Part shown: in pieces, positions 1-64,000 of the stretch
How the letters are laid out: every line of letters begins with the position of its first letter
How positions within the stretch are numbered: position 1 is the first letter of the stretch
Source: a virus
Length of the DNA stretch: 64,000 nt
Virus record (IMG/VR): IMGVR_UViG_3300009182_000042
Span: 20,053-84,052 of that record
Strand: one strand, 5' to 3'
Program-made: the position numbers and the translations under genes
The notes under the pieces: generated by a model
What the model was told of the DNA's origin: nothing
Database searches by the model: none
What the model saw: the letters and a program-made list of their open reading frames with translations, nothing else

Positions 1-2
1 CA

Positions 3-887
3 ACCAGCGTGTTAATTACAGGAAACGGATTTGCAGACACCTTTCAAACGGGATATAATCTTGTTCTCAATAACATAACTGCGTTGCCAAGCCCGGGTGC
101 CAACTTGACCATAACTGGAAATACTGGTGTTTATAAAGTTACCAGTGCTACTGCGATTTACGGTACCACTGCTCCAAATTTGGAAGTGAATGTGGCTATC
201 AATCCTGCTCTTAGCATACTTGAAAGTCCTGCGAACGGCACCAATGTGCAAATACGTGTCAAGTACAGTCAGGCAAGATTGACCAATCATGATTTCTTAA
301 ATATTGGATTTGGAGATCTAGTAGAATCAAATTATCCTCTACAGATACCACAACCCGGATATAGCAATTTGCTTAACAATCAAACTATTGAAGCCAACTA
401 TGGTCGTGTGTTCTTTACAAGTACGGATCAAGACGGTAACTTCAAGGTAGGTAACTTGTTTGGTGTACAACAGGCTACTGGTATTATTACATTGAGTGCA
501 AGTCAATTTGGATTGTCAGGATTGAGTAGTTTGTCATTGGGTGGTATTGCATTGGGATCTTCCAGTGTGGTCATTACACAATTCAGTACAGATTCTTCAT
601 TCACATCAAATAGTGATGGTATAATACCAACACAACGAGCAATTAGATCATACTTGTCAAGTCGCTTGAGTCAGGGTGGTGCAAACACATTCACTGGGCA
701 AATAACAGCAGGTACGGTAGTAGTCGGCGGCCCAAATTACATCAGATCTAGCATTCCAGCGGGACAAGCAGGATCTTCGGTAAATGTGCAAAGCAAGATG
801 TATATAAATGCTAATGGAGTAGACGGCAATATAGTAGCCCTACATTACTTCATACGTTGGGGTGCGCATCGCACTTTCACGCAATAA
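3..887 (+). CDS. C-terminal part of a large virion structural/tail-fibre-like protein (5' end outside window)
   Basis: Frame is open from the window edge. The C-terminus (RLTNHDFLNIG...GRVFFTSTDQDGNFKVGNLFGVQQATG...IPTQRAIRSY) is clearly paralogous to the C-terminus of 919..13263. Confidence 0.75.
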   Translation, partial: TSVLITGNGFADTFQTGYNLVLNNITALPSPGANLTITGNTGVYKVTSATAIYGTTAPNLEVNVAINPALSILESPANGTNVQIRVKYSQARLTNHDFLNIGFGDLVESNYPLQIPQPGYSNLLNNQTIEANYGRVFFTSTDQDGNFKVGNLFGVQQATGIITLSASQFGLSGLSSLSLGGIALGSSSVVITQFSTDSSFTSNSDGIIPTQRAIRSYLSSRLSQGGANTFTGQITAGTVVVGGPNYIRSSIPAGQAGSSVNVQSKMYINANGVDGNIVALHYFIRWGAHRTFTQ

Positions 888-895
888 GATAAATA
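888..895 (+). promoter_or_regulatory. T4-like late promoter (GATAAATA)
   Basis: Variant of T4 TATAAATA. The same TAAATA core recurs upstream of most structural genes; followed by AGAGG SD and ATG 919. Confidence 0.6.
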
Positions 896-918
896 TTAAT
901 AGACCAGAGGAATAAAAA

Positions 919-3900
919 ATGGCAGAATATAAATTAGGTAGAATTAAGTTTGTATATCAAGGTACTTGGACAGGTAGCAGTACCTATGTGGTAGACGACG
1001 TGGTTTCGGTCGGCGGAAAAACTTATATTTGTATCGTAAGTAACACATCATCAGCGGTATTTGCAACAGATTTAGCTTCCTCATATTGGAGTTTGGTTGC
1101 AGACGGTACTCGTTGGACTGGTACTTGGGCAAATGCTACTTATTATCAATTAGGCGATCAGGTGTTGTACGGCGGTATTGTTTATCAAGCAACAACAGCT
1201 CACACCAGCGCCACTGCAACAGCCACTTTGACAGCTACTGGATTTACAGTTAGTGGCGGAACTGCCACACTGACTTATGCCAGCCAAGTGGTGCAACCAT
1301 TCCTTGTTGGTGCAACTATTACTCTTGCTGGATTTACTCCAACACAGACTAGTGGTACAGTTAATACCGTCAACACAACATTTACAGTTGTTACTTGTAC
1401 TACAACACAAGTTACATTTGCATTGACTGGCACATACACAGTATCGGTTCTGGGCACTGTGGCAGGAGCAAGCCAATTAGGATTAGAACTTAATCAAGCC
1501 AACTGGACAGCATTTGCCAGTAATATCAATTATCTAAGCACATGGTCTGTCAACACACGATACAAAGTCAACGACCTAGTTACATACGGTGGTTATACAT
1601 ATATTGCTACCACTGCACATGTGTCAGCAAACACAACAGCACTGGGTCTTGAACAAGATCAAGCCAAGTGGTCAACATTTAATCCAGGTCTAAGTTATCA
1701 AGGAGCCTGGAGCGGAAGTAGTGTAAAATATCGTTTGAATGATATTGTAAAATACGGAGCCAGCTTGTTTATTTGTACAACAGCTCACGTGTCAAGTGCA
1801 ACATTTAGTACTAGTAATTTTGCCACATTCGTAAACGGACTTCAATATGTTCCAGGCGGTAGCAATGCATGGTCAAGTGCGACAACATATGTAACTGGTG
1901 ATATTGTCACATACGGTGGTAATTTATATGTTGCTTCACAGATTGCAAGTAATCAAAATCCAACAACTGCAACCACTTATTGGAATTTATACACAGGCGG
2001 ATTCAGTTATCAGGGTGCATGGACTGGAGTAACCAGTTACAAAATCGGCCAGGTAGTAAATCTTGGTGGCTATACATATCTAGCTTTGGCAGACAACACT
2101 CAAAATGTATTGACTTTGACAGGTACAACAGTAACAACAAACATTATTACCTTGAGTGCATCAACAACTGCTTTAGTTGCCAATTTACCAGTTGTATTTG
2201 CATCAACAGTCGGCGGACTCACCGGCAGCCAAACTTATTATGTTATCGGTTCAAGCATTACAGCCAACACATTCCAGGTAGCTTCTATATCCGGTGGTGT
2301 TTCACCGGTAACCTTATCAACTACAACAGGGCAAAGTGTTTCGGTAACAACTCAGCCTCAACCACCATTTGCTACTTACTGGTCTCGTTTGAATTCTGGT
2401 ATAAGATACAATCCCACTACCGGTACATATAATGCCGTATCAGCAACCAATGTGACCGGTACTGGCACTAGTGCAACATTTAACGTTACTGCTAGTAAAA
2501 CAACTTACAGTGTTACCCTTGCAAGCGGCGGCTCAGGTTACAGTTCTACCGGCGGATCAAATACAATTAAAATTGTAGGTACCAGTTTGGGCGGATTGAG
2601 CCCAGCTAACGACATCACCATAACAATTACCGGCCAGTCTTCGGGTGCAATTACAACATTTACTTCTGTAGGCTATGCAGTTACTTGGAGTACAGCAGTT
2701 TCTTATGTGTTAGGCGATGTGGTATATTTTGGATCTAATAGTTATATCTGTGTGTCAGGACACGTGAGTGCATCGGGTAATAAACCAGATGCTGATACTG
2801 TTGGTGCCTATTGGAATTTATTGGCAGCAGGTAACGAATCCGCTGTGTTAACTGTCACAGGCGACTTGTTCTATTATGGTTCTACTGGACCTACACGATT
2901 GCCAATTGGCACTGATGGACAAGTGTTACGTGTGAATTCAAATACTCCAAGTTGGGCTTACTACGGACAAATCAACAATATTGTGTATGTGTCCAGCGCC
3001 ACAGGTGTAGATACATTGGCAACAAGTCAAGGAACAACTTTAGACAAACCTTGGAGAACCATACAGTTTGCTTGCCAGCAGGTAGAAAATGGTTACTTGA
3101 ATTTAAATTTAGGTAATTTGATTCAAATCAACAAGCAGTTCTTGTTGAAAGAAGTTAATAATTTTGTTCTTTACAATTACACATTCAACATCACAGCAAC
3201 AACAACATCAACCAACTTGATAACAGTTGGCGGATCCAGCACAATTGCACAGACCACAACTACTAATTTGTATAGTAACATGCCCGTTGTGTTTAACGTG
3301 ACAGCGGGTGGATTGACTGCTGGTACCACATATTATGTGATTGGGTCCAGCATTACTTCTACACAGTTTCAAGTGGCCACCAACCCCAGCACATCTGGCG
3401 CTCAAACAGCAGTGACTTTATCAACAACCAGCACAGCCAATTTGGGTCAATATGTTTACAGTCAGTCTAAAACTGAAAGAGATACAGGATTTATTGTTGA
3501 CGGAATAATTTTTGATATTACACACACTGGTAATAGCAAGACTATTGCCAATGCATTGACTTATTTCAATAGTGCTGGTACTGGCTATACATCCGGAGTA
3601 TTGGCATATGATATCAGCCCGTTTGTCAAGGCATTGAATTATCTAAGTACCTTGATAACATCAAATGTTGGTGCAAATACTGCTCCTGGTACAAATTATC
3701 AAACCACAATCAGCTCAGCAGTTACAGTAACTGGTGCTAGCGGTACTGGTGCAATAGCAACAATCACATTTTCTGCACAAAGTTATGCTTATAATGTGGG
3801 AAGTCAGATAACAGTAGCCAGCGTCAGTCCAGCTGGATATAATGGAACTTATGTGGTACTAAGCAGTACAACCACAAGTGTCAGTTATGCCAACACCACA

Positions 3901-6900
3901 ACTGCCAGCTATATCAGTGGCGGTACTGTGAACTACACAAGAGCTACTCAGCAAATCAATACTACATACACAGCAGAAGCGGCAGCGTTGACCAGAATTC
4001 CAGTATTAGTTGGATTGGTAACAGCGCCATTGAGTTTAGGAAATACAACTCCAATAACTGGTATCCTTGCAAATGCAACTACAACCATATCAGTTAAAAC
4101 AGGAACTTATAACGAAGTATTACCAATCGTGGTACCGTCATACACAGTGGTGTATGGAGATGAATTGAGATCATCAACTGTACAACCAGCTGTAGCTAAT
4201 ATCACGCTGGCTAACGACAAACCAAAAACTATTGTGGCATTGACTCGTCTACAGACACAACTTGGCAATTTGCTACAAAACACAAGTATAACAGGTTCAA
4301 CAGGTAACACACAATATCTGTCAGTATCAGCTTCAACTGGCGCTGCCAGTGTTGCAACATTGACATTTGCCGCACAAACAACTGCACCATTTAGTGTTGG
4401 TCAGTATATCACAGTGAGTGGTTTTACAAGTTCAGCCGCAGGCTACAACGGCAGTTATGCAGTAACAGCATGCACCACTACAACTGTAAGTTATGCCAAC
4501 GCAACAACAGCTTCAACATCTGGATCGCCTATTGTTAGCGGACAAAATACTCAGTTGTCAGTAGCTGATGTGGGAAGTTCTACAGCAGTTAATACAATCA
4601 ATACATTTACCAGCAGTATCAATAACATGATCTTTAACGGAATTGCACAAGTTCCTGCGATTAGTATTACAACTGTTACTGGATACAATAGTTCATTCTT
4701 ACCAGGCCATAGCACAGGTGTTACACAGATTACCAGCAACTATGGATTTATTAAAGCTGAATTGACAGCATTCATGAATACCAACTATAGTAGTGTCTGG
4801 TCAAGTCTAGGAGTTGCTGGTCAACAAATATATCTATTGCAAATTCAATATATTCTGGACGGTATGCAATATGATATGGCTTACGGTTGTAACAATCAAA
4901 GTATAATTAACGGCAGCTCATACTACAGTTTAAATATTAATCAAATTCCTTTGGTTAATCAGCCAGCATATCTTGCAACGTTCCAAAGATTACAAGCCAT
5001 CGTTGGACAAATTGTACGAGCTCAAAGTGTTGCCGCAACAGCTGGTAACGGTGCGACCCAGACAACAGGTTCAGATGCAGGCGTAGCACCAGCCGCATTT
5101 GCTTCAGCACGTATTGCTGATGTAATTTATTGGTTCACCAACGGTAATGCAAACTCAACAGTTAATACTATTACCGGCAGTATCAGCGGTACTACATTAA
5201 CTGTAAGCTCACAAACTAGTGCAGTTGCACCGGGCACATTACTAACAGGAACTGGTATCAATGGCATGTACATTGTTAACCAAATATCCAGCAGTGCTGG
5301 CGCCCAAGCTGCCACAACATACAGCAGTGGCGGTGGCAATGGTACAAGCACATTTGTTGTTGCCAGCGCAACCGGTATTGCCGCAGGTCAATTTATTACT
5401 GGTACTGGTATTCCAGCAGGAACATATGTGGCTTCAACATATAGTTCCGGTAGTACCACAGTGCCTATTGCAAACTATTTTGGTTCACCGGTAACATTTA
5501 CACTCCAAGCTAGCGGTGCATATTTGTTCTACCCAGCAAATACCGCTGGTACATATACTCTAAGCATTACTGGTGGCACAGGCACAGCATTTACATCATT
5601 GTCAACCTTTACACCAGTCAATAGCGGTGCATACACACTGGTTGGTTCCAATGCATTACAACTTGCCTACACACAATTACAAGCAAGAGCAACAGAGATT
5701 GCTTCGGATACTCAAGTATTTGTTGCAAAATACAATCAACAATACAACATAAGCGCAACATTAACAAGCCGCGATGCGGGATTGATTGTGAACGCCCTAA
5801 GTTTTGATGTGTTGTTTACAACCAACTTTAACACCATTGCAGTTGGCCGTGCATTCAACAGATCAAACACCAGCGCCCAAGCAGTTGTTAATAATGTCAA
5901 CAATCAACTTTATGCAACAACAGCCGCTATAAATTTTATTGGTTTCAAAGCCAAAATGATAGCTGCCGCTGGAGGACAAGTTCAGGCACAGACATTGATT
6001 GATGATATTATCTATAGAATTAATGGCCAAGCAACTACGACCTTGACAACAGCGACAGTTAGTACCAATGTGTTGACAGCATCCAGCACCAGTGCAATGG
6101 CAGTTAACCAACCAGTATCATTCACCAACTTGCCAGCCAATATTAACACAACTGTAACTTCAACGCTGGCAGCATTTGCAGGATCAATTACTGCAACTGC
6201 AACTGTGGCATTGACTGGAGTTGGTACAATTACAAGTAATGGTGGCGGTAGCTTTACGTTTGGTACTGCACAATCAGCAGGTACATTTTATGTGGGACAA
6301 GTACTAACACCAACTGGATCATTGAGCGGTATAACATGGACTGGCTACACAGCCGGTACCAGCTATGTTGTTAGTGTTACCAACGGTACAAGCACTGTTA
6401 CGTTGACCACGGTGACTGGCAACGTGCTGACTGTCACACAAGGTACAGCATCTGGCATCACATTCAACACATATCTGGCCACAATAACCACAACGGGTCT
6501 AGTTATTGGATCTGCAATAGCATTATCAAGTACTGGTTTTGGTGGATTAACCACAGCCACTACATACTATGTTATTGGTTTTGGCCCCACAGCAAGTGCA
6601 TCATGTGCATTGAGTGCAACAGCAGGCGGCAACAGCGTGGCGTTGTCAAATGGTTCTGGCACAATGATTGCACAGACTACTACAAATTTACTAAATCTAA
6701 CTGGTTATGTGGGAACGCTGGGTATCACAGTAGGACAACAATGTTATTTCAGTGGAGGTACCTACGCAGGAATATCTCCTTATCAGTTGTATTACATCGT
6801 CAGTGCAAGCGGAACTGGTATTACTGTAAGTACAACATCGGGTGGCTCATCAGTTACAATAAGCACTGTTTCAAGCGGTAGTATGACACTGACTGTGAAT

Positions 6901-9900
6901 GCCGCTGGCGGAATTTGGGCAAACAATCAGTATTATATCAATACAATACCAAGCTCTACCACATTCACTATTACCAATAGTTACAAGAGCGGTACAGCCT
7001 ATACAATCACCAACACAGCCAGCAGTATGACTGCCACGGCAACATTTGGTCCTACTGCTACTGTGTTGTATTACAACAGTCCTATGATACATGGTAGTGT
7101 AACGTACAATGGCACACTGACCACAGTCAATGCCGCTGAGATTATTCGTGCCAACGTTGGATTTTTAAGTGCAGAAGCAACTGCATATGTGGCTGCCAGT
7201 TATGGCGGTTCAATTTCAAGCACAGCCGCAACAACAAACTTGATAACAACTTCGGGCAATCACAACTTTACAGTTGGTGATCCTGTACAATTTAGTGGAA
7301 GTGTAGTTGGCGGGCTTAGTGCGGCAACAACTTATTATGTGTTGACTGTAAACAGCAACACAACATTCACAGTGTCGTTGACTCAAGTAAGCCAAGGTAC
7401 ACAAACGGCAGTGGCGCTAACAAATACAAGTAGTGCGTTCACTGTAACTTATTTTAACACAGCACAAAGTTATATCACTTCATTCTTAAATGGAATGATC
7501 TACGACTTGCAATATACTGGAAACAGTAGAAGTTTGAGAGCTGTAGAGCTCTACAACAATGCTGTTGGTAGCTCCACTATCAGTAACATGTTCTTGGTAC
7601 GTAATGGATCTGGACTTCGAAACATGACTTTGTCAGGTATTACAGGTACCTTGAGTGCGGCAAATGCCTATGGTACAAAACGTCCAACAGGCGGTGCTTA
7701 TACAAGCCTTGATCCAGGCTTTGGACCTAACGATACCAGTGTTCAAATATTGACACGCAGTACCTATGTACAAAATTGTACCATGTTTGGTTATGCCTGC
7801 GTGGGTGCAAAAGTTGACGGAGCACTGCATAGTGCGGGCAATAAGTCTATTGTTTCTAACGATTATACTTGCGTTATCGGTGATGGTATTGGTTGGTGGA
7901 ATACTGGCACTGGGTCTCTAGCAGAACTTGTTTCAGTTTTTAACTACTACAGCTATTCAGGCTATCTAGCTGAGCTAGGTGGACGCATCCGTGCTACAAA
8001 CGGTAACAGTTCTTATGGCACATACGGTGTGCTTGCCGAAGGTACTGACACATTTGAAACTCCAATATATGCCAATTTAAATAACAGAGCGGCTGCCGCC
8101 ACGATAACCACTGTGGTAACTGACAGCACTACACAGATTCTACGATTTGAATATGGTAATGCCGGTATCAACTATACAAATTCTGTTCCTACAGTTAACG
8201 GATCTGGTTACAACGCAGTGGCTTTCCAAGATGAATTCCGTGATGCCGCAGTATTTGAAACAAGATTGATTGATCCAAACAACACAGGATTAACTGGCGG
8301 AACAAGTTATGTGTCAGCAGTTAATGTGGGACAAACCAACGCCAACGGCGTGGGTTATCAACTGATTGCGGCTGCCGACACTGCACTAACTGGCGGGTAT
8401 AATGGCATGAAGGTACAGATAACAGCTGGTACTGGTGTTGGACAAGTTGCTAATATTTTGGCTTTCAACAATGCCAGCAAATATGCACAAATTATTCGTC
8501 CAACATTTGCTACACTACCAGTGACAGCAAGTACAAATGCAACTGCCGCATCCAGCAGTAGTGCTTTCATAGCAACATATGCAGGAAGATATCCAACGCT
8601 GGTAGCACCTGTCATGGGATCAGGCTCTTATGTGGCCGGTATGTATCTAACTAGTAGCGGTACAGTCACAGCTGGTACATATATCACAGCAATCAACACT
8701 GGATCAATCACTAGTGCATCAATAGCCAGTTCAACATTTAGTTCAACTGGATCAATTGGCGCAAGTATTACCGGTGCTGGTACAGCAGCCAATCCATGGA
8801 TAGCAACCATCACAGGTATGAGTAGCACCAGCAGTTTTGTAGTTGGTGCCCAGATCACTGCTACAAATGGTACAGGTACATTATACGGTAGCACTCCAAC
8901 CAGTGTAATTGTAGCAAGTGTTCCAAGCACAACCAGTATCACATACAGCGTGATCGGCGGCACAATTCCCACAACAGGAACTGTTACCAACATTCAACAG
9001 ACCATGTTGTCAGGCTCTGCATTTGCCAACTTGTTACCAGGTATGGTACTAAGTGGTGGTAGTGTGATTGCTAGTTATGTTGCAGGACAGGTAACAGCTA
9101 CTGGAACTGCACTGGCTACTGCCACAATGACTGGAACTATCAGTACAAACACATTGACTCTAGCAACATTCACAGTTGGCTCAATTTACACAGTACAAGT
9201 TGGGCAATATGTTGCTCAAATTAGCGGAATACCAGCGGGCACATACATAACCGCAGTGAACCCAGCAACTGGAGTGATAACAATTAACACAACATTGTAT
9301 GGTGCAGTCAGTGGTAGCAACAGTACTTACACCGCAGGTGGTGCAGGCACATATGCATTAACAGCTAACAGCTTTACAACAGTTACCGGCGCACCAACAA
9401 CAGGTACTCAATATTTGTTGAATACTGCGCAGACTCAGATAGCCGCTACTGTTACAGGCACACAGAACACATTAACTGTGGCCAGCAACGCATCGTTGTA
9501 TAACACAATGCCGTTGTATCTTGGTACAGCAGTTGCACCGTTGAGTGGTGTTGCTATTTCGGCAACTGGAGCAATTTCATTTACCTCAACTACAACAGCA
9601 CTACCAGCTAATACTCAAGTGGTTATTTCTGGTGCTAACGTTGGAACAGGCATAGTGGCGACAGGAACATTCTTTGTGGCTGCAAGCCCATCGCCAACAA
9701 CAACTGGTGTAACATTATTAACTGCACTTTCTGGTGGTACAACTATCAGTACAACAGCAGGTACAGTGGTAACTAGCGGTAACTTATCCAGTGTCAATAT
9801 TGGTTCAAGTGGTAACTTGACATTTACAGCATTAGGCGCGGCACTACCAGCAGGAACACCAGTTGTAATTAGTGGATCAAACGGTGGTGGTGGTACAATT

Positions 9901-12900
9901 GCCAACGGTACATACTATGTTGCTGTGACACCAACACCAACTTCAAGTGCAATAACATTGGTTACCACAAGCGGCGGCTCAACAAGCCCAACCACAACAT
10001 CTGGTACTCCAAGCGGTTTGACATTTGCGTTTAGTTTGGTTAATCCATTGACATTCACCTACACATTAACAGCACCGTTTGGATTATCTTCGTTTAGTGT
10101 GTACTACGTGAACGGCATCACCAACTCAAATGGCGCTGCCAGCACAACATTTAGTGTGACAACTACTGCATCTGGAACATCTCCAGTGGCAGTAAATTCT
10201 ATTACAGGACAAAACGTGTCGCTGTATGCGGCTGGATGGGACCATGTGGTTCCAGGTAGTGTTATCAATAACACTACTGATTTGACATCAGCATACATTA
10301 TAGAACCATCAATCAGCTATACAGGTCCAGGTTACACAGGCGTAGCAAGATCATTGGCAACCAGTGCCAGTTATGTGGGCGTTGCTTACGGTTCTGGAAA
10401 CTATGTTGCTGTATCAACGGGCGCTACCACTACACAATATAGCACAACTGGTCGTGCATGGGCCAACGGCGGCGCATTACCAAGTGCAACATCTTGGAAT
10501 GCTGTAACATATGGCGGAGGCCAAGGCGCACAAGCCACAGTTACAGTTGGTGGTTTTGGCGGAAGCGGTGCAGTATTAACAGCAGTTGTGGTGGGCGGCC
10601 AAGTAACAGGCATTACTATTGTCAACGGTGGCTTCAACTATAACACAGTTCCAACAATCACCATTACTCCAGTCAGCGGAGGATCAGGTGCTTCGGCAAT
10701 CTGTACAGTTCTAAATGGTACTATCACTACAGCTACCATGGTTATTAATGGTTCTGGTTATGCTAGTGGTGCTACAGTTGCAGTGGTTACCAGTGCAGTT
10801 TCCGCAGTTACCACTGTCACACGAGGACAAAATTACGGATACAACAGCACAACTCCATCTGTTACATTAAGTGCTCCATTTAGCGGCACAGTATGGAGCA
10901 GTGGTGGTAGTGGCACAAGTGGTAGTTACTACTATTTTGTGAATACTGGTGTAACTCCTAACGTAACCAACTACTATCAGGCCACAAGTACAGGTACATT
11001 TACCACAAGCGGCCCAACACATACCACCGGTACAGTGGCCAACAACACAGTAAACTTGTTGTATGTGGGTACACAAGCCACAGTAACACCTACATTAACC
11101 AATAATGGTATCAGCAGTTATACAGTAACCGTAGCTGGATTTGGATATTCAACTGTTCCTACAATTACTATTGCAGATTTGTCAGCAAGATTTGTGGCAA
11201 TCAGCACAACAACAGCTGGTGCAAACGTGGCACCTACTGGAGTAGCAGGCGCATGGAATTCTATGACATTGCCAAGTGCAGGTTATAATGCAATTGCATA
11301 TGGTCTAGGACAATATGTTGTAGTAGGCGGTACAGCCGGTGCAGGTATTATAGCAAGCAGTAGCGATGGTATCAACTTCAATGCACGAACTGTTCCAGCA
11401 GGTGCATCAGCTCAGTATTTTAGTGCTGTGGCATACGGTTCTACAGGAACAGGCGCATCTGGTAACACGTCAACTGGATTGTTTGTAGCCATACCTTTGT
11501 ATGGTAACACACCTGTTACAAGTACAAACGGTACCACATGGGCGATTCCACAAACCGCAGGCGGATCCAATGTGACTTTGCCGGCTTCACTGGCATGGAG
11601 CGGGATTGCATATGGTAATGGTCGTTTTGTAGCAATTGCCAGCAATAGTTCTAGCATAGCTTACAGTCTTAACGGTGGCGGCGCTTGGAACTTGTCCACT
11701 GTTGCTGGAGGTTCTGGACTGCCAGGTGTTTACAGTTGGTCAAGTATTGCTTATGGTGAAGGTCAATTTGTGGCCATAGCCGCAAACAGTGCTGTAAGTG
11801 CTACCAGCTGGGACGGTATCAACTGGACTATACAGACATTACCAGCAACACAAAACTGGAGCAGTGTGGCATTTGGTAACCCACTGGCCGCAACTATCGG
11901 ATATAACCCGCTGTTTGTAGCAGTTGCAAATACTGCTGGAACATCTGCGGCTGTGATACATACTGGCGCAACGCCACAAGGCCGTGTCAAAGTAACTAGC
12001 AATGCAGTTAGTGAAATACGTGTGATTGAGCCAGGAAGTGGATTTGCAAAAGGTATTGTTACTGCAACAACCGCAACCACAAACGTTATCACAGCTGATA
12101 ATATTGAAAACTTGTCAGCAAATCAACCAGTTGAGTTTAATACAGTAAGTGCAGGTGGGTTGGCTTTACAAACAACTTACTATGTGATTGGTTCCAGTAT
12201 TACAACAACCTCAGCACCAGCCGGCACGTTCCAAGTGGCTACCACATCGGGTGGCACAGTACCAGTGACATTGACAACCACTTCACCAACCGGTATGACA
12301 TACACAACTGGTCCTATAGTTACTATTACTGATCCAAACCGTATTAATGCGGCATTGGTCAGAGTGCGTACAGGTGATGGAGTGCTTGGTAACCCTAGCT
12401 TTCCTAACAGAGGTGCTGCCAATGCAACTGCAACAGCAAACACAGTAGGTGACGGATATAGCGACATCTATCAGACCAGCACATTTATCAACATAAGCAA
12501 TTTGTATACTTTACCAACTGCTGGTGCAAACGTGCAATTTGCATCAATATCAAATGTTTGGTACAAATTGGTTGCAGTGACAAACTTGTTGGGTATTCCA
12601 GGCAACTACACAGCCACATTCCAGATAAATCCAGGACTTAGCGTGTATCTTGCTCCTACCACTGGTAATTTGATTACCACAAGATTGAAATACAGTCAGG
12701 TTCGCTTGACTGGACATGATTTCTTATATATCGGTACTGGAAACCAGACACAGACAAATTATCCGTATGTCAATGTAAGTAGTGCAGTTTCTGCCAATCA
12801 AACATTGGGCAGTGTGGGTGGCCGTGTGTTCTTTACAAGTACAGACCAGGACGGCAACTTCAACGTTGGAAACTTGTTTGGAGTACAGCAATCAACAGGT

Positions 12901-13263
12901 ACTGCTAGTTTGAACGCCAGTGCGTTTAACTTGGCTGGATTACAGAGTTTGACACTGGGAGCGGTATCAGTTGGTGTGGGATCCGCTACTATTACAAGTT
13001 TCAGTACTGATCCGTACTTTACTGCTAATAGTGACAACATTATTCCTACGCAGAAAGCTATCAAGAGCTATATCACAGCCCAGATAGGTGGTGGTTCTAG
13101 TAGCTTGAACGTAAATACATTGACAGCGGGCGTGATATTCATTGGTAATAATCAAATATATAACACTACCGGATATCAACAGATATACGTAAGCAGTAAA
13201 ATGCTATTCACAGGTGGAATTGATGGGGCACCAGTTGCTCTTACATTCTTCGCACAAAGATAA
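919..13263 (+). CDS. Giant (4114 aa) virion structural / tail-fibre-like adhesion protein
   Basis: T/G/S/A-rich. About seven N-terminal W..xxY..GDxVxYGG..Y repeats (CBM5/12-like), repeated GGL..TTYYV...FQVA modules, a beta-helix-like section (STYVQNCTMFG...SIVSNDYT), and C-terminal WSxIAYGxGxFVA / SxDGxxW propeller-like repeats. Confidence 0.75.
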   Translation: MAEYKLGRIKFVYQGTWTGSSTYVVDDVVSVGGKTYICIVSNTSSAVFATDLASSYWSLVADGTRWTGTWANATYYQLGDQVLYGGIVYQATTAHTSATATATLTATGFTVSGGTATLTYASQVVQPFLVGATITLAGFTPTQTSGTVNTVNTTFTVVTCTTTQVTFALTGTYTVSVLGTVAGASQLGLELNQANWTAFASNINYLSTWSVNTRYKVNDLVTYGGYTYIATTAHVSANTTALGLEQDQAKWSTFNPGLSYQGAWSGSSVKYRLNDIVKYGASLFICTTAHVSSATFSTSNFATFVNGLQYVPGGSNAWSSATTYVTGDIVTYGGNLYVASQIASNQNPTTATTYWNLYTGGFSYQGAWTGVTSYKIGQVVNLGGYTYLALADNTQNVLTLTGTTVTTNIITLSASTTALVANLPVVFASTVGGLTGSQTYYVIGSSITANTFQVASISGGVSPVTLSTTTGQSVSVTTQPQPPFATYWSRLNSGIRYNPTTGTYNAVSATNVTGTGTSATFNVTASKTTYSVTLASGGSGYSSTGGSNTIKIVGTSLGGLSPANDITITITGQSSGAITTFTSVGYAVTWSTAVSYVLGDVVYFGSNSYICVSGHVSASGNKPDADTVGAYWNLLAAGNESAVLTVTGDLFYYGSTGPTRLPIGTDGQVLRVNSNTPSWAYYGQINNIVYVSSATGVDTLATSQGTTLDKPWRTIQFACQQVENGYLNLNLGNLIQINKQFLLKEVNNFVLYNYTFNITATTTSTNLITVGGSSTIAQTTTTNLYSNMPVVFNVTAGGLTAGTTYYVIGSSITSTQFQVATNPSTSGAQTAVTLSTTSTANLGQYVYSQSKTERDTGFIVDGIIFDITHTGNSKTIANALTYFNSAGTGYTSGVLAYDISPFVKALNYLSTLITSNVGANTAPGTNYQTTISSAVTVTGASGTGAIATITFSAQSYAYNVGSQITVASVSPAGYNGTYVVLSSTTTSVSYANTTTASYISGGTVNYTRATQQINTTYTAEAAALTRIPVLVGLVTAPLSLGNTTPITGILANATTTISVKTGTYNEVLPIVVPSYTVVYGDELRSSTVQPAVANITLANDKPKTIVALTRLQTQLGNLLQNTSITGSTGNTQYLSVSASTGAASVATLTFAAQTTAPFSVGQYITVSGFTSSAAGYNGSYAVTACTTTTVSYANATTASTSGSPIVSGQNTQLSVADVGSSTAVNTINTFTSSINNMIFNGIAQVPAISITTVTGYNSSFLPGHSTGVTQITSNYGFIKAELTAFMNTNYSSVWSSLGVAGQQIYLLQIQYILDGMQYDMAYGCNNQSIINGSSYYSLNINQIPLVNQPAYLATFQRLQAIVGQIVRAQSVAATAGNGATQTTGSDAGVAPAAFASARIADVIYWFTNGNANSTVNTITGSISGTTLTVSSQTSAVAPGTLLTGTGINGMYIVNQISSSAGAQAATTYSSGGGNGTSTFVVASATGIAAGQFITGTGIPAGTYVASTYSSGSTTVPIANYFGSPVTFTLQASGAYLFYPANTAGTYTLSITGGTGTAFTSLSTFTPVNSGAYTLVGSNALQLAYTQLQARATEIASDTQVFVAKYNQQYNISATLTSRDAGLIVNALSFDVLFTTNFNTIAVGRAFNRSNTSAQAVVNNVNNQLYATTAAINFIGFKAKMIAAAGGQVQAQTLIDDIIYRINGQATTTLTTATVSTNVLTASSTSAMAVNQPVSFTNLPANINTTVTSTLAAFAGSITATATVALTGVGTITSNGGGSFTFGTAQSAGTFYVGQVLTPTGSLSGITWTGYTAGTSYVVSVTNGTSTVTLTTVTGNVLTVTQGTASGITFNTYLATITTTGLVIGSAIALSSTGFGGLTTATTYYVIGFGPTASASCALSATAGGNSVALSNGSGTMIAQTTTNLLNLTGYVGTLGITVGQQCYFSGGTYAGISPYQLYYIVSASGTGITVSTTSGGSSVTISTVSSGSMTLTVNAAGGIWANNQYYINTIPSSTTFTITNSYKSGTAYTITNTASSMTATATFGPTATVLYYNSPMIHGSVTYNGTLTTVNAAEIIRANVGFLSAEATAYVAASYGGSISSTAATTNLITTSGNHNFTVGDPVQFSGSVVGGLSAATTYYVLTVNSNTTFTVSLTQVSQGTQTAVALTNTSSAFTVTYFNTAQSYITSFLNGMIYDLQYTGNSRSLRAVELYNNAVGSSTISNMFLVRNGSGLRNMTLSGITGTLSAANAYGTKRPTGGAYTSLDPGFGPNDTSVQILTRSTYVQNCTMFGYACVGAKVDGALHSAGNKSIVSNDYTCVIGDGIGWWNTGTGSLAELVSVFNYYSYSGYLAELGGRIRATNGNSSYGTYGVLAEGTDTFETPIYANLNNRAAAATITTVVTDSTTQILRFEYGNAGINYTNSVPTVNGSGYNAVAFQDEFRDAAVFETRLIDPNNTGLTGGTSYVSAVNVGQTNANGVGYQLIAAADTALTGGYNGMKVQITAGTGVGQVANILAFNNASKYAQIIRPTFATLPVTASTNATAASSSSAFIATYAGRYPTLVAPVMGSGSYVAGMYLTSSGTVTAGTYITAINTGSITSASIASSTFSSTGSIGASITGAGTAANPWIATITGMSSTSSFVVGAQITATNGTGTLYGSTPTSVIVASVPSTTSITYSVIGGTIPTTGTVTNIQQTMLSGSAFANLLPGMVLSGGSVIASYVAGQVTATGTALATATMTGTISTNTLTLATFTVGSIYTVQVGQYVAQISGIPAGTYITAVNPATGVITINTTLYGAVSGSNSTYTAGGAGTYALTANSFTTVTGAPTTGTQYLLNTAQTQIAATVTGTQNTLTVASNASLYNTMPLYLGTAVAPLSGVAISATGAISFTSTTTALPANTQVVISGANVGTGIVATGTFFVAASPSPTTTGVTLLTALSGGTTISTTAGTVVTSGNLSSVNIGSSGNLTFTALGAALPAGTPVVISGSNGGGGTIANGTYYVAVTPTPTSSAITLVTTSGGSTSPTTTSGTPSGLTFAFSLVNPLTFTYTLTAPFGLSSFSVYYVNGITNSNGAASTTFSVTTTASGTSPVAVNSITGQNVSLYAAGWDHVVPGSVINNTTDLTSAYIIEPSISYTGPGYTGVARSLATSASYVGVAYGSGNYVAVSTGATTTQYSTTGRAWANGGALPSATSWNAVTYGGGQGAQATVTVGGFGGSGAVLTAVVVGGQVTGITIVNGGFNYNTVPTITITPVSGGSGASAICTVLNGTITTATMVINGSGYASGATVAVVTSAVSAVTTVTRGQNYGYNSTTPSVTLSAPFSGTVWSSGGSGTSGSYYYFVNTGVTPNVTNYYQATSTGTFTTSGPTHTTGTVANNTVNLLYVGTQATVTPTLTNNGISSYTVTVAGFGYSTVPTITIADLSARFVAISTTTAGANVAPTGVAGAWNSMTLPSAGYNAIAYGLGQYVVVGGTAGAGIIASSSDGINFNARTVPAGASAQYFSAVAYGSTGTGASGNTSTGLFVAIPLYGNTPVTSTNGTTWAIPQTAGGSNVTLPASLAWSGIAYGNGRFVAIASNSSSIAYSLNGGGAWNLSTVAGGSGLPGVYSWSSIAYGEGQFVAIAANSAVSATSWDGINWTIQTLPATQNWSSVAFGNPLAATIGYNPLFVAVANTAGTSAAVIHTGATPQGRVKVTSNAVSEIRVIEPGSGFAKGIVTATTATTNVITADNIENLSANQPVEFNTVSAGGLALQTTYYVIGSSITTTSAPAGTFQVATTSGGTVPVTLTTTSPTGMTYTTGPIVTITDPNRINAALVRVRTGDGVLGNPSFPNRGAANATATANTVGDGYSDIYQTSTFINISNLYTLPTAGANVQFASISNVWYKLVAVTNLLGIPGNYTATFQINPGLSVYLAPTTGNLITTRLKYSQVRLTGHDFLYIGTGNQTQTNYPYVNVSSAVSANQTLGSVGGRVFFTSTDQDGNFNVGNLFGVQQSTGTASLNASAFNLAGLQSLTLGAVSVGVGSATITSFSTDPYFTANSDNIIPTQKAIKSYITAQIGGGSSSLNVNTLTAGVIFIGNNQIYNTTGYQQIYVSSKMLFTGGIDGAPVALTFFAQR

Positions 13264-13284
13264 AAATTTTGGAGAAATAATAAC

Positions 13285-13635
13285 ATGGCAACAGGACGAT
13301 TTACAACACCACAAACAGCAGGGTCAGTACAGGTAACCAACTCAGGTTACACTGTGCTGTATACTGTACCCAACAACACTTATAGCATTTTTAATGTGTC
13401 GTTAACCAATTCTAGTGCTAGTGCAGTTACAGTAAAACTGGCAATATGCACAACAGCCAACGTGGCATCCCCATTAGCATCAGACTTCATTGAAAGTTTG
13501 ACTACTATTGTTGGGTATGGTGTATTTGAACGTACAGGTTTGGTAATGCAGGCAGGTTTGAACATTGTGTGTCAAGCCAGCGCGGCATCTACTGTAAACG
13601 CAACTGTGTACGGTATTGAAACATCAACACAATAA
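13285..13635 (+). CDS. Small virion-associated protein
   Basis: GGAG SD; beta-rich 116 aa ending VYGIETS; lies between fibre genes. Confidence 0.6.
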   Translation: MATGRFTTPQTAGSVQVTNSGYTVLYTVPNNTYSIFNVSLTNSSASAVTVKLAICTTANVASPLASDFIESLTTIVGYGVFERTGLVMQAGLNIVCQASAASTVNATVYGIETSTQ

Positions 13636-13659
13636 TAGGAATACAAGAGAGAATAAATT

Positions 13660-15603
13660 ATGGCACGTTATAACAGCTCAGCAGTTGCTACACTAAGTTC
13701 GGCAACGGTTATCACAACTCCAAGTCAGGGGTTGTTGACAGAATTGGTCGGATCACCGCCTTATGCGGTGCAAATTCCCGATCCAACTATTTGGTATGGT
13801 CAAACACAGACCTACTATAATAACTCAGGAGGTGTTGTAACACTGAATACTCCTGCCGGTACATTTATTGGTCCAGGAAGTTCAGGCAGTTCAAGTTTAC
13901 AGATGCCCAATCAAAGTGTTGTGGTATTGGCATCGGACACTACCAAATATGTTATCTCATCATTCGACGGCGGCCCAACTTATGCTCAAACTGGTAACGG
14001 TAACAGCAGTAGTTATGCATTGTTGTTGAACGGTGACTTGGTGCAAAGTGCATCAACCATGAACTTGGTCAACACCAACACCACAACTGTCAACGCATTT
14101 GGCGCAGCCACAAGTATCAATATTGGTGCTCCATTCAGCACAACAACCTTTAACGGCAGTGTGTTCGTCAAAGGCGGCTTGGTGCAAGTCAACTCCAGCA
14201 GTGTGTTGGTAGAAGATAAAAATATTGAAATTGGTTATATCAACCCTATCAGCTACGGCGGCGGCACAATAACAACCATCGGTGGATCCATTTCCGGTTC
14301 AACCACATTTACCAGTATTAGTGGTACAAAGATTGCCGCAGGTTATACTGGCACAGTGTCTGGTGTGAGTCAATTCAGCACCAGCGGTGCTGGCACTGGT
14401 GCAACATTCAACATCACCATAAGCGGTGCTGGCACAACATACACTGGTGTTACCACAATTACGGTGGTCGCCGGCGGCGTGGGTTATGCACTGGGTGATA
14501 CTGTAACCATTGGTGGTAGTGTGTTTGGCGGCTCAAGTGCCAACGGTACCAACAACCTGACATTCACAATCAGCAACGTGAACGCCAGTCCTTGGTATGC
14601 CACAATTACAGGCATAACCAACACCACCAACTTGGTGGTAGGCAGCGCAATCAGTGCCACAAACGGTACTGGTAGTTTTGGTTCTGGTAATACTTCTCAG
14701 TTGGTTTTGAGCAATCTAAGTAGTACCAGCATACAGATTGTGGTCACAGGCGGCACAACGCCAGTAGCGGGTACAGTTACCAATATTACACCGGGTTCCA
14801 ACGATGCTTATGCCAATGACGGTGGTATCAAGCTGTATGGCTCAACAAACAAAACACTGATTTGGTCGCTGAATTCAGTTGGACCAACCAGTGGCAATAC
14901 TGGCCAACCATCATGGACCACCAGCGAAGGCTTGTCTTTCAGAAGTGCCACTGCCAGTAACTTTGGTATCCAAACATACCCTGGATCGGGCACTGGTTTT
15001 AACATATTAACCAACGGTGTAACCAACGGCACAGTCAACATTGCTACTGATGCAGTAACTAATAACCTGTTCACAGCTGGTACTGCAAACACCATTGGTG
15101 CATCTGGATCTGGCACAACTACTATTAGAAATACCACTTTAACATTCAGCGGTACCACTCTAAATGCAACTGCCATGACCAACTTCAACGGTAAAACTAC
15201 TGGTTGTTTCATGTATATTGGTAGCCTGGCTATTGGTACAACCAACAATCCAGGTGACGGTCAGATCAATGCAACCAGCAACATCATAGCGTATTACTCA
15301 GACGACAGACTAAAAACACGATTGGGCACCATTGAAAATGCTCTTGAAAAATTGGAAACACTAACTGGTTTCTACTATGAAGCCAACGAAACAGCACAGG
15401 CACTGGGTTACAAATCAGTGCGTGAAGTAGGTGTGTCAGCCCAAGATGTGCAAAAGATCCTACCAGAAATTATCAAGCCAGCACCTATTGACGCTAAGTA
15501 CATGACAATTCAATACGAAAAGTTAACACCATTAGTAATTGAAGCAGTTAAGGAACTGAGTGCCATGGTAAAAGAGTTGAAAGCCAAGATTGATAAGGAA
15601 TAA
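13660..15603 (+). CDS. Tail fibre with C-terminal intramolecular chaperone (Peptidase S74) domain
   Basis: YYSDDRLK...IENALEKLETLTGFYY...GVSAQDVQKILPE...YEKLTPLVIEAVKEL followed by a coiled coil is the S74 autocleaving chaperone signature. Confidence 0.85.
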   Translation: MARYNSSAVATLSSATVITTPSQGLLTELVGSPPYAVQIPDPTIWYGQTQTYYNNSGGVVTLNTPAGTFIGPGSSGSSSLQMPNQSVVVLASDTTKYVISSFDGGPTYAQTGNGNSSSYALLLNGDLVQSASTMNLVNTNTTTVNAFGAATSINIGAPFSTTTFNGSVFVKGGLVQVNSSSVLVEDKNIEIGYINPISYGGGTITTIGGSISGSTTFTSISGTKIAAGYTGTVSGVSQFSTSGAGTGATFNITISGAGTTYTGVTTITVVAGGVGYALGDTVTIGGSVFGGSSANGTNNLTFTISNVNASPWYATITGITNTTNLVVGSAISATNGTGSFGSGNTSQLVLSNLSSTSIQIVVTGGTTPVAGTVTNITPGSNDAYANDGGIKLYGSTNKTLIWSLNSVGPTSGNTGQPSWTTSEGLSFRSATASNFGIQTYPGSGTGFNILTNGVTNGTVNIATDAVTNNLFTAGTANTIGASGSGTTTIRNTTLTFSGTTLNATAMTNFNGKTTGCFMYIGSLAIGTTNNPGDGQINATSNIIAYYSDDRLKTRLGTIENALEKLETLTGFYYEANETAQALGYKSVREVGVSAQDVQKILPEIIKPAPIDAKYMTIQYEKLTPLVIEAVKELSAMVKELKAKIDKE

Positions 15604-16124
15604 TGATGTCAGATCAAGACAATAATCAGCCAGTCGATCCAAAAGCAATCCAACCGCAGACCATTACTGGCGGTACTATTTCGTTCGCCAACATTACAGC
15701 TGAAATTGGGCAGGGTAACAGCAATGTGGGTTTGCAATTTTTGAACACCTATGTTGCACCCAGTCTAACTGGATATTTTCAAAATGCTCCCAACGGTGGC
15801 AACTGTGTGGGCTACAATAGCAACTGCGGGTCAACTCCACGTCCCACATTCCGTAGCACATATCCTGACATGAACGAATTTAGGAACTTAACTTATTTCA
15901 ATAGTCAAAACAAGGGACAATGTAACAACGGTAATTGTACCAACAACAACTGTAACTGCGGAAATATCGCCTGCTACAACTGTACTATCAATGGTCGTAT
16001 TAACTGTCAGAATTGTGACGGACAAGCATGGCTACAAGCTAATTGTAACTGCGCCTGTACAATGAATTGTAATTATACCAGCTACAGCGTGGCTTGTAAT
16101 TGCAACTGCAATTGTAATTGTTAA
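15603..16124 (+). CDS. Asn/Cys-rich protein; candidate radical-SAM substrate and candidate fibre-tip protein
   Basis: 19 Cys, 17 of them in residues 107-173; ends CNCNCNCNC; TAATG overlap with the fibre gene; directly upstream of an rSAM/SPASM gene. Confidence 0.7.
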   Translation: MMSDQDNNQPVDPKAIQPQTITGGTISFANITAEIGQGNSNVGLQFLNTYVAPSLTGYFQNAPNGGNCVGYNSNCGSTPRPTFRSTYPDMNEFRNLTYFNSQNKGQCNNGNCTNNNCNCGNIACYNCTINGRINCQNCDGQAWLQANCNCACTMNCNYTSYSVACNCNCNCNC

Positions 16125-16141
16125 TACACTAAAGGTAACCC

Positions 16142-17599
16142 ATGAAATTTGAAATATTAGCATCACGGAACAAAGACGACGAGAAGATATTTTATTACGA
16201 TAACCAAACAAACACGCTGAGTGACGAAACTGGGTTTGTTTATGAGTATCCCCATGCTCTGGCCAGTGTTACACATACTCACGTACAAAAACCCTATGTT
16301 AGTTTTGATAAAGATCGTCCTCTTAAAAAATCTAAATCCGCACGTATAGTAAAAATTCAGATGGGGCTTAGTTGCAATTACAGTTGTGACTATTGCAGTC
16401 AGAAATTTGTAGAACGTCCAAAAGAAACCAACGCCAAAGATATTGAAAATTTTATGGAACTGTTCAACAACCTGGAGTTTGATGAACAACAGGGACTAAA
16501 GGTGGAGTTCTGGGGCGGCGAGCCGTTTGTGTATTGGAAAACCATGAAGCCCCTGGCTGAAGCGATTGCAGATCGTTTTGAAAGCTGGCAGAAAAAACCC
16601 ATGTTCAGTGTGATTACTAATGGTAGTCTATTGACTGAAGAAATCTGTGCATGGTTATACAGCATGAATTTCAGTATAGCTATCAGTCATGATGGCCCTG
16701 GTCAGCATGTGCGTGGTCCAGATCCATTTGATGATCCAAAAAAGCGTGAAATTGTGTTGGACCTTTATCAGATTCTTAGACCTTTAGATCGTATCAGTTT
16801 CAACAGCATGCTCAACAGCAAGAACACCAGTCGCAAAGAAATTTATGATTGGTTTGTGGAATTCACCAACGATCCAAGTGTTGTACTGGGCGAAGGTGCA
16901 TTTGTTGATGCATATGATGCAGATGGTTTAGAAAACTCAATGAAAACCAAAGCTGAACATTTTGCTTTTAGACAACGTGCTTTCGGAGAAATTTATGGCT
17001 CCGCTGGTGATATTGGATTCACCGGCATCCTACAAAAAGTAGATAATTTTACTGAAGCTGTGCTTACACATAAAAATGCAGAATTTTTAGGGCAGAAATG
17101 CGGTATGGACGACGAGGGTGTTATAGCATTTGACCTAAAAGGCAATGTTATTACCTGTCAAAACGTCAGTGCATTGGAGATTGGCAAAAACGGTGAATCG
17201 CATCTGGGTGGAAACCTTGCAGATCTAGACAGTGTGGAAATCAAAACTGCCACTCACTGGAGCAATCGTAAAGAATGTAGCGGTTGCCCAGTGCTACATA
17301 TTTGTCAAGGGGCTTGTATGTTCCTAGACGGTGAATATTGGACTGCCAGTTGCAACAATGCATATAGTGATGCTATTCCCCTGTTTGCCACCAGCATTAT
17401 GAAAATAACCAACGGGTATATTCCTATGACTGTAAAAAGTGAAGAATTGCCCTTAGAAAGACAGGATATCTTTGGGACTATGATGAAACACCAAGAATGG
17501 ACACCAAAAAAGATAATCCCCATCAAAGTTGTAAGCGAAAAAGTAGCTGTTATTGACAATGTCGAAGTCTACGGACAAAGCACTGTGATAAATAGTTAA
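16142..17599 (+). CDS. Radical SAM enzyme with SPASM domain (peptide/protein maturase-like)
   Basis: CNYSCDYC (CxxxCxxC, residues 78-85), FWGGEP, ITNG, ISHDG; SPASM pattern C320-x13-G-x4-C339 ... C379xxC382x5C388x3C392...C404. Confidence 0.92.
   Translation: MKFEILASRNKDDEKIFYYDNQTNTLSDETGFVYEYPHALASVTHTHVQKPYVSFDKDRPLKKSKSARIVKIQMGLSCNYSCDYCSQKFVERPKETNAKDIENFMELFNNLEFDEQQGLKVEFWGGEPFVYWKTMKPLAEAIADRFESWQKKPMFSVITNGSLLTEEICAWLYSMNFSIAISHDGPGQHVRGPDPFDDPKKREIVLDLYQILRPLDRISFNSMLNSKNTSRKEIYDWFVEFTNDPSVVLGEGAFVDAYDADGLENSMKTKAEHFAFRQRAFGEIYGSAGDIGFTGILQKVDNFTEAVLTHKNAEFLGQKCGMDDEGVIAFDLKGNVITCQNVSALEIGKNGESHLGGNLADLDSVEIKTATHWSNRKECSGCPVLHICQGACMFLDGEYWTASCNNAYSDAIPLFATSIMKITNGYIPMTVKSEELPLERQDIFGTMMKHQEWTPKKIIPIKVVSEKVAVIDNVEVYGQSTVINS
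17587..17594 (+). promoter_or_regulatory. Late promoter (GATAAATA)
   Basis: Lies at the 3' end of the rSAM gene, upstream of AAGGAG SD and ATG 17622. Confidence 0.5.
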
Positions 17600-17621
17600 A
17601 GAGAGCACAAGGAGCCATAAA

Positions 17622-18602
17622 ATGAATTTGTATATTTCCACACATTGTCGTAGATATTATGCTGTTGAAGCAGTTGTTACCTCTGAAGGGATCGAATATA
17701 AAACTTATCCAGCATATCTAATATCAGAACTGAAAAAATACTGGGCCTCCTTGGCAAACAGTGGTATTCCGGGTACTTTGATTTTTGATGATCAACATCC
17801 TATGATTACCCCTGATATGAAACCACTGTGGACTACAGATACTGTTGCTGTGTATGATGTGCAAGTTGCAAACAACACCTATACCAGCGGAGTTATAGAT
17901 TTTCAATTGGATATAAAAAATAATAATGATTATAGCGATCATGCACAATACGATATATATTCTCCAGGGTGCCTGGCTGTAACAACGGTATTTGACGAAC
18001 ATAGAGACAAACATAGCAATGATATTATGAGCTATAGCGCAATGACCAAAGCACAGACAGTATCCAACGGTATATCTAGAGGCTACATGATTCCGATACA
18101 TAACTCTGTGGCACAAACATCTCATTCAAGAATGAAGCCGCATGTGCATCAGCGTTTGACAGGCAATGCACCTATGATCAGCATCATGGTTCCACTAGCA
18201 GACATGGACCCAACAGATTGGGAGATTGTGTTCACTGTGGCAGAAGAAGGACTGCTACGTGTGAACGGCAATACTGTTGAACCAATTCCAGTGGGATACC
18301 TATTGAATCATATGCCTAAAGTATGGTTTAAGAAAAACACTGCCACCGTAAACACTAATAATTTTGTTGATTTAGAATTTTATTTAGGCACTGCTAGCGG
18401 AAGCCCGATTACTGGCCACGATGCAACAGTGTATATCAAAACCACTGGCGGCCAACTCAATAAAACTCAAGTGCGAACAGTTAACGGAGAAGGTAAAGTG
18501 AAACTGATTTCAAATCATTTGGAATCAGGCGATGTTATCAAAGTAAGTGTTGGCTTTCAATACTATTCCGGCACAGATGATTGTATTGTTACAGTCAAAT
18601 AA
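17622..18602 (+). CDS. Hypothetical protein with a probable C-terminal Ig-like beta-sandwich
   Basis: Strong SD. The last ~90 aa alternate like beta strands (ATVYIKTTGG...GEGKVKL...GDVIKVSVGF). Confidence 0.55.
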   Translation: MNLYISTHCRRYYAVEAVVTSEGIEYKTYPAYLISELKKYWASLANSGIPGTLIFDDQHPMITPDMKPLWTTDTVAVYDVQVANNTYTSGVIDFQLDIKNNNDYSDHAQYDIYSPGCLAVTTVFDEHRDKHSNDIMSYSAMTKAQTVSNGISRGYMIPIHNSVAQTSHSRMKPHVHQRLTGNAPMISIMVPLADMDPTDWEIVFTVAEEGLLRVNGNTVEPIPVGYLLNHMPKVWFKKNTATVNTNNFVDLEFYLGTASGSPITGHDATVYIKTTGGQLNKTQVRTVNGEGKVKLISNHLESGDVIKVSVGFQYYSGTDDCIVTVK

Positions 18603-18608
18603 CATGGC

Positions 18609-19775
18609 ATGAAACTGGCCATAATAGGCGATGGCAAAGCCAGTGCCATAGCAATACTAACAGTTCTAGATCTAGTAAAAAATAAAAATTACACAGATCT
18701 AGAACTTTTTATTTTGCACGATACTATACGTGCCAACGACCAGTTGGCAACCGCTGCCAATCCTGTGTTAAATCGATTGCTCAAAAATGTGATTAACTTT
18801 AATGATCACGCGGACATTAAAAAAATACAAGGCAGCATGAGACTAGGAATCAGCCACACGTGGCACGATGACTCGTTGGCCAAATGCTGGATACAATCTC
18901 CAAGTCCGGGTCTACATTTTAATGGTAATATTTTCTTTGATTTTGTAGTAGAGTCAGTATGTAATCTTTATGCGAATGTCACTTATCAAACTGGGAAAAT
19001 GCGAAAATTAAATCAGTCTGATCAGTATGCCACGGTGTCACTGGACGAAACTGAATTGCTATTTGATTATGTAATAGACACAACCGGATTAGATCAGACC
19101 AATTATACAGTACCGGACTTTGCTCCAGTAGACAAAATAATAACAGCCGAAACTAAAAATTCCTATAATGAATCGCATACATCGATTACATTCCATGACA
19201 ATGGCTACAGTTTAGGAATACCACTAGTAGGCAAGAAAGTTGTATATTATTTTTATAACAGTAAAATTATCAATGTAGATCAAGCAGTGGACAATTTTAA
19301 TCAAATTGCCAGTTTAAATACCGATCCTCAATTGAAAGATTTCAATCCCAGATATAAAAAATACAGTATAAATGATAGAATCATATATGCAGGACCCGGT
19401 TTGTTCTATATGGAGCCAATACAGGCATTGCCCTTTCACTTTTATCAAGATACAATAAAAATAATATTGTCTAATCTCATGTTAGAAAATTATAACAAAT
19501 CGTTAGACATAGAAGCTAATCAAGGTTATATTACCAACATGGAATTAAAACAAGACTTGATTGCACTTACCTATCATAATAAAAATAATTATTCATCAGA
19601 ATTTTGGAAACAAGCTAGAGATAACAGTAAAAAATACTTGTCGCAGTCAGAGCATTTTAAAAAATTTGTAGATAATTATAAAAATACAGGTAATTTAGAA
19701 TATGATTTGCATGACAACAAAGTGGCCGTGAAATATATCACAGGCTTGGGCATAGATCTAGATAAGATCTACTAA
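18609..19775 (+). CDS. Flavin-dependent tryptophan-halogenase-like protein (divergent)
   Basis: N-terminal Rossmann-like KLAIIGDGKAS, FDYVIDTTG, NGYSLGIPL at the position of the halogenase WxWxIP motif, FYMEPIQA, and Y.SEFWK. Confidence 0.6.
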   Translation: MKLAIIGDGKASAIAILTVLDLVKNKNYTDLELFILHDTIRANDQLATAANPVLNRLLKNVINFNDHADIKKIQGSMRLGISHTWHDDSLAKCWIQSPSPGLHFNGNIFFDFVVESVCNLYANVTYQTGKMRKLNQSDQYATVSLDETELLFDYVIDTTGLDQTNYTVPDFAPVDKIITAETKNSYNESHTSITFHDNGYSLGIPLVGKKVVYYFYNSKIINVDQAVDNFNQIASLNTDPQLKDFNPRYKKYSINDRIIYAGPGLFYMEPIQALPFHFYQDTIKIILSNLMLENYNKSLDIEANQGYITNMELKQDLIALTYHNKNNYSSEFWKQARDNSKKYLSQSEHFKKFVDNYKNTGNLEYDLHDNKVAVKYITGLGIDLDKIY

Positions 19776-20207
19776 ATCAAATACAGTTTGCAATTTGGTA
19801 CGTATAGTTTTACTGCTAAAACTGTTTCGTAACCCTTGATGTAGGGGTTTAGGTGCGCGGTCGATCACGGTCCACGCCCATCCCAGGTGTTCATCGCTCA
19901 ATATGGGAACAAATTCCGTTTCAACCACGCACAGATATGTGTGAAAATTAAACACACGGTCGTTGGATACAAATGTTTCTAACGGAATAGTTTTAAGTAG
20001 TGATGGTATACTGCCAATTTCTTCTGTAATTTCACGTTGAAGTCCTTGCCATGGAGTTTCGCCATGCACATTGGTACCACCCACTAAACCCCACGTGCCT
20101 TCATGTTTGCCTGATTTCTTTTGCAATAGCAAAAATCTCTTGGTGGCCTTGGCATAGAACAGCGCACCACTACAAACTATTTGGTCTTTTATAATACGAT
20201 TTTCCAT
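19758..20207 (-). CDS. Nudix hydrolase
   Basis: Complete Nudix box G-TNVHG-E-TPWQGLQ-REITEEIG. Confidence 0.9.
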   Translation of the reverse strand: MENRIIKDQIVCSGALFYAKATKRFLLLQKKSGKHEGTWGLVGGTNVHGETPWQGLQREITEEIGSIPSLLKTIPLETFVSNDRVFNFHTYLCVVETEFVPILSDEHLGWAWTVIDRAPKPLHQGLRNSFSSKTIRTKLQTVFDLVDLI

Positions 20208-21655
20208 TGGTCAGATCTATATTCACCTTCAAAGCTCTTGACCCATGAAACACCGTTCCATAAGTATTGAACTCCAGTGTATATATTCGTTTGCCAGACC
20301 ATGGTGTTGGTTTCTTGAGCACTGTGAAATATCACTTGCCATGCGCTTCCGGTATATTCTATAATATCGTTGGCTTTTGCCACTAAACTGCCCCATGTGA
20401 TTGCAGGATCAGTGTTATCTGTACTGCCTATATCTTCTATTACGAGATAACGAGTGCCAGCGGCCACTGTACCAAGGTTATATGTTAGTGGGTTAATGAT
20501 GGCATCAAATGTACCAGGGCTGGCAGGCCTATTGGATGATGCGGCATTGTAATGTGACACGTCGTAACTCAGATAACCACTGCTGTCAATGCCAGTGTTT
20601 GATGTGAGACTATCGGGATTATAATTAACAGTGAGTTTGGTTGAATCCAACGAATTGATAGCAACAGTGCCTATAACGTAGGTGCCATTGGGTTGTTGCA
20701 AATACAATGTACTACTGCCGGCAGCATATTGTCCTGGATATTGACTAAACAACACGTTCCAGTCTATGGCATTTCCGGTAGGTGTGGGTATGCCTAAAGT
20801 GGGCTCCATGGGGTTGAAGCCATCTGTTTGATTTAGCAAAACAGCTTGACCATTGTATACCTGTATGGTATAACCTGTAATAGTTGTGGTCTCTGTGGCC
20901 AACAGCGGATTAAAAGCAGTGGTGCCACCGTCGCTTTGTACAGCAGGATCAATACCCAACCCATTTTCATATCCAGTTGGATATGTGTTGGATCCGTTGT
21001 ACACACTGGCAATGATTTTTGTAATAACTCCAAGATGTTTGACTTTGACTGGGGGACTGATCCATATGGGGCTATCAAGTGTTAGGCTAGCAACTTCAAT
21101 AGGAGTGTCGTTGCCCACTGGAACTTGTCTACTGCTCCAATTTATCGCCCCCAAATTCAATACACTTATACTGGTCCAATCAATGTAGTTGTCTGTGGTT
21201 TGCAATTCCAAACTGGGATTGAACAACACTAAAATTTGCTCTAGGATCTGTAATTTTTGTTCTGTGCTACTGCTCCAGATGTCGCATTTCATGGTCAATT
21301 TGTATGGCGTTGGCATCAGTCGTTCCACAGTATAGTTACGACCTTGCCCTGTGGTATATTGCCCACTGTTATTAACGTCACGCTCTCTAAAATTCAATTT
21401 GCTAACAAATGATTGATCTGCCAAACGATCTCTATCAAGATCCAAACCGCTGATATAGATGCTTATTCTTGGCACACTATTGACCACGTTTTCGCTGTTT
21501 TGTCTAATGATGCTGGCAACTGCTCGATCCGGATCACCGTACATGACAGGCACTTGATGCAAACTGCCGTCGCCGTATTTCACAACAAAATTACTAAACG
21601 CACGAATAGTTTGTGTAAGATAACGTCTTACCTGACCATCATAAAAAAACTGCAT
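20189..21655 (-). CDS. Tail sheath stabiliser / tail completion protein (T4 gp15-like) with C-terminal extension
   Basis: FFYDGQVRRY...FSNF...VPVMYG...PRIS...PTPYKL...QILEQILVLFNP resembles the gp15 family; adjacent to neck genes. Confidence 0.7.
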   Translation of the reverse strand: MQFFYDGQVRRYLTQTIRAFSNFVVKYGDGSLHQVPVMYGDPDRAVASIIRQNSENVVNSVPRISIYISGLDLDRDRLADQSFVSKLNFRERDVNNSGQYTTGQGRNYTVERLMPTPYKLTMKCDIWSSSTEQKLQILEQILVLFNPSLELQTTDNYIDWTSISVLNLGAINWSSRQVPVGNDTPIEVASLTLDSPIWISPPVKVKHLGVITKIIASVYNGSNTYPTGYENGLGIDPAVQSDGGTTAFNPLLATETTTITGYTIQVYNGQAVLLNQTDGFNPMEPTLGIPTPTGNAIDWNVLFSQYPGQYAAGSSTLYLQQPNGTYVIGTVAINSLDSTKLTVNYNPDSLTSNTGIDSSGYLSYDVSHYNAASSNRPASPGTFDAIINPLTYNLGTVAAGTRYLVIEDIGSTDNTDPAITWGSLVAKANDIIEYTGSAWQVIFHSAQETNTMVWQTNIYTGVQYLWNGVSWVKSFEGEYRSDQWKIVL

Positions 21656-23106
21656 TATAGATCCGCCCTGGGTTTGAGTGCTTTGCTAAGACTGTTTCGT
21701 TGAGCATCTCGTGTGTTATATAGTGAAACAGTGTATTGACCGCTGTATAGAATGGTTTGCTGTTGAGCACTTATGATAGGTAATGTGATTCTCAAACAAG
21801 CAGTCACAGTTCCAGTAATACTGGTGTAATTGTATGTGGAATACAAGGCTGGATAATCAGCCAAAGCATATTCTAGGGTAGTTACACCTATCTTGATCAC
21901 AACATACGGAGCAGTACTGCCTAAGGAATACAATATTCTTGTGGAAATAGTTGCCGCACCCGCTGTTAACGATATCACATCGCTGGCCAGCTGATTGTTG
22001 TATGTGTAATTGTTGTTGTTGATAAAACTGGTCTTGAGTGTGTTTCGTGTATCAGTATTGGTCATGTCCATGCGCACACTGTCCTCAACTTTGACCCATG
22101 TTTGTCCCGTGCCGTCAAAACGGAATAATCTGTTGGGTAAAAAATCCGTTCTCAAAAAGAAATCATTCGCCGCAGGCGCATTTGGAAATTGTACTCCAAA
22201 TCCAAATGCATAGCCATTTTGCGGATATCCATCGCCCACCAAGTAACCGGTATATCCAGTACGTACAGGCACATCGCTCACGCTACTTGCTAGATAGCTG
22301 GTGTTGCTACCATCCAGTGTTGTTTCATCCACTGATGTCAATAGCGGTTTACCGTTGGCTGGGTCAACTGCCAGCGTGTAGAACTGTCTAGTTTCGTAAC
22401 CGCTCTTTGGAGCGTCTGCTTGTGCCTGGGCCACCACTTGATTGTTGATTTGTATTTCTTTGTTGTAAGTGCTTAACAAATCACGCAATGTGGTGTTGGC
22501 TACTGGATCGCCGTTGGCATCTTTTGCCTGTTCATTGAATATGCTGGCAAATTTCTGGTTGTCTGTGATACGCTTGATTCGTAATCTAAATAGATGCGGG
22601 AACCATGTGACACTAAAACCCTCGCTGGCACGACCCACATCTTCTATCACATAGTATCTTGGTAAACTGAAATCAAAATCATTAAGCGCAAAATCATCTC
22701 GCAGATGCGGTAGTTCTATTACATCTCCGCTGATAGGTTTACGACCAACATATTTTACAAAATCATTTATATGCACAGTCATGTATAGAGTATCGTTGTC
22801 TATAAACAGGCCAAACTGACTTAGATTAAAGTCGATATTTTGTACATTATAAATGCCACGGATTCTATAGATTTGTGTGTCGTATGTGCTGTCACGATTT
22901 TCTAAAAAAAGCAAGTCTTGAATATTACCCACACTGGTATTAGCATATACTGGACGATCTGCTATGTTAGCTTCTGTATTATTTGCACCTAAATATTTGT
23001 GAATATATACGTCTGTTCCGCCAGCCTGAAACATCTCGCTGGCTTGACGATCTATAAACTTATAGTCGTTACTTTTCTCTGGTCTATATAGGGATAATCT
23101 TGGCAT
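21655..23106 (-). CDS. Neck / head-closure protein (T4 gp14-like)
   Basis: GTDVYIHKY, DLLFLE, LSQFGL, P.SGDVIELP; sits between gp13-like and gp15-like genes. Confidence 0.6.
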   Translation of the reverse strand: MPRLSLYRPEKSNDYKFIDRQASEMFQAGGTDVYIHKYLGANNTEANIADRPVYANTSVGNIQDLLFLENRDSTYDTQIYRIRGIYNVQNIDFNLSQFGLFIDNDTLYMTVHINDFVKYVGRKPISGDVIELPHLRDDFALNDFDFSLPRYYVIEDVGRASEGFSVTWFPHLFRLRIKRITDNQKFASIFNEQAKDANGDPVANTTLRDLLSTYNKEIQINNQVVAQAQADAPKSGYETRQFYTLAVDPANGKPLLTSVDETTLDGSNTSYLASSVSDVPVRTGYTGYLVGDGYPQNGYAFGFGVQFPNAPAANDFFLRTDFLPNRLFRFDGTGQTWVKVEDSVRMDMTNTDTRNTLKTSFINNNNYTYNNQLASDVISLTAGAATISTRILYSLGSTAPYVVIKIGVTTLEYALADYPALYSTYNYTSITGTVTACLRITLPIISAQQQTILYSGQYTVSLYNTRDAQRNSLSKALKPRADL

Positions 23107-23110
23107 ATGA

Positions 23111-23130
23111 TATTTATCGCCAGCTAAATA
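23111..23130. promoter_or_regulatory. Back-to-back divergent late promoters
   Basis: TATTTATC at 23111-23118 (GATAAATA on minus) and CTAAATA at 23124-23130 on plus, inside the 42-bp gap between the divergent neck genes. Confidence 0.6.
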
Positions 23131-23148
23131 TACTAGGAGAACAAAAAC

Positions 23149-23934
23149 ATGGATGATTTAGCACCGTCAGTAGCGTCAAATTCGACAGCAGAACGCAACA
23201 AAGTATTTGATTATATCAGAACTATGTTGGGCGATGGCATGATTGAAGTTGAGCTAGATCCTATACATTACGAAACAGCACTAGATCGTGCGTTAAATCG
23301 CTTTAGACAACGCAGTCCAAATGCTGTGGAAGAAAGCTATTTGTTCTTGGAATTAATACAGGATCAAAATGAATACAGATTACCCGATGAAGTTATTACA
23401 GTGCGTCAAGTATTCCGTCGCGCTATTGGGTCTCGTAGCGGTATTGGTGCTGGCGGCAGTTTGTTCGAACCCTTCAACTTGGCATATACAAATACATATT
23501 TGATGTCAGGTAGTATGATGGGCGGACTTGCAACTTATGATGCATTTGCAGGCTATCAAAAATTAGTAGGACGTATGTTTGGTAGTTACATAGAATTTCT
23601 ATGGAAGCCCACCAGCCATTTACTAGATATTTTACAACGACCATTTGCACAGGGCGAACAAATCTTAATACAGAGTTATAATTTTCGTCCTGACTGGGTG
23701 TTACTGCAAGATGTTTACGCTAAACAATGGCTCAAAGATTATGCACTTGCCACAGCTAAAGAAATGTTGGGAGAAGCTCGCAGTAAATTCGGCAGTATCG
23801 CCGGCCCTGGCAGTGCTATCACATTGAACGGCACTGCACTAAAGAGTGAATCCAAAGACGCATTGGAAAAACTAGATAAAGAATTAGAGAATCTCGTGTC
23901 CGGCGGCACCGGATATTACATGGTAATTGGCTAA
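23149..23934 (+). CDS. Neck protein / head-tail adaptor (T4 gp13-like)
   Basis: LGDGMIEVELD, WLKDYALATAKEMLGEARSKF...PG..ITLNG..L pattern of gp13 homologues. Confidence 0.8.
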   Translation: MDDLAPSVASNSTAERNKVFDYIRTMLGDGMIEVELDPIHYETALDRALNRFRQRSPNAVEESYLFLELIQDQNEYRLPDEVITVRQVFRRAIGSRSGIGAGGSLFEPFNLAYTNTYLMSGSMMGGLATYDAFAGYQKLVGRMFGSYIEFLWKPTSHLLDILQRPFAQGEQILIQSYNFRPDWVLLQDVYAKQWLKDYALATAKEMLGEARSKFGSIAGPGSAITLNGTALKSESKDALEKLDKELENLVSGGTGYYMVIG

Positions 23935-23941
23935 AAATAAT

Positions 23942-23970
23942 TTGACCTTGTAACAAAACTGTTATATACT
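23942..23970 (+). promoter_or_regulatory. Sigma70-type promoter TTGACC-N17-TATACT
   Basis: Near-consensus -35/-10 with 17-bp spacer upstream of the dNMP kinase (SD AGAGGT). Confidence 0.7.
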
Positions 23971-23993
23971 AGCACTACATTAAGAGGTGCTAT

Positions 23994-24680
23994 ATGATCA
24001 TAGGTGTGTGCGGTTTTATTGGTTCTGGCAAAGACACTGTTGCCGATTATCTCACTAACTTTCACGGATTTAGACGAGAATCGTTTGCCAACAGTCTTAA
24101 AGATGCAGTGAGTGCGGTATTTGGTTGGGATCGTACCATGCTGGAAGGTCGTACAAAACAGGCTCGTGAATGGCGTGAACAGGTAGATCCTTGGTGGGCG
24201 GAACGACTGGGCATGCCACATTTAACCCCCCGCTGGATCTTGCAATACTGGGGCACAGAAGTTTGCCGTCAGGGATTCCACGATGACATGTGGATTGCGG
24301 CACTGGAAAACAAACTGCGTACAAGTACAGATAATATTGTTATTTCTGATTGTCGTTTCCCAAATGAAATTAAATCAATCAAAAGTGCAGGCGGCCAGAT
24401 TGTGTGTGTGGAACGTGGCATGCGGCCGCACTGGTATGATATTGCTTTGCAGGCAAATCGAGGCAGCGCCAATGCCCGGGATTGGTTAAAAACTGAAATG
24501 ATCCATGCAAGTGAAACCAGTTGGGTTGGTACTAATTTTGATGCGGTTCTGGATAATAACGGCACTATCGAAGACTTGTTTTCGCAAGTCAAAGATCTGG
24601 TACAAGATCCCCTTGTCGCCATTGGTGCCCTTCTCGATGAAGAACCCGTTGACAGTTGGCGCACACTGTCTTTAAGTTAG
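23994..24680 (+). CDS. Deoxynucleoside monophosphate kinase (T4 gp1-like)
   Basis: IIGVCGFIGSGKDT P-loop, SFANSLK, TPRWILQYWGTEVCR, ISDCRFPNE, HASE. Confidence 0.9.
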   Translation: MIIGVCGFIGSGKDTVADYLTNFHGFRRESFANSLKDAVSAVFGWDRTMLEGRTKQAREWREQVDPWWAERLGMPHLTPRWILQYWGTEVCRQGFHDDMWIAALENKLRTSTDNIVISDCRFPNEIKSIKSAGGQIVCVERGMRPHWYDIALQANRGSANARDWLKTEMIHASETSWVGTNFDAVLDNNGTIEDLFSQVKDLVQDPLVAIGALLDEEPVDSWRTLSLS

Positions 24681-24915
24681 TGTGTTTGCAATTATTTAAA
24701 TCACCGTCCACATGAAATACTGCAAAGATATCTAGGTACGGTGATTTATATCCACATTTGTCGCAGGAATTTTTGATTCGATAGCCGGCTTTTAACCACC
24801 TGGGAACTTTGACTCCGCGTAAACAATGCCCACACTGAGTTCTATAGTAGGGTTTTTTGTTTTTATAATAGTTAATGGCTACTGGATGTAGTCCGCACAA
24901 GCACAAAGGTCGCAT
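24589..24915 (-). CDS. Small HNH-fold zinc-binding protein
   Basis: CxC/CxxC pairs and FHVDGDLNN...NLKTVCANC; preceded by the late-promoter motif CTTAAATA. Confidence 0.65.
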   Translation of the reverse strand: MRPLCLCGLHPVAINYYKNKKPYYRTQCGHCLRGVKVPRWLKAGYRIKNSCDKCGYKSPYLDIFAVFHVDGDLNNCKHTNLKTVCANCQRVLHREGHQWRQGDLVPDL

Positions 24916-24980
24916 ACGATTATTTAAGCCTTTTTGCCACCTTTTCTCGAGGCTATTACAGCTACAAATTAATCAAAAGC

Positions 24981-24988
24981 CATAAATA
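24981..24988 (+). promoter_or_regulatory. Late promoter (CATAAATA)
   Basis: Upstream of the sheath gene SD (GGAG) and ATG 25021. Confidence 0.6.
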
Positions 24989-25020
24989 CATGAACAACAT
25001 GTCATCATGGAGATCATACA

Positions 25021-28000
25021 ATGGCCATACTTCAGTCACCAGGCGTTAGCGTAACAGTAGTAGACGAAAGTTTCTACACACCAGCCGCGCCAGGCACCGT
25101 ACCTTTAATCGTAATTGCTACAGAATCAAATAAACAAAATGCTGCCGGCACAGGTATTGCACCGGGCACATTGGCAGCCAATGCAGGAACAGTTTATTTG
25201 CTAACAAGTCAAATGGATCTGGGAGCCACTTTTGGTATTCCTATGTTCCAGACTGATGCAGAAAATAACCCTGTACATGCAAGTGAAGTTAATGAATACG
25301 GATTACAAGCCGCTTACAGTTTTCTAGGAGTCAGTAATCAAGCATATGTAGTACGTGCTAATGTTGATCTAGGACAACTAACAGGCAGTGGCACAATTCC
25401 AGCAGGCAGTCCAGTAGACGGAACATATTGGTGGGATACTGCAACAACCAGCTTTGGCGTATTTCAGTACTCCGCTGGCGGCGATCCATCGAACACAGCA
25501 TTCTATGTAAAAACAGTCAACACAATTACCAATGTGGCTTACACAACAGGATCGGGCACTTATTCTCCGCTGGGCAGTTATGGCCAAGCAGGCGATTATG
25601 CTGTAGTGGCCCTGGGTTCCACATTGCCTACCAATACCTTGTGGTTTAAAAAATACAATACACTGAGCGATGGTACTGCTGGTAGCACTGCCGGCAACAA
25701 CGTTTCATGGGTAGCAGTAGGTTCAACAGCATGGACATCTGGCTGGCCAACAGCAATTGGTACAGTGGCAGGTGTAAGTTTTATCACAAGCGATACCTTG
25801 GTTATTAACGGGTACACAGTAACAGGCGCAACCACTTACGGTGGCCTAGTAACTGCAATTGGCTCAAACGTAACTGGCGTCACAGCCAGTATACAAAACG
25901 GTTTGTTGAATTTGTATTCAACTGGTGTTGATATCGTTATCAGTGGTACGCTAACCAGTGGTGCAAAAACAATCATAGCTCCTGGCACATACAAAGCTCC
26001 GGCGCTATCAATCAGCCCACACTACACTGTCCCACAATACAGTACCTATTTGAATTCCAGCACAGTGGCAGGTTATCCAACAGGCAGTTTGTGGATCAAG
26101 ACAACCACTGTAAATCAAGGTGCCAACTGGGACATTGAAAAATACAATGCTACCACAAGTACATGGATTCGTCAAACAGTTAGTCAGTTGTATGCAAACA
26201 ATCAATCAGCAATGGCTGCGTTGGACGTAAGCGGCGGCGGAATCAACATTCCGGTAGGACAAGTTTATATCAAGTTTAATGATACAGAAGCAAGTCCCAC
26301 ACAGGCTAATTTTAAGATCTATCAACGTCAAGTAACTGGGGCCACAGTAACTACATCAGCCATCATTACTTCAGGAACATTGACCAGTGGCTCAAATACA
26401 TTCCAGATCACCAGCAGTCAAACCGGTAGCAGTTCATTACCATCACTGGTAACTGTGACATTCACAGCGGCTGGTACCACAGCAGATGCTAACACATTGG
26501 CTTCAGCTATCAATGCTCAAACTGTGGGATTGGTCAATATCAAAGCATCAGTGACCAGCAGTAACCAAGTGACGTTGCAACACATCTACGGCGGCGATAT
26601 CAGATTGGTAGACGGTACTAATACTCCAATCACTAAACTATTCAACATAACAACAAGTGCAAACTTTGATCCAGATCCAACAAGCAATGGCAGCGATGGT
26701 AAATTCATTGTCACAGCATGGAATTGGGTGAATGGCAGCAATGTAAGTTTGGTCACTCCAAGTGCCACTGCACCAACTACCAATCCAACCAATGGTACAT
26801 TATGGTACAACACCAATATTGATGTTGATATCATGGTAAATGATGGCACACGTTGGAGAGGTTATTTGACCTCTGAAGGCAAGGCCGTGGTAAATCCCGG
26901 TGTTGGTTTTGCCAGCGGTACCACAAGTACAGATCCAAATGGTCCTATCATATCTGCTACAGAACCCACTGTTCGTAGCGATGGCCTGGGATTAAATCAC
27001 GGTGATATTTGGGTCAGCACAGCAGATTTAAGCAAGTTTCCAACAATTTACAAATACAATTTTTTAACTAAAAAATGGAGACTGATTGATGTAACGGATC
27101 AAACTGGCAGTTTGGGTATGTTGTTTGCAGATGCACGTTGGAGTGACAACAGTGCGAATTCAGGAGTCAGTACAGGCGCAGGCACACCAGGCACCATTGT
27201 CAGCTTGTCCGCCAGCAATTATGTAGACTTTGACGCACCAGATCCAACTGTGTATCCAAAAGGCATACTGTTGTATAACCTACGTCGTAGCGGTTTTAAT
27301 GTCAAGAAATATGTAACAGGATATGTAAATACCAATGCATACAATACCAGAGTAACAGGTAGTCCGTTGATGACTAACTACAATCCGGATCGTTGGGTCA
27401 CTAACTCTCCTAACAGTTACAAAGGTGTTGGACAGTTTGGTGCAAATGCTCAACGTGCAGTTGTTGTTCAAGCATTAAATGCATTGATTCAAAGTAACGA
27501 TCAAATTCGCGACGAAGACAGCAGAGTATTCAACTTGCTAAGTTGCCCAGGGTATTTAGAAACTACTCCAGCACTGGTTGGATTGAACACAGATCGTGGA
27601 CTGTTATCGTTTATCGTAGCAGATGCTCCAGCACATTTGACTCCAGATGCAACATCATTGAGTAACTGGGGCAACAACGTAAACAAAGCAACTGTGGATG
27701 GTCCAGACGGGCTTATTGAAAATCATGCATACTCAGCAGTTTACTATCCATGGGGCTACACAACTGACCTAATGGGCAACAACATTGTTGTTCCCCCAAG
27801 CCATATCATGTTACGCACAATCGCACTCAGCGACAATGTGAGTTACCCATGGTTTGCACCAGCTGGTGTACGTCGTGGCGGAGTTACAAATGCCAGTAGT
27901 GTTGGCTATGTCAACGCCGCAACAGGTGAATTTGAAACTGTGGCATTGAATGCCGGACAGCGCGACACATTGTCAGCGGTACATGTGAACCCAATCACAT

Positions 28001-28389
28001 ATATTGGCGGTGTTGGTTTAGTAGCATACGGACAAAAGACTCGACAACTGGTAGCTAGTTCGTTGGATCGTATCAACGTGGCACGTTTGGTAATTTACTT
28101 GCGTTATCAACTGAACACAATTTCCAAGCCGTTTATATTTGAACCCAACGATACGATTACTCGTAACACAATTAAACAACAGATTGAAAAACTATTGCTT
28201 AACCTAACAGCAGAACGTGCTCTATATGACTTCTTAGTTGTATGTGACAGTTCAAACAACACACCAAGCAGAATTGATGCTAATGAGCTACATGTAGATA
28301 TAGCCATTGAACCAGTTAAAGCTGTGGAATTCATCTATATTCCACTACGTTTAGAAAATACTGGCGCAATCAAAGGTCTGAGCAAATAA
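25021..28389 (+). CDS. Tail sheath protein (T4 gp18-like), enlarged by internal insertions
   Basis: N-terminal SPGVSVTVVDES; C-terminal YYPW, VPPS, PWFAPAGVRRG, GQKT, LDRINVARL, FEPND, IEPVKAVEFIYI. Confidence 0.93.
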   Translation: MAILQSPGVSVTVVDESFYTPAAPGTVPLIVIATESNKQNAAGTGIAPGTLAANAGTVYLLTSQMDLGATFGIPMFQTDAENNPVHASEVNEYGLQAAYSFLGVSNQAYVVRANVDLGQLTGSGTIPAGSPVDGTYWWDTATTSFGVFQYSAGGDPSNTAFYVKTVNTITNVAYTTGSGTYSPLGSYGQAGDYAVVALGSTLPTNTLWFKKYNTLSDGTAGSTAGNNVSWVAVGSTAWTSGWPTAIGTVAGVSFITSDTLVINGYTVTGATTYGGLVTAIGSNVTGVTASIQNGLLNLYSTGVDIVISGTLTSGAKTIIAPGTYKAPALSISPHYTVPQYSTYLNSSTVAGYPTGSLWIKTTTVNQGANWDIEKYNATTSTWIRQTVSQLYANNQSAMAALDVSGGGINIPVGQVYIKFNDTEASPTQANFKIYQRQVTGATVTTSAIITSGTLTSGSNTFQITSSQTGSSSLPSLVTVTFTAAGTTADANTLASAINAQTVGLVNIKASVTSSNQVTLQHIYGGDIRLVDGTNTPITKLFNITTSANFDPDPTSNGSDGKFIVTAWNWVNGSNVSLVTPSATAPTTNPTNGTLWYNTNIDVDIMVNDGTRWRGYLTSEGKAVVNPGVGFASGTTSTDPNGPIISATEPTVRSDGLGLNHGDIWVSTADLSKFPTIYKYNFLTKKWRLIDVTDQTGSLGMLFADARWSDNSANSGVSTGAGTPGTIVSLSASNYVDFDAPDPTVYPKGILLYNLRRSGFNVKKYVTGYVNTNAYNTRVTGSPLMTNYNPDRWVTNSPNSYKGVGQFGANAQRAVVVQALNALIQSNDQIRDEDSRVFNLLSCPGYLETTPALVGLNTDRGLLSFIVADAPAHLTPDATSLSNWGNNVNKATVDGPDGLIENHAYSAVYYPWGYTTDLMGNNIVVPPSHIMLRTIALSDNVSYPWFAPAGVRRGGVTNASSVGYVNAATGEFETVALNAGQRDTLSAVHVNPITYIGGVGLVAYGQKTRQLVASSLDRINVARLVIYLRYQLNTISKPFIFEPNDTITRNTIKQQIEKLLLNLTAERALYDFLVVCDSSNNTPSRIDANELHVDIAIEPVKAVEFIYIPLRLENTGAIKGLSK

Positions 28390-28401
28390 TAGGAGATTAT
28401 A

Positions 28402-29034
28402 ATGGCAATTGCGGCACTATCAAACTTTACGGTACCACTAGCTTCGGATCAAAGCGCAAGTTCACAGGGCATGTTGATGCCCAAGTTGAAATATCGTTTT
28501 AGAATTTCATTTGAAAACTTCGGAGTAAGTACACCAACAACAGAATTGACCAAACAGGTTGCAGAAGCGGCTCGTCCAAAAGTTGAATTTGAAAATCAAA
28601 CCATTGACATTTACAACAGCAAAGTATACTTTGCCGGTAAACCCAAGTGGAGTCCAATCGCAATCAAATTGCGTGACGATGTAACCAATGCTGTTAGCAA
28701 ATTGGTTGGTGAACAGAATCAGAAACAGTTTGACTTCTTTGAACAGAGTTCAGCGGCTTCAGCTGGTGATTACAAGTTTACCATGCGTATTGAAATCCTA
28801 GACGGTGGCAACGGCACCAGCACTCCTAACGTTCTTGAAACTTGGATCTGTTATGGTTGCTATATCCAGAGCACCAACTGGAACGATTTGAAGTATAGCG
28901 AGCAAGGTCCAGTATTGATTGATTTGAGCATTCAATTTGACAATGCTGTACAAGCACCAAGCGAATTGGCTATCGGTAGTCCAACATCAGTTCAGACTAA
29001 TCGCGGCAATAACACCAACGCATTGGGCGGTTAA
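28402..29034 (+). CDS. Tail tube protein (T4 gp19-like)
   Basis: Follows the sheath gene; PKLKYRFR, YFAGKPKW..I.IKLRDD, ETW...GC, L.IQFDNA. Confidence 0.85.
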   Translation: MAIAALSNFTVPLASDQSASSQGMLMPKLKYRFRISFENFGVSTPTTELTKQVAEAARPKVEFENQTIDIYNSKVYFAGKPKWSPIAIKLRDDVTNAVSKLVGEQNQKQFDFFEQSSAASAGDYKFTMRIEILDGGNGTSTPNVLETWICYGCYIQSTNWNDLKYSEQGPVLIDLSIQFDNAVQAPSELAIGSPTSVQTNRGNNTNALGG

Positions 29035-29042
29035 TATTTAAT

Positions 29043-29065
29043 AAGCCTACGAAAGTAGGCTTTTT
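29043..29065 (+). terminator. Rho-independent terminator
   Basis: AAGCCTAC-GAAA-GTAGGCTT then TTT, after the tube gene. Confidence 0.8.
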
Positions 29066-29113
29066 AATGGTTGCTCATTAACTACGTACTTTATATATTA
29101 AATAAATAATAGT

Positions 29114-30088
29114 ATGTCCTTCACCTCTAACCCCAATTTAAAACATGATCCTGCACTTAATTTCCGAGATCAGCGCCATGCCAGTAGGCTGTTTACAGCA
29201 GATCAGTTTAGGCTTGCACCCAAACAAAATTTCCTATTTCATGTGGCATTTGGCATCAACAAGGCGGCACTGATAAATTCAGAACTGGTACAGCGATACG
29301 GCAATGAAATTAACATGCTGGTGAAGAGTGCAGACTTACCAAACATCACACTAAAAGTAGATACTGTGCATCAGTACAACAGAAAAAAGAATGTGCAATA
29401 CATAAGTGAATTTACAGATTTGAGTATCAAGTTCCATGACGACAATATGGGATTGATTAATCATCTTTGGCAAAATTACTACACTTACTATTATGCAGAT
29501 CCGAGATCTGCCACAGTCAATGGATCATACACTAGAAATGCTACAAAAAACAGTAATTTTATTCCAACAGCATACGGCTTGGATAATAAAAGCACACGAC
29601 CATTCTTTGATTACATAAAAATATATCAAATGGCTCGCCATGAATATGTTGAATATTTTTTGCATAATCCAATCATTACCAACTGGAATCACAACAAACT
29701 GGATTACAGTCAGGGTAATACTCCGCATGATTTTGATATGAAAATAAAATACGAAGCAGTGAGCTATAGTCAAGGCAGTGTTAACGCTCAAAACGATGCT
29801 CCTGAAGGATTTGGCCAAACACATTATGATTTCACGCCCAGTCCGCTAAGTGGCATCAATCCTGATCCCAGTACAATAAGTCCCAGCTTTGTAGCGGCAT
29901 TGGATATTGAAACTATTGCTCCTGGAATTATTAACAATGTGATAAAGCAAATCAATACAGCACAGAACACAAAACAATCTTCAGCACCGCCATCAGCTAA
30001 TCTAACAACTTCAGCCAATACTCAAAGCACTGGCGGATTGCAAGGATATGCATTTCCGCAAAGTAGTAATACAAACAAGGCCACATAA
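29114..30088 (+). CDS. Tail-tube-fold protein (baseplate/tube initiator, gp54/gp48-like)
   Basis: Same pattern as the tube protein (PK..FLF, LVKSADLP, QYNRK, L.IKFHDD, IKYEAV); AATAAATA upstream. Confidence 0.6.
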   Translation: MSFTSNPNLKHDPALNFRDQRHASRLFTADQFRLAPKQNFLFHVAFGINKAALINSELVQRYGNEINMLVKSADLPNITLKVDTVHQYNRKKNVQYISEFTDLSIKFHDDNMGLINHLWQNYYTYYYADPRSATVNGSYTRNATKNSNFIPTAYGLDNKSTRPFFDYIKIYQMARHEYVEYFLHNPIITNWNHNKLDYSQGNTPHDFDMKIKYEAVSYSQGSVNAQNDAPEGFGQTHYDFTPSPLSGINPDPSTISPSFVAALDIETIAPGIINNVIKQINTAQNTKQSSAPPSANLTTSANTQSTGGLQGYAFPQSSNTNKAT

Positions 30089-30453
30089 TGATGATTAATA
30101 ACTTACCTAATACTACTAACGGTCCAGTTGCAGTCAAACAGTTTTTTGACAATTATTTTACAGGGACCGTTACATTTCCTGCAAATCAGATTGATGCCAC
30201 CACTGCATTCTTTACCAAACGAGGATTTGATAAAGTCAGCGCCGCAAGCACTGCAATTATTTTACTTAACCAAGCCAAAGCAGAAAGTGTCAGTGTGTTC
30301 ACATTGTTAGACAAGTTTAAAAGTCTTACCGATGTACAACTCAATCAAATTATTGTACAAGTGTTGAACGCATACAGAGAAAAAACCAGTTTACTAGGTT
30401 ATAGAACTGCCATGCAAACTGATACATTTGAAGCTCGTAATATTTTAGTGTAA
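30088..30453 (+). CDS. Hypothetical virion morphogenesis protein
   Basis: Translationally coupled (TAATG overlaps) on both sides within the structural operon. Confidence 0.55.
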   Translation: MMINNLPNTTNGPVAVKQFFDNYFTGTVTFPANQIDATTAFFTKRGFDKVSAASTAIILLNQAKAESVSVFTLLDKFKSLTDVQLNQIIVQVLNAYREKTSLLGYRTAMQTDTFEARNILV

Positions 30454-30881
30454 TGGCCAGCAAATTTGCACGTGGTAAGTTTACCATGACAACTCCTGAA
30501 AAATATGTAGGTACCAAGATGCCCACATATCGCAGTAGTTGGGAACTCACATTCATGAGATTCTGCGATACAAATCCCAGTATCTTAAAATGGGCCAGCG
30601 AAGCAATACAAATTCCCTACAAAGATCCCTTGACTGGCAAGAGCACAGTGTATGTGCCTGATTTTTTTATACAGTACGTGGACAAGCAAGGACGCATGCT
30701 GACAGAACTGATAGAAATAAAACCCAGCAGTCAGCAGATACTGGAGCGGGTGGGCAAGAACAAATTCAATCAAATGCAGTTTGTCAAGAATCAAGCCAAA
30801 TGGGCTGCCGCTGGTGCCTGGTGCAAACAGCAAGGATTGCGATTCAGAATACTGAATGAAAATGATATATTCCATGTTTGA
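30453..30881 (+). CDS. Head completion nuclease (T4 gp4 / TnsA-like)
   Basis: KY.G....TYRSSWE..FM.FCD.NP.I.KWASE, YVPDF, LIEIKP, NQAKW.AA. Confidence 0.85.
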   Translation: MASKFARGKFTMTTPEKYVGTKMPTYRSSWELTFMRFCDTNPSILKWASEAIQIPYKDPLTGKSTVYVPDFFIQYVDKQGRMLTELIEIKPSSQQILERVGKNKFNQMQFVKNQAKWAAAGAWCKQQGLRFRILNENDIFHV

Positions 30882-30898
30882 TCTGGATAAGTAATTGT

Positions 30899-31381
30899 AT
30901 GACTAAAAAACTAGAGGAAGTGTTGAATCTTCCAGAAAACAAAAAGATCATCAAGGACGAAGAAAAGCGTCAAGTAAAAGCTGAAGTTGCACAGCCATTT
31001 CTTCGTGATATGCAAGAGTTTGATAAAATATCAGCCGCACTACCGCAAGTCAAAGGCTTGGGCGATTTGGGCGATAGCGAACTGGATGCCTTGGCACAAA
31101 AAGCTCAGGACGCTTATGAAGACATAATGGATCTTGGTATGAATGTGGAAGCCAGATACAGCGGCAGATTGTTTGAAGTGGCTGCCAGCATGCTGGGTCA
31201 TGCTATACAAGCCAAAACTGCCAAACTGGATAAGAAATTAAAAATGGTTGATTTACAGCTGAAAAAGCAGAAAATTGACCAAGACGCTATGGGCATCGAC
31301 GACAGTGTGACACTTCAGGGCGAAGGTGTAATTGTTACAGATCGCAATAGCCTATTAGAAAAATTAAAGAATTTAAAATAA
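30899..31381 (+). CDS. Probable terminase small subunit (gp16-like)
   Basis: Helical protein with AYEDIMDLG...RLFEVAASML and DRNSLLEKL. Start moved from TTG 30878 to ATG 30899, 5 nt after GATAAGTA. Confidence 0.5.
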   Translation: MTKKLEEVLNLPENKKIIKDEEKRQVKAEVAQPFLRDMQEFDKISAALPQVKGLGDLGDSELDALAQKAQDAYEDIMDLGMNVEARYSGRLFEVAASMLGHAIQAKTAKLDKKLKMVDLQLKKQKIDQDAMGIDDSVTLQGEGVIVTDRNSLLEKLKNLK

Positions 31382-31402
31382 ATACATGACTAGGATCCTA
31401 AC

Positions 31403-32035
31403 ATGAAATCATTTACCGAATACTTAACAGAGAGTAAAAAAGTTTACCAATTCAAGGTAAAAATTGCTGGCGAACACCCCAACAATGCAGTTGAACAACT
31501 TAAAGGGTCTTTGGACCAATTCCATGTTAGTAGCGTTAGCAAAGGCGGCACTACACCAATTCAAGAACGTCACAGTGAATTTCCAGAGCATGCTAACATC
31601 GGTATGACCATTTATGACGTGACTACAGATTATCCAGCAACTGCCATGCAAATTCGTGATATGGTTGCAACTGGACTAGGTATTACACACAGCCACGTGG
31701 TTGTGCGTAACATGGCAGAAGAACGTGAATACGAAATTAATCACGAACATGATGATCGCACACATACTGCCTTAGTGGGTACAACACAATCACCTAGCAA
31801 TCATGGCGACATGATCAACGACACATACAAATATAATTTGCTTAAAGAACTAGGCAAAGAAAAACATTCCATGACGCAGGTCAAAGGATTTAATGACCAA
31901 ATTTTAGCCAAGAGTGCTCCGGGGCCGGCTAAAGAATATGGCAAGAACAAAACAACAACTAAAAAATCTGGGACTATAAGTGCTATTGGCACCAAACAGA
32001 ATAAAATCCCTGATCCAATGAAGGGAGCAAAATAA
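31403..32035 (+). CDS. Hypothetical late protein (probably head-associated)
   Basis: Begins MKSFTEYLTES, like T4-type internal head protein N-termini; AATAAATA upstream. Confidence 0.5.
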   Translation: MKSFTEYLTESKKVYQFKVKIAGEHPNNAVEQLKGSLDQFHVSSVSKGGTTPIQERHSEFPEHANIGMTIYDVTTDYPATAMQIRDMVATGLGITHSHVVVRNMAEEREYEINHEHDDRTHTALVGTTQSPSNHGDMINDTYKYNLLKELGKEKHSMTQVKGFNDQILAKSAPGPAKEYGKNKTTTKKSGTISAIGTKQNKIPDPMKGAK

Positions 32036-33120
32036 TGCAGTTATACGATTTGATAGCAAAATTAAAAACAATTGAAGAAGATACTGCTAGTATCGGCGGA
32101 ACTACAGTTCAGGATCCAAGAAATCCAGATATGATTACTTGGACCGATCTATTACAAAAGGGAATGTCCAACCAGATGATTCAAGCCAAATACCCAGGTT
32201 TAGATCCTAAACAAGGTTTAGTTTCTATTTGGCGACTACAGCAACAAGTTAATAAAACATATCCAGATATTAAATTTCGTCGTACCGACGGGAGTGTGGG
32301 GTTTGATGGCCGCAATGGTCCAGATACGATTGCACAATTTGAAAAAGCTCTCAAGTACGAAGAGATGAAAAAACAACAAGCCGGCGACACGCTGGCCGCA
32401 CAAACTCCAGACAATTATAATAGCGGCTATAATTTAGTTGACAACTTAAAAAAATGGGTAAGTGCAAATGTCATTGCTCCAATAACTGGTGCTAGCGATG
32501 CATATAATGATGCGTCTAGGCGTGTTCCACACCCGCAGACTGCCAATAATTCACCTATGGAAAGTATTCATAGTTTAGCAGAAAAAATGCGTAGATTAGA
32601 TGAAGGTTTGGAAATTATGCCTATGATGCCAGGACATTCAGACCATCAACCCGACAATGTGTCCATGAGTATCAATGTCAACGGTCAAGGCGAAGGCGGC
32701 ATCCGTAGCATTATGAATATTCTACGCGACATAGAAGGCAATAACAGTCACGGCGCACCAAGTCACGAACATGATCCAAAAGAGCCGCTAATTGGCGACA
32801 TGGTAAAAGACATGCACGATGATATTGATAATGATAACGGCGAAGAAAGTCCACTATCAGATGCTCCAGAAGAAGAAATGGAAGAAGGTAACGAGAATGA
32901 CGATGCAGAAATATGGGCAAATAGTGCTCACGGTGATGCGGGGCATCATACGCACGGAGTTGATGCAGTCACATTCAGCGGTGATGACATGAACAGCAAA
33001 GGTAAGATTAGTCCAGTAAGTCGCGCACCAGGTACCAACCCATTACGTGAACCAAGTAATTTTGATGAATCATTAGTTCGTAGATTGCAAGAGCACTACG
33101 AACAAATTAAAAACAATTAA
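32035..33120 (+). CDS. Hypothetical acidic late protein with a PG-binding-like motif
   Basis: LQQQVN...DGRNGPDT..Q resembles a PGBD half-motif; acidic, low-complexity C-terminus. Confidence 0.45.
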   Translation: MQLYDLIAKLKTIEEDTASIGGTTVQDPRNPDMITWTDLLQKGMSNQMIQAKYPGLDPKQGLVSIWRLQQQVNKTYPDIKFRRTDGSVGFDGRNGPDTIAQFEKALKYEEMKKQQAGDTLAAQTPDNYNSGYNLVDNLKKWVSANVIAPITGASDAYNDASRRVPHPQTANNSPMESIHSLAEKMRRLDEGLEIMPMMPGHSDHQPDNVSMSINVNGQGEGGIRSIMNILRDIEGNNSHGAPSHEHDPKEPLIGDMVKDMHDDIDNDNGEESPLSDAPEEEMEEGNENDDAEIWANSAHGDAGHHTHGVDAVTFSGDDMNSKGKISPVSRAPGTNPLREPSNFDESLVRRLQEHYEQIKNN

Positions 33121-33154
33121 GTTTCGTCGCAGTTAGCACTCTGTAACCAGTGCC

Positions 33155-33182
33155 AAATAGACCCTCCGGGGTCTATTTTTTT
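33155..33182 (+). terminator. Rho-independent terminator
   Basis: AAATAGACCC-TCCG-GGGTCTATTT plus T run. Confidence 0.8.
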
Positions 33183-33196
33183 GATTAAATAAACAT

Positions 33197-34801
33197 ATGG
33201 CCAAATCACTAGACGGCGTCTTAACCAAAAAGGCGCACAGCAAAGAAAAGTTCACGGAAGAACAAGTACAGCATTTGCTGGCATGTTCTGACCCTAAGAA
33301 TGGGTATGCGCACTTTGCTAGAAACTTCTTTCACATACAGCATCCTGTCAAAGGCAAGATGATGTTCCAACCGTTTGAATATCAAGATAGACTACTGCAA
33401 AGTTATCACAATTTTAGATTCAACATAAACATGTTACCACGTCAAAGTGGCAAGACCACTTGTGCGTCAGCATACTTGCTTTGGTTTGCCATGTTCCATC
33501 CGGATCAGACCATTCTGGTGGCTGCACACAAGTACACAGGCTCGCAGGAAATTATGCAACGTATCCGTTATGGATATGAATTGTGCCCAGATTTTTTAAG
33601 GGCAGGAGTTGTGAGTTATAACAAAGGGAGTATAGATTTTGACAACGGATCACGAATTGTATCAGCTACTACTACTGGTAATACCGGTCGTGGTATGTCC
33701 ATATCCTTATTATATTGCGATGAGTTTGCTTTCGTACAGCCTAACATTGCTACGGAATTTTGGACCTCAATATCACCAACCCTGGCAACTGGCGGACGAG
33801 CAATCATTACTTCAACACCCAACAGTGACGAAGACGAATTTGCCATCATCTGGAAAGAAAGTCAAAACCTCTTAGACGAATATGGCAACGAACGCACGGA
33901 CGGCCTGGGACTTAATGGGTTCCACGGGTTTCGTGCAGAATGGCACGAACATCCAGATCGAGATGATGCATGGAAAGCAGTTGAGATGGGCCGTATTGGA
34001 GAAGAACGTTTCCGTCGTGAGTATGGATGCGAATTTTTAGTTTATGACGAAACATTGATCAGTAGTCTCAAACTAGCAGAAATGTTAGGTAAAGAACCTG
34101 CGTTCAAAATGGGCCAAGTGCGCTGGTACAAGAAACCCACATCTGGCAATGTGTATTTGTGTGCGTTAGATCCCAGTTTAGGAACAGGCGGCGATTACGG
34201 TGCTATTGAGGTATTTGAAATGCCCAGCTTTGTGCAGGTAGCCGAGTGGCAACACAACATCACACCCATCCAAGGGCAAGTTAAGATATTTAGAGATATC
34301 TTAAAATACATACAAGATGAAATTGGCGGCATAGAAAGTTTTGATCAGATCTACTGGAGTGTAGAAAATAACACTGTAGGCGAAAGTGCGTTGGTAGTTA
34401 TTGATAATCTAGGAGAAGAAACATTTCCTGGTATATTTTTAAGCGAACCCATACGCAAAGGCAATGTGCGCAAATTCCGCAAGGGTTTTAACACCACATT
34501 TGGCAACAAGATCAGCAGTTGTGCCAAGGTGAAATTCCTTATAGAAGAGGAAAAAATGGTGATAAACAGTCGCAGTCTGATCAGTGAACTAAAGACTTAT
34601 GTTGCGGCAGGCACCAGCTTCAAGGCCAAAATTGGCGAACACGACGACTTGGTAGCGGCACTGCTTCTAGTGGTACGTATGGGTAATGTGCTGGCAGAAT
34701 GGGATCCGGAAGTGTTTGAACACTTAAAGGTAACTAGCGACTGGGAATCAGATCCTGATTTTGAGCCGCCATTGCCTATATTCATATCAACCGGTCTGTG
34801 A
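33197..34801 (+). CDS. terL: Terminase large subunit (T4 gp17-like)
   Basis: PFEYQ adenine-binding motif, Walker A LPRQSGKTT, Walker B LLYCDEFAF, ITSTPN, nuclease ALDPSLG and HDDLV. Confidence 0.95.
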   Translation: MAKSLDGVLTKKAHSKEKFTEEQVQHLLACSDPKNGYAHFARNFFHIQHPVKGKMMFQPFEYQDRLLQSYHNFRFNINMLPRQSGKTTCASAYLLWFAMFHPDQTILVAAHKYTGSQEIMQRIRYGYELCPDFLRAGVVSYNKGSIDFDNGSRIVSATTTGNTGRGMSISLLYCDEFAFVQPNIATEFWTSISPTLATGGRAIITSTPNSDEDEFAIIWKESQNLLDEYGNERTDGLGLNGFHGFRAEWHEHPDRDDAWKAVEMGRIGEERFRREYGCEFLVYDETLISSLKLAEMLGKEPAFKMGQVRWYKKPTSGNVYLCALDPSLGTGGDYGAIEVFEMPSFVQVAEWQHNITPIQGQVKIFRDILKYIQDEIGGIESFDQIYWSVENNTVGESALVVIDNLGEETFPGIFLSEPIRKGNVRKFRKGFNTTFGNKISSCAKVKFLIEEEKMVINSRSLISELKTYVAAGTSFKAKIGEHDDLVAALLLVVRMGNVLAEWDPEVFEHLKVTSDWESDPDFEPPLPIFISTGL

Positions 34802-34811
34802 TAAATATATC

Positions 34812-37580
34812 ATGAACATCAACTTGAATAGAATTGCCAAGGATCTGTACGGTAAGATCGAAACACGATTTAGCGACATCAAAATCGGTGATGAAAATGC
34901 CGAAGTTTTAAGTAAAAAGACAGATATTCCCGAAGCACGTTTCTTTGAGTTTGAGTACAAGCACAATGGTGTTCCTTTAGGCACAATTACAATTACACTG
35001 GATGAAGATGACGGTGTAGTTGTACAAATCAGCGGAAACTTAGCTGAGAAGAAACACCCAGGCGCTTTTAAATTTATTCGTGGTCTACGACAATTTGCTA
35101 AAGACAGATTACTGAACTTTGATGTACAAAACATCGGCAAAGATAATTTAGACAAACGTGATTATGAATTTCAAGCCAAACCCAAGGAAGAAACGATGGA
35201 CCCGATTATGGAAAGTAAACTATATGGTACTAATAAAATAAGTTACCAAGATTTAGGAGAAGCTAGACTAGTAATCAAACACAGTCAGCCTGTTAACCTT
35301 GATCTAGCCGCTGGCCGTACAATGCATATCGAAGGCATTTACATTGAAAATACAGAAGGCGAACGTTTCCGTTATCCATACAAACATCTTAATGGCGCTC
35401 GCGCACTAGCAGAACATATCAAACACGGTGGCAATCCTTATGATGCTATTGGTAAACATATTTGCGGACTGAGTGAAGAACTGGCACAACTGCGCAAGTT
35501 CAAAGGATATGTTGGTCGCAATGAAGCATTATCAGAAGCAATGGGCGACATTACTAGTAAAGTATTTGAACGTATTGAACAAGTTAAAAAAGAAGTCAAC
35601 ATGCTACAACGTAGCAGTTATTACGAACAATTTGCAGAGTCATTTGAAGATCGTGAAGAACAAATGATTCCAGAAGATATCATGAGTGACTGGATTGATC
35701 GATTGACAATCCGCACATTTAATGAAGAATTAAAAACAGCGTTTCCTTACATCTTTAAACTGGTAAGTGAAACTGATATTCCAGTCAAAAACATATCGCC
35801 TGATGAAATGTTAGACGAACTGCGCTCAGAAGAAAAAGACAAAGACGGCAAAGTGATTCGTTGGAAGGAAGAAGGCGAGTGGAAAAAATCTGAAAAGAAA
35901 GATCCTAAAGGTAAGATTTTTAACCTAAGCGACAAAGCTCGTCGCGAAACAGAAAAGATGTCTAAAGAAGTTTCTGAAGGCGGCTGGACCTTACCACCGG
36001 CAGACGCTAGCCCAGAAGAAGCAGATGCTATAATGAAAAAGAATCAAGCTAGTCAAGATTATATTAATAAAACTGTTAGCCAAAATATGAATCAAAAAGA
36101 TTTAGGCGATGGATTTATGTTAACCTCTATTGATGCATTTGGTGAACAACGCTCTGCCATCTTAGATACCCAAAGCAATACATATTTTATACTCAATTTA
36201 ACTAAAGATGGTTCGGCTATTGCTAGGACTCCTGCGACTTATCTTACTATAAAAGATGGAAAAACAGGATCAAGCATGGGTGGGCCTAAAACTAATGCGG
36301 CATTTGAAAAAGCAGGGTTGACTCGAGCGAAGCCAACTCCACCAACACAACCAGCCGCACCGACATTGGAAGATCAGTTTGAAAGTTTCTTGGATGGCAT
36401 TGTCAACGAAGACGAAAGTGATCAAGAAGGCCATAACACATTGTTCAGTAAAGATGTAAGTGTACGAACACAAGCTATTGAAAATTTAAAAGATGCGTTA
36501 GGCAATGAAATGCTCACTGTGCAAACAGCACCAGACGAATTAAAATCCTTGTTGCCCATGGATCAATTTCAAGAATATCTAGAAGATCAGGATCAGGATG
36601 CCGGCCCAGAAGTGGTCAAGAGTCTTGTGGTGAATTACTTGAACGATTTGTCAGACGGCAAACTTGACAATCCGTTGCTGGGTCACAACGCCGCAGAAAT
36701 CGCATCCATGATCATTGATCAAGTGAAACTTACTGACGTTGACAAAGATCTACCACAGGATCTACCACCAGCAGATGCCGGCACACCTGCTCCACCCGCA
36801 CCAGCACCGGACATGGGTGCAATGCCTCCACCAGCACCGGACATGGGTGCAATGCCTCCACCAGCACCGGACATGGGTGCAATGCCTCCACCAGCACCAG
36901 GAGCACCTCCTCCGTTACGCGAAGGGCAGTTGGCCAAGATGAAAGCCAAATTCATCCGTGCCAAGGAACAAGGTGCCACGTTGGAAACCACCATGGACTT
37001 TGGTGACAGAGAATTGACACTGCATGATGCCATGAAAGAGTGTGGAATACGACCACATGATGTGGGATTCAGCAACGGTGATGAAGGTGTACAAGAAATA
37101 TTGCAAAGCATAAGCGGATTCTATAATAGAAATGTCACAGAAGGCAATTTCACTATTGGCGGTACTAGAGTAAAGACCAAAATAATAAAAGCCTACAAGA
37201 ATGGCGAATACGAACATGCTGATCCAGCAGACGTGAGAAAAGTATGCAAGTTAGTTGACAAACTGGATCCTCCCAGCAGTACAACGGGCGCATTATCACA
37301 TATTAAAAAGCTGGCTGGGTTAAATAGTACTAGTTATAGTATGGCCGAAGATCCTGAAGAGTTCAATTTGGATACCATGTTGAAACAGTTAACCGCTTTA
37401 CAGAACAATCCTCAGGCACAGGACCAGCTGGGACAACAGTTGAAACAAAAGTTCGCTACTGATATAGCGCCAAAGATGCAGGCACAGATGCCTAATCAAA
37501 CAGTGGAATTTCCTGGAGGTCAGATGAACCCACAGGAAATGATGAAAGCTATCATGCAAAAAATTTCGCAGAGTCAATAA
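34812..37580 (+). CDS. Large hypothetical late protein with a Pro-rich repeat
   Basis: Start moved to ATG 34812, 4 nt after GATAAATA. Conserved-looking N-terminal half (GERFRYPYKHLNGARALAEH), acidic/Pro-rich C-terminal half. Confidence 0.6.
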   Translation: MNINLNRIAKDLYGKIETRFSDIKIGDENAEVLSKKTDIPEARFFEFEYKHNGVPLGTITITLDEDDGVVVQISGNLAEKKHPGAFKFIRGLRQFAKDRLLNFDVQNIGKDNLDKRDYEFQAKPKEETMDPIMESKLYGTNKISYQDLGEARLVIKHSQPVNLDLAAGRTMHIEGIYIENTEGERFRYPYKHLNGARALAEHIKHGGNPYDAIGKHICGLSEELAQLRKFKGYVGRNEALSEAMGDITSKVFERIEQVKKEVNMLQRSSYYEQFAESFEDREEQMIPEDIMSDWIDRLTIRTFNEELKTAFPYIFKLVSETDIPVKNISPDEMLDELRSEEKDKDGKVIRWKEEGEWKKSEKKDPKGKIFNLSDKARRETEKMSKEVSEGGWTLPPADASPEEADAIMKKNQASQDYINKTVSQNMNQKDLGDGFMLTSIDAFGEQRSAILDTQSNTYFILNLTKDGSAIARTPATYLTIKDGKTGSSMGGPKTNAAFEKAGLTRAKPTPPTQPAAPTLEDQFESFLDGIVNEDESDQEGHNTLFSKDVSVRTQAIENLKDALGNEMLTVQTAPDELKSLLPMDQFQEYLEDQDQDAGPEVVKSLVVNYLNDLSDGKLDNPLLGHNAAEIASMIIDQVKLTDVDKDLPQDLPPADAGTPAPPAPAPDMGAMPPPAPDMGAMPPPAPDMGAMPPPAPGAPPPLREGQLAKMKAKFIRAKEQGATLETTMDFGDRELTLHDAMKECGIRPHDVGFSNGDEGVQEILQSISGFYNRNVTEGNFTIGGTRVKTKIIKAYKNGEYEHADPADVRKVCKLVDKLDPPSSTTGALSHIKKLAGLNSTSYSMAEDPEEFNLDTMLKQLTALQNNPQAQDQLGQQLKQKFATDIAPKMQAQMPNQTVEFPGGQMNPQEMMKAIMQKISQSQ
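36801..36898 (+). repeat. 30-bp tandem repeat x3 plus partial copy (PAPDMGAMPP)
   Basis: CCAGCACCGGACATGGGTGCAATGCCTCCA exact at 36801, 36831 and 36861; partial at 36891. Confidence 0.95.
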
Positions 37581-37591
37581 GGAAAAGAATT

Positions 37592-38470
37592 ATGAAAAAA
37601 ATAACAGAACAACAACTGATACAATCAGCAAGAAGATTACGAACTATCGTTAGAGAAGCTGATGATGATGCACCAAGTGCAACAGCTGGCCCCAAAGATG
37701 ATAAACCTATAAACTATGATACGCTTGGCAATTATGTTGGCGGTGCCACTGGCACCTTTGCAGTCAGCGCTATCGCCATGCGAAGATATTGGCCTGCCGC
37801 GGCAGCATTCATTGAAAAACTTGCTCAGAGAAATATTTGGGGGAAAGCATTAAAGTATGTAGCACTACCGACTCTTGGGTGGTTGGTGGGGTCTGGCTAC
37901 GGAAAAGGTGCTGGAGTAGATGTGGACGATTGGAATCAAACTATTAAAGATGTGGACCATTCGCTTGGTATATCAGGTATTCCTTTTAAACCAGACTGGA
38001 TTGCCCCAGAGCTAAACCTAGCCAAATACCAAGGAAAATCTGCACAAAAAAGCACCAGCTCGGGTGTGTGGGTGGTATTAGATTCGGCGGGCCTTAAAGG
38101 AAAAATACCAACTCCAACAGTTGATAGATTGCTGGATTTGAATATAAGAATACGAGACAGTGCTCAATCGGTAGCATTATCAGAGCAACTGTTGCTTCAA
38201 ATGGCGCAAGGAAAAACTACTGCGCAGACTCCAAACGGCGGCTGGAAGATTACAATAGCTGATCACGTAAATGCATTGTCAAAAGGCAATCCTACTCTGC
38301 GAGATCGACTGTATGATGACTATGTGAAAGAGCATCCAGAAGACACAACAACAGCAACTAAGAAGGCTACGTTTAAACCAGAGTATAAACCAGCGGCACA
38401 GCCGAATGGTCAGCAAAATGATGTTGCTACTCCAGCACCTGTTGTTCAGGGTTTTCCAGGTAGACAATAA
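37592..38470 (+). CDS. Hypothetical protein (possible ejected/internal virion protein)
   Basis: MKKITEQQL...IVREA N-terminus; two Gly/Ala-rich hydrophobic stretches. Confidence 0.5.
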   Translation: MKKITEQQLIQSARRLRTIVREADDDAPSATAGPKDDKPINYDTLGNYVGGATGTFAVSAIAMRRYWPAAAAFIEKLAQRNIWGKALKYVALPTLGWLVGSGYGKGAGVDVDDWNQTIKDVDHSLGISGIPFKPDWIAPELNLAKYQGKSAQKSTSSGVWVVLDSAGLKGKIPTPTVDRLLDLNIRIRDSAQSVALSEQLLLQMAQGKTTAQTPNGGWKITIADHVNALSKGNPTLRDRLYDDYVKEHPEDTTTATKKATFKPEYKPAAQPNGQQNDVATPAPVVQGFPGRQ

Positions 38471-38472
38471 GT

Positions 38473-40596
38473 ATGGCAAAACTTTATAAAATAGTTGTGA
38501 CAAGTGTGGCAGACGGCGGCCACATTCAGACTTATGATAATGTTCAGCCACCATATCCAGAGCCCGCAGCCGTAAAGGCTGATATTGAAAAAAATTATCC
38601 CAAAGCCCGTTGGGTGAAAGGTATCAATATTAATTATGTTGAAATACCATCAGGCAATAATCAAGAAACTAATGATAATGGTAGAGCTGCCGAAATTGCT
38701 CGACTTGAGGCATTGATACCAGATAGCGAAAAAACTGATCTTGGCGACAGAAAGGTCCCGGTGACAGCAGTTAATCCACAGTCAAGTACAAATCCAAAGT
38801 CAACATTTAAACGTGGTCTCGCTGAACTTGCATATGAAATAAATCAAGGTGAGACCTCTATAGAGAAATTGCTGTCACGTTCTAGCACCCGAGGATGGGA
38901 CGAAGGTGATATAAATCTTCTGGTAAAATACAACCTAATCAAAGACACTAGAACCGGGTCCAACAACAGTAGCGCCAGAACTTGGAAACCAGGAACAGTG
39001 GGACGTGGCATGTCTGGTGATGAGGTCACGGCCTTACAGACAAATCTAATTGCCGGTGGATTTTTAGCTCCACAGAAAAATGGAAAAACGTCTGCTGACG
39101 GCAATTTTGGCACAGATACCGAAACCGCAGTAAAGGCGCTTCAGAAAAAACTAGGGTTTACAGGCGATGCAGTTGATGGTGCATATGGTAAAGATACCAA
39201 AAAAGCAGTAGAAGCCAACCCTGCTATATTTAAATCAGCTAGAGAGAAAGCAATTGACGCACTTGAAGCCAAATTTCCCCAAGGCCAACAGATCTCTACA
39301 GGCAAACCACCAAAATTGATTCCTCTAACAACTGTTGCCGACTGGGACACGGTGGAACCAAAACGTACATACGCCCGCATGCTTGCAATATGGGCCTATT
39401 CGATAAATCAAGATCTAAAAACAGTGGACGAATTTGCTAAGTCCTGGGGCGAATCCTCCTTGGAACTGCTTATAAAAAACAACCTGATCGATCCTGCCAA
39501 AGACACTAGACAAAAAAAATCTAATACCAGCAGTAATGGTAATACCCTTCAAATGATAATCGATCCGGCTGAAATTGCTAGACTAAACGGAAATAAAACT
39601 CAAGCAGACCAAATTAATAGATTTAGAGAATTAATTGACAAGGCCAGTACTGGCGCTCCTATACAAGAAAATCGAGATCCTGCCATATACTTTTTACACA
39701 AAATAAAATTGCTTGAAGGTATACTGCATGAAGGGATAACTCCTGCCGAAGTTCTAGAACTGGAAGATCTAGCCCAAAAATTAGGCCAGCAAGGTGCTGA
39801 AAACAATCCAGAATTGGTTAAATTGATTAATGTATATAATGGATTGAAAGCTAACGGCACTATTGCGGCCAATACTATAAAAGCACCAGCACCACCAGCA
39901 GACGGTGCGGCGGCTAGTGCAACTACGGTTGCGGCAAACGGTGCTGCCGCAACTCAAAGCTCATCGGAAGAAGATCGACGAGCTGAATCTCAAAAATTCG
40001 CAGACGAACGAGAAGCAGCCGCCGCTCAAAAATCTGCCATGGCACTTATTAGAAGTAGGGTCGTAAGTCGTTATGAAGTACCACCAGGTAAGACTGTGAT
40101 TGGCAAAGAAGACGGTGTGTTCTATTATGGCGATTCAAACAATAGAGATGCTGGTAGTACTGACACCAGCACCGGTAGAGCAATAAGCATGGCCATGTAC
40201 AAACAAGGAACAAACTTTGTGGACCAGCCACTGAAAGATGCCATTGCCAAGTGGCCACAGATAAAAATAGTGCAGTATGTCAAACCCGCAGGGCTGGGAT
40301 TTTGGAAAGGCATGCAGGCCGCACCTACCGGATCTGCAAGTATAAAAGGGTGGGTAGCCGATGGAAACGGCACGGCTATCGATCTTGGAATTACTGATGC
40401 AGACCGCGCTACTGCACCAAAAAATCCAGATAGTTCTGTAAAACTCGGCGACCCCGGCGCCAAAGTAGATGCAACGACACCACTAAATCCAGATGGTTCT
40501 GTAAAATTAAATACATTTTCTAAAGACGTAAAAGAGTCAGTTGGTTTTCAACCAGACGAATTAAACCGTATAGTAAGTTTAGTGCATTATAGATAA
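38473..40596 (+). CDS. Peptidoglycan-binding-domain-containing protein
   Basis: RGMSGDEVTALQTNL...ADGNFGTDTETAVKALQKKLG...VDGAYGKDT is a PG_binding_1 signature. Confidence 0.75.
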   Translation: MAKLYKIVVTSVADGGHIQTYDNVQPPYPEPAAVKADIEKNYPKARWVKGININYVEIPSGNNQETNDNGRAAEIARLEALIPDSEKTDLGDRKVPVTAVNPQSSTNPKSTFKRGLAELAYEINQGETSIEKLLSRSSTRGWDEGDINLLVKYNLIKDTRTGSNNSSARTWKPGTVGRGMSGDEVTALQTNLIAGGFLAPQKNGKTSADGNFGTDTETAVKALQKKLGFTGDAVDGAYGKDTKKAVEANPAIFKSAREKAIDALEAKFPQGQQISTGKPPKLIPLTTVADWDTVEPKRTYARMLAIWAYSINQDLKTVDEFAKSWGESSLELLIKNNLIDPAKDTRQKKSNTSSNGNTLQMIIDPAEIARLNGNKTQADQINRFRELIDKASTGAPIQENRDPAIYFLHKIKLLEGILHEGITPAEVLELEDLAQKLGQQGAENNPELVKLINVYNGLKANGTIAANTIKAPAPPADGAAASATTVAANGAAATQSSSEEDRRAESQKFADEREAAAAQKSAMALIRSRVVSRYEVPPGKTVIGKEDGVFYYGDSNNRDAGSTDTSTGRAISMAMYKQGTNFVDQPLKDAIAKWPQIKIVQYVKPAGLGFWKGMQAAPTGSASIKGWVADGNGTAIDLGITDADRATAPKNPDSSVKLGDPGAKVDATTPLNPDGSVKLNTFSKDVKESVGFQPDELNRIVSLVHYR

Positions 40597-40829
40597 TAAG
40601 GAAATATCATGCCAGTAATATTAACATCAGAAGTATCATTCCAAGGATTGCAAGCCGCTTTGACGCAAGCAAGGGCGTCTCTTGATAAAGTCTATCAGAT
40701 ATCATCAGCCCTCCAAGCAAGAGCAAGTAAAGCAGAACAAAATACACAGGCTCCAAGCAGTGTTGATCTTGGAATTACTGATGCAGACCGCGCTACTGCA
40801 CCAAGAAATCCAGATGGTTCTGTAAAACT
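40381..40829 (+). repeat. 65-bp direct repeat shared by two adjacent genes
   Basis: 40381-40445 and 40765-40829 differ at 2 positions; a 22-bp sub-copy lies at 40485-40506. Confidence 0.9.
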
Positions 40830-40884
40830 TGAAAGTTTTGAAGAAAGCATTGCCGAAATGCGCAGGATCGCTGGACTGAGATAA
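40609..40884 (+). CDS. Small hypothetical protein
   Basis: AAGGA SD; contains the duplicated DLGITDADRATAP.NPDGSVKL; ends EMRRIAGLR. Confidence 0.6.
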   Translation: MPVILTSEVSFQGLQAALTQARASLDKVYQISSALQARASKAEQNTQAPSSVDLGITDADRATAPRNPDGSVKLESFEESIAEMRRIAGLR

Positions 40885-40920
40885 TTGAGTAAACCGCTCA
40901 CATTTAGAGCATAATTTCTC

Positions 40921-40949
40921 TTGCTTTACTAAATAAAAGTGCGTACAAT
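40921..40949 (+). promoter_or_regulatory. Sigma70-type promoter TTGCTT-N17-TACAAT with TAAATA inside the spacer
   Basis: Upstream of the ssDNA-binding protein gene. Confidence 0.55.
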
Positions 40950-41025
40950 AACATGTATGCACTTTTTGTTTTACAGGGTGTAAAACAATATTAGGCAAAC
41001 AAAGGCATATTTAAGGAGAACAATT

Positions 41026-41997
41026 ATGGCATCTTTGGCTGAAATTAGAGCAAAACTAAAGGCATCTGAACAACGTGGTTCGGAAAACAAATCCGGTGGG
41101 GACAAATCAATTTACCCATTCTGGAATCTAAAAGAAGGCGGCGAATCTACACTTAGATTCTTACCAGACGGTAACGCTGACAACACTTTTTTCTGGGTAG
41201 AACGTGCAATGATCAAATTGCCATTCGCCGGAATCAAAGGTGAAAGCGAAAGCAAATCAATCACGGTACAAGTACCCTGCGTGGAAATGTATGGCGACAC
41301 TTGCCCAATCTTGAGTGAAGTGCGTGGCTGGTTCAAAGACCCTGCACTGGAAGATATGGGTCGTAAGTACTGGAAAAAACGCAGTTACATTTTCCAAGGT
41401 TTCGTCGTTGAAGACGGACTTGGCGAACAAGCAAGTGACATTCCAGAAAATCCAATCCGCAGATTCATTATTGGTCCACAGATTTTTCAATCAATCCGTG
41501 CGGCCTTGGTGGATCCAGAATTGGAAGACTTGCCAACTGACTTGGTGCATGGCTTGGACTATCGCATGAAGAAAACTTCCAAAGGCGGCTATGCTGACTA
41601 CTCAACTTCCAGTTGGGCACGTCGTGAGCGTCCTTTGAGTGATACAGAAAATGCGGCTGTCAAAACGCATGGTTTGTATAACTTGAATGACTTCTTGCCC
41701 AAGAAGCCAGGTGAAGTTGAACTCAAGGTCATGAAAGAAATGTTTGAAGCAAGTGTTGACGGCGAACCATATGACATGGATCGTTGGGGACAATACTTCA
41801 AGCCAGCAGGTATGAGCCAAAATACTGGTGATCCTGTCAAGTCAACTCCTAAAGCTACAGCACCTGTAGCGCATGACGAAGATGATGCTCCAGTGGCCAA
41901 AGCGGCTCCTGCTCCCAAGGCAGCAACTGCACCAGCTGGTGGCGAATCACGTGCCGAAGATATCTTGGCCATGATCCGTAATCGTCAAAAAGCATAA
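41026..41997 (+). CDS. Single-stranded DNA-binding protein (T4 gp32-like)
   Basis: LRFLPDG, VPCVEMYGDTCPI, YWKKRSY, GGYADYSTS, Ala/acidic tail; first gene of the uvsX-uvsY block. Confidence 0.85.
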   Translation: MASLAEIRAKLKASEQRGSENKSGGDKSIYPFWNLKEGGESTLRFLPDGNADNTFFWVERAMIKLPFAGIKGESESKSITVQVPCVEMYGDTCPILSEVRGWFKDPALEDMGRKYWKKRSYIFQGFVVEDGLGEQASDIPENPIRRFIIGPQIFQSIRAALVDPELEDLPTDLVHGLDYRMKKTSKGGYADYSTSSWARRERPLSDTENAAVKTHGLYNLNDFLPKKPGEVELKVMKEMFEASVDGEPYDMDRWGQYFKPAGMSQNTGDPVKSTPKATAPVAHDEDDAPVAKAAPAPKAATAPAGGESRAEDILAMIRNRQKA

Positions 41998-42000
41998 TGT

Positions 42001-42018
42001 AAAGGGCTTCGGCCCTTT
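42001..42018 (+). terminator. cUUCGg hairpin / terminator
   Basis: AAAGGGC-TTCG-GCCCTTT, a T4-style UUCG tetraloop. Confidence 0.75.
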
Positions 42019-42043
42019 ACTCATCATTTAGGAGAATTAACTT

Positions 42044-43102
42044 ATGGCCACAAAAGCCTTCGATTTATCGAAATTTAGAAAGACCTTGACCAAATCAATT
42101 GATGGTCTCGGTGTTGGATTCAACGATCCAACAGATTGGATCAGTACCGGTAATTATACACTTAACTACTTGATCAGTGGTGACTTCCACAAAGGTATTC
42201 CTTTGGGCAAGGTCACTGTGTTTGCTGGTGAGTCGGGTGCAGGTAAAAGTTTTATCTGTTCAGGCAATCTAGTACGCAACGCACAAGCACAGGGCATCTA
42301 TGTTATCTTGATTGACACAGAAAATGCACTGGACGAAACATGGCTACACGCACTTGGTGTAGACACAAGTGAAGAAAAACTTCTTAAACTCAACATGGCC
42401 ATGATCGATGATGTGGCTAGAACCATTCATGAATTCATGAAAGAGTACAAAGAAATGGCAGAGCGTCCCAAAGTCTTATTTGTCATAGACTCATTGGGTA
42501 TGTTGCTTACCCCTACTGACATTAACCAGTTCCAGGCTGGTGACATGAAAGGAGACATGGGCCGTAAACCTAAAGCACTCACAAGTCTTGTTCGCAACTG
42601 TGTGAACATGTTTGGCAGTTACAATGTGGGCATGGTATGTACAAACCACACCTATGCATCACAAGACATGTTTGATCCGGATGACAAGATCTCGGGCGGA
42701 CAAGGCTTTGTGTATGCAAGTTCTATCGTTGTTGCCATGAAAAAACTCAAACTCAAAGAGGATGAGGATGGCAATAAAATAAGCGAGGTAATGGGCATTC
42801 GTGCATCATGCAAGATCATGAAGACTCGTTACAGCAAGCCTTTTGAAACTGTGCAAATTAAAATTCCATATGAAACTGGTATGAATCCTTATAGCGGCAT
42901 GGTGGACATGTGCGAGAAGGCAGGCTTGTTGAAACAGGAAGGCAACAGACTCAAGTGGATTGATCCAGAGACAGGTGAGGAATTCAAATTCTATCGAAAA
43001 GAATGGAAAGATGATAAATTAGATATGATAATGAATAAATTTCATATCAAAACTTTGACAACAACTACCATTCCTGAGGAGATAGAAGATAATGTTGAAT
43101 GA
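42044..43102 (+). CDS. uvsX: RecA-like recombinase
   Basis: ISTGNYTLNYLISG, Walker A GESGAGKS, IDTENA, VIDSLG, NHTY, SGG.G..YASS. Confidence 0.93.
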   Translation: MATKAFDLSKFRKTLTKSIDGLGVGFNDPTDWISTGNYTLNYLISGDFHKGIPLGKVTVFAGESGAGKSFICSGNLVRNAQAQGIYVILIDTENALDETWLHALGVDTSEEKLLKLNMAMIDDVARTIHEFMKEYKEMAERPKVLFVIDSLGMLLTPTDINQFQAGDMKGDMGRKPKALTSLVRNCVNMFGSYNVGMVCTNHTYASQDMFDPDDKISGGQGFVYASSIVVAMKKLKLKEDEDGNKISEVMGIRASCKIMKTRYSKPFETVQIKIPYETGMNPYSGMVDMCEKAGLLKQEGNRLKWIDPETGEEFKFYRKEWKDDKLDMIMNKFHIKTLTTTTIPEEIEDNVE

Positions 43103-43322
43103 ACAACAAGTCGGTGACATCTGGGTGTTCTTTACCGAATTTATTGAAAAGAAACAGTTAGAAACTGCGGCAGAGAGATATGTTGATCTACTTGCTGACT
43201 TTGGCACAACAGACAGAGTCATGCAAGGTGCGATTGGCATCGATCCGGTACTAGATCAAGCAATCGAATACTACATGGATGAAGAATCTGACGAAGACGA
43301 CGTTGACGAATTGGAGTTTTAA
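43092..43322 (+). CDS. Hypothetical acidic protein
   Basis: Overlaps the uvsX stop and is coupled (TAATG) to uvsY. Confidence 0.6.
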   Translation: MLNEQQVGDIWVFFTEFIEKKQLETAAERYVDLLADFGTTDRVMQGAIGIDPVLDQAIEYYMDEESDEDDVDELEF

Positions 43323-43777
43323 TGGGCTGGTATTCTAGTGTAGCTAAAGACATTTCTAATATACCCGATGCGGCAGAATATTTTGAAACTGAATTACTGG
43401 TGGCAAAATCTGAATGTCGTGTTAGTGGCAATATCGAACGTGCCGCGGCCGCAATGCCCGGTGTGGTTGAACAGAGATTCAGTCAACTACAGGAAATTGA
43501 AGCTATATTAGAATATCTCAACATTGAATTACGAAGATTGAAAAGCAGTCACTTTCGCAAATATCTCGAAAACTATCAACGTGCTCTCAGCAGTAGAGAT
43601 TGTGAACGCTATGTTGAGGGTGAGTCGGATGTTGTTGACTTTGAAAAAATCATCAACGAATTTGCCTTGCTACGCAACAAGTGGTTGAGCATAACCAAGG
43701 CACTGGATCAAAAACAATGGATGATTACCAACATTGTTAAATTGCGTGTTGCAGGCATGGAAGATTCCAGTCTCTAA
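43322..43777 (+). CDS. uvsY: Recombination mediator
   Basis: 151-aa helical protein after uvsX with KYLENY...YVEGE.D...KALDQKQW.I.NIVKLR.AG. Confidence 0.75.
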   Translation: MGWYSSVAKDISNIPDAAEYFETELLVAKSECRVSGNIERAAAAMPGVVEQRFSQLQEIEAILEYLNIELRRLKSSHFRKYLENYQRALSSRDCERYVEGESDVVDFEKIINEFALLRNKWLSITKALDQKQWMITNIVKLRVAGMEDSSL

Positions 43778-43800
43778 TCAATTCTCCCAAAATCATCACC

Positions 43801-43834
43801 ATAGGCCTTAAATAATACTGAGGCCTATTTTTTT
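43801..43834 (+). terminator. Rho-independent terminator
   Basis: ATAGGCCTTA-loop-TGAGGCCTAT followed by a T run. Confidence 0.7.
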
Positions 43835-43842
43835 CTAACCGG

Positions 43843-43871
43843 TTGACCTTTGAAAATAGTAAGCGTATACT
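43843..43871 (+). promoter_or_regulatory. Sigma70-type promoter TTGACC-N17-TATACT
   Basis: Same hexamers as the 23942 promoter; ATG 43879 lies 7 nt downstream. Confidence 0.7.
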
Positions 43872-43878
43872 TAAACAT

Positions 43879-45078
43879 ATGAACGTAGATCAGTTATTAT
43901 ATAAAATTATCAAAGAAGAGGAAGTGTACACTCGGGCCAATCTTAACAAGAAAGATTTTAGTACATTAACGAGTCTATATGACACTATTACTGGTAATTT
44001 TTATATTACTGAGAATCAGGCTAGACTGATTTTAAAAATTCTAAAAGAGAATCAGAAAAAATTAAGCAATTTTTCTTTGGAGATAGAGGAAGCTGTAACT
44101 ACACCCGTGTGGTTAAAATTGTTCAGACCTGTAGAATCCGTAAAGAAACTTTTTATTGAAAACAATGGCACAGACGACCCGTGTTTGGTGATTGAAGTGA
44201 CCTACAATTCGCAGATTAGAAAATTATTAAATGCCAAAATGTCAGTGCTGGAAGAGTTTGCCCAAGCTGAAGGGTTTAAAACATTCAAGGTGGCATTGAC
44301 AGAAAAAAATATCATTACCTTGTACGAGATGTTAGAACCGTTGCAGTTTGAGATCGATTTAACCATCACAAACTATTATACCACCATAAAATCTTGGTCA
44401 AGGTCCGAAGCTGAAAATCAGTTCTTCATAGACAACATAGCCAGTAAGACCTTTCATAAACATCTTGCACAAGACATAGATACTGATATTTTTAGCAATC
44501 CACTGATCCTAGTAGACCGTAGTATGCGATATAGGTTCACAACAAATATGTCTAAAAATCACGGTGAAAACCTAACTGAACACATAGCCAATAGATCTAA
44601 AACACGAGTATGGATTGACAAGAATCAGCACTCGTTGTCTGATATTGTTACCAGTCTAAAACAACTGCATAGACTACCATTGTTGTTGGTTTTTGAAATA
44701 CAAGACACAGTAAAGTTCCAAGAGCATTTGAACATACTGTCTTGTGCTTTAGAAAAGAATGAAATTATTGACAATATCGGCATTTATTTTAGGTTGGCAA
44801 ATACCGAAGACGGTAAAAAATTCAACCAAGACATTGCGATCAAGCAGTATAATAAAATGCTGGATCATGCCACCCAAGTGGCTGTTGTACAGAGTGGAAA
44901 ACTGCCAAAGTTTTTCTTAAAAAGTTCCTGGACACCAATGAGCATTATCAATATAGACCCGCGCCTGGGCAGTAGACACGGCAAAACTGCTGTTTATTCA
45001 AACTGCTGTGATCTTATCATAGACTACGCATCCGAACAGCCAATGGAAGAAAGTTCAAAGGCCGGCGCATGGCGGTGA
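43879..45078 (+). CDS. Hypothetical protein
   Basis: Long ORF. The track's TTG start at 43843 is the -35 box, so ATG 43879 is preferred. Confidence 0.6.
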   Translation: MNVDQLLYKIIKEEEVYTRANLNKKDFSTLTSLYDTITGNFYITENQARLILKILKENQKKLSNFSLEIEEAVTTPVWLKLFRPVESVKKLFIENNGTDDPCLVIEVTYNSQIRKLLNAKMSVLEEFAQAEGFKTFKVALTEKNIITLYEMLEPLQFEIDLTITNYYTTIKSWSRSEAENQFFIDNIASKTFHKHLAQDIDTDIFSNPLILVDRSMRYRFTTNMSKNHGENLTEHIANRSKTRVWIDKNQHSLSDIVTSLKQLHRLPLLLVFEIQDTVKFQEHLNILSCALEKNEIIDNIGIYFRLANTEDGKKFNQDIAIKQYNKMLDHATQVAVVQSGKLPKFFLKSSWTPMSIINIDPRLGSRHGKTAVYSNCCDLIIDYASEQPMEESSKAGAWR

Positions 45079-46538
45079 AATTAATAATCAAAGACGAGGT
45101 GAATATCAAGTTTGAAAACTTGAGTCTTGATGCACGGAAAAAATTAGCCAACGCATTCAAGTATGAGGATCCCACTGCGAGATATCGTCCAGCATACAAA
45201 TTAGGTCGATGGGATGGCAAAGTCAGCATGTTTGGTCTTGGCGGAAATGGCTATCTCAGTCAACTGGAGCGATGCCTAAGCATACTTGGCGACATGGACA
45301 TCAGCATCGACGAACTGGATGATTTGCGTACTACCAAACAAATAACATTTGAGCCCATCAATGAAAATTACTGGGCAGAACAAGGTAAAGTGTGGCCCGA
45401 AGGACATAGATATGTTGGCCAACCTATTGTGCTTAGAGCGGATCAAGTTGAAGTGGTCAACAGATTTTTCACCAACACACAAAGTTTACAGGAAGTGGCA
45501 ACTGGCGCTGGCAAAACTATTATGACAGCAACCATGTCGCATTGTTGTGAAAAATTTGGGCGCACAATCGTTATTGTACCCAACAAAGACCTTGTTACTC
45601 AAACAGAAGAGGATTTCGTTAACGTGGGATTGGATGTGGGGGTGTACTATGGCGACCGTAAAGATTTGGGACGTACTCACACTATCTGTACTTGGCAAAG
45701 TCTTAATATTTTAGATAAAAAATCCAAGAACTGGGATGCTGATATTGCTGTCACCCTGGCAGAATTTCTTGACGGTGTCAAAACTGTGATTGTTGACGAA
45801 GTGCATATGGCCAAAGCGGAAGTACTGAAAAATCTACTTACACAAAACTTATGCAACGCTCCCATACGTTGGGGTTTGACCGGAACTGTGCCTAAAGATG
45901 CATTTGAATCGGAACCCATATTTGCCAGCATCGGCCCAGTAATTGGCGGCATCAAAGCACATGAGTTACAAGAGATGGGAATATTAAGTAATTTACATGT
46001 GAATGTGTTACAATTAATAGACATACCAGAATTCAAAACATACCAAGAAGAATTAAAATATCTTGTTACTAACAAAGACAGAATGACATATTTTAGCAAA
46101 TTAATTAAAGGCTTATCGGAATCAGGCAACACACTTATCCTAGTCAATAGGATTGATACAGGCAAATTACTAACAGAGATGATAGACGGTGCAGTGTTTA
46201 TTTCAGGTGAAGTCAAGGGAACAAAAAGAAAAGAGGAGTACAAAGAACATGCAACAATGGATAATAAAGTTACGGTCGCGACCTATGGTGTCGCGGCTGT
46301 TGGTATCAATATACCTCGTATCTTTAACTTGGTTCTTTTGGAGCCTGGCAAATCGTTTGTCAGAGTTATTCAAAGTATAGGACGTGGTATCCGTAAGGCA
46401 GAAGACAAAGACTTTGTACAAATCTGGGACATAACTTCAACTTGTAAATTTGCAAAACGTCATCTCACAACAAGGAAGAAATTTTACAAGGACGCCAAGT
46501 ATCCATTTACTTTAGAGAAAGTGGACTGGCAAAAATAA
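45069..46538 (+). CDS. uvsW: SF2 DNA helicase
   Basis: WDGKVSMF, ATGAGKT, VDEVH, GLTGT, GINIPRI, IQSIGRGIR. Confidence 0.9.
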   Translation: MAVKLIIKDEVNIKFENLSLDARKKLANAFKYEDPTARYRPAYKLGRWDGKVSMFGLGGNGYLSQLERCLSILGDMDISIDELDDLRTTKQITFEPINENYWAEQGKVWPEGHRYVGQPIVLRADQVEVVNRFFTNTQSLQEVATGAGKTIMTATMSHCCEKFGRTIVIVPNKDLVTQTEEDFVNVGLDVGVYYGDRKDLGRTHTICTWQSLNILDKKSKNWDADIAVTLAEFLDGVKTVIVDEVHMAKAEVLKNLLTQNLCNAPIRWGLTGTVPKDAFESEPIFASIGPVIGGIKAHELQEMGILSNLHVNVLQLIDIPEFKTYQEELKYLVTNKDRMTYFSKLIKGLSESGNTLILVNRIDTGKLLTEMIDGAVFISGEVKGTKRKEEYKEHATMDNKVTVATYGVAAVGINIPRIFNLVLLEPGKSFVRVIQSIGRGIRKAEDKDFVQIWDITSTCKFAKRHLTTRKKFYKDAKYPFTLEKVDWQK

Positions 46539-46544
46539 GGAATC

Positions 46545-47051
46545 ATGCAGATACTAACATTAGACAATCAAACGTTCTCACTGAACAATTTACCAGAGGA
46601 AGTGGACGAAAATACCAGATTCGCGGTGCTGGATAACAGCAATCCCAACGAGCCAGATTTTTTCTTCATGCCGTTGATATTCCTAGAATCATTCAACGCA
46701 CCTGCTATGGTATTAAATATCGGGGGTAACGAAATTGCAATGCCCATTGACTGGAGCATAGCAGTTGGTGATAGTTCTAGTGGCTGTGACATTGAAATTT
46801 TGCCGTTAACCAGCTTGAACGATAGAGGATTTGAAGCACTGTGTTTTAACCCTCTCAGTAGTTTTAGAGTAGAATTTAAAAAAATAGAAATTGTAAATTT
46901 TTACAATGACGTCAAATGGTATTTTCCAAAGATGAAAAACAGCCAGCTATTGGCCACTCCGATTAGACAAGGAGACAAGCCAGACTGTGTGTATTTTGTA
47001 AAAGAAATATCAAGACAGAATGAAATTATTCAATTGGATAAAATATTATGA
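46545..47051 (+). CDS. Hypothetical protein
   Basis: AAGGA SD; ATGA overlap with the next gene. Confidence 0.6.
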   Translation: MQILTLDNQTFSLNNLPEEVDENTRFAVLDNSNPNEPDFFFMPLIFLESFNAPAMVLNIGGNEIAMPIDWSIAVGDSSSGCDIEILPLTSLNDRGFEALCFNPLSSFRVEFKKIEIVNFYNDVKWYFPKMKNSQLLATPIRQGDKPDCVYFVKEISRQNEIIQLDKIL

Positions 47052-47689
47052 CACTGAAAGTTGCTTATTTTCAACCTACAATTTTAGCAATCGACGATAT
47101 ACCGGCAGTGGAATTTAGTCGTATGTTGAGTCTGGTCAACGACATGCACTCTAGACCGGAACACGATGATTCAACACATCCAGGACTGAGTATTCGCGGA
47201 GGCCAACAGATCCACGTTTATCCCAACCCCATTGGTATCGATGTGTTGTGGTTGGTATATTATCTGGAAACATTGTGCAAAGGATATATGGATATCATTA
47301 CACAACAATCTGGCAAGGAAGAATTAAAATACTGCAAGCCATTGATTACAAGCATCTGGACCATACGTCAGAAAGAAGGAGACTACCAAGAGATGCACAG
47401 TCATCCAGACGGACATCTTAGCGGAAATATCTATATCACAGCTCCCGATATCGATGGCGATATTGCCAATTCGTCAGACGGTCAAATACTATTCCAACTG
47501 CCACAAAATAAAGACATTAGAAAATTTGTCATGCAAGATGTATGGAAATACAAGCCTATTCCCGGCACTGTGATAGTATTCCCCAGCCATGTTCCACACA
47601 CTGTTTATCCTTGGAAAGGCCCAGGTTACAGAACAGTTATGGCATTCGATGCCAAGTTGGTGCCATTGGATTTTGAACCGAAACAATAA
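47048..47689 (+). CDS. 2OG-Fe(II) oxygenase-like protein
   Basis: W...Q.EGDYQEMHSH...LSGNIY...PGTVIVFPSHVPHTVYP...RTVMAFD. Confidence 0.8.
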   Translation: MTLKVAYFQPTILAIDDIPAVEFSRMLSLVNDMHSRPEHDDSTHPGLSIRGGQQIHVYPNPIGIDVLWLVYYLETLCKGYMDIITQQSGKEELKYCKPLITSIWTIRQKEGDYQEMHSHPDGHLSGNIYITAPDIDGDIANSSDGQILFQLPQNKDIRKFVMQDVWKYKPIPGTVIVFPSHVPHTVYPWKGPGYRTVMAFDAKLVPLDFEPKQ

Positions 47690-47691
47690 TT

Positions 47692-48273
47692 ATGAAAATG
47701 ATACCAATTGGTATACAGATATACCAAAGCACTATATCCGATGAACTTTACAAGTTCTTGTTGGATCAGTACGAAAATCATTTGGAATCATACAACCAAT
47801 TATATCAAAATGAAAATTATTTTGGCGGTAGAGATTTTGAATTTTTAAAGCCAGCACACAAGCAATTTGTAGAAAATCAACTGTCGAAACATGTGATTGA
47901 ATATATAGGAAAAAACAATCTAAGATTACTTAATCAGTGGATCAACATTCAAGCACATGACGGATTCCAACCTGTACATAACCATACTGGCATCATTAGT
48001 TATGTGATTTATCTTAAAATTCCCGAGTACCTACAAAACTATGAAGGCAAGCGTAGACAGTGTATCGACTATGTGGAAGGTGCTATACAATTTAATTATG
48101 GACATGCAAACAGCCTATTTCCGCCACAAGCACTGGTATATCCAGAAGAACGTATGCTATTGATGTTCCCATCTGAAATCACGCACTATGTGTATCCTTT
48201 TAGGGACCGCGACAGTTTACGCATATCTATCAGCGGTAATTTTGTAAAGGAAAATTGGAATGGGCAATCTTAA
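47692..48273 (+). CDS. 2OG-Fe(II) oxygenase-like protein
   Basis: WINIQ...FQPVHNH.G.ISYVIYL...MFPSEITHYVYPF...RISISGN. Confidence 0.8.
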   Translation: MKMIPIGIQIYQSTISDELYKFLLDQYENHLESYNQLYQNENYFGGRDFEFLKPAHKQFVENQLSKHVIEYIGKNNLRLLNQWINIQAHDGFQPVHNHTGIISYVIYLKIPEYLQNYEGKRRQCIDYVEGAIQFNYGHANSLFPPQALVYPEERMLLMFPSEITHYVYPFRDRDSLRISISGNFVKENWNGQS

Positions 48274-48550
48274 ACCAGGTGCAAAATACATATACGAGAG
48301 GACAGATGGTGTGACGTATGCCAGAGAATTTGGTGCCGATCCTATCACTAGACAAGCTATAGGTTGGAAATATGACCCTACGGATCCAAATTTTGATCCT
48401 AGAACTCGCACTGGTAAACCGTTATACGAACAGATACAGGAAAGTAAGATGTGGGGTGAAATTCATCGCATGGCTGAAACCAATCCCACTTTACAAAAAG
48501 CTCTTGATCGTGTTATAATGATATACAAACTGAGCAAAGACAAACTATGA
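48260..48550 (+). CDS. Hypothetical protein
   Basis: AAGGA SD; overlaps neighbours in the operon. Confidence 0.55.
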   Translation: MGNLKPGAKYIYERTDGVTYAREFGADPITRQAIGWKYDPTDPNFDPRTRTGKPLYEQIQESKMWGEIHRMAETNPTLQKALDRVIMIYKLSKDKL

Positions 48551-49020
48551 GTGATAAAATTGAACTTAAGGAAAAGTTAGCATTCGTCGATATGAATGTG
48601 AGACAGGCATGGGATGAAATGACACCCGAACAACAGAAAAGCCTTAAGAGCGAGTTCTTTATTTTAAATAGATATGTGAGCAGTGCTAAAACTCCAAAGC
48701 GCGAAGTACAGGAACATTTTGTATTAACTGTGAATGAGTACTTTAACAAGCATTGGAACAGTTTACAAAAACATCCCAAGTTATTATGGTTGTTGTTGTG
48801 CATGTGCAGTTATAACGGAGAAACTGTGTTCTTCCATGAATGGATCGGTAAAAAGAAAACAACCGGTGGCAAGCGAATAAAATTATTAGAAGAATTAATG
48901 CCCCATTTGAAACACGACGAGTTGGCAGTATTAGCAAAGATTTCTACAGATAAAGAAATTAAAGAGCTTGCACGAAAATATGGTATGGAAGAAGCTGATA
49001 TTGCCAAGCGACTGAAATGA
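48547..49020 (+). CDS. Hypothetical protein (weakly reminiscent of clamp-loader small subunit gp62)
   Basis: ATGA overlaps; size and replication context fit; resemblance judged by eye only. Confidence 0.4.
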   Translation: MSDKIELKEKLAFVDMNVRQAWDEMTPEQQKSLKSEFFILNRYVSSAKTPKREVQEHFVLTVNEYFNKHWNSLQKHPKLLWLLLCMCSYNGETVFFHEWIGKKKTTGGKRIKLLEELMPHLKHDELAVLAKISTDKEIKELARKYGMEEADIAKRLK

Positions 49021-49715
49021 AACTAGAAACTGAAAATATTTCGTATCAATGTACCTATTGTGGTAGTAATTTTACTCGAGAAAAAACTCTATTCGTCCAT
49101 GTTTGTGAGCAAAAACGTCGATCTCTTGCAAAATCAGAAAGGCATGTGGTATTGGCATATGATACATTCAACAAATTTTATAAGTTTGCACAGCCCACAA
49201 TGTACAAAGACAAGTCGTATGAAGAGTTTGCAAAAAGTCCGTACTACAACGCATTTGTAAAGTTTGGTAGCTTTGTTAGCAATGTAAATCCATTGTATCC
49301 CGATCAATTTATTACCTATGTGGTACACAGCGGAGTAAAACTAGATCATTGGTGTAGAGAAGAGTTGTACGAAAAATATGTGATTGACTTGATCAAGACA
49401 GAACCAGCAGAAACAGCTCTTCAACGAAGCATCAGTCATATGGTAGCATGGGGAGATGCCAATTCTGCGCCATGGAATCATTATTTTCTATATGTTAGTC
49501 TCAGTCGTGCTTGTTTTGATATCAAAGATGGAAAGATTAGTCCTTGGTTGGTGTTGCATAGTGGCAATGGCAAAGCAATGTTACAAAAATTCAACGATGA
49601 ACAATTGAACGCAGTGGGTGCAATGATTGATCCTCCTTTCTGGGTCCATCGCTTTAAAAAATTGCCAGCGGATGTGGAATTTGTGAAAGAAGTTATTAGA
49701 GAATCGGACCTATAA
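49017..49715 (+). CDS. Hypothetical protein with an N-terminal zinc finger
   Basis: YQCTYCGSNFTREKTLFVHVC (C2H2/C2HC-like). Confidence 0.6.
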   Translation: MKLETENISYQCTYCGSNFTREKTLFVHVCEQKRRSLAKSERHVVLAYDTFNKFYKFAQPTMYKDKSYEEFAKSPYYNAFVKFGSFVSNVNPLYPDQFITYVVHSGVKLDHWCREELYEKYVIDLIKTEPAETALQRSISHMVAWGDANSAPWNHYFLYVSLSRACFDIKDGKISPWLVLHSGNGKAMLQKFNDEQLNAVGAMIDPPFWVHRFKKLPADVEFVKEVIRESDL

Positions 49716-50296
49716 TGCCAGATATTGATTTAGATTTTGCCGATAGAACTCAAGCACTAGCTGTGTTAAAACACGTGGATGCCAGTCTCGATAGTACTTT
49801 TAAAAAACACAATACCGGCATATATTGTACTTCTATTCCGTACAACCCAATCACTGGAATGAGTACTATAGATTATAAAACTGCTGAAGATCGCGGATAT
49901 TTTAAAATAGACTTTTTAAATGTCAGTGTGTACGAAGGTGTAAAAAACAAAGAGCATTTGACTAAATTATTGGAGACAGACCCTCTATGGGATCTTTTAC
50001 TAGAAGACGACTTCGTCAACAAGCTGTTTCACGTGAACGGGCATGGTTCTATATTGCGGCAAATGAAACCCACCTCGATAGAACAACTGGCCGCTGTATT
50101 AGCAATGATACGTCCCGCGAAACGTTATCTGATTGGGAAAGAATGGACCACGGTGATGATGGAAGTTTGGACAAAACCGGAGAATGATGACTACTATTTT
50201 AAGAAGGCCCACGCAGTTGCGTATGCACACGTGGTGGTTGTACAGATGAACTTAATCTGTGAAAAGTTAACGAACTTTTCTGACGAGTTGAACTGA
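49715..50296 (+). CDS. Miniature DNA polymerase III alpha (DnaE)-like catalytic core
   Basis: PDIDLDF, KHNTGIY, GYFKIDFLN, P.SIEQLAAVLAMIRP, YYFKKAHAVAYA: ordered DnaE palm/finger motifs in 193 aa. Confidence 0.75.
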   Translation: MPDIDLDFADRTQALAVLKHVDASLDSTFKKHNTGIYCTSIPYNPITGMSTIDYKTAEDRGYFKIDFLNVSVYEGVKNKEHLTKLLETDPLWDLLLEDDFVNKLFHVNGHGSILRQMKPTSIEQLAAVLAMIRPAKRYLIGKEWTTVMMEVWTKPENDDYYFKKAHAVAYAHVVVVQMNLICEKLTNFSDELN

Positions 50297-50641
50297 TTTA
50301 CGTTTTACACGTTTCATAGTTAAATTCATGAGATTCACGACCGGTCCCAATAATACTCTTACATCTTTGCTGTTGAATGTTTTTATACAGTAACTAAACG
50401 GGTATATTTGCTCTCTACAGAAAATATTAATGGGGAATTGACGATTGCTTTCCCACCACCAAGTTTCGCCGATGTCTAAAAACACTGTTTTTTCTTCGGG
50501 AGTCTTGATGGCGTTTAAATCGTAAAAGCTGGTAACAAACTGATCTTGATTTATTATGATGCCGACATACTCATTTTCACCGTAGTTGATTACGCTGATA
50601 AAAGGTAAATTTTGTTCTATATTGTCTCTTAATTTTGCCAT
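50267..50641 (-). CDS. Hypothetical protein
   Basis: Globular-looking ORF (WWWESNRQFPINIF); TATAAATA on the minus strand at 50685-50692. Confidence 0.6.
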   Translation of the reverse strand: MAKLRDNIEQNLPFISVINYGENEYVGIIINQDQFVTSFYDLNAIKTPEEKTVFLDIGETWWWESNRQFPINIFCREQIYPFSYCIKTFNSKDVRVLLGPVVNLMNLTMKRVKRKSVQLVRKVR

Positions 50642-50666
50642 AAATACTATTAAAGGTCCTTGCCAA

Positions 50667-51509
50667 ATGCAAAAAATCCAAAGTTATTTATACCCAAACA
50701 GAGTCATACTCTTGGCCGATTTGGCAGGATTCACAACGGAGAATACAGTCGTGTACGCAAAAACAATTAAGATTTACAAAGGTGTTGCCAATGTCATTGA
50801 GTTTGACATTCAGAACGCTGACCAGAAAAGACTGGACCTAGTTACCACTCCGTCAATAACAAATTTACGATTAAATGTAATGGATTCTAGCGGCAAGGGA
50901 TTGGCAACTAGTCCGTATACTATCAGCACTACTAGTATCACAGGAATTGGAAAAGTAACTATTCCTGCCGCAGATACTGCCAGTGTAGCACACCAGTTTT
51001 TAAAATACAGTGTCACAGCAACTGATTCAAGTACTAACACAATACCACTTTATACAGACAGTAGATTCAATGCAGTTGGTACAATTGAAGTAGTTGGTTC
51101 TGCAACACCGGTTACTCGAAGTAGCATTGTTTATGATAAGTTTAGTGGCGAAATTAATTTCATGGGCAATGTTATCAATCATACCAGTGCAATACCAGCT
51201 AAATTTTACGAAGCAACACCAACTTCTACCGTAAATTTTGCAATCAGTCTAACTGGATTTGTAGGTAATCTTTATCTCGAAGCAACAGAAGATAGTACAG
51301 TGAGTGTAGAGTCATTTCGAAATGCTACACAACTTCAAACATTCTCTAGTACCAGTGCAACTACTCAAACTGTGAATTTTACCGGAACTGTGGGCAAATA
51401 TAATTACTTTAGAGTGAGTTGGAAATATCCAGACATTTGGCAATTTGGTAGTCAACAAAATGCTCTATTATACTACGGAACGGTTGATACAGTTACAGTT
51501 AGCTATTGA
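50667..51509 (+). CDS. Probable virion structural protein (beta-rich)
   Basis: ATG 50667 preferred (AAAGGT SD, CATAAATA at 50639-50646); Thr/Ser-rich beta strands. Confidence 0.55.
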   Translation: MQKIQSYLYPNRVILLADLAGFTTENTVVYAKTIKIYKGVANVIEFDIQNADQKRLDLVTTPSITNLRLNVMDSSGKGLATSPYTISTTSITGIGKVTIPAADTASVAHQFLKYSVTATDSSTNTIPLYTDSRFNAVGTIEVVGSATPVTRSSIVYDKFSGEINFMGNVINHTSAIPAKFYEATPTSTVNFAISLTGFVGNLYLEATEDSTVSVESFRNATQLQTFSSTSATTQTVNFTGTVGKYNYFRVSWKYPDIWQFGSQQNALLYYGTVDTVTVSY

Positions 51510-51534
51510 TCTTAATCAAAAAATCTGTTATACT
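51506..51534 (+). promoter_or_regulatory. Sigma70-type promoter TTGATC-N17-TATACT
   Basis: ATG of the primase gene lies 6 nt after the -10 box. Confidence 0.65.
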
Positions 51535-51540
51535 TAGGCT

Positions 51541-52551
51541 ATGAGCCTAATCTCCGAGACACTCCAAGCACATTTACCTGGCAAGCGTAAACAAACTCCA
51601 AGCGGTTGGATTAGCTTTAACGCGGTGTGTTGTGACGACAAAAGACAGCGTGGCGGATTTATTGTCAATGCAGGGGATGCAGTTAGCTATCACTGTTTCA
51701 ACTGCGGGTTCAAATGCAGTTGGCAACCTGGCAGGCATATCAGTAAGAACATGAATAAATTCATGCGGGATCTTAATATTCCGGATGATATTATTAGTCA
51801 GCTGAGGTTGGAAGCACTTAGATTAGACGACAACAACACTACCGAAGTTCGCACAATAATTCCTAAGTTTGATACCAGAGCACTGCCATTAGATTCTAAA
51901 AGTTTTGCCGAATGGCAGACATTTCTCAAGATGACTGATGAGGATTATGAAATTCCGTCGGCGTTTTATAATGTAGTAGAATACCTAGCTCGACGAAAAA
52001 TAGATCCACTTGCTTATCCGTTTTATCATACTAACAAGGTTGGATTTAATAACAGAATTATTATCCCATTCTTATACAAAGGCGAAATTGTAGGTTGGAC
52101 CGCCCGTGCTGTGAATGATGTTCAACCTAAATATTTGAGTGAGCAACAACCTGGTTATGTGTTTAATTTAGACAATCAACTGGACGATAGAGAGTTCGTG
52201 ATTGTGAGTGAAGGGCCGTTTGATGCACTAAGTATTGATGGATGTGCATTGCTGGGCGCAGAAATTAAAGACAGTCAGAATTGGTTGCTTAAGCAATTAG
52301 GCAAAGAACTAATACTAGTGCCGGACAAGGATCATGAAGGCCCACGTACTGTAGAACAGGCAATCGAATATGGCTGGTCGGTAAGTATGCCAGATTGGCC
52401 AGACGGTGTCAAAGATATTAATGATGCTGTCATCAAGCTAGGAAGACTGGCAACATTATGGTTAATCGTAAGTGCTAAAGAATCAAACGCACTGAAAATT
52501 AGATTACGAGTAAAACAATGGTTTAAGGAACAACATGAACAAAATACTTGA
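51541..52551 (+). CDS. DNA primase (T4 gp61-like)
   Basis: Zn-binding CC...HCFNC, RIIIPF...GWTAR...PKY, TOPRIM EGPFDA, PDKD, KDIND. Confidence 0.9.
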   Translation: MSLISETLQAHLPGKRKQTPSGWISFNAVCCDDKRQRGGFIVNAGDAVSYHCFNCGFKCSWQPGRHISKNMNKFMRDLNIPDDIISQLRLEALRLDDNNTTEVRTIIPKFDTRALPLDSKSFAEWQTFLKMTDEDYEIPSAFYNVVEYLARRKIDPLAYPFYHTNKVGFNNRIIIPFLYKGEIVGWTARAVNDVQPKYLSEQQPGYVFNLDNQLDDREFVIVSEGPFDALSIDGCALLGAEIKDSQNWLLKQLGKELILVPDKDHEGPRTVEQAIEYGWSVSMPDWPDGVKDINDAVIKLGRLATLWLIVSAKESNALKIRLRVKQWFKEQHEQNT

Positions 52552-52648
52552 TTTGTTATTGTGGCCATGGCATCGTTGGCAAGATCACAAGATGTATAAG
52601 AAAAAACTAGAGGAACTACGGAAAAGAGATCCGTTTATCTACAAATGA
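52535..52648 (+). CDS. 37-aa small ORF absent from the track (MNKILDLLLWPWHRWQDHKMYKKKLEELRKRDPFIYK)
   Basis: TAAGGA SD, fills the primase-carbamoyltransferase gap, ATGA overlap with ATG 52645. Confidence 0.65.
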   Translation: MNKILDLLLWPWHRWQDHKMYKKKLEELRKRDPFIYK

Positions 52649-54114
52649 TCAGTTGGGGAATAAGCGCCAACAGTCACGATGCGGCACTGGCTGTGTTTGC
52701 TGACGAAAAACTAGTCTTTGCTAGTCACGCCGAACGATTCAGTGGTGTAAAGAATGATAGAGATCTCAATAAAGAATTAGTTGCCTATGCCAAACGATTT
52801 GGAGATCCCGGAAAGGTGTATTGGTATGAACAACCCTTTAAGAAAACACTTAGACAATTATGGGCTGGGCAGGGCTGGAAACGTAGAGACAACGATATCG
52901 ATATTTACATGGCCCGTTATGAAATCAATGCTCCGATAGAGTATGTTAGTCATCATCATAGTCATGCGGCCGCCGGATATTATACTAGTGGATTCGATGA
53001 AGCATGTGTTTTAGTCATAGATGCCATTGGCGAATTTGAAACTATGACTATATGGCAAGGCACTGGAGACAAACTTAAGAAAGTATGGAGTCGAAGTTAT
53101 CCACACAGTATTGGTTTATTTTATAGTGCAATGACACAGCGTATTGGACTAAAACCCAATGAAGACGAATATATCACTATGGGTATGAGTGCATACGGAC
53201 GTCATAAAGATTATCTACACGCCATGTATACTGATTTTATACAAGATCCTAATAAATTTAAATTTAAAAAGAACTTGCACAGAGGATGTCAAAACTGGCG
53301 TCCAGATTTAACCATTGCAGATAGTTTCGAAATCGCCGCCAGTACTCAACTAATGTATGAACATTTATTCTGTAATGCATTAGAATTGGCACAGAAATTA
53401 ACCAAAAGTAAAAATTTAGTCCTCATGGGAGGATGTGCGTTAAATTGCTTGGCTAATCGTTACACAGGTAATTATTTTGATAAAACATGGATTATGCCCA
53501 ACCCAGGAGATGCGGGTAGTGCTATAGGTGCAGTTCTGGCAAAACATCCTACATGGAAGGATTCTACAGATTGGTCCAATAATTTCTTAGGTTACGATAT
53601 GGGGTATCGTGTGAGCAATGAAGAAATTGTAGAATATATTACACAAAACAAAATTTGTGGACTAGCTCGCGGACGTGCAGAATTTGGACCAAGAGCATTG
53701 GGCAATAGAAGTTTATTGGCAGATCCCCGCGGTGAAGATATAAAGGATAAGGTAAATGCAATCAAACAACGACAAGAATTTAGACCTTTTGCTCCGGCGA
53801 TACTTGAAGAGCTTGTGGATATGTATTTTGATATGCCTCGCGGTTGGGATCGCAGTAGGTATATGCAAGTGGTCGCTCGTTGTAGGCATCCTCAGCTTTA
53901 TCCTGCTATCACTCACTGTGATGGAACTAGTCGTGTACAAACTGTACCGGATGATGGCAGCCCGTTTAGAAAACTGTTAGAGTTATGGTACAAAGAGACT
54001 GGATGCCCTATGCTACTTAATACCAGTTTAAATATCAAAGGCAAACCCATGGTGAACGACCATGCAGATTCAAAAAACTTCGAACGCCATTATGGTGTTA
54101 AAGTGTTTAATTAG
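52645..54114 (+). CDS. Carbamoyltransferase (NodU/CmcH/TobZ family)
   Basis: HDAA, ERFS..K.D, HHHSHAA, IDAIGE, MGMSAYG, GGCALNC, DAGSAIG, EFGPRALGNRS, FRPFAP, DGTSRVQTV, LNTSLN. Confidence 0.93.
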   Translation: MISWGISANSHDAALAVFADEKLVFASHAERFSGVKNDRDLNKELVAYAKRFGDPGKVYWYEQPFKKTLRQLWAGQGWKRRDNDIDIYMARYEINAPIEYVSHHHSHAAAGYYTSGFDEACVLVIDAIGEFETMTIWQGTGDKLKKVWSRSYPHSIGLFYSAMTQRIGLKPNEDEYITMGMSAYGRHKDYLHAMYTDFIQDPNKFKFKKNLHRGCQNWRPDLTIADSFEIAASTQLMYEHLFCNALELAQKLTKSKNLVLMGGCALNCLANRYTGNYFDKTWIMPNPGDAGSAIGAVLAKHPTWKDSTDWSNNFLGYDMGYRVSNEEIVEYITQNKICGLARGRAEFGPRALGNRSLLADPRGEDIKDKVNAIKQRQEFRPFAPAILEELVDMYFDMPRGWDRSRYMQVVARCRHPQLYPAITHCDGTSRVQTVPDDGSPFRKLLELWYKETGCPMLLNTSLNIKGKPMVNDHADSKNFERHYGVKVFN

Positions 54115-54129
54115 AAAGTATAATAGCAT

Positions 54130-55548
54130 ATGGCACAAAATATAGAATACGGTTATGATGTACAGAAATTGTACTTGGAAATGATGTTGAGTGATGCAAC
54201 CACCTTTGTGCGTTGCCAATCTATCTTTGATCCCACACTATTTGATCGCAAACTGCAAACCACCGCAGAATTTATGAAAAAGTATGTGGAAGATCACAGC
54301 ATATTACCTACGATAGATATTATTAATGCGGCAACCAGTCAGAGTTTCAAACCCGCCGAAAATTTAAAAGATGAACACTTTGATTGGTTAATGAGTGACT
54401 TTGAAACTTTTATTCGACACAAAGGTCTTGAGCGAGCGATTCTTGAAAGTGCTGATTTGCTGGAGAAAGGTGAGTACGGTCCTGTGGAAGAAAAAATCAA
54501 GGCCGCAGTACAAGTAGGCTTGACCAAAGACATGGGCACTGACTATTTCTTAGACCCACGTGCCAGACTCATGCGAATCAAAGACAACAACGGACAAATT
54601 TCAACTGGATGGAAAGCCGTCGATGACAAATTGTTTGGTGGTATGAACCGAGGAGAACTTAATATTTTTGCCGGAGGATCTGGTGCTGGTAAATCGTTGT
54701 TCTTGGCTAACTTGGGTATCAACTGGGCGTTGCAAGGATTGAATGTGGTATACTTAACGCTGGAACTCAGCGAAGAATTAGTCAGTATGCGCATGGATGC
54801 TATGCTAACGGGATTGGCTACTCGCGAGATTTTTAAAAATATCGATGACGTAGAAATGAAGATCAAAATGATTGGTAAGAAAAGCGGAACTTATCAAGTG
54901 AAATATATGCCGAGTGGTAAGACTGCAAATGATATTCGTGCATATCTTAAGGAATATGAAATCAAGATGGATCGTAAGGTTGATGTGTTACTGGTTGATT
55001 ATTTAGATTTGTTAATGCCCATGGGTAAGAAAATCAGTGCTGAAAACTTGTTTGTTAAGGACAAATATGTATCGGAAGAATTGCGCAATTTGGCCATGGA
55101 AAAGAAGTGTATTTTTGTAACTGCGGCGCAGTTGAATCGTGGTGCTGTGGAAGAAGTTGAGTTTGATCACAGTCATATTAGCGGCGGATTAAGCAAGATT
55201 CAAACAGCGGATAACGTGTTTGGTATTTTTACAAGTCGTGCCATGCGTGAGCGGGGACGCTATCAAATTCAACTGATGAAAACACGTTCAAGCAGTGGTG
55301 TTGGGCAGAAGATTGATTTAGAGTTTGATGTTGATAGTTTGCGTATCAGTGACTTGGCAGAAGAAGATGGCTATGGAAATCACAACAGTCAAAGTGCAGG
55401 CAGTACACTACTGAACAGTATTAAGCAACGTCAAACGGTAGCACAAGAAGATCCAACAGTGGGTGCGCCGGCACCAAAAGTACGTGCAGAAGTGGCCAGT
55501 AGTAAATTAAGAGACTTGTTAAATAATCTACCAACTGACGACTCGTAA
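54130..55548 (+). CDS. Replicative DnaB-like helicase (T4 gp41-like)
   Basis: ISTGW, Walker A GGSGAGKS, TLELSE, VDYLDL, TAAQLNR, LMKTR. Confidence 0.92.
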   Translation: MAQNIEYGYDVQKLYLEMMLSDATTFVRCQSIFDPTLFDRKLQTTAEFMKKYVEDHSILPTIDIINAATSQSFKPAENLKDEHFDWLMSDFETFIRHKGLERAILESADLLEKGEYGPVEEKIKAAVQVGLTKDMGTDYFLDPRARLMRIKDNNGQISTGWKAVDDKLFGGMNRGELNIFAGGSGAGKSLFLANLGINWALQGLNVVYLTLELSEELVSMRMDAMLTGLATREIFKNIDDVEMKIKMIGKKSGTYQVKYMPSGKTANDIRAYLKEYEIKMDRKVDVLLVDYLDLLMPMGKKISAENLFVKDKYVSEELRNLAMEKKCIFVTAAQLNRGAVEEVEFDHSHISGGLSKIQTADNVFGIFTSRAMRERGRYQIQLMKTRSSSGVGQKIDLEFDVDSLRISDLAEEDGYGNHNSQSAGSTLLNSIKQRQTVAQEDPTVGAPAPKVRAEVASSKLRDLLNNLPTDDS

Positions 55549-55603
55549 ATCTTTGTAATTTTAGCCAAAGAGATAAGTATGTATATTATACTGATGACAC
55601 ACC

Positions 55604-56047
55604 ATGGAACTATACCACTTACGCAGTCTAGACGATCCGTTAACAAAAGTTGTTAAAGACGATCCTGTTCGACCACATATTCCTATGGATCAGAGGATCA
55701 ACGAAGCCGCTGAAATTTTGATACTTCGTGCAGGAGAAGAAATTTTAGCCGCTACCTGTTTGCAATGGCTCAAAGATATTCCCAAAGATGAAGCAGATCT
55801 CATCAGCATGGACAAAAGCAAAGATACTGCGGTATTCTACACTATCTGGAGTTACAAACCTGGTGCAGGCGCGGAACTGATCAAACAGGCTGCCGAGTGG
55901 ATTCTTAAAGAATTTTCGGATGTGAAAGACATTGTTACCCTAAGTCCCCAGACTGAAATGGCCCGTAGATTTCACTTGAAAAACGGGGCTACAGTGCATA
56001 AAGAAAACGAAACCTCAGTCAACTATCAGTACTATCATAAAGAATAA
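55604..56047 (+). CDS. GNAT-fold-like hypothetical protein
   Basis: VFYTIWSYKPGAGAELI (motif A-like) and TLSP...MARRFHLKNG (motif B-like); GATAAGTA upstream. Confidence 0.45.
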   Translation: MELYHLRSLDDPLTKVVKDDPVRPHIPMDQRINEAAEILILRAGEEILAATCLQWLKDIPKDEADLISMDKSKDTAVFYTIWSYKPGAGAELIKQAAEWILKEFSDVKDIVTLSPQTEMARRFHLKNGATVHKENETSVNYQYYHKE

Positions 56048-56083
56048 AAACGGTTAAATACTAGTTAATAAGGACTGGTATTC

Positions 56084-56743
56084 ATGAGCAAAACCGTACA
56101 TTCACTAAAATTAGTACCATACGATAGCGTCGACTTAGATAGGCTAACCTATGCTCCGGGCGATGTGGTTTACGATGTAACCAACGGCACCATTCGACTG
56201 ATGAACGGCGTGACCTTGGGCGGTACCAGCATAATAACTGCTACCAAGTTAATTACTACCTTGTCCGGTTATGTGACTAATGGCGGCCTAACAACAACAT
56301 TATCAACTTATGATACCATTAGTGCTAGAAATACAGCATTAGCTAACTATACAACCACTACAGCATTGGCCGCAAATTATGTGTCTAATACCGGATTAAC
56401 AACGGCATTAACCAGTTATGTAACAAGCAGTGGATTGACAACCACGTTGAACAGTTATGTAAGCAGTAGTGGATTGACAACTACATTGGCTGGATATGTG
56501 TCCACTGGTAATGCTAAATTTACTGTTACAGGTACTACAGGAACAGCCACAATCAGTGCAAATGCCGGCACATTAACATTTGCCAGCAACAACGGCGTGA
56601 CCATAGGTGCAAGTGGAACAACCATAACAGTTGGCACCCCGCAAGATTTGCGCACAACAGCAACACCCACATTTGCTGGCGCTGTAATTGGTGGCACCAA
56701 TATAAGATCATTTGCCATCGCAATGGCAGCGGCAATGGCATAA
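56084..56743 (+). CDS. Short fibre-like virion protein with 13-aa repeats
   Basis: GLTTxLxxYV(S/T)xx repeats; GTTAAATA late motif at 56053 and AGGA SD. Confidence 0.6.
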   Translation: MSKTVHSLKLVPYDSVDLDRLTYAPGDVVYDVTNGTIRLMNGVTLGGTSIITATKLITTLSGYVTNGGLTTTLSTYDTISARNTALANYTTTTALAANYVSNTGLTTALTSYVTSSGLTTTLNSYVSSSGLTTTLAGYVSTGNAKFTVTGTTGTATISANAGTLTFASNNGVTIGASGTTITVGTPQDLRTTATPTFAGAVIGGTNIRSFAIAMAAAMA

Positions 56744-56751
56744 GGACTAGC

Positions 56752-59555
56752 ATGACATATCAGATACAATTGAGAAGAGATTCGGCAGCTAACTGGACAG
56801 CAGTTAATCCCGTATTGGCGGCCGGTGAGCCGGGGTTAGAAACAAACACTGGTCGTATCAAATACGGCGATGGTGTTACACATTGGAACAGTTTGAATTA
56901 TCCCACACTGTATTCAACACCAACTCCAGCCAGTGCGTTGACAGGTACCACATTACCTCCAAACATTTTAAACAGCAGTCTTACCAGTGTTGGAACACTG
57001 GCCAATCTCACAGTGACAAACACCATCATTGGTAGTATAAGTGGCAATGCTGTAACTGCAAACACTGCCACAAACGCAACTTCAGCGCAATCGGCTGTGT
57101 CAGCTACCACAGCCGGCACAGCAACTACACTAGCTGGCGGTAGTAATCTTCAACTGGTATATCAAACAGGCACTGGACAAATTGCCTATATAAATTCGCC
57201 AGCAGCCTCAACTGCCAATCAATTCTTAAGCAGTAATGGCAGTGTGTTTGCTTGGAGTCAAGTACCCGCGGCAGCCGCTGGCACACTTACAGGCACCACA
57301 CTTAATTCCACAGTGGTAACTTCCAGTTTGACCAGTGTGGGTACACTGACTAACCTCACAGTGACCAATACCATTACAGGCAGTGTGAGCGGATCCGCAG
57401 GCAGTATTGGTGCAGGTAATATTACGGGCACCACATTGGCAAGTGGCGTTATTACCAGCAGTTTGACTACTGTTGGAACTCTAGCCAACCTAATTGCCAC
57501 CAATGCCACAGTGAACAACAGTTTGGGTGCAAACACCGGTATCACCACAACAGCCACATCTTTTCCCCTGGTAAACACCACAGCTACCACAGTGAACTTT
57601 GCAGGAGCGGCCACAACAATCAATATGGGTGCCGCTACTGGCACCACCACAATCAATAACAACATAAGCACTGGCGGCAATATAACATTAACCACTGCTA
57701 CGCCAACCATTAATTTCAACAATACTGCACCAACAATTGCCACCAATAGTGCCAGTAGTACTGCAACCATATTCAATACCAATGCAACCACAGTTAATGC
57801 ATTTGGTGCAAGTACAGCAACCACACTGGGCGCCAGTACCGGTACTACCACAATAAACAGTGTAACAATCACTTATCCAAATGTCACAACTGTTAACTAC
57901 AACGGTGCAAATCCCACATTGGCCACCACATCAACAGGAACTGTGACACTGTTCAACACAACTGCCACTGGAGTCTCAGCATTTGGAGCTGCCACATCCA
58001 TTGGTATTGGCGCCGCTACTGGCACCACCACAATCAATAATGCCACAGTTACACTGGCCAACGCCACAGCTTTCAACATAAATGGATCCGGTACTCCGAC
58101 CATTGCATCCACACAAACAACAGTTAATCTGTTTAATGCTACCACAACTACCATAAACTTCGGTGGCGGAACCAGCACTCAATTAAACATGGGTGCCGCC
58201 AATGCAGGCACAACAACCATTGCCAGTGCTACTGTTACATTGAGTAACGCAACCTTGAATCTCAACAATGCCGCTCCAACGATTGCAACCACAGCTACAA
58301 CAGGACCCGCCGCAGTACTGAATACGAATATTTTAAGTGTAAATGCATTCGGTGCCGCCACAGCAGTAGCAATTGGTGCCGCTACTGGTACTACTACAAT
58401 CAACAATGCCACAGTGACATTGGGCAATGCTACAACTTTAAACATCAATGGTGTAAGTCCAACTGTCGCAAGTTCCAGTACTGGTACATTGACACTATTC
58501 AATACCAACTTGTTGACTGTTAACGCATTTGGGGCGGCCACGACCGTGGCTATCGGAGCGTCTACCGGATCAACACAGATCAATAATCCAACGCTGTCCT
58601 TGCCCAATGCCACCAGCTTGACCATGAATGGTGCAAGTCCGAGTATTGGTACTACCAGTACTGCCACTGCCAGTGTGTTCAATACTGCCGCACTAACTGG
58701 TAACATATTTGGAGCCGCCACATCAGTCAACATTGGAAATACTACTACAGCCGCACAAACAGTCAACATTGCACAGCCAGTACAGGCGCCAGTAGTTATA
58801 ATATTGGTACAGGTGCGACACTTACAGCAACTACTAAAACACTAAACATTGGTACGAGCGGCGTCAGCGGCTCGACCACAACAATCAATATTGGCAGTAG
58901 TTTTGGCACAACCACAACCATTAATGGTGCCAAACTAGCGGCAGGCTCTGCTAGTATTGCCCCACTACTCATGGTATCGGGCACCAACTTGACCACAGCG
59001 GCCGCAGGCGCAATTGAATACGACGGTACTGTATTTTATGCAACACCAGCAGCCAGCACAAGAAGTGTGGTGGCCGCAGAACAATTTACAGTGCTAACTA
59101 CAGCATATTCAGCCACATTGAATCAAACAGGCGCACAAAAACTGTTTAACACCAGTACCACTGGAGCCATCACCTTGCCAGTCGGCCTTTATCAATTTGA
59201 ATGTCAATTTAACCTGTCTAGCATGAGCAACACCAGTAGTAGTTTTGGGTTTGCTGTGGGCGGCACAGCAACCATTACTTACTATTACTATTGCGAGGCT
59301 AACAAATCCGCAAGTTTATCCACAGCTGGTACACCTCATCAAACATTCAGCACAGCGGCCAATACCACACTGGTAGCCAACAGCGCAGGAACTAACGGCA
59401 TAGCATTCATTAAAGGGTATATCAACATCACAGTGGCAGGCACAATTATCCCGCAATTCAGTTTGTCAGCCGCTGTACAGGCCACAGTAGGTATTGGTTC
59501 TTACTTCAAGATATCACCACTAAGTACGGGTAATATTGTAGGTAACTGGTCATAA
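56752..59555 (+). CDS. Tail fibre with Mtd/hyaluronidase-type N-terminal anchor, split by a -1 frameshift near 58771
   Basis: QIQLRRD...W...NPVLAAGEPGLETNTGRIKYGDG..HWNSL anchor and ~60-aa FNT..VNAFGAAT..IGA.TGTTTINN repeats. Fibre-like sequence continues in the frame of 58971..59555. Confidence 0.7.
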
Positions 59556-59558
59556 CGC

Positions 59559-59566
59559 GATAAATA
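59559..59566 (+). promoter_or_regulatory. Late promoter (GATAAATA)
   Basis: Upstream of GGAG SD and ATG 59586. Confidence 0.6.
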
Positions 59567-59585
59567 TAGCAACGGAGAATTTTTA

Positions 59586-62500
59586 ATGGCAAAGAGTCAA
59601 ATCAGACAATATGTGTTTACACCAGGTGCTGCCGGAGCAGGCACTATAGAAATACCTGGCAAGTATGACCTACAACAGTTTTTGGTCATAACCAATACCA
59701 CACGAAACGTAATACTATACAACTTTGCCGACAGTGCATTTGCTGGCACCCAAATATCGTTTACTAGGGCGGCTGATATTGTCAACTACCCCACTGCATT
59801 GGATAATGCAGACGGTTATACTCTCATGACCTTGGCTGTCAGCACAGTTGGTATGAGTGCCAGTGATACCATACAGATTTTCTACGAACAGCCGTTCCAG
59901 TATGTGCGCAGTCCAGAAATTGGTACAGATGCGTTTGAACGTCAACGTGTGGCCGCTCCACAATCATTGCTAGACGCTGACTTTGAATATGGTATGCAAC
60001 CTACCAAGTGGTTGACCATCAGTCAAATGCGTAACTACCCAGCAACTTATGAAGTTCCTGGAACTGACCTAGCTGTTACATCAGCTATATCTGATGCCAG
60101 TTCAACAACCGGCGGTGCCAATACAGCAGAATCATTAATAACTATTACTACCAGTATTGCTCACGGGTATGCCGTAGGTCAACCGTTTACCATAGTTGGT
60201 ATGAACAGTGCCTTTACAGGATTCGATCGTGCAGAAGGCACATTCATTGTGTACACCGTTCCTACCACAACAACATTCACTTACATTGCCAAAGGCAAAG
60301 TGGGTTTCAACAACGGCGACAGTATCGGTACAGCATTTACACAACTGCGTCAAGCTGGATTTTATTCGGGCTCAAACATCAATGCTGTTATCAACTTAAC
60401 AGCTAGTGCTACCAATGCAAGCGGCTATTTGATAACATTAAATTCAGTAACGGGCCTTGCTGTCAACAGCCCTATCACGTTTCAATCAGTAACCACCAAC
60501 TGCATAGCAACCAATGTCAACGGCAACATTTCCATGGGCACCACAGTTGGCATGATTGCAGGCATGCCGCTGGCATTTTCTGGTATAAATTTTGGTGGAT
60601 TAATTACCGGAACCACGTACTATGTATTAACTGTTGTGGATGCAAGAACTGTGACACTTAGCCTTGTACCCAGCGGCCCACAATTCTTTCCAACCAGCAC
60701 TGCAATTGGCGGCAACATGTATGTGGTAGGGGGCGGCAGCTTTGGTAACATCATAGCTGGTACACAATATTATATCAGCAGTATCGTAAGCAATCAAGTT
60801 TCAATCAGCACCAACATCACGTTTACCACCACAATCACAGCCACCACAGCATTGAACAATGCTGTGCGTTTTGGTACCACAGTGAATATGACTGTGGGCG
60901 AATACATCAACATATCGGGCACCACAATTGGTAATTTGCCCGCTGGTTTCTACTATGTGTATGCTATCCTAGACAGCAACTATGCTCAGTTGAGCGTGAC
61001 GAGCCCAACCAGTTTGAATGGTATGAGTCTGTTGGCCCAAACAACCGCAACAGGCACCATGACTGCTGTGGCAGGACAAAGTGTGCCCTTGACAACTGCC
61101 ACAGGATATCTATGGGGAGTGGCGGTATGTCCACCCACATTCACATACACAACTCCGGTAAACGCAACACAATTCACGGGCACCACATCTGGAAATGTGC
61201 TCACTGTGGGATCCGTGACATTTGGCACCATAGCTGGAGGTCAGGGCCTGTTGGGCGGTGGCGGAGCAGTTCCCAGTAGTACTGGCATTATAGCTCAATT
61301 GACTCCCACGGGTGCCAGCGCGGCAGCCAGCCCAACTATTATTTCAGGCGGCGCAGCCGGCACATTCACAGCCACAGTGAGCAGTGTGACAAATATTCAA
61401 GTTGGACAGATTGTAACGGGTGTGGGTATAGGTGTTACAGTATTTGTCCAAGCCATAAATGGCACTGTTGTCACTTTGACTCGAGCATTTACCGCAGCCG
61501 CATCTGGCACGTATAATTTTTATGCTTCTGGTGGTCTTGGCACTTACAGTATCAGCACTGCCAGTTCATTGTCAGGCACCTTCTTCACAGTGACATCCGG
61601 TGCAGTGATCACAGTGAATACCAACAGTCCTCACGGATTTGTTCCTGGTGCCACTATCAATGTGATAACCAGTAGTGAAAATGGATTCAATAACAACACT
61701 TTGGCCAACGGTCCATTCTTTGTTGAATCTACGCCAAGTACTACTCAATTCACATACACAGCCCGTGCTCCTGGTGTTATATCAGGCACAATCAGTGGTA
61801 CACTGTATGCAAGACCAGACAGCTTTTATCAACATAGACCATTTGACGGTGGTGTACAATTGGGTACAGGTTTGCCAGCATATGGTGCGCATGCCATACG
61901 TATGAGCAAGAAATACATACGTTATCAATCGGGCAAAAGTATCAACTTCAACACTGGCTTATTAATGGCGCCAAACTACTTTGTACGTAGTGCGATTGCA
62001 ACAGGCACCAGTTATGTGACAAATTTAAATATTACCAATATCACCACAGGCGGTGTTGCCACAATCACATCCGGTACATATACACAGGGACAGGCCATTG
62101 TGGTCAATAGCTTGACACTCAACGGTGCTATTGGATTCACAACAGGCATATATTACTCGTGTACTAGCGGCACTACTACAACCATCACCTTGGCCAATTC
62201 GTATGTCAATGCCACGGCGGCCACTCCAGTTCCCATCACAACAGTAACAACTACCGGTGCTGTCAGTGCCAGCAATGTCACTGCCGCGCAAGTTATCACC
62301 ATAATCACAGACGATGTTGATCATGGATGTCAAATAGGCGCCGGAGTGAATCTACTGGGTGTTGTCACTTCGGGATATAATGGCAATTACACTGTGGCAG
62401 GAATCGTAGACGAACGCTCGGTACAATTGATATCTCAAAGAACATTAGGTTCGGCCGGCGGTGTCACTGGAGCTGTGGTCAGCGACCCAGCCTTGATGAG

Positions 62501-64000
62501 CTTGACCAGTTGGTATGGGGCAACAGTGCGCAGTGGAACATTTGATGAACAAAACGGTGTATTCTGGCAGTTTGATGGCAGTGTCATCAGCGCAGTAAAA
62601 AGATCAAGCACATTTCAGCTGGCGGGTACAATTTCGTTGAACACTGGATCTGGACAAGTGATTGGAACTAATACTCGCTTTACTGCTCAGTTGTTTGTGG
62701 GCGACCGAGTGGTGATCCGTGGTATGACTTATCATATCACACAAGTGCTGAACGACACACAACTGTTTGTGAACCCGCAATGGCGTGGGGCAGTCAATGT
62801 GGCTGGTATCAAATTTACCAAGGTCATTGACTATGTGATTCCACAAAGCCGCTGGAATCTGGATCGTTGCGATGGATCCAATGGAGCTTTTAACCCCAGC
62901 GGATATCAAATAAACCCAATCAAGATGCAGATGGTTGCAGTGCAATGGACTTGGTATGGTGCTGGATTTATTGACTGGATGCTACGTGGCCCAGACGGAA
63001 AATACATCACTTGCCATCGCTTGCGCAACAACAACTTGAACAATGAAGCATGGATGCGTACCGGTAACATGCCAGTGCGTTATGAAGTATTGAACGAAAG
63101 CGCCCGTAGTTTTGTTGTGGGCAGTGTAAATGTCAGTGCAACAGACACTGTGATCCCTTTGAATGATGTCAGCTTGTTTCCTACTCCAGCCGCACTGAAC
63201 GTGTGTACAGTTTTTGTAGATAACGAATTGATCAATTACACCGGCAAAGTGTATGCTTATTTGATAAGCACACAAGCATCGGGCAACACAGTTACCATGG
63301 ACAACACCACCAACATGGCAGTGGGTCAGCCCATAGTGTTTATCAACCCCAATGTTTATACCAATATGGGCAACATAGTATTGGGTACCACTTATTACAT
63401 AGCCAGTGTGAGCGGTGTGACGATTCAGATCAGTACAACCAATGTGAACCCTGCTGGCAATGTCTTTACTCAAGTTAACTATCAACAGTTTCCAGCCAAC
63501 GGTTATGCCTATGCGCACAGTTTGATTGGTTGCACAAGATCACAATCCATGTCACCGTGGGCCACTGGTGGATACAAAGCATTTACAGCAGGTGCTGCCG
63601 CCACACATACACCACAAACTGGAGTGATCTTGGTCAACAACAGTGCCAGCCCAGTCATCAGCCATTGGGGTGCGGCATTTATTGAAGACGGCGGATTTGA
63701 CTCGGATCGTTCATACATTTTCAACTATCAAGTTACCAACGTGAACATCTCAACCAAGAAAAACACAGCGTTTGCCATTCGACTGGCACCCAGTGTGAGC
63801 AATGCGCTGCCTGGGGATCTTGGCAATCGTGAACTGATCAATCGTGCCAGTTTCTTGCTACAACAGCTGGAATCATCATCAGGTACTGGTGGTACCAACG
63901 CGGCCATTGTGGTTGAGGGTGTGTTGAATCCCAGCAATTATCCCGCACTCACAAACATACAGTTCAACAGTTTGAGTTCAGCTGTGAACCCAACCGGACA
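59586..64000 (+). CDS. Large virion structural protein (>1470 aa, runs off the window; not in ORF track)
   Basis: MAKSQIRQYVFTPG...DAFERQRVAAPQSLLDADFEYGMQPTKW...HRPFDGGVQL...RMSKKYIRYQSGK...WTWYGAG. Same frame at the start, middle and end where I checked, and the track reports no stop-terminated ORF from this ATG. Confidence 0.8.
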   Translation, partial: MAKSQIRQYVFTPGAAGAGTIEIPGKYDLQQFLVITNTTRNVILYNFADSAFAGTQISFTRAADIVNYPTALDNADGYTLMTLAVSTVGMSASDTIQIFYEQPFQYVRSPEIGTDAFERQRVAAPQSLLDADFEYGMQPTKWLTISQMRNYPATYEVPGTDLAVTSAISDASSTTGGANTAESLITITTSIAHGYAVGQPFTIVGMNSAFTGFDRAEGTFIVYTVPTTTTFTYIAKGKVGFNNGDSIGTAFTQLRQAGFYSGSNINAVINLTASATNASGYLITLNSVTGLAVNSPITFQSVTTNCIATNVNGNISMGTTVGMIAGMPLAFSGINFGGLITGTTYYVLTVVDARTVTLSLVPSGPQFFPTSTAIGGNMYVVGGGSFGNIIAGTQYYISSIVSNQVSISTNITFTTTITATTALNNAVRFGTTVNMTVGEYINISGTTIGNLPAGFYYVYAILDSNYAQLSVTSPTSLNGMSLLAQTTATGTMTAVAGQSVPLTTATGYLWGVAVCPPTFTYTTPVNATQFTGTTSGNVLTVGSVTFGTIAGGQGLLGGGGAVPSSTGIIAQLTPTGASAAASPTIISGGAAGTFTATVSSVTNIQVGQIVTGVGIGVTVFVQAINGTVVTLTRAFTAAASGTYNFYASGGLGTYSISTASSLSGTFFTVTSGAVITVNTNSPHGFVPGATINVITSSENGFNNNTLANGPFFVESTPSTTQFTYTARAPGVISGTISGTLYARPDSFYQHRPFDGGVQLGTGLPAYGAHAIRMSKKYIRYQSGKSINFNTGLLMAPNYFVRSAIATGTSYVTNLNITNITTGGVATITSGTYTQGQAIVVNSLTLNGAIGFTTGIYYSCTSGTTTTITLANSYVNATAATPVPITTVTTTGAVSASNVTAAQVITIITDDVDHGCQIGAGVNLLGVVTSGYNGNYTVAGIVDERSVQLISQRTLGSAGGVTGAVVSDPALMSLTSWYGATVRSGTFDEQNGVFWQFDGSVISAVKRSSTFQLAGTISLNTGSGQVIGTNTRFTAQLFVGDRVVIRGMTYHITQVLNDTQLFVNPQWRGAVNVAGIKFTKVIDYVIPQSRWNLDRCDGSNGAFNPSGYQINPIKMQMVAVQWTWYGAGFIDWMLRGPDGKYITCHRLRNNNLNNEAWMRTGNMPVRYEVLNESARSFVVGSVNVSATDTVIPLNDVSLFPTPAALNVCTVFVDNELINYTGKVYAYLISTQASGNTVTMDNTTNMAVGQPIVFINPNVYTNMGNIVLGTTYYIASVSGVTIQISTTNVNPAGNVFTQVNYQQFPANGYAYAHSLIGCTRSQSMSPWATGGYKAFTAGAAATHTPQTGVILVNNSASPVISHWGAAFIEDGGFDSDRSYIFNYQVTNVNISTKKNTAFAIRLAPSVSNALPGDLGNRELINRASFLLQQLESSSGTGGTNAAIVVEGVLNPSNYPALTNIQFNSLSSAVNPTG

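What the first reader, a model, noticed from the sequence alone, without database searches (positions are those of the whole stretch)
13660..19775. RiPP-like radical-SAM cassette inside the late tail-fibre operon: possible enzymatic stapling of a virion protein
Seen: an S74 tail-fibre gene overlaps (TAATG) a 173-aa Asn/Cys-rich gene, followed 17 bp later by a radical SAM/SPASM gene, then an unknown gene and a halogenase-like gene. All are co-oriented, with no terminator visible between the late promoter at 888 and the rSAM gene. Established: a Cys-rich small ORF next to an rSAM-SPASM enzyme is the layout of sactipeptide/ranthipeptide clusters (AlbA, CteB/SCIFF, PapB, NxxcB), which form Cys-to-carbon thioethers. 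Inference: there is no transporter or peptidase here and the cassette is in a structural operon, so the product may be a thioether-crosslinked fibre-tip/adhesin component rather than a secreted natural product. I know of no characterised phage virion protein matured this way.
Basis: partly seen in the sequence, partly recalled or inferred. Interest (0 to 1): 0.93.

Follow-up and report, generated by a model that had tools for sequence, protein, structure and literature searches.

The report
Radical-SAM enzyme paired with cysteine-ladder fibre-tip protein
A freshwater T4-like phage encodes, right after a tail-fibre gene, a small protein packed with Asn-Cys pairs and an iron-sulfur "radical SAM" enzyme, and because the same pairing recurs beside or inside tail fibres of many unrelated phages and prophages, the enzyme very probably modifies (most likely cross-links) a host-binding fibre tip.

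Summary
In detail: all five co-oriented ORFs sit at the stated coordinates. They are an S74 fibre, a 173-aa Asn/Cys-rich protein, a radical SAM enzyme with a 7-Cys SPASM motif, a 326-aa partner and a degenerate halogenase-like gene.

The link between enzyme and Cys-rich protein is far beyond chance.
- A Cys-rich-domain gene touches the rSAM gene in 40 of 40 full-length viral relatives.
- In bacterial genomes, 56 of 58 prophage-type loci with enough flank have an upstream protein ending in an (Asn-Cys)n ladder. The background is 10 of 5176 other ORFs.
- In the reverse test, 56 of 70 viral ORFs ending in NCNCNCNC have the rSAM nearby, against 1 of 50 controls.

The ladder lies on tail-fibre proteins, before self-cleaving S74 or Hint domains, or on small proteins encoded after S74 fibres. 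This supports a virion fibre-tip reading.

The chemistry is not shown. Thioether cross-linking is an inference from the nearest characterised enzymes (QhpD, CrpC, PapB/NxxcB type). In 24 of the 40 closest loci no fibre gene is adjacent. I found no paper describing this system.

This scan has already found and followed up the same system on other DNA. I reached the same reading independently.

The parts
13660..15603 (+). Tail-fibre protein (647 aa) with a C-terminal S74 self-cleaving intramolecular chaperone domain (residues 547-604)
   Evidence: Pfam PF13884, E 9.5e-10. 14 of the 17 PHROG hits are tail families. Conserved in L003-L013 directly before the Cys-rich gene.
15603..16124 (+). 173-aa Asn/Cys-rich fibre-tip-type protein, the presumed substrate. 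It has a conserved N-terminal module (about residues 19-55) and a Cys-rich domain.
   Evidence: ORF and TAATG overlap. 79 relatives. Adjacent to the rSAM in 40 of 40 viral loci. Some relatives are fused to an S74 chaperone domain.
15915..16121 (+). Cys-rich domain proper (residues 105-173) with a terminal CNCNCNCNC ladder
   Evidence: Invariant in 82 sequences: C107, C135, N137, C138, Q145, C156, C165. A further 22 columns are at least 90% conserved (blocks).
16142..17599 (+). Radical SAM enzyme (485 aa) with a 7-Cys SPASM motif and a small N-terminal beta-sheet domain
   Evidence: Pfam PF04055. phrog_1802, E 4.5e-63. AF2 model with pLDDT 83.1. Foldseek top hits are anSME, CteB, ChlB, TigE and SuiB.
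16373..16396 (+). CxxxCxxC motif (C78, C82, C85) for the SAM-cleaving [4Fe-4S] cluster
   Evidence: Sequence; invariant in 19 of 19 aligned relatives.
17099..17353 (+). SPASM region with seven invariant Cys (C320, C339, C379, C382, C388, C392, C404)
   Evidence: Same 3 + 4 pattern as described for CrpC in PMC13692751 (passages).
17622..18602 (+). 326-aa partner protein with a probable Ig-like (Big_1-type) C-terminal domain; a recurrent third member of the cassette
   Evidence: Homologous to RSP15 ORF047 (E 5e-9). Follows the rSAM in L003-L013, L043 and L044. A family HMM finds it in 121 of 257 sources. It follows the ladder gene directly in 18 of 32 printed prophage loci. The Ig-like reading is only a lead.
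18609..19775 (+). Halogenase-like flavoprotein homologue (388 aa) with degenerate motifs
   Evidence: Pfam PF04820, E 6.9e-15. PrnA/RebH, E about 6e-5. Alignment. Present in L005-L013, L043 and L044 but not in L003 or L004. A bona fide family member sits in the cassette of L046 (E 3.4e-92).
17587..17594 (+). GATAAATA box 27 nt before the start of the 326-aa gene (possible late-promoter box; weak)
   Evidence: The count in the window is not above chance.

Best explanation
The 173-aa Asn/Cys-rich protein is a small fibre-type (probably trimeric) virion protein. It is made late in infection together with the S74 tail fibre encoded just before it. The adjacent radical SAM/SPASM enzyme modifies its Cys-rich domain in the infected cell before assembly. 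The most likely reaction is a ladder of thioether cross-links from Cys sulfur to a carbon of the neighbouring Asn or Asp residues; NCNC reads as overlapping NxxC units. This would harden or lock the host-binding tip. The 326-aa Ig-like protein, and perhaps the degenerate halogenase-like protein, would act as partners or scaffolds, or as further tailoring enzymes. Shown here: the gene anatomy; the near-obligate two-way genomic coupling of this rSAM family with C-terminal (Asn/Asp-Cys)n ladders; and the location of such ladders on tail-fibre proteins and before self-cleaving S74 or Hint domains. Inferred: that the ladder is the substrate, that the product is in the virion, that the reaction is thioether formation, and that the protein is trimeric.
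For: (1) Forward coupling. A Cys-rich-domain ORF touches the rSAM gene in 40 of 40 full-length viral relatives: upstream in 16 and downstream in 24. In GTDB genomes, 56 of 58 loci with at least 3 kb of upstream flank have a same-strand upstream ORF with CxCxC in its last 40 residues or just before a Hint domain. The background is 10 of 5176 other ORFs. (2) Reverse coupling. Of 120 viral loci fetched only by a DNA pattern for NCNCNCNC, 70 carry it within 12 residues of an ORF end, and 56 of these have an rSAM homologue in the fetched flank. Only 1 of the other 50 does. (3) Fibre link. An S74 fibre lies directly upstream in the window, in L003-L013, L017 and L030 (Pfam for L030 and L051). The window-type domain is fused to PF13884 in 9 of 79 relatives, with the ladder ending at the S74 junction. 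The ladder lies just before a Hint domain in Achromobacter phage JWF gp028 and in L065, L135 and L136. The RSP15 'side tail fiber' ORF048 ends in an NC motif three genes before the rSAM. 5 of 10 ladder proteins hit tail-fibre PHROGs. (4) Enzyme type. It has CxxxCxxC plus a canonical 7-Cys SPASM motif. Its best NCBIfam similarities are peptide or protein Cys cross-linkers such as PapB, QhpD and geopeptide maturases. Its fold is nearest to anSME, CteB, ChlB, TigE and SuiB. (5) Acceptor residues. Between alternating Cys in 114 unique tails, the residue is Asn in 299, Asp in 42 and Ala in 29 of 402 positions (the sample is partly biased by the pattern used to fetch it). Asn and Asp are the acceptors in QhpD (PMC7876137, passages) and, as I recall, in PapB and NxxcB. 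(6) Precedent for whole proteins as substrates: QhpC/QhpD (PMC7876137) and CrpA/CrpC (PMC13692751; abstract and passages). (7) Weak hint of expression. Exact contigs from three lake-water RNA libraries cover parts of the fibre, Cys-rich, rSAM and 326-aa genes, and one bridges the fibre/Cys-rich junction at 15487-15791.
Against: No chemistry was or could be tested. The rSAM scores far below every curated cut-off (PapB 73.4 against 340; QhpD 67.6 against 453; CrpC-type TIGR04463 47.3 against 525; anSME 53.1 against 349), so its reaction type cannot be assigned by family. The best structural match, anSME, oxidises Cys or Ser to formylglycine and makes no cross-link (the function is recalled). No RRE-type family was detected; the N-terminus is only a three-stranded sheet. 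In 24 of the 40 closest viral loci the Cys-rich domain is the N-terminal part of a ~300-aa protein with a hydrophobic C-terminal extension. Those loci hold 2OG oxygenases and no adjacent fibre gene, so not every family member need be a fibre tip. The AF2 monomer model of the 173-aa protein is uninformative (pLDDT 48.7). No virion proteomics data were available. A Cys ladder on a trimer axis could instead be a metal site. RNA-library contigs do not prove transcription.
Confidence: 0.6

Rival explanations
1. The rSAM does modify the Cys-rich fibre-tip protein, but by a reaction other than thioether formation. Candidates are anSME-like oxidation of Cys to formylglycine, epimerisation, C-C cross-linking, or another Cys/Asn-directed radical reaction.
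For: The top Foldseek hit is anSME (4k36, E 7.4e-12, TMq 0.52). TigE (cyclopropyl synthase), SuiB (Lys-Trp C-C) and ChlB rank close behind. The best PDB sequence hit is TigE 8vpo (E 2.4e-11; identified through PMC10878394 in the listing). All curated thioether-maturase models are missed by wide margins. JWF's depositors named the homologue an anaerobic sulfatase-maturating enzyme.
Against: By reading the sequence, the substrate has no C/S-x-P/A-x-R sulfatase motif (motif recalled). The strict Cys alternation with Asn or Asp matches the donor and acceptor residues of known Cys-Asp/Asn thioether enzymes. The seven SPASM Cys follow the 3 + 4 pattern reported for the thioether-forming CrpC.
Confidence: 0.2
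2. The (Asn-Cys)n ladder is mainly a metal- or iron-sulfur-binding element on the three-fold axis of a trimeric fibre, analogous to the His-x-His iron sites of the T4 gp37 needle (recalled). The rSAM's role would then be indirect, for example cluster or cofactor maturation, and no peptide cross-linking would occur.
For: Alternating residues in a beta-strand point to one side, so a CxCxC ladder next to a trimerising S74 chaperone domain could line a fibre axis. The authors of the CrpA paper suspect a metal-binding role for their Cys-rich protein (PMC13692751, Discussion passage).
Against: It does not explain why a SPASM-type peptide-modifying rSAM is coupled almost obligately to the ladder. Nor does it explain why 2OG oxygenases recur between the ladder gene and the rSAM (5 of 10 tested ORFs above the Pfam cut-off). 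Metal binding and cross-linking are not mutually exclusive.
Confidence: 0.1
3. The cassette makes a non-virion product, such as a secreted or intracellular RiPP-like peptide or protein (for example an anti-competitor or host-takeover factor). It merely sits in the variable region next to fibre genes.
For: 24 of 40 close viral loci have no fibre gene beside the pair and lie among 2OG oxygenases, an Asp/Asn-hydroxylase-like gene and a B12-type rSAM. Earlier authors read such cyanophage arrays as secondary-metabolite genes (PMC2938197, passages; PMC12801897, passages).
Against: No leader peptidase or exporter lies in the window cassette. Ladders sit on long proteins with tail-fibre PHROG matches. 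They also sit before S74 and Hint self-cleaving domains of fibre proteins. The gene is translationally overlapped with a fibre gene.
Confidence: 0.08

Closest known systems
QhpC / QhpD / QhpG maturation of the gamma subunit of quinohemoprotein amine dehydrogenase (PMC7876137; abstract and passages read)
   Same: A SPASM-type rSAM (QhpD) installs several Cys-to-Asp/Glu thioether links in a small protein subunit rather than in a secreted peptide. A flavoprotein with a halogenase-like fold (QhpG) joins a ternary complex, promotes the cross-linking and then modifies a Trp. The window has the same trio of gene types: a Cys-rich protein, an rSAM and a halogenase-like flavoprotein. TIGR03906 is the second-best NCBIfam hit (E 8.3e-19).
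   Different: The score is far below the family cut-off (67.6 against 453). No leader, QhpE-type protease or ABC exporter is present. The substrate is a phage fibre-type protein with many more Cys. The window's flavoprotein homologue has degenerate motifs.
CrpA / CrpC of Methanococcus voltae (TIGR04463 family; Dieter et al. 2026, PMC13692751; abstract and passages read)
   Same: A SPASM rSAM with three [4Fe-4S] clusters (3 + 4 Cys in the SPASM part) installs ranthionine thioether links on a large Cys-rich protein encoded beside it.
   Different: The window enzyme is not a TIGR04463 member (47.3 bits against 525). CrpA repeats a 17-residue motif with C-x-x-Q/D rather than an (Asn-Cys)n ladder. 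It is archaeal and cellular. The word 'phage' does not occur in the main text. Its supplements list further Cys-rich proteins and were not visible to me.
PapB/PapA and NxxcB/NxxcA ranthipeptide systems (NCBIfam NF047865 for PapB; NxxcB chemistry recalled, not read here)
   Same: Best NCBIfam similarity, spanning the rSAM and SPASM parts (residues 71-394, E 1.8e-20). These are Cys-to-Asp/Asn beta-thioethers, and NCNC can be read as overlapping NxxC units.
   Different: The score is 73.4 bits against a cut-off of 340. Those substrates are short leader-bearing peptides that are exported. Here the substrates are proteins of 66-616 aa, many of them tail-fibre-like.
Anaerobic sulfatase-maturating enzyme anSME (PDB 4k36)
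   Same: Best structural match (Foldseek E 7.4e-12). It acts on a protein substrate and lacks an RRE.
   Different: It makes formylglycine in a sulfatase motif (recalled) that the Cys-rich protein lacks. TIGR03942 scores 53.1 against a cut-off of 349.45.
S74 (endosialidase-type) intramolecular chaperone fibres, and the His-x-His iron ladder of the T4 gp37 tip (both recalled)
   Same: Some relatives of the Cys-rich protein end in an S74 domain, as trimeric fibres and spikes do. A ladder of alternate ligand-type residues at a fibre tip resembles the gp37 needle.
   Different: No enzyme is known to mature those tips. Here a dedicated rSAM is coupled to the ladder.
Cyanophage flavin-dependent halogenase VirX1 (PDB 6qgm; function recalled)
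   Same: The profile of the cassette's halogenase-like family matches VirX1 (E 2e-52). Both are phage-encoded.
   Different: The window's own copy matches Trp halogenases only weakly (E about 6e-5) and lacks the two signature motifs. VirX1's natural substrate is, as far as I recall, unknown.

Membership tests
Radical SAM superfamily (PF04055) | [quoted passage not shown] | tested here: met
   C78, C82 and C85 are invariant in 19 of 19 relatives. PF04055 scores 36.2 bits against a cut-off of 29.5.
SPASM subfamily of radical SAM enzymes | C-terminal 7-Cys motif (Cx9-15Gx4C ... Cx2Cx5Cx3C ... C; motif recalled) for two auxiliary clusters, and the SPASM fold | tested here: met
   C320-x13-G-x4-C339, then C379-x2-C382-x5-C388-x3-C392 and C404, all invariant. 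The fold is nearest to anSME, CteB and SuiB. Pfam's SPASM model itself was not among the hits.
PapB-family ranthipeptide maturase (NF047865) | Whole-protein score at or above the curated cut-off (340 bits) | tested here: not met
   73.4 bits.
QhpD (TIGR03906) | Whole-protein score at or above the curated cut-off (453 bits) | tested here: not met
   67.6 bits, and only residues 70-187 aligned.
CrpC-type TIGR04463 maturase | Whole-protein score at or above the curated cut-off (525 bits) | tested here: not met
   47.3 bits.
Anaerobic sulfatase maturase (TIGR03942) | Score at or above the cut-off of 349.45, and a substrate with a C/S-x-P/A-x-R motif (motif recalled) | tested here: not met
   53.1 bits. 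No such motif was seen on reading the 173-aa sequence.
Sacti-/ranthipeptide (thioether RiPP) systems | Enzyme-installed Cys S-to-carbon thioether bonds in the product | not testable with these tools
   Needs mass spectrometry of the co-expressed or virion protein.
Canonical RiPP gene cluster | Short precursor with a leader, an RRE on the maturase or a partner, a leader peptidase and an exporter | tested here: not met
   No peptidase, transporter or RRE family was found among the proteins of 13285-21655. The substrates are proteins of 66-616 aa. The rSAM N-terminus is a three-stranded sheet.
Peptidase_S74 intramolecular chaperone fibre (PF13884), for ORF 13660-15603 | C-terminal S74 domain above the Pfam cut-off | tested here: met
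   39.1 bits against 22, at residues 547-604.
Flavin-dependent tryptophan halogenase (PF04820), for ORF 18609-19775 | Pfam score above the cut-off | tested here: met
   55.3 bits against 21; only profile positions 150-422 of 458 are aligned.
Flavin-dependent tryptophan halogenase (PF04820), for ORF 18609-19775 | GxGxxG FAD motif and WxWxIP motif (motifs recalled) | tested here: not met
   The window has G-D-G-K-A-S and G-Y-S-L-G-I-P. The bona fide cassette members in L046 and L059 have GGGTAG and GW[MV]W[RK]IP.

The most novel reading that the evidence does not exclude
Many phage lineages (T4-like myoviruses, siphoviruses such as JWF, Ackermannviridae-type RSP15, and numerous prophages of freshwater Beta- and Alphaproteobacteria) enzymatically 'staple' the distal tip of a receptor-binding fibre. 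A dedicated radical SAM enzyme would build a thioether ladder across an (Asn/Asp-Cys)n tail, possibly between the three chains. 2OG oxygenases and halogenase-type flavoenzymes would then decorate it. This would be RiPP chemistry applied to a virion. It would also give a natural substrate to the long-unexplained oxygenase and halogenase gene arrays of cyanophages.
Probability: 0.45. Interest if true: 0.9.

Novelty: new variant of a known kind. Interest (0 to 1): 0.82.

Why it matters
No enzyme-installed cross-link of RiPP type is known on a phage particle. Ten full-text searches found no paper linking radical SAM enzymes to tail-fibre maturation.

If the ladder is cross-linked, three things follow.
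- It is a new way for phages to build rigid, protease- or redox-resistant host-binding tips.
- It adds a new and large substrate class for SPASM enzymes. The rSAM family has 253 representative clusters at E <= 1e-30.
- It points to a likely function for rSAM, 2OG-oxygenase and halogenase cassettes in the 'host recognition' regions of aquatic phages. These have so far been read as auxiliary metabolic or antibiotic genes (PMC2938197, PMC12801897, PMC7029224; passages only).

Two cultured phages, Achromobacter phage JWF and Ralstonia phage RSP15, carry the system, so it is directly testable.

Tried and rejected
- Megablast of 13660-19775 against 50,697 phage records gave no match.
- tblastn of the 173-aa and 326-aa proteins against the same records gave no match. 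BLAST's low-complexity filter may hide the first.
- A search for longer fused forms of the 173-aa protein found only 2 proteins, of 329 and 334 aa.
- The AF2 monomer of the Cys-rich protein with an 82-row alignment had mean pLDDT 48.7, so I did not use it for any fold claim or fold search.
- ESM Atlas look-ups gave only leads. For the 326-aa protein, Big_1/Invasin Ig-like clusters scored 0.82-0.86, below the 0.9 level. For the C-terminal extension of the ~300-aa variant (L022), only unnamed viral clusters appeared.
- TATAAATA (the T4 late consensus, recalled) occurs once in the window, elsewhere. GATAAATA counts are not above chance. I make no promoter claim.
- The terminator scan was not above shuffles.
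- RNA-library contigs show presence in RNA libraries only. Parts without cover mean nothing.
- I considered a phylogeny of the rSAMs against substrate architecture. I left it out because the identity bands already separate the types: window-type domain partners have rSAMs at about 55-93% identity, and simple ladders at about 25-48%.
- I considered catalytic-proximity profiling (ranthi- versus sactisynthase, mentioned in PMC13692751). I could not do it because the residue list is in supplements and papers I could not see.
- The supplements of PMC13692751 list other rSAM-associated Cys-rich proteins. They were closed and might include phage proteins.

Full report
**What is in the window.**

The window belongs to an 84-kb contig. 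Its sequence is held by freshwater and lake metagenomes. It carries T4-type tail genes: a gp15-like sheath stabiliser on the minus strand at 20189-21655.

On the + strand, a 4114-aa fibre-like ORF (919-13263) and a 116-aa ORF come first. The five ORFs of the finding follow, exactly as described:
- **13660-15603.** A 647-aa fibre with a C-terminal Peptidase_S74 chaperone domain (PF13884, E 9.5e-10; 14 of its 17 PHROG hits are tail families).
- **15603-16124.** A 173-aa protein with 19 Cys and 35 Asn, ending in CNCNCNCNC.
- **16142-17599.** A radical SAM protein.
- **17622-18602.** A 326-aa protein with no family match.
- **18609-19775.** A Trp_halogenase-like protein.

The fibre stop and the next start overlap as TAATG. 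The rSAM start follows after 17 nt. No convincing terminator lies in between: 22 consensus sites against 17.3 +/- 4.8 in shuffles. The 'late promoter' box GATAAATA is present at 888 and 17587, but its count is not above chance.

**The enzyme.**

The 485-aa protein has CxxxCxxC at C78, C82 and C85. It has seven further Cys in the canonical SPASM spacing, all invariant in 19 relatives.

Its best NCBIfam similarities are Cys cross-linking peptide or protein maturases: PapB (E 1.8e-20), QhpD (8.3e-19), geopeptide, Nif11-type and CcpM. Every score is far below the curated cut-off, so it belongs to none of the named families.

An AF2 model (pLDDT 83.1) is nearest to anSME, CteB, ChlB, TigE and SuiB. 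All of these are SPASM enzymes that act on peptides or proteins. The N-terminal 30 residues form a confident three-stranded sheet and not a recognisable RRE.

An exhaustive HMMER search finds 253 representative clusters at E <= 1e-30 and 784 at E <= 1e-10. This is a distinct, medium-sized family.

**The Cys-rich protein.**

It is not simple low-complexity sequence. It has 79 relatives. An 82-row alignment shows a defined domain of about 70 residues with invariant C107, C135, N137, C138, Q145, C156 and C165. Another 22 columns are at least 90% conserved. A conserved N-terminal module lies before it.

It occurs in three architectures:
- Alone, at 125-175 aa, as in the window.
- Fused to a C-terminal S74 chaperone domain. 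PF13884 is precomputed for 9 of the 79 relatives. The ladder ends exactly where the S74 domain begins, so self-cleavage would leave the ladder as the new C-terminus.
- As the N-terminal part of ~300-aa proteins with a hydrophobic C-terminal extension.

The S74 fusion argues that the domain folds as a trimeric fibre element. The function of S74 domains is recalled and was not tested here.

**Coupling of the enzyme with Cys ladders.**

*Forward test, viral contigs.* Forty full-length rSAM relatives (58-93% identity) were found in IMG/VR. All 40 have a Cys-rich-domain ORF touching the rSAM gene, upstream in 16 and downstream in 24.

*Forward test, bacterial genomes.* The scan kept 80 loci, mostly prophage-like regions of freshwater Beta- and Alphaproteobacteria, including Burkholderia paludis MSh1.
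- 56 of the 58 loci with at least 3 kb of upstream flank have a same-strand upstream ORF with CxCxC in its last 40 residues or just before a Hint domain.
- 5 of the 22 loci with shorter flanks have one.
- The background is 10 of 5176 other ORFs in the same loci.
- The two exceptions are L122, whose neighbours look by eye like an ABC exporter and an HlyD-type protein, and L130.

- In 70, the motif lies within 12 residues of an ORF end. Of these, 56 have an rSAM homologue (tblastn E < 1e-5) in the fetched flank, and several of the other 14 loci are only 1.5-3.5 kb long.
- Of the 50 remaining loci (11 internal, 39 not in an ORF), one has the rSAM.

*Tail composition.* In 114 unique tails the longest run has 3-7 alternating Cys. 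The residue between them is Asn in 299, Asp in 42 and Ala in 29 of 402 positions. 62 of the 114 tails end in Cys. This sample is biased by the fetching pattern.

**Link to fibres.**

- An S74 fibre gene lies directly before the Cys-rich gene in the window and in L003-L013, L017 and L030. That is 13 of the 16 'upstream' viral loci.
- Pfam confirms the S74 domain for L030 and for the 776-aa fibre of L051, in a different phage type.
- In Achromobacter phage JWF, the fibre-type protein gp028 carries the ladder immediately before a Hint domain, and the rSAM lies two genes downstream. The same ladder-plus-Hint layout occurs in L065, L135 and L136.
- In Ralstonia phage RSP15, the annotated side tail fibre ORF048 ends in an NC motif. 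It is followed by a homologue of the window's 326-aa protein (E 5e-9), an unknown gene and the rSAM.
- Of 10 ladder proteins from prophages, 5 hit tail-fibre PHROGs, 1 hit a structural-protein PHROG weakly, and 4 hit nothing.

*Against a universal fibre reading.* The 24 'downstream' loci have no fibre gene nearby. They sit among 2OG oxygenases, an Asp/Asn-hydroxylase-like gene and a B12-type rSAM.

**Other cassette members.**

An HMM grown from the 326-aa protein finds relatives in 121 of 257 sources. I did not check it for drift towards generic Ig-like domains. In 18 of the 32 prophage loci that I printed, it directly follows the ladder gene, which is the usual place of a fibre assembly or tip protein.

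Between it and the rSAM lie genes of about 200 aa. Of 10 that I tested:
- 5 are 2OG-Fe(II) oxygenases above the Pfam cut-off;
- 1 is a 2OG-Fe(II) oxygenase below the cut-off;
- 1 is a second rSAM;
- 3 are unknown.

A bona fide Trp-halogenase homologue (E 3.4e-92) sits in the L046 cassette. The window's copy and its close relatives are diverged, and the window's copy lacks both signature motifs.

**How it most likely works.**

The near-obligate two-way coupling makes the ladder the most probable substrate of the rSAM.

Known SPASM enzymes that act on Cys-rich proteins make thioethers:
- QhpD makes three Cys-Asp/Glu links in QhpC. It is helped by the halogenase-fold flavoprotein QhpG in a ternary complex (PMC7876137; abstract and passages).
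- CrpC makes ranthionine links in CrpA and has the same 3 + 4 SPASM Cys pattern (PMC13692751; abstract and passages).

Asn and Asp next to every Cys fit such donor-acceptor pairs. I therefore favour a thioether ladder that locks the fibre tip. The 326-aa protein, and perhaps the degenerate flavoprotein homologue, would act as scaffolds.

All of this chemistry is inference. Formylglycine formation (anSME-like), other radical reactions, or a metal-binding role of the ladder remain open.

**Expression.**

Exact contigs from three lake-water RNA libraries cover pieces of the fibre, Cys-rich, rSAM and 326-aa genes. One contig spans the fibre/Cys-rich junction. DNA carry-over cannot be excluded, so this is only a hint.

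**Novelty.**

Ten full-text searches found no paper that links a radical SAM enzyme to tail-fibre maturation or to Asn-Cys ladders. The nearest statements, of which I read passages only, are these:
- Cyanophage oxygenase and halogenase arrays were predicted to make secondary metabolites (PMC2938197).
- rSAM cassettes were noted in pelagimyophage host-recognition clusters (PMC7029224).
- An rSAM maturase was listed as an 'antibiotic synthesis gene' of a cyanomyovirus (PMC12801897).

NCBIfam release 20 has no model for the enzyme, the Cys-rich protein or the 326-aa protein.

**Earlier findings of this scan.**

After my own analysis, I looked up earlier findings. The same system has been found and followed up on other genomes several times, with the same reading. 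Those notes gave me the CrpC and QhpG papers, which I then read. They are AI notes and are not independent evidence.

**Verdict.**

- This is a new variant of a known kind, namely SPASM protein maturation applied to phage fibre tips.

Tools not available: the look-up of encoding contigs and complex prediction.

Noticed in passing
window 919-13263 (+): A 4114-aa fibre-like ORF rich in Thr/Ser/Gly/Ala, with many repeated modules. Relatives in L005 (1673 aa) and L008 (1929 aa) share its C-terminal end, but their lengths differ greatly.
   Followed up: no
window 888-895, 17587-17594, 34800-34807, 59559-59566 (+) and 23111-23118 (-): GATAAATA boxes, several lying a few to about 30 nt before gene starts. 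There are 5 matches against 2.94 expected, so the count is not significant. The T4 consensus TATAAATA occurs only once (50685-50692, minus strand).
   Followed up: partly
L015, L016, L021-L029, L031-L042 (e.g. L022 9490-15313): In these viral loci the rSAM is followed by a ~300-aa protein (Cys-rich domain plus a hydrophobic C-terminal extension). Next come several 2OG-Fe(II) oxygenases, an Asp/Asn beta-hydroxylase-like gene (PF05118) and a B12-binding radical SAM gene. This is a much larger tailoring set than in the window.
   Followed up: partly
L002 5679-7130; L065 5727-7256; L135 5239-6453; L136 1857-3479: Fibre-type proteins in which the Asn-Cys ladder is followed at once by a Hint (intein-like) domain. 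Self-cleavage should expose the ladder as the mature C-terminus, which parallels the S74-fused variants.
   Followed up: partly
L122 7794-9158 and upstream: An rSAM homologue (39% identity in the best segment, query residues 60-442) lies in a non-phage context. By eye the neighbours are ABC-exporter-like and HlyD-like ORFs, and there is no ladder ORF. This may be a conventional secreted RiPP relative of the phage family.
   Followed up: no
L128 7479-7972; L229 2048-2634: Two tandem small ORFs (72-98 aa), each ending in a Cys ladder. They lie just before the rSAM in L128 and about 1.9 kb upstream of it in L229, so one enzyme may serve several substrates.
   Followed up: no
L146, L154 and L198 (e.g. 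L146 11423-11662); also L214 and L240: ORFs of 67-79 aa end in a ladder after a conserved Tyr/Asp-rich stretch. In L146, L154 and L198 they are paired with much more distant rSAMs (27-29% identity). In L214 and L240 no rSAM was found in the fetched flank. The system therefore extends beyond the close family.
   Followed up: no
window 19758-20207 (-) against 18609-19775 (+): A convergent NUDIX hydrolase gene overlaps the 3' end of the halogenase-like gene by 18 nt.
   Followed up: no
window 13285-13635 (+): A 116-aa ORF with no family match is conserved between the giant fibre gene and the S74 fibre gene in L003-L006 and L008-L013 (51-95% identity). In L007 the contig starts inside the fibre gene.
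   Followed up: no
window 13354-18345: Exact contigs from lake-water metatranscriptome libraries of three studies cover parts of the cassette. Run X3, a DNA run not marked as the source, holds 0.94 of the sampled words.
   Followed up: partly

What the first reader, a model, noticed from the sequence alone, without database searches (positions are those of the whole stretch)
15603..16124. Asn-Cys repeat protein with an adhesin-like N-terminus and many NxxC motifs
Seen: Cys at residues 68, 75, 107, 112, 117, 119, 124, 127, 135, 138, 148, 150, 152, 156, 165, 167, 169, 171 and 173; 15 of 19 follow Asn. NxxC units recur (NSNC, NGNC, NNNC, NIAC, NCAC, several NCNC). Codons in the terminal CNCNCNCNC vary (tgt aat tgc aac tgc aat tgt aat tgt), so it is not a fresh DNA slippage. 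Established: streptococcal NxxcB links Cys-S to the Asn beta-carbon in an NxxC motif. Inference: the N-terminal GGTISFANITAEIG...MNEF resembles, by eye, the G.IS...I..E.G...M..F segment of small proteins encoded after S74 fibres that cap the fibre tip (gp38-like position). That gives a docking/leader part plus a modifiable core. A metal-binding or disulfide role is the alternative.
Basis: partly seen in the sequence, partly recalled or inferred. Interest (0 to 1): 0.85.

Follow-up and report, generated by a model that had tools for sequence, protein, structure and literature searches.

The report
Radical-SAM-paired Asn-Cys phage fibre-tip protein
A giant freshwater phage encodes, right after a tail-fibre gene, a small protein packed with Asn-Cys pairs that always travels with an iron-sulfur "radical SAM" enzyme, so the phage probably cross-links part of its host-binding fibre chemically.

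Summary
In detail: the 173-aa ORF has 19 Cys at the stated positions and 15 follow Asn. It is not a one-off. It belongs to a phage protein family with no name in any library I searched (82 relatives; 125 representative clusters). The family has a conserved N-terminal module and a ~70-aa Asn/Cys core under strong purifying selection.

The gene is tied to the radical SAM/SPASM gene next to it. That gene lies within 1.8 kb on the same strand in 75 of 82 loci found through the Asn/Cys motif, and the other 7 loci are cut there. Starting from the enzyme instead, 76 of 80 loci have the partner, and the other 4 are cut.

Relatives carry self-cleaving fibre modules (S74 chaperone or Hint) directly after the core. 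Cultured phages JWF and RSP15 have the same enzyme beside tail fibres that end in Cys-X-Cys tracts.

My best reading is a fibre-tip or adhesin-type protein whose Cys are cross-linked by the enzyme, probably as thioethers. The chemistry, the virion location and the docking are all inferred. Metal binding is not excluded.

This scan has flagged the same system before on other DNA. I found no paper that describes it in phages.

The parts
15603..16124 (+). Gene for the 173-aa Asn/Cys-rich protein (stop included). Its start overlaps the stop of the S74 fibre gene (TAATG).
   Evidence: 82 relatives and 125 representative clusters. No Pfam, PHROG or NCBIfam family.
15603..15656 (+). Residues 1-18: an N-terminal extension specific to the window's clade. 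About 96% of relatives start at the position of residue 19.
   Evidence: alignment of 138 distinct sequences
15657..15761 (+). Residues 19-53: the conserved N-terminal module (family consensus MTLPxSGxIxxSDVxxExG...L.WLN). I propose it is a docking or anchor part.
   Evidence: The same motif heads an RSP15 protein that follows an S74 fibre. The AF2 model reaches pLDDT of about 69 only in this stretch.
15762..15845 (+). Residues 54-81: an insert specific to the window's clade, holding C68 and C75. About 96% of relatives lack it.
15915..16121 (+). Residues 105-173: the conserved Asn/Cys core (GNCxNGNC..NCNCGNIxCxNC..VNCxNCDxQAWLQxNCNCACTYNC..YNCNCxC), ending in CNCNCNCNC. This is the proposed substrate of the rSAM.
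   Evidence: Cys columns 107, 135, 138, 148, 156 and 165 are 99-100% conserved. Synonymous to non-synonymous codon differences are 18:3 and 21:4. AF2 gives no confident fold here, pLDDT 30-45.
16142..17599 (+). Radical SAM/SPASM enzyme, 485 aa. CX3CX2C lies at residues 78-85 (16373-16396). The seven SPASM Cys lie at residues 320-404 (17099-17353).
   Evidence: PF04055 and phrog_1802. All 10 Cys are 100% conserved in 52 distinct homologues. AF2 pLDDT is 86 and the best folds are anSMEcpe, CteB, ChlB, TigE and SuiB. The best NCBIfam match is PapB, below its cut-off.
13660..15603 (+). Upstream tail fibre, 647 aa, with a C-terminal S74 intramolecular-chaperone domain. The predicted self-cleavage site is after Ser547 (codon 15298-15300, ...IIAYYS|DDRLK).
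   Evidence: PF13884 at residues 547-604 and tail-fibre PHROGs. Site located.
17622..18602 (+). 326-aa accessory partner. It is a homologue of RSP15 ORF047, which lies next to that phage's rSAM, and it is present in only 6 of 79 related loci.
18609..19775 (+). 388-aa accessory protein resembling a tryptophan halogenase. It is not part of the conserved core of the cassette.
   Evidence: PF04820 at 6.9e-15 and phrog_2928. A blastp homologue occurs in 1 of 79 loci. Longer halogenase-like ORFs occur in 7 loci.

Best explanation
The ORF encodes a small fibre-tip or adhesin-type phage protein built from two modules. The first is an N-terminal module of about 35 aa that is shared with other small proteins encoded after S74 tail fibres. 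I infer that it anchors the protein to a fibre or to the particle. The second is an Asn/Cys core of about 70 aa, which I take to be the substrate of the radical SAM/SPASM enzyme encoded 17 nt downstream.

Proposed mechanism, late in infection in the reducing cytoplasm: a substrate Cys thiol binds the open iron of an auxiliary cluster. The 5'-deoxyadenosyl radical abstracts a side-chain hydrogen, most likely the beta-hydrogen of a neighbouring Asn or Asp. A C-S (ranthionine-type thioether) bond then forms, and this repeats along the NCNC ladder. The result would be a compact, redox-independent, protease-resistant tip.

Shown here: the family exists, the core is conserved, the gene and the enzyme are obligately linked, the enzyme has a complete three-cluster architecture, and relatives carry fibre-type self-processing modules directly after the core.

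Inferred: that the enzyme acts on this protein, that the product is a thioether, which residues accept, that the protein is in the virion, and that the N-terminus docks on the S74 fibre.
For: 1. Linkage. A search for the back-translated NCNCACTYNC motif gave 77 viral and 5 bacterial-genome loci. A homologue of the window's rSAM lies on the same strand within 1,778 nt (median 309) in 75 of these 82. The 7 loci without it have only 27-496 nt of DNA on one side.

2. Reciprocal linkage. Among the 80 best of at least 586 IMG/VR stretches that encode the rSAM, 59 have a same-strand frame with 9 or more Cys in 40 aa within 2.5 kb. Another 17 have a 296-340-aa ORF with 13-17 Cys directly downstream that ends in the long-form tail. 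The last 4 are cut at the rSAM.

3. Enzyme. CX3CX2C and all seven SPASM Cys are 100% conserved in 52 distinct homologues. The best family matches are PapB at 1.8e-20, QhpD, the geopeptide maturase, CcpM, anSME, TIGR04463 and SCIFF maturases. The best folds are anSMEcpe, CteB, ChlB, TigE and SuiB, with E 9e-12 to 3e-9.

4. Fibre context.
- The window gene is translationally coupled to an S74 fibre gene.
- An S74 fibre is directly upstream in 23 of 80 sources, the window and 22 of 79 loci.
- Relatives fuse the core to an S74 chaperone (...NCDCFWS|DD.LK) or to a Hint domain. Both modules cut themselves off fibre ends.
- Other relatives insert a PF21722 glycine-rich domain between the two modules.
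- S74-fused forms are also followed directly by the rSAM.

5. Cultured phages.
- The Achromobacter phage JWF fibre gp028 reads ...QNCNCDCNCNCSC, followed by a Hint domain. It lies one gene away from an rSAM 45% identical to the window's.
- The Ralstonia phage RSP15 side tail fibre ORF048 ends ...SNTNCQCGN, two genes before its rSAM, which is 46% identical to the window's.

6. Selection. The core shows synonymous to non-synonymous differences of 18:3 and 21:4, against 33:32 and 39:32 in the rest of the protein.

7. Precedents.
- NxxcB makes Cys to Asn-beta thioethers (PMC9389541, passages).
- CrpC, a SPASM rSAM, installs ranthionine cross-links on a 28.8-kDa Cys-rich protein (PMC13692751: abstract, sections 12 and 14).

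8. Weak hint of expression. One 306-nt contig of a lake-water RNA library, with no differences from the window, covers 15487-15791 across the fibre/Asn-Cys gene junction. DNA carry-over in that library cannot be excluded.
Against: - No chemistry was measured, and gene linkage does not identify the reaction.
- The rSAM is far below the cut-off of every named family: PapB 73 bits against 340, TIGR04463 47 against 525, anSME 53 against 349. Its single best fold hit is anSME, which oxidises Cys rather than cross-linking it.
- Only 7 of the 16 conserved Cys have a conserved Asn at -3. In CrpA the Cys comes before its acceptor residue, which is the opposite order.
- AF2 gave no fold for the core, so trimer or tip geometry is not shown.
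- Sixteen conserved Cys in about 65 residues could equally bind metals or form disulfides after lysis.
- I have no virion proteomics for any member.
- The commonest relatives (about 295 aa) end in an unknown domain with a hydrophobic tail. That could mean a membrane location rather than the virion.
- The pre-cleavage ends of the upstream S74 fibres are diverse, apart from the generic ..AYS|D.RLK junction, so no specific docking site is visible.
- The loci were sampled through one 10-residue motif and through the 80 closest enzymes, so more distant rSAM relatives were not examined.
Confidence: 0.55

Rival explanations
1. The Asn/Cys core is a metal-binding (metallothionein-like, or Fe/Zn-stapled like the His-x-His iron sites of the T4 gp37 tip, recalled) or disulfide-knotted fibre domain. 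On this reading the neighbouring rSAM does something other than thioether formation, for example oxidising a Cys to formylglycine or another single-site change.
For: About 25% of the core is Cys, in CxC, CxxC and CxxxxC spacings. AF2 cannot fold the core without cofactors. The top structural neighbour of the enzyme is anSMEcpe. The authors of the CrpA paper suspect a metal role for that protein (PMC13692751, section 14).
Against: The strict two-way linkage to a three-cluster SPASM enzyme is not needed for plain metal binding. No metallothionein or other family was hit in Pfam or NCBIfam. Cys counts among relatives range from 14 to 22 and include odd numbers, so the Cys cannot all pair as disulfides. 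Assembly takes place in a reducing cytoplasm (established knowledge). The invariant Asn next to Cys is not a feature of metallothioneins (recalled).
Confidence: 0.2
2. It is a phage-encoded RiPP precursor. The N-terminal ~100 aa would be a leader and the Asn/Cys core would be released as a diffusible bioactive or metal-scavenging peptide, not built into the particle.
For: The layout is leader-like part plus Cys-rich core next to an rSAM/SPASM enzyme of RiPP-maturase type. A halogenase-like tailoring gene lies in the same cassette.
Against: - No protease or exporter gene lies among the neighbours.
- The core is fused to the fibre self-processing modules S74 and Hint.
- The core forms the very end of true tail fibres in JWF and RSP15.
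- The N-terminal module also occurs without any core, after an S74 fibre far from the rSAM, in RSP15.
- The gene sits inside a late tail-fibre block and overlaps the fibre gene's stop.
Confidence: 0.1
3. It is a non-virion infection protein, for example membrane-anchored and acting on the host envelope or in superinfection exclusion. The fibre-gene neighbourhood would then reflect only shared late expression.
For: The commonest architecture (about 280-340 aa) ends in a ~165-aa unknown domain with a hydrophobic C-terminal segment.
Against: The window's protein and the other short forms lack that domain. The same C-terminal domain ends a 616-aa protein with a weak, sub-threshold Ig-like match and a glycine-rich region that lies beside a 'fiber protein' gene in Synechococcus phage SynMITS9220M01. 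That suggests a removable assembly module, like S74 and Hint, which occupy the same position.
Confidence: 0.1

Closest known systems
CrpC/CrpA of Methanococcus voltae (TIGR04463 family; Dieter et al. 2026, PMC13692751; I read the abstract, sections 12 and 14, and passages)
   Same: A SPASM radical SAM enzyme with three [4Fe-4S] clusters and seven SPASM Cys is encoded next to a Cys-rich protein (not a short peptide), whose Cys it turns into ranthionine thioethers. The Cys are concentrated in the C-terminal part of the substrate.
   Different: CrpC/CrpA is an archaeal cellular system, not a phage fibre module. The window's rSAM scores 47 bits against a TIGR04463 cut-off of 525. In CrpA the Cys precedes its acceptor, and no Asn is involved ('Asn' occurs 0 times in the main text). 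The paper's main text does not mention phages (0 occurrences). Its Supplemental Data set 1 of similar clusters could not be opened.
NxxcB/NxxcA, streptococcal RaS-RiPP (review PMC9389541, passages)
   Same: A Cys thiol is joined to the beta-carbon of an Asn three residues upstream in an NxxC motif. Ten of the window's 19 Cys, and 7 of the 16 conserved Cys columns, have that spacing.
   Different: NxxcA is a short quorum-regulated peptide with one motif. Here the substrate is a protein of about 125-340 aa with a 16-Cys ladder in phages. I could not compare the enzymes, because no NxxcB model or sequence was on hand.
PapB/PapA (freyrasin) and other ranthipeptide or SCIFF maturases (NF047865, CteB 5WHY/5WGG)
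   Same: PapB is the best family match over the whole rSAM plus SPASM region (residues 71-394, E 1.8e-20). CteB is among the top fold matches. These systems also have substrates with many Cys.
   Different: The score is 73 bits against a cut-off of 340. The model shows three beta-strands and one short helix (38-41) before the radical SAM core, and I did not test for a RiPP recognition element. The substrate is a structural-type protein.
QhpD/QhpC (quinohemoprotein amine dehydrogenase gamma subunit; TIGR03906)
   Same: An rSAM/SPASM enzyme makes Cys to Asp/Glu thioethers inside a protein subunit that stays part of a larger assembly (recalled). It is the second-best NCBIfam match, 8.3e-19.
   Different: The match covers only the radical SAM core (residues 70-187), at 68 bits against a cut-off of 453. 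QhpC is a periplasmic enzyme subunit with 4 Cys.
T-even phage gp38 adhesins and S74-chaperone tail fibres
   Same: The gene comes directly after a fibre gene. Some relatives carry a glycine-rich domain (PF21722). Some relatives end in the S74 self-cleaving chaperone.
   Different: No sequence match to gp38 families appeared in Pfam or PHROGs. No known gp38 or fibre is paired with a radical SAM enzyme (searches found none).

Membership tests
Radical SAM/SPASM peptide or protein maturases (the enzyme partner) | CX3CX2C motif for the SAM cluster | tested here: met
   C78, C82 and C85 are 100% conserved in 52 distinct homologues. PF04055 at 8.7e-9.
Radical SAM/SPASM peptide or protein maturases (the enzyme partner) | Seven-Cys SPASM domain (C-x13-G-x4-C ... 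CX2CX5CX3C ... C) | tested here: met
   C320, G334, C339, C379, C382, C388, C392 and C404 are all 100% conserved. The fold matches anSMEcpe, CteB and SuiB.
PapB-type ranthipeptide maturase (NF047865) | Score above the curated NCBIfam cut-off | tested here: not met
   73.4 bits against a cut-off of 340
TIGR04463 (CrpC-type maturase of Cys-rich proteins) | Score above the curated cut-off | tested here: not met
   47.3 bits against 525
Anaerobic sulfatase maturase (TIGR03942) | Score above the curated cut-off | tested here: not met
   53.1 bits against 349.45, although anSMEcpe is the best fold hit
Ranthipeptide- or NxxC-type thioether product | Cys-S to side-chain carbon bonds in the mature product | not testable with these tools
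   Needs mass spectrometry or NMR of co-expressed protein
NxxC RaS-RiPP | Conserved Asn three residues before the modified Cys | tested here: inconclusive
   Asn at -3 is 86% or more conserved at 7 of 16 conserved Cys columns. At the other 9, position -3 is another Cys, Gln, Thr, Ser or variable.
NxxC RaS-RiPP | Short precursor peptide in a streptococcal quorum-sensing operon | tested here: not met
   The protein is 173 aa and lies in a phage tail-fibre block
S74 (PF13884) self-cleaving fibre proteins | C-terminal intramolecular chaperone domain | tested here: not met
   The window's protein has none. The gene upstream has one, and so do relatives of about 215-241 aa, such as P0012 at 2.6e-5 and 9 proteins marked PF13884.
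gp38-type fibre-tip adhesin | Sequence or profile similarity to known gp38 or adhesin families | tested here: not met
   No Pfam or PHROG hit for the window protein, even at E up to 1
gp38-type fibre-tip adhesin | Binds the tip of the preceding fibre | not testable with these tools
   Gene order fits. Binding needs pull-down or cryo-EM.
Metallothionein-like metal binder | Match to a metallothionein family | tested here: not met
   No Pfam or NCBIfam family at E up to 0.01. Metal content itself cannot be tested here.

The most novel reading that the evidence does not exclude
Phages use a dedicated radical SAM enzyme to weld the end of a host-recognition fibre. Overlapping Cys-Asn thioether rings, possibly also between the three chains of a trimer, would turn the NCNC ladder into a covalent, redox-proof cap. 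This would be the first enzyme-installed radical cross-link in a virus particle, and it would be spread over hundreds of phage lineages, including cultured Achromobacter and Ralstonia phages.
Probability: 0.3. Interest if true: 0.9.

Novelty: new variant of a known kind. Interest (0 to 1): 0.8.

Why it matters
Radical SAM/SPASM thioether chemistry is known from small antibiotic-like peptides and, since 2026, from one archaeal protein. Finding it hard-wired to tail-fibre-type proteins would add a new kind of virion maturation, alongside proteolysis and the self-catalysed capsid cross-links of HK97 (recalled).

It would also give RiPP chemists a large, conserved family of protein substrates. There are at least 586 enzyme loci in IMG/VR and 125 substrate clusters.

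The idea can be tested directly in two cultured phages, JWF and RSP15. It bears on how receptor-binding tips stay stable in oxic, protease-rich water even though they are assembled in a reducing cell.

Tried and rejected
- The megablast and tblastn searches of the window region and of the Asn/Cys protein against GenBank phages found nothing. BLAST's low-complexity filter may hide the core.
- The 'longer' protein search gave only two forms of about 330 aa, so no long fibres with the whole core were found. The tool itself calls this weak evidence.
- AF2 on the Asn/Cys protein with 83 rows gave mean pLDDT 47 and 30-45 in the core, so I made no fold search with it.
- Complex prediction, using three copies of fibre residues 440-547 plus three copies of the Asn/Cys protein, returned 'no answer' (score 0.00). 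This counts neither for nor against docking or trimerisation.
- Both protein atlas look-ups returned only unnamed viral clusters.
- I looked for a shared docking surface at the mature ends of the upstream S74 fibres. Only the generic ..AYS|D.RLK junction is common.
- The 326-aa partner is not a core component: it is present in 6 of 79 loci by iterative search. The halogenase-like gene had a blastp homologue in 1 of 79 loci.
- Four large hmmsearch hits of 950-4816 aa with many short stretches were set aside. The two I read (P0193, P0210) are Asn/Gly/Thr-rich repeat proteins without Cys. P0178 and P0187 were not read.
- My first ORF-based count (rSAM in 72 of 79 loci) missed cases where spurious long ORFs masked real genes, such as L101. 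I replaced it with the tblastn count.
- The promoter/terminator scan found no more sites than the shuffles (28 against 21.5, and 8 against 5.9), so I drew nothing from it.
- RNA-library contigs cover only parts of the stretch. I make no claim from the uncovered parts.
- Literature searches that found no paper on radical SAM modification of phage fibres. PMC12801897 merely lists an rSAM 'maturase' in a cyanophage as an 'antibiotic synthesis gene' (passages). PMC5332604 notes many rSAM genes in marine T4-like genomes (passages). PMC10288494 does not mention phages.
- Supplements are closed. Supplemental Data set 1 of PMC13692751, which lists similar clusters across life, may bear on novelty.
Full report
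**Observation**

The ORF at 15603..16124 (+) translates to 173 aa. Fifteen follow Asn and ten have Asn at -3. None of 10,000 shuffles of residues 61-173 reached 15 Asn-Cys dipeptides (mean 4.8, maximum 12). The terminal CNCNCNCNC uses mixed codons. The start codon overlaps the stop of the preceding gene (TAATG), and the next gene starts 17 nt after the stop.

**Setting**

The window is part of an 84-kb fragment of an uncultured virus that CheckV rates 23% complete. It holds a T4-type tail module:
- a gp15-like sheath stabiliser (PF16724);
- a 4114-aa fibre;
- a 647-aa fibre with a C-terminal S74 chaperone domain, with the predicted cut after Ser547.

The gp15-like protein is 30-41% identical to those of Sinorhizobium phage Phosso, Agrobacterium phage Atu_ph07 and PA5oct-like Pseudomonas phages. 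Runs that hold the DNA are freshwater and lake metagenomes. One independent sample (X3, share 0.84) carried 8 contigs at 99% likeness or more.

The gene order is: S74 fibre, Asn/Cys protein, radical SAM/SPASM enzyme, a 326-aa unknown, a halogenase-like protein, then a convergent Nudix gene.

**The protein family**

No Pfam, PHROG or NCBIfam model matches the protein. A word-indexed search still found 82 relatives with E up to 0.01 among 114 candidates. A profile of 19 short forms found 125 representatives with E up to 1e-3 among 1.84 billion cluster representatives, 98 of them at 1e-10 or better. Four large hits were set aside as compositional; I read two of them.

An alignment of 138 distinct sequences shows two conserved parts.

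- **N-terminal module.** The consensus is MTLPxSGxIxxSDVxxExG...L.WLN. In about 96% of members it begins at Met1.
- **Core.** The consensus is GNCxNGNC..NCNCGNIxCxNC..VNCxNCDxQAWLQxNCNCACTYNC..YNCNCxC.
 - Cys columns 107, 135, 138, 148, 156 and 165 are 99-100% conserved.
 - Asn at -1 is 77% or more conserved at 12 of 16 conserved Cys columns.
 - Asn at -3 is 86% or more conserved at 7 of 16.
 - Gln145 is invariant, and Asp139, Gly105 and Gly120 are nearly so.

The window's clade adds an 18-aa N-terminal extension and a 28-aa insert (residues 54-81). That insert holds C68 and C75, so these two Cys are not part of the family core.

Against two relatives that are 81% identical, the core shows 18 synonymous to 3 non-synonymous and 21 to 4 differing codons. 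The rest of the protein shows 33:32 and 39:32.

**Architectures**

What follows the core differs between relatives:
- nothing (about 125-140 aa, as in the window);
- an S74 intramolecular chaperone that starts right after ...NCDCFWS|DD.LK (about 215-241 aa);
- a Hint domain that starts at ...C|CF.AG..VLMADG;
- an unknown domain of about 165 aa with a hydrophobic end (about 280-340 aa, the commonest form).

The unknown domain also ends a 616-aa protein of Synechococcus phage SynMITS9220M01 that has a weak, sub-threshold Ig-like match (PF07654, 17.3 bits against a cut-off of 21) and a glycine-rich region. That gene lies next to one annotated 'fiber protein'. Some members insert a PF21722 glycine-rich domain between the N-terminal module and the core.

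S74 and Hint domains are self-removing modules of fibre and spike ends, and the S74 chaperone drives trimer folding (established knowledge, recalled). So in all these forms the mature product would end with the Asn/Cys ladder, as the window's protein does by itself. This is the main argument that the protein is a fibre-type structural part. It is an inference, because no virion data exist.

**Link to the enzyme**

The 485-aa neighbour has CX3CX2C and a canonical seven-Cys SPASM motif. All ten Cys are 100% conserved in 52 distinct homologues, including those of two cultured phages. AF2 models it well (pLDDT 86). The nearest solved folds are anSMEcpe, CteB, ChlB, TigE and SuiB. The best family matches are PapB (1.8e-20 over residues 71-394), QhpD, geopeptide, nif11, CcpM, HxsB, anSME, TIGR04463 and SCIFF maturases. 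All are far below their cut-offs.

I tested the gene linkage in both directions.

- **From the substrate.** The back-translated NCNCACTYNC motif found 77 IMG/VR loci and 5 loci in bacterial genome assemblies: Paraburkholderia, Polynucleobacter, and Hyphomicrobiaceae, Lishizhenia and Saccharimonadales MAGs. By tblastn the rSAM is on the same strand within 1,778 nt (median 309) in 75 of the 82. It is downstream in 40 and upstream in 35. The 7 loci without it have 27-496 nt of flank on one side. Short forms have the order substrate then enzyme, and long forms have enzyme then substrate. The S74-fused forms are also followed directly by the enzyme.
- **From the enzyme.** Of at least 586 IMG/VR stretches that encode a relative, the 80 best (58-93% identity) were fetched. 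Of these, 59 have a same-strand frame with 9 or more Cys in 40 aa within 2.5 kb. Another 17 have a 296-340-aa ORF with 13-17 Cys directly downstream; 8 were labelled as the family by blastp, and all 17 end in the long-form tail by eye. The last 4 are cut at the enzyme.

More distant enzyme relatives were not sampled.

**Cultured phages**

The enzyme has homologues 45-46% identical inside the tail-fibre modules of Achromobacter phage JWF and Ralstonia phage RSP15.

- **JWF.** The fibre gp028 reads ...VKPRQNCNCDCNCNCSC and is followed by a Hint domain (PF05203, 3e-12). It lies one gene before the enzyme.
- **RSP15.** The 'side tail fiber' ORF048 ends ...IVNC...SMSNTNCQCGN, two genes before the enzyme. 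ORF047 is a homologue of the window's 326-aa protein (E 5e-9). Elsewhere in the genome, a 174-aa ORF directly after a 459-aa S74 fibre begins MGLPSSGAISMADIANEIG. That is the family's N-terminal module without any Asn/Cys core (profile E 0.012 on that genome).

It also argues that the N-terminal module is a general anchor rather than an rSAM leader. JWF gp028 lacks the module yet pairs with the enzyme, so recognition probably lies in or near the Cys tract (inference).

**Mechanism proposed**

Established chemistry provides two precedents. NxxcB joins Cys-S to the beta-carbon of an Asn three residues upstream, via a Cys bound to an auxiliary cluster, and it tolerates Asp, Gln and Ala (PMC9389541, passages). 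CrpC, a seven-Cys SPASM enzyme, installs ranthionine links on a 28.8-kDa Cys-rich protein (PMC13692751: abstract, sections 12 and 14).

By analogy, I propose that the phage enzyme makes several Cys to Asn/Asp thioethers along the ladder while the protein is still in the reducing cytoplasm. The tip would then not depend on disulfides or metals once released.

Which carbon is attacked, how many links form, and whether they are within or between chains are all unknown. The 7-of-16 Asn(-3) pattern fits only part of the Cys. The enzyme's best fold hit, anSME, is a reminder that other Cys chemistry is possible.

**Rivals**

The rivals are a metal-binding or disulfide domain (0.2), a released RiPP (0.1) and a non-virion, membrane-associated protein (0.1). 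The evidence for and against each is in the Rival explanations section.

**Accessory genes**

- The 326-aa partner occurs in 6 of 79 loci.
- Halogenase-like genes occur in the window, L045 and 7 further loci.
- PF13759-type 2OG-Fe(II) oxygenase homologues lie beside the cassette in 36 loci, counted by clustering (27 by blastp to the window copy).
- An unknown protein of about 100-146 aa follows long-form genes in 33 loci.

None of these is universal. The core is the two-gene pair.

**Expression**

One 306-nt contig from a lake-water RNA library, identical to the window, spans 15487-15791 across the fibre/Asn-Cys junction. Two other RNA libraries hold contigs inside the rSAM gene. DNA carry-over cannot be excluded, so this is only a hint.

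**Novelty**

Eight literature searches found no description of radical SAM modification of phage fibres. The CrpC paper does not mention phages in its main text, and its supplementary list could not be read. Earlier agents of this scan reached similar readings on other genomes. One of their notes led me to the CrpC paper, which I then read myself.

I class the finding as a new variant of a known kind. The kind is an rSAM/SPASM maturase paired with a Cys-rich substrate. What is new is the substrate class and its biological setting.

Noticed in passing
window 18609-19775; loci L005, L032, L051, L061, L073 and others: The window's halogenase-like protein (PF04820, matching profile positions 150-422 only) starts IIGDGKAS. 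Full-length halogenase-like ORFs of 498-512 aa that begin with a GGGTAG motif lie two genes after the cassette in 7 loci. Several family members end in Trp (...NCW, ...CFW|S74), which might be a halogenation target. The window's protein has no C-terminal Trp.
   Followed up: partly
window 47048-47689 and 47692-48273; 36 related loci: PF13759 2OG-Fe(II) oxygenase genes sit next to the Asn/Cys-rSAM cassette in many loci (27 by blastp, 36 by clustering). The window's own copies lie about 31 kb away. A role in hydroxylating Asn or Asp of the core is conceivable but untested.
   Followed up: partly
L096 3669-5519 (Synechococcus phage SynMITS9220M01 gp028): This 616-aa protein lies beside a 'fiber protein' gene. 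It has a weak, sub-threshold Ig-like match (PF07654), a glycine-rich region, a run of about 33 Pro and then 8 Arg, and it ends in the same unknown ~165-aa C-terminal domain that ends the long Asn/Cys proteins. That suggests a third kind of modular fibre-end domain besides S74 and Hint.
   Followed up: partly
33 related loci, gene directly after long-form Asn/Cys genes (e.g. L007, L013, L037): An unnamed protein of about 100-146 aa recurs immediately downstream of the long-form gene. Its function is unknown.
   Followed up: no
L101 4053-5385 (-), Hyphomicrobiaceae MAG; G002:C11:268924-270318: The rSAM next to the Asn/Cys gene in L101 matches as two overlapping tblastn pieces (query residues 1-88 and 65-446). 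This may be a frameshift or an assembly error. The Paraburkholderia copy has one in-frame TAG.
   Followed up: no
window 919-13263: A single 4114-aa ORF, Thr/Ser/Gly/Ala-rich and repetitive, lies at the head of the fibre block. Homologous giant ORFs precede the cassette in L001, L002 and L045.
   Followed up: no
L003 5150-5980 (RSP15 ORF046): A 276-aa protein lies between the 326-aa-type partner and the rSAM in RSP15. It has no Pfam match and has 3 Cys. It may be another accessory of the module.
   Followed up: no
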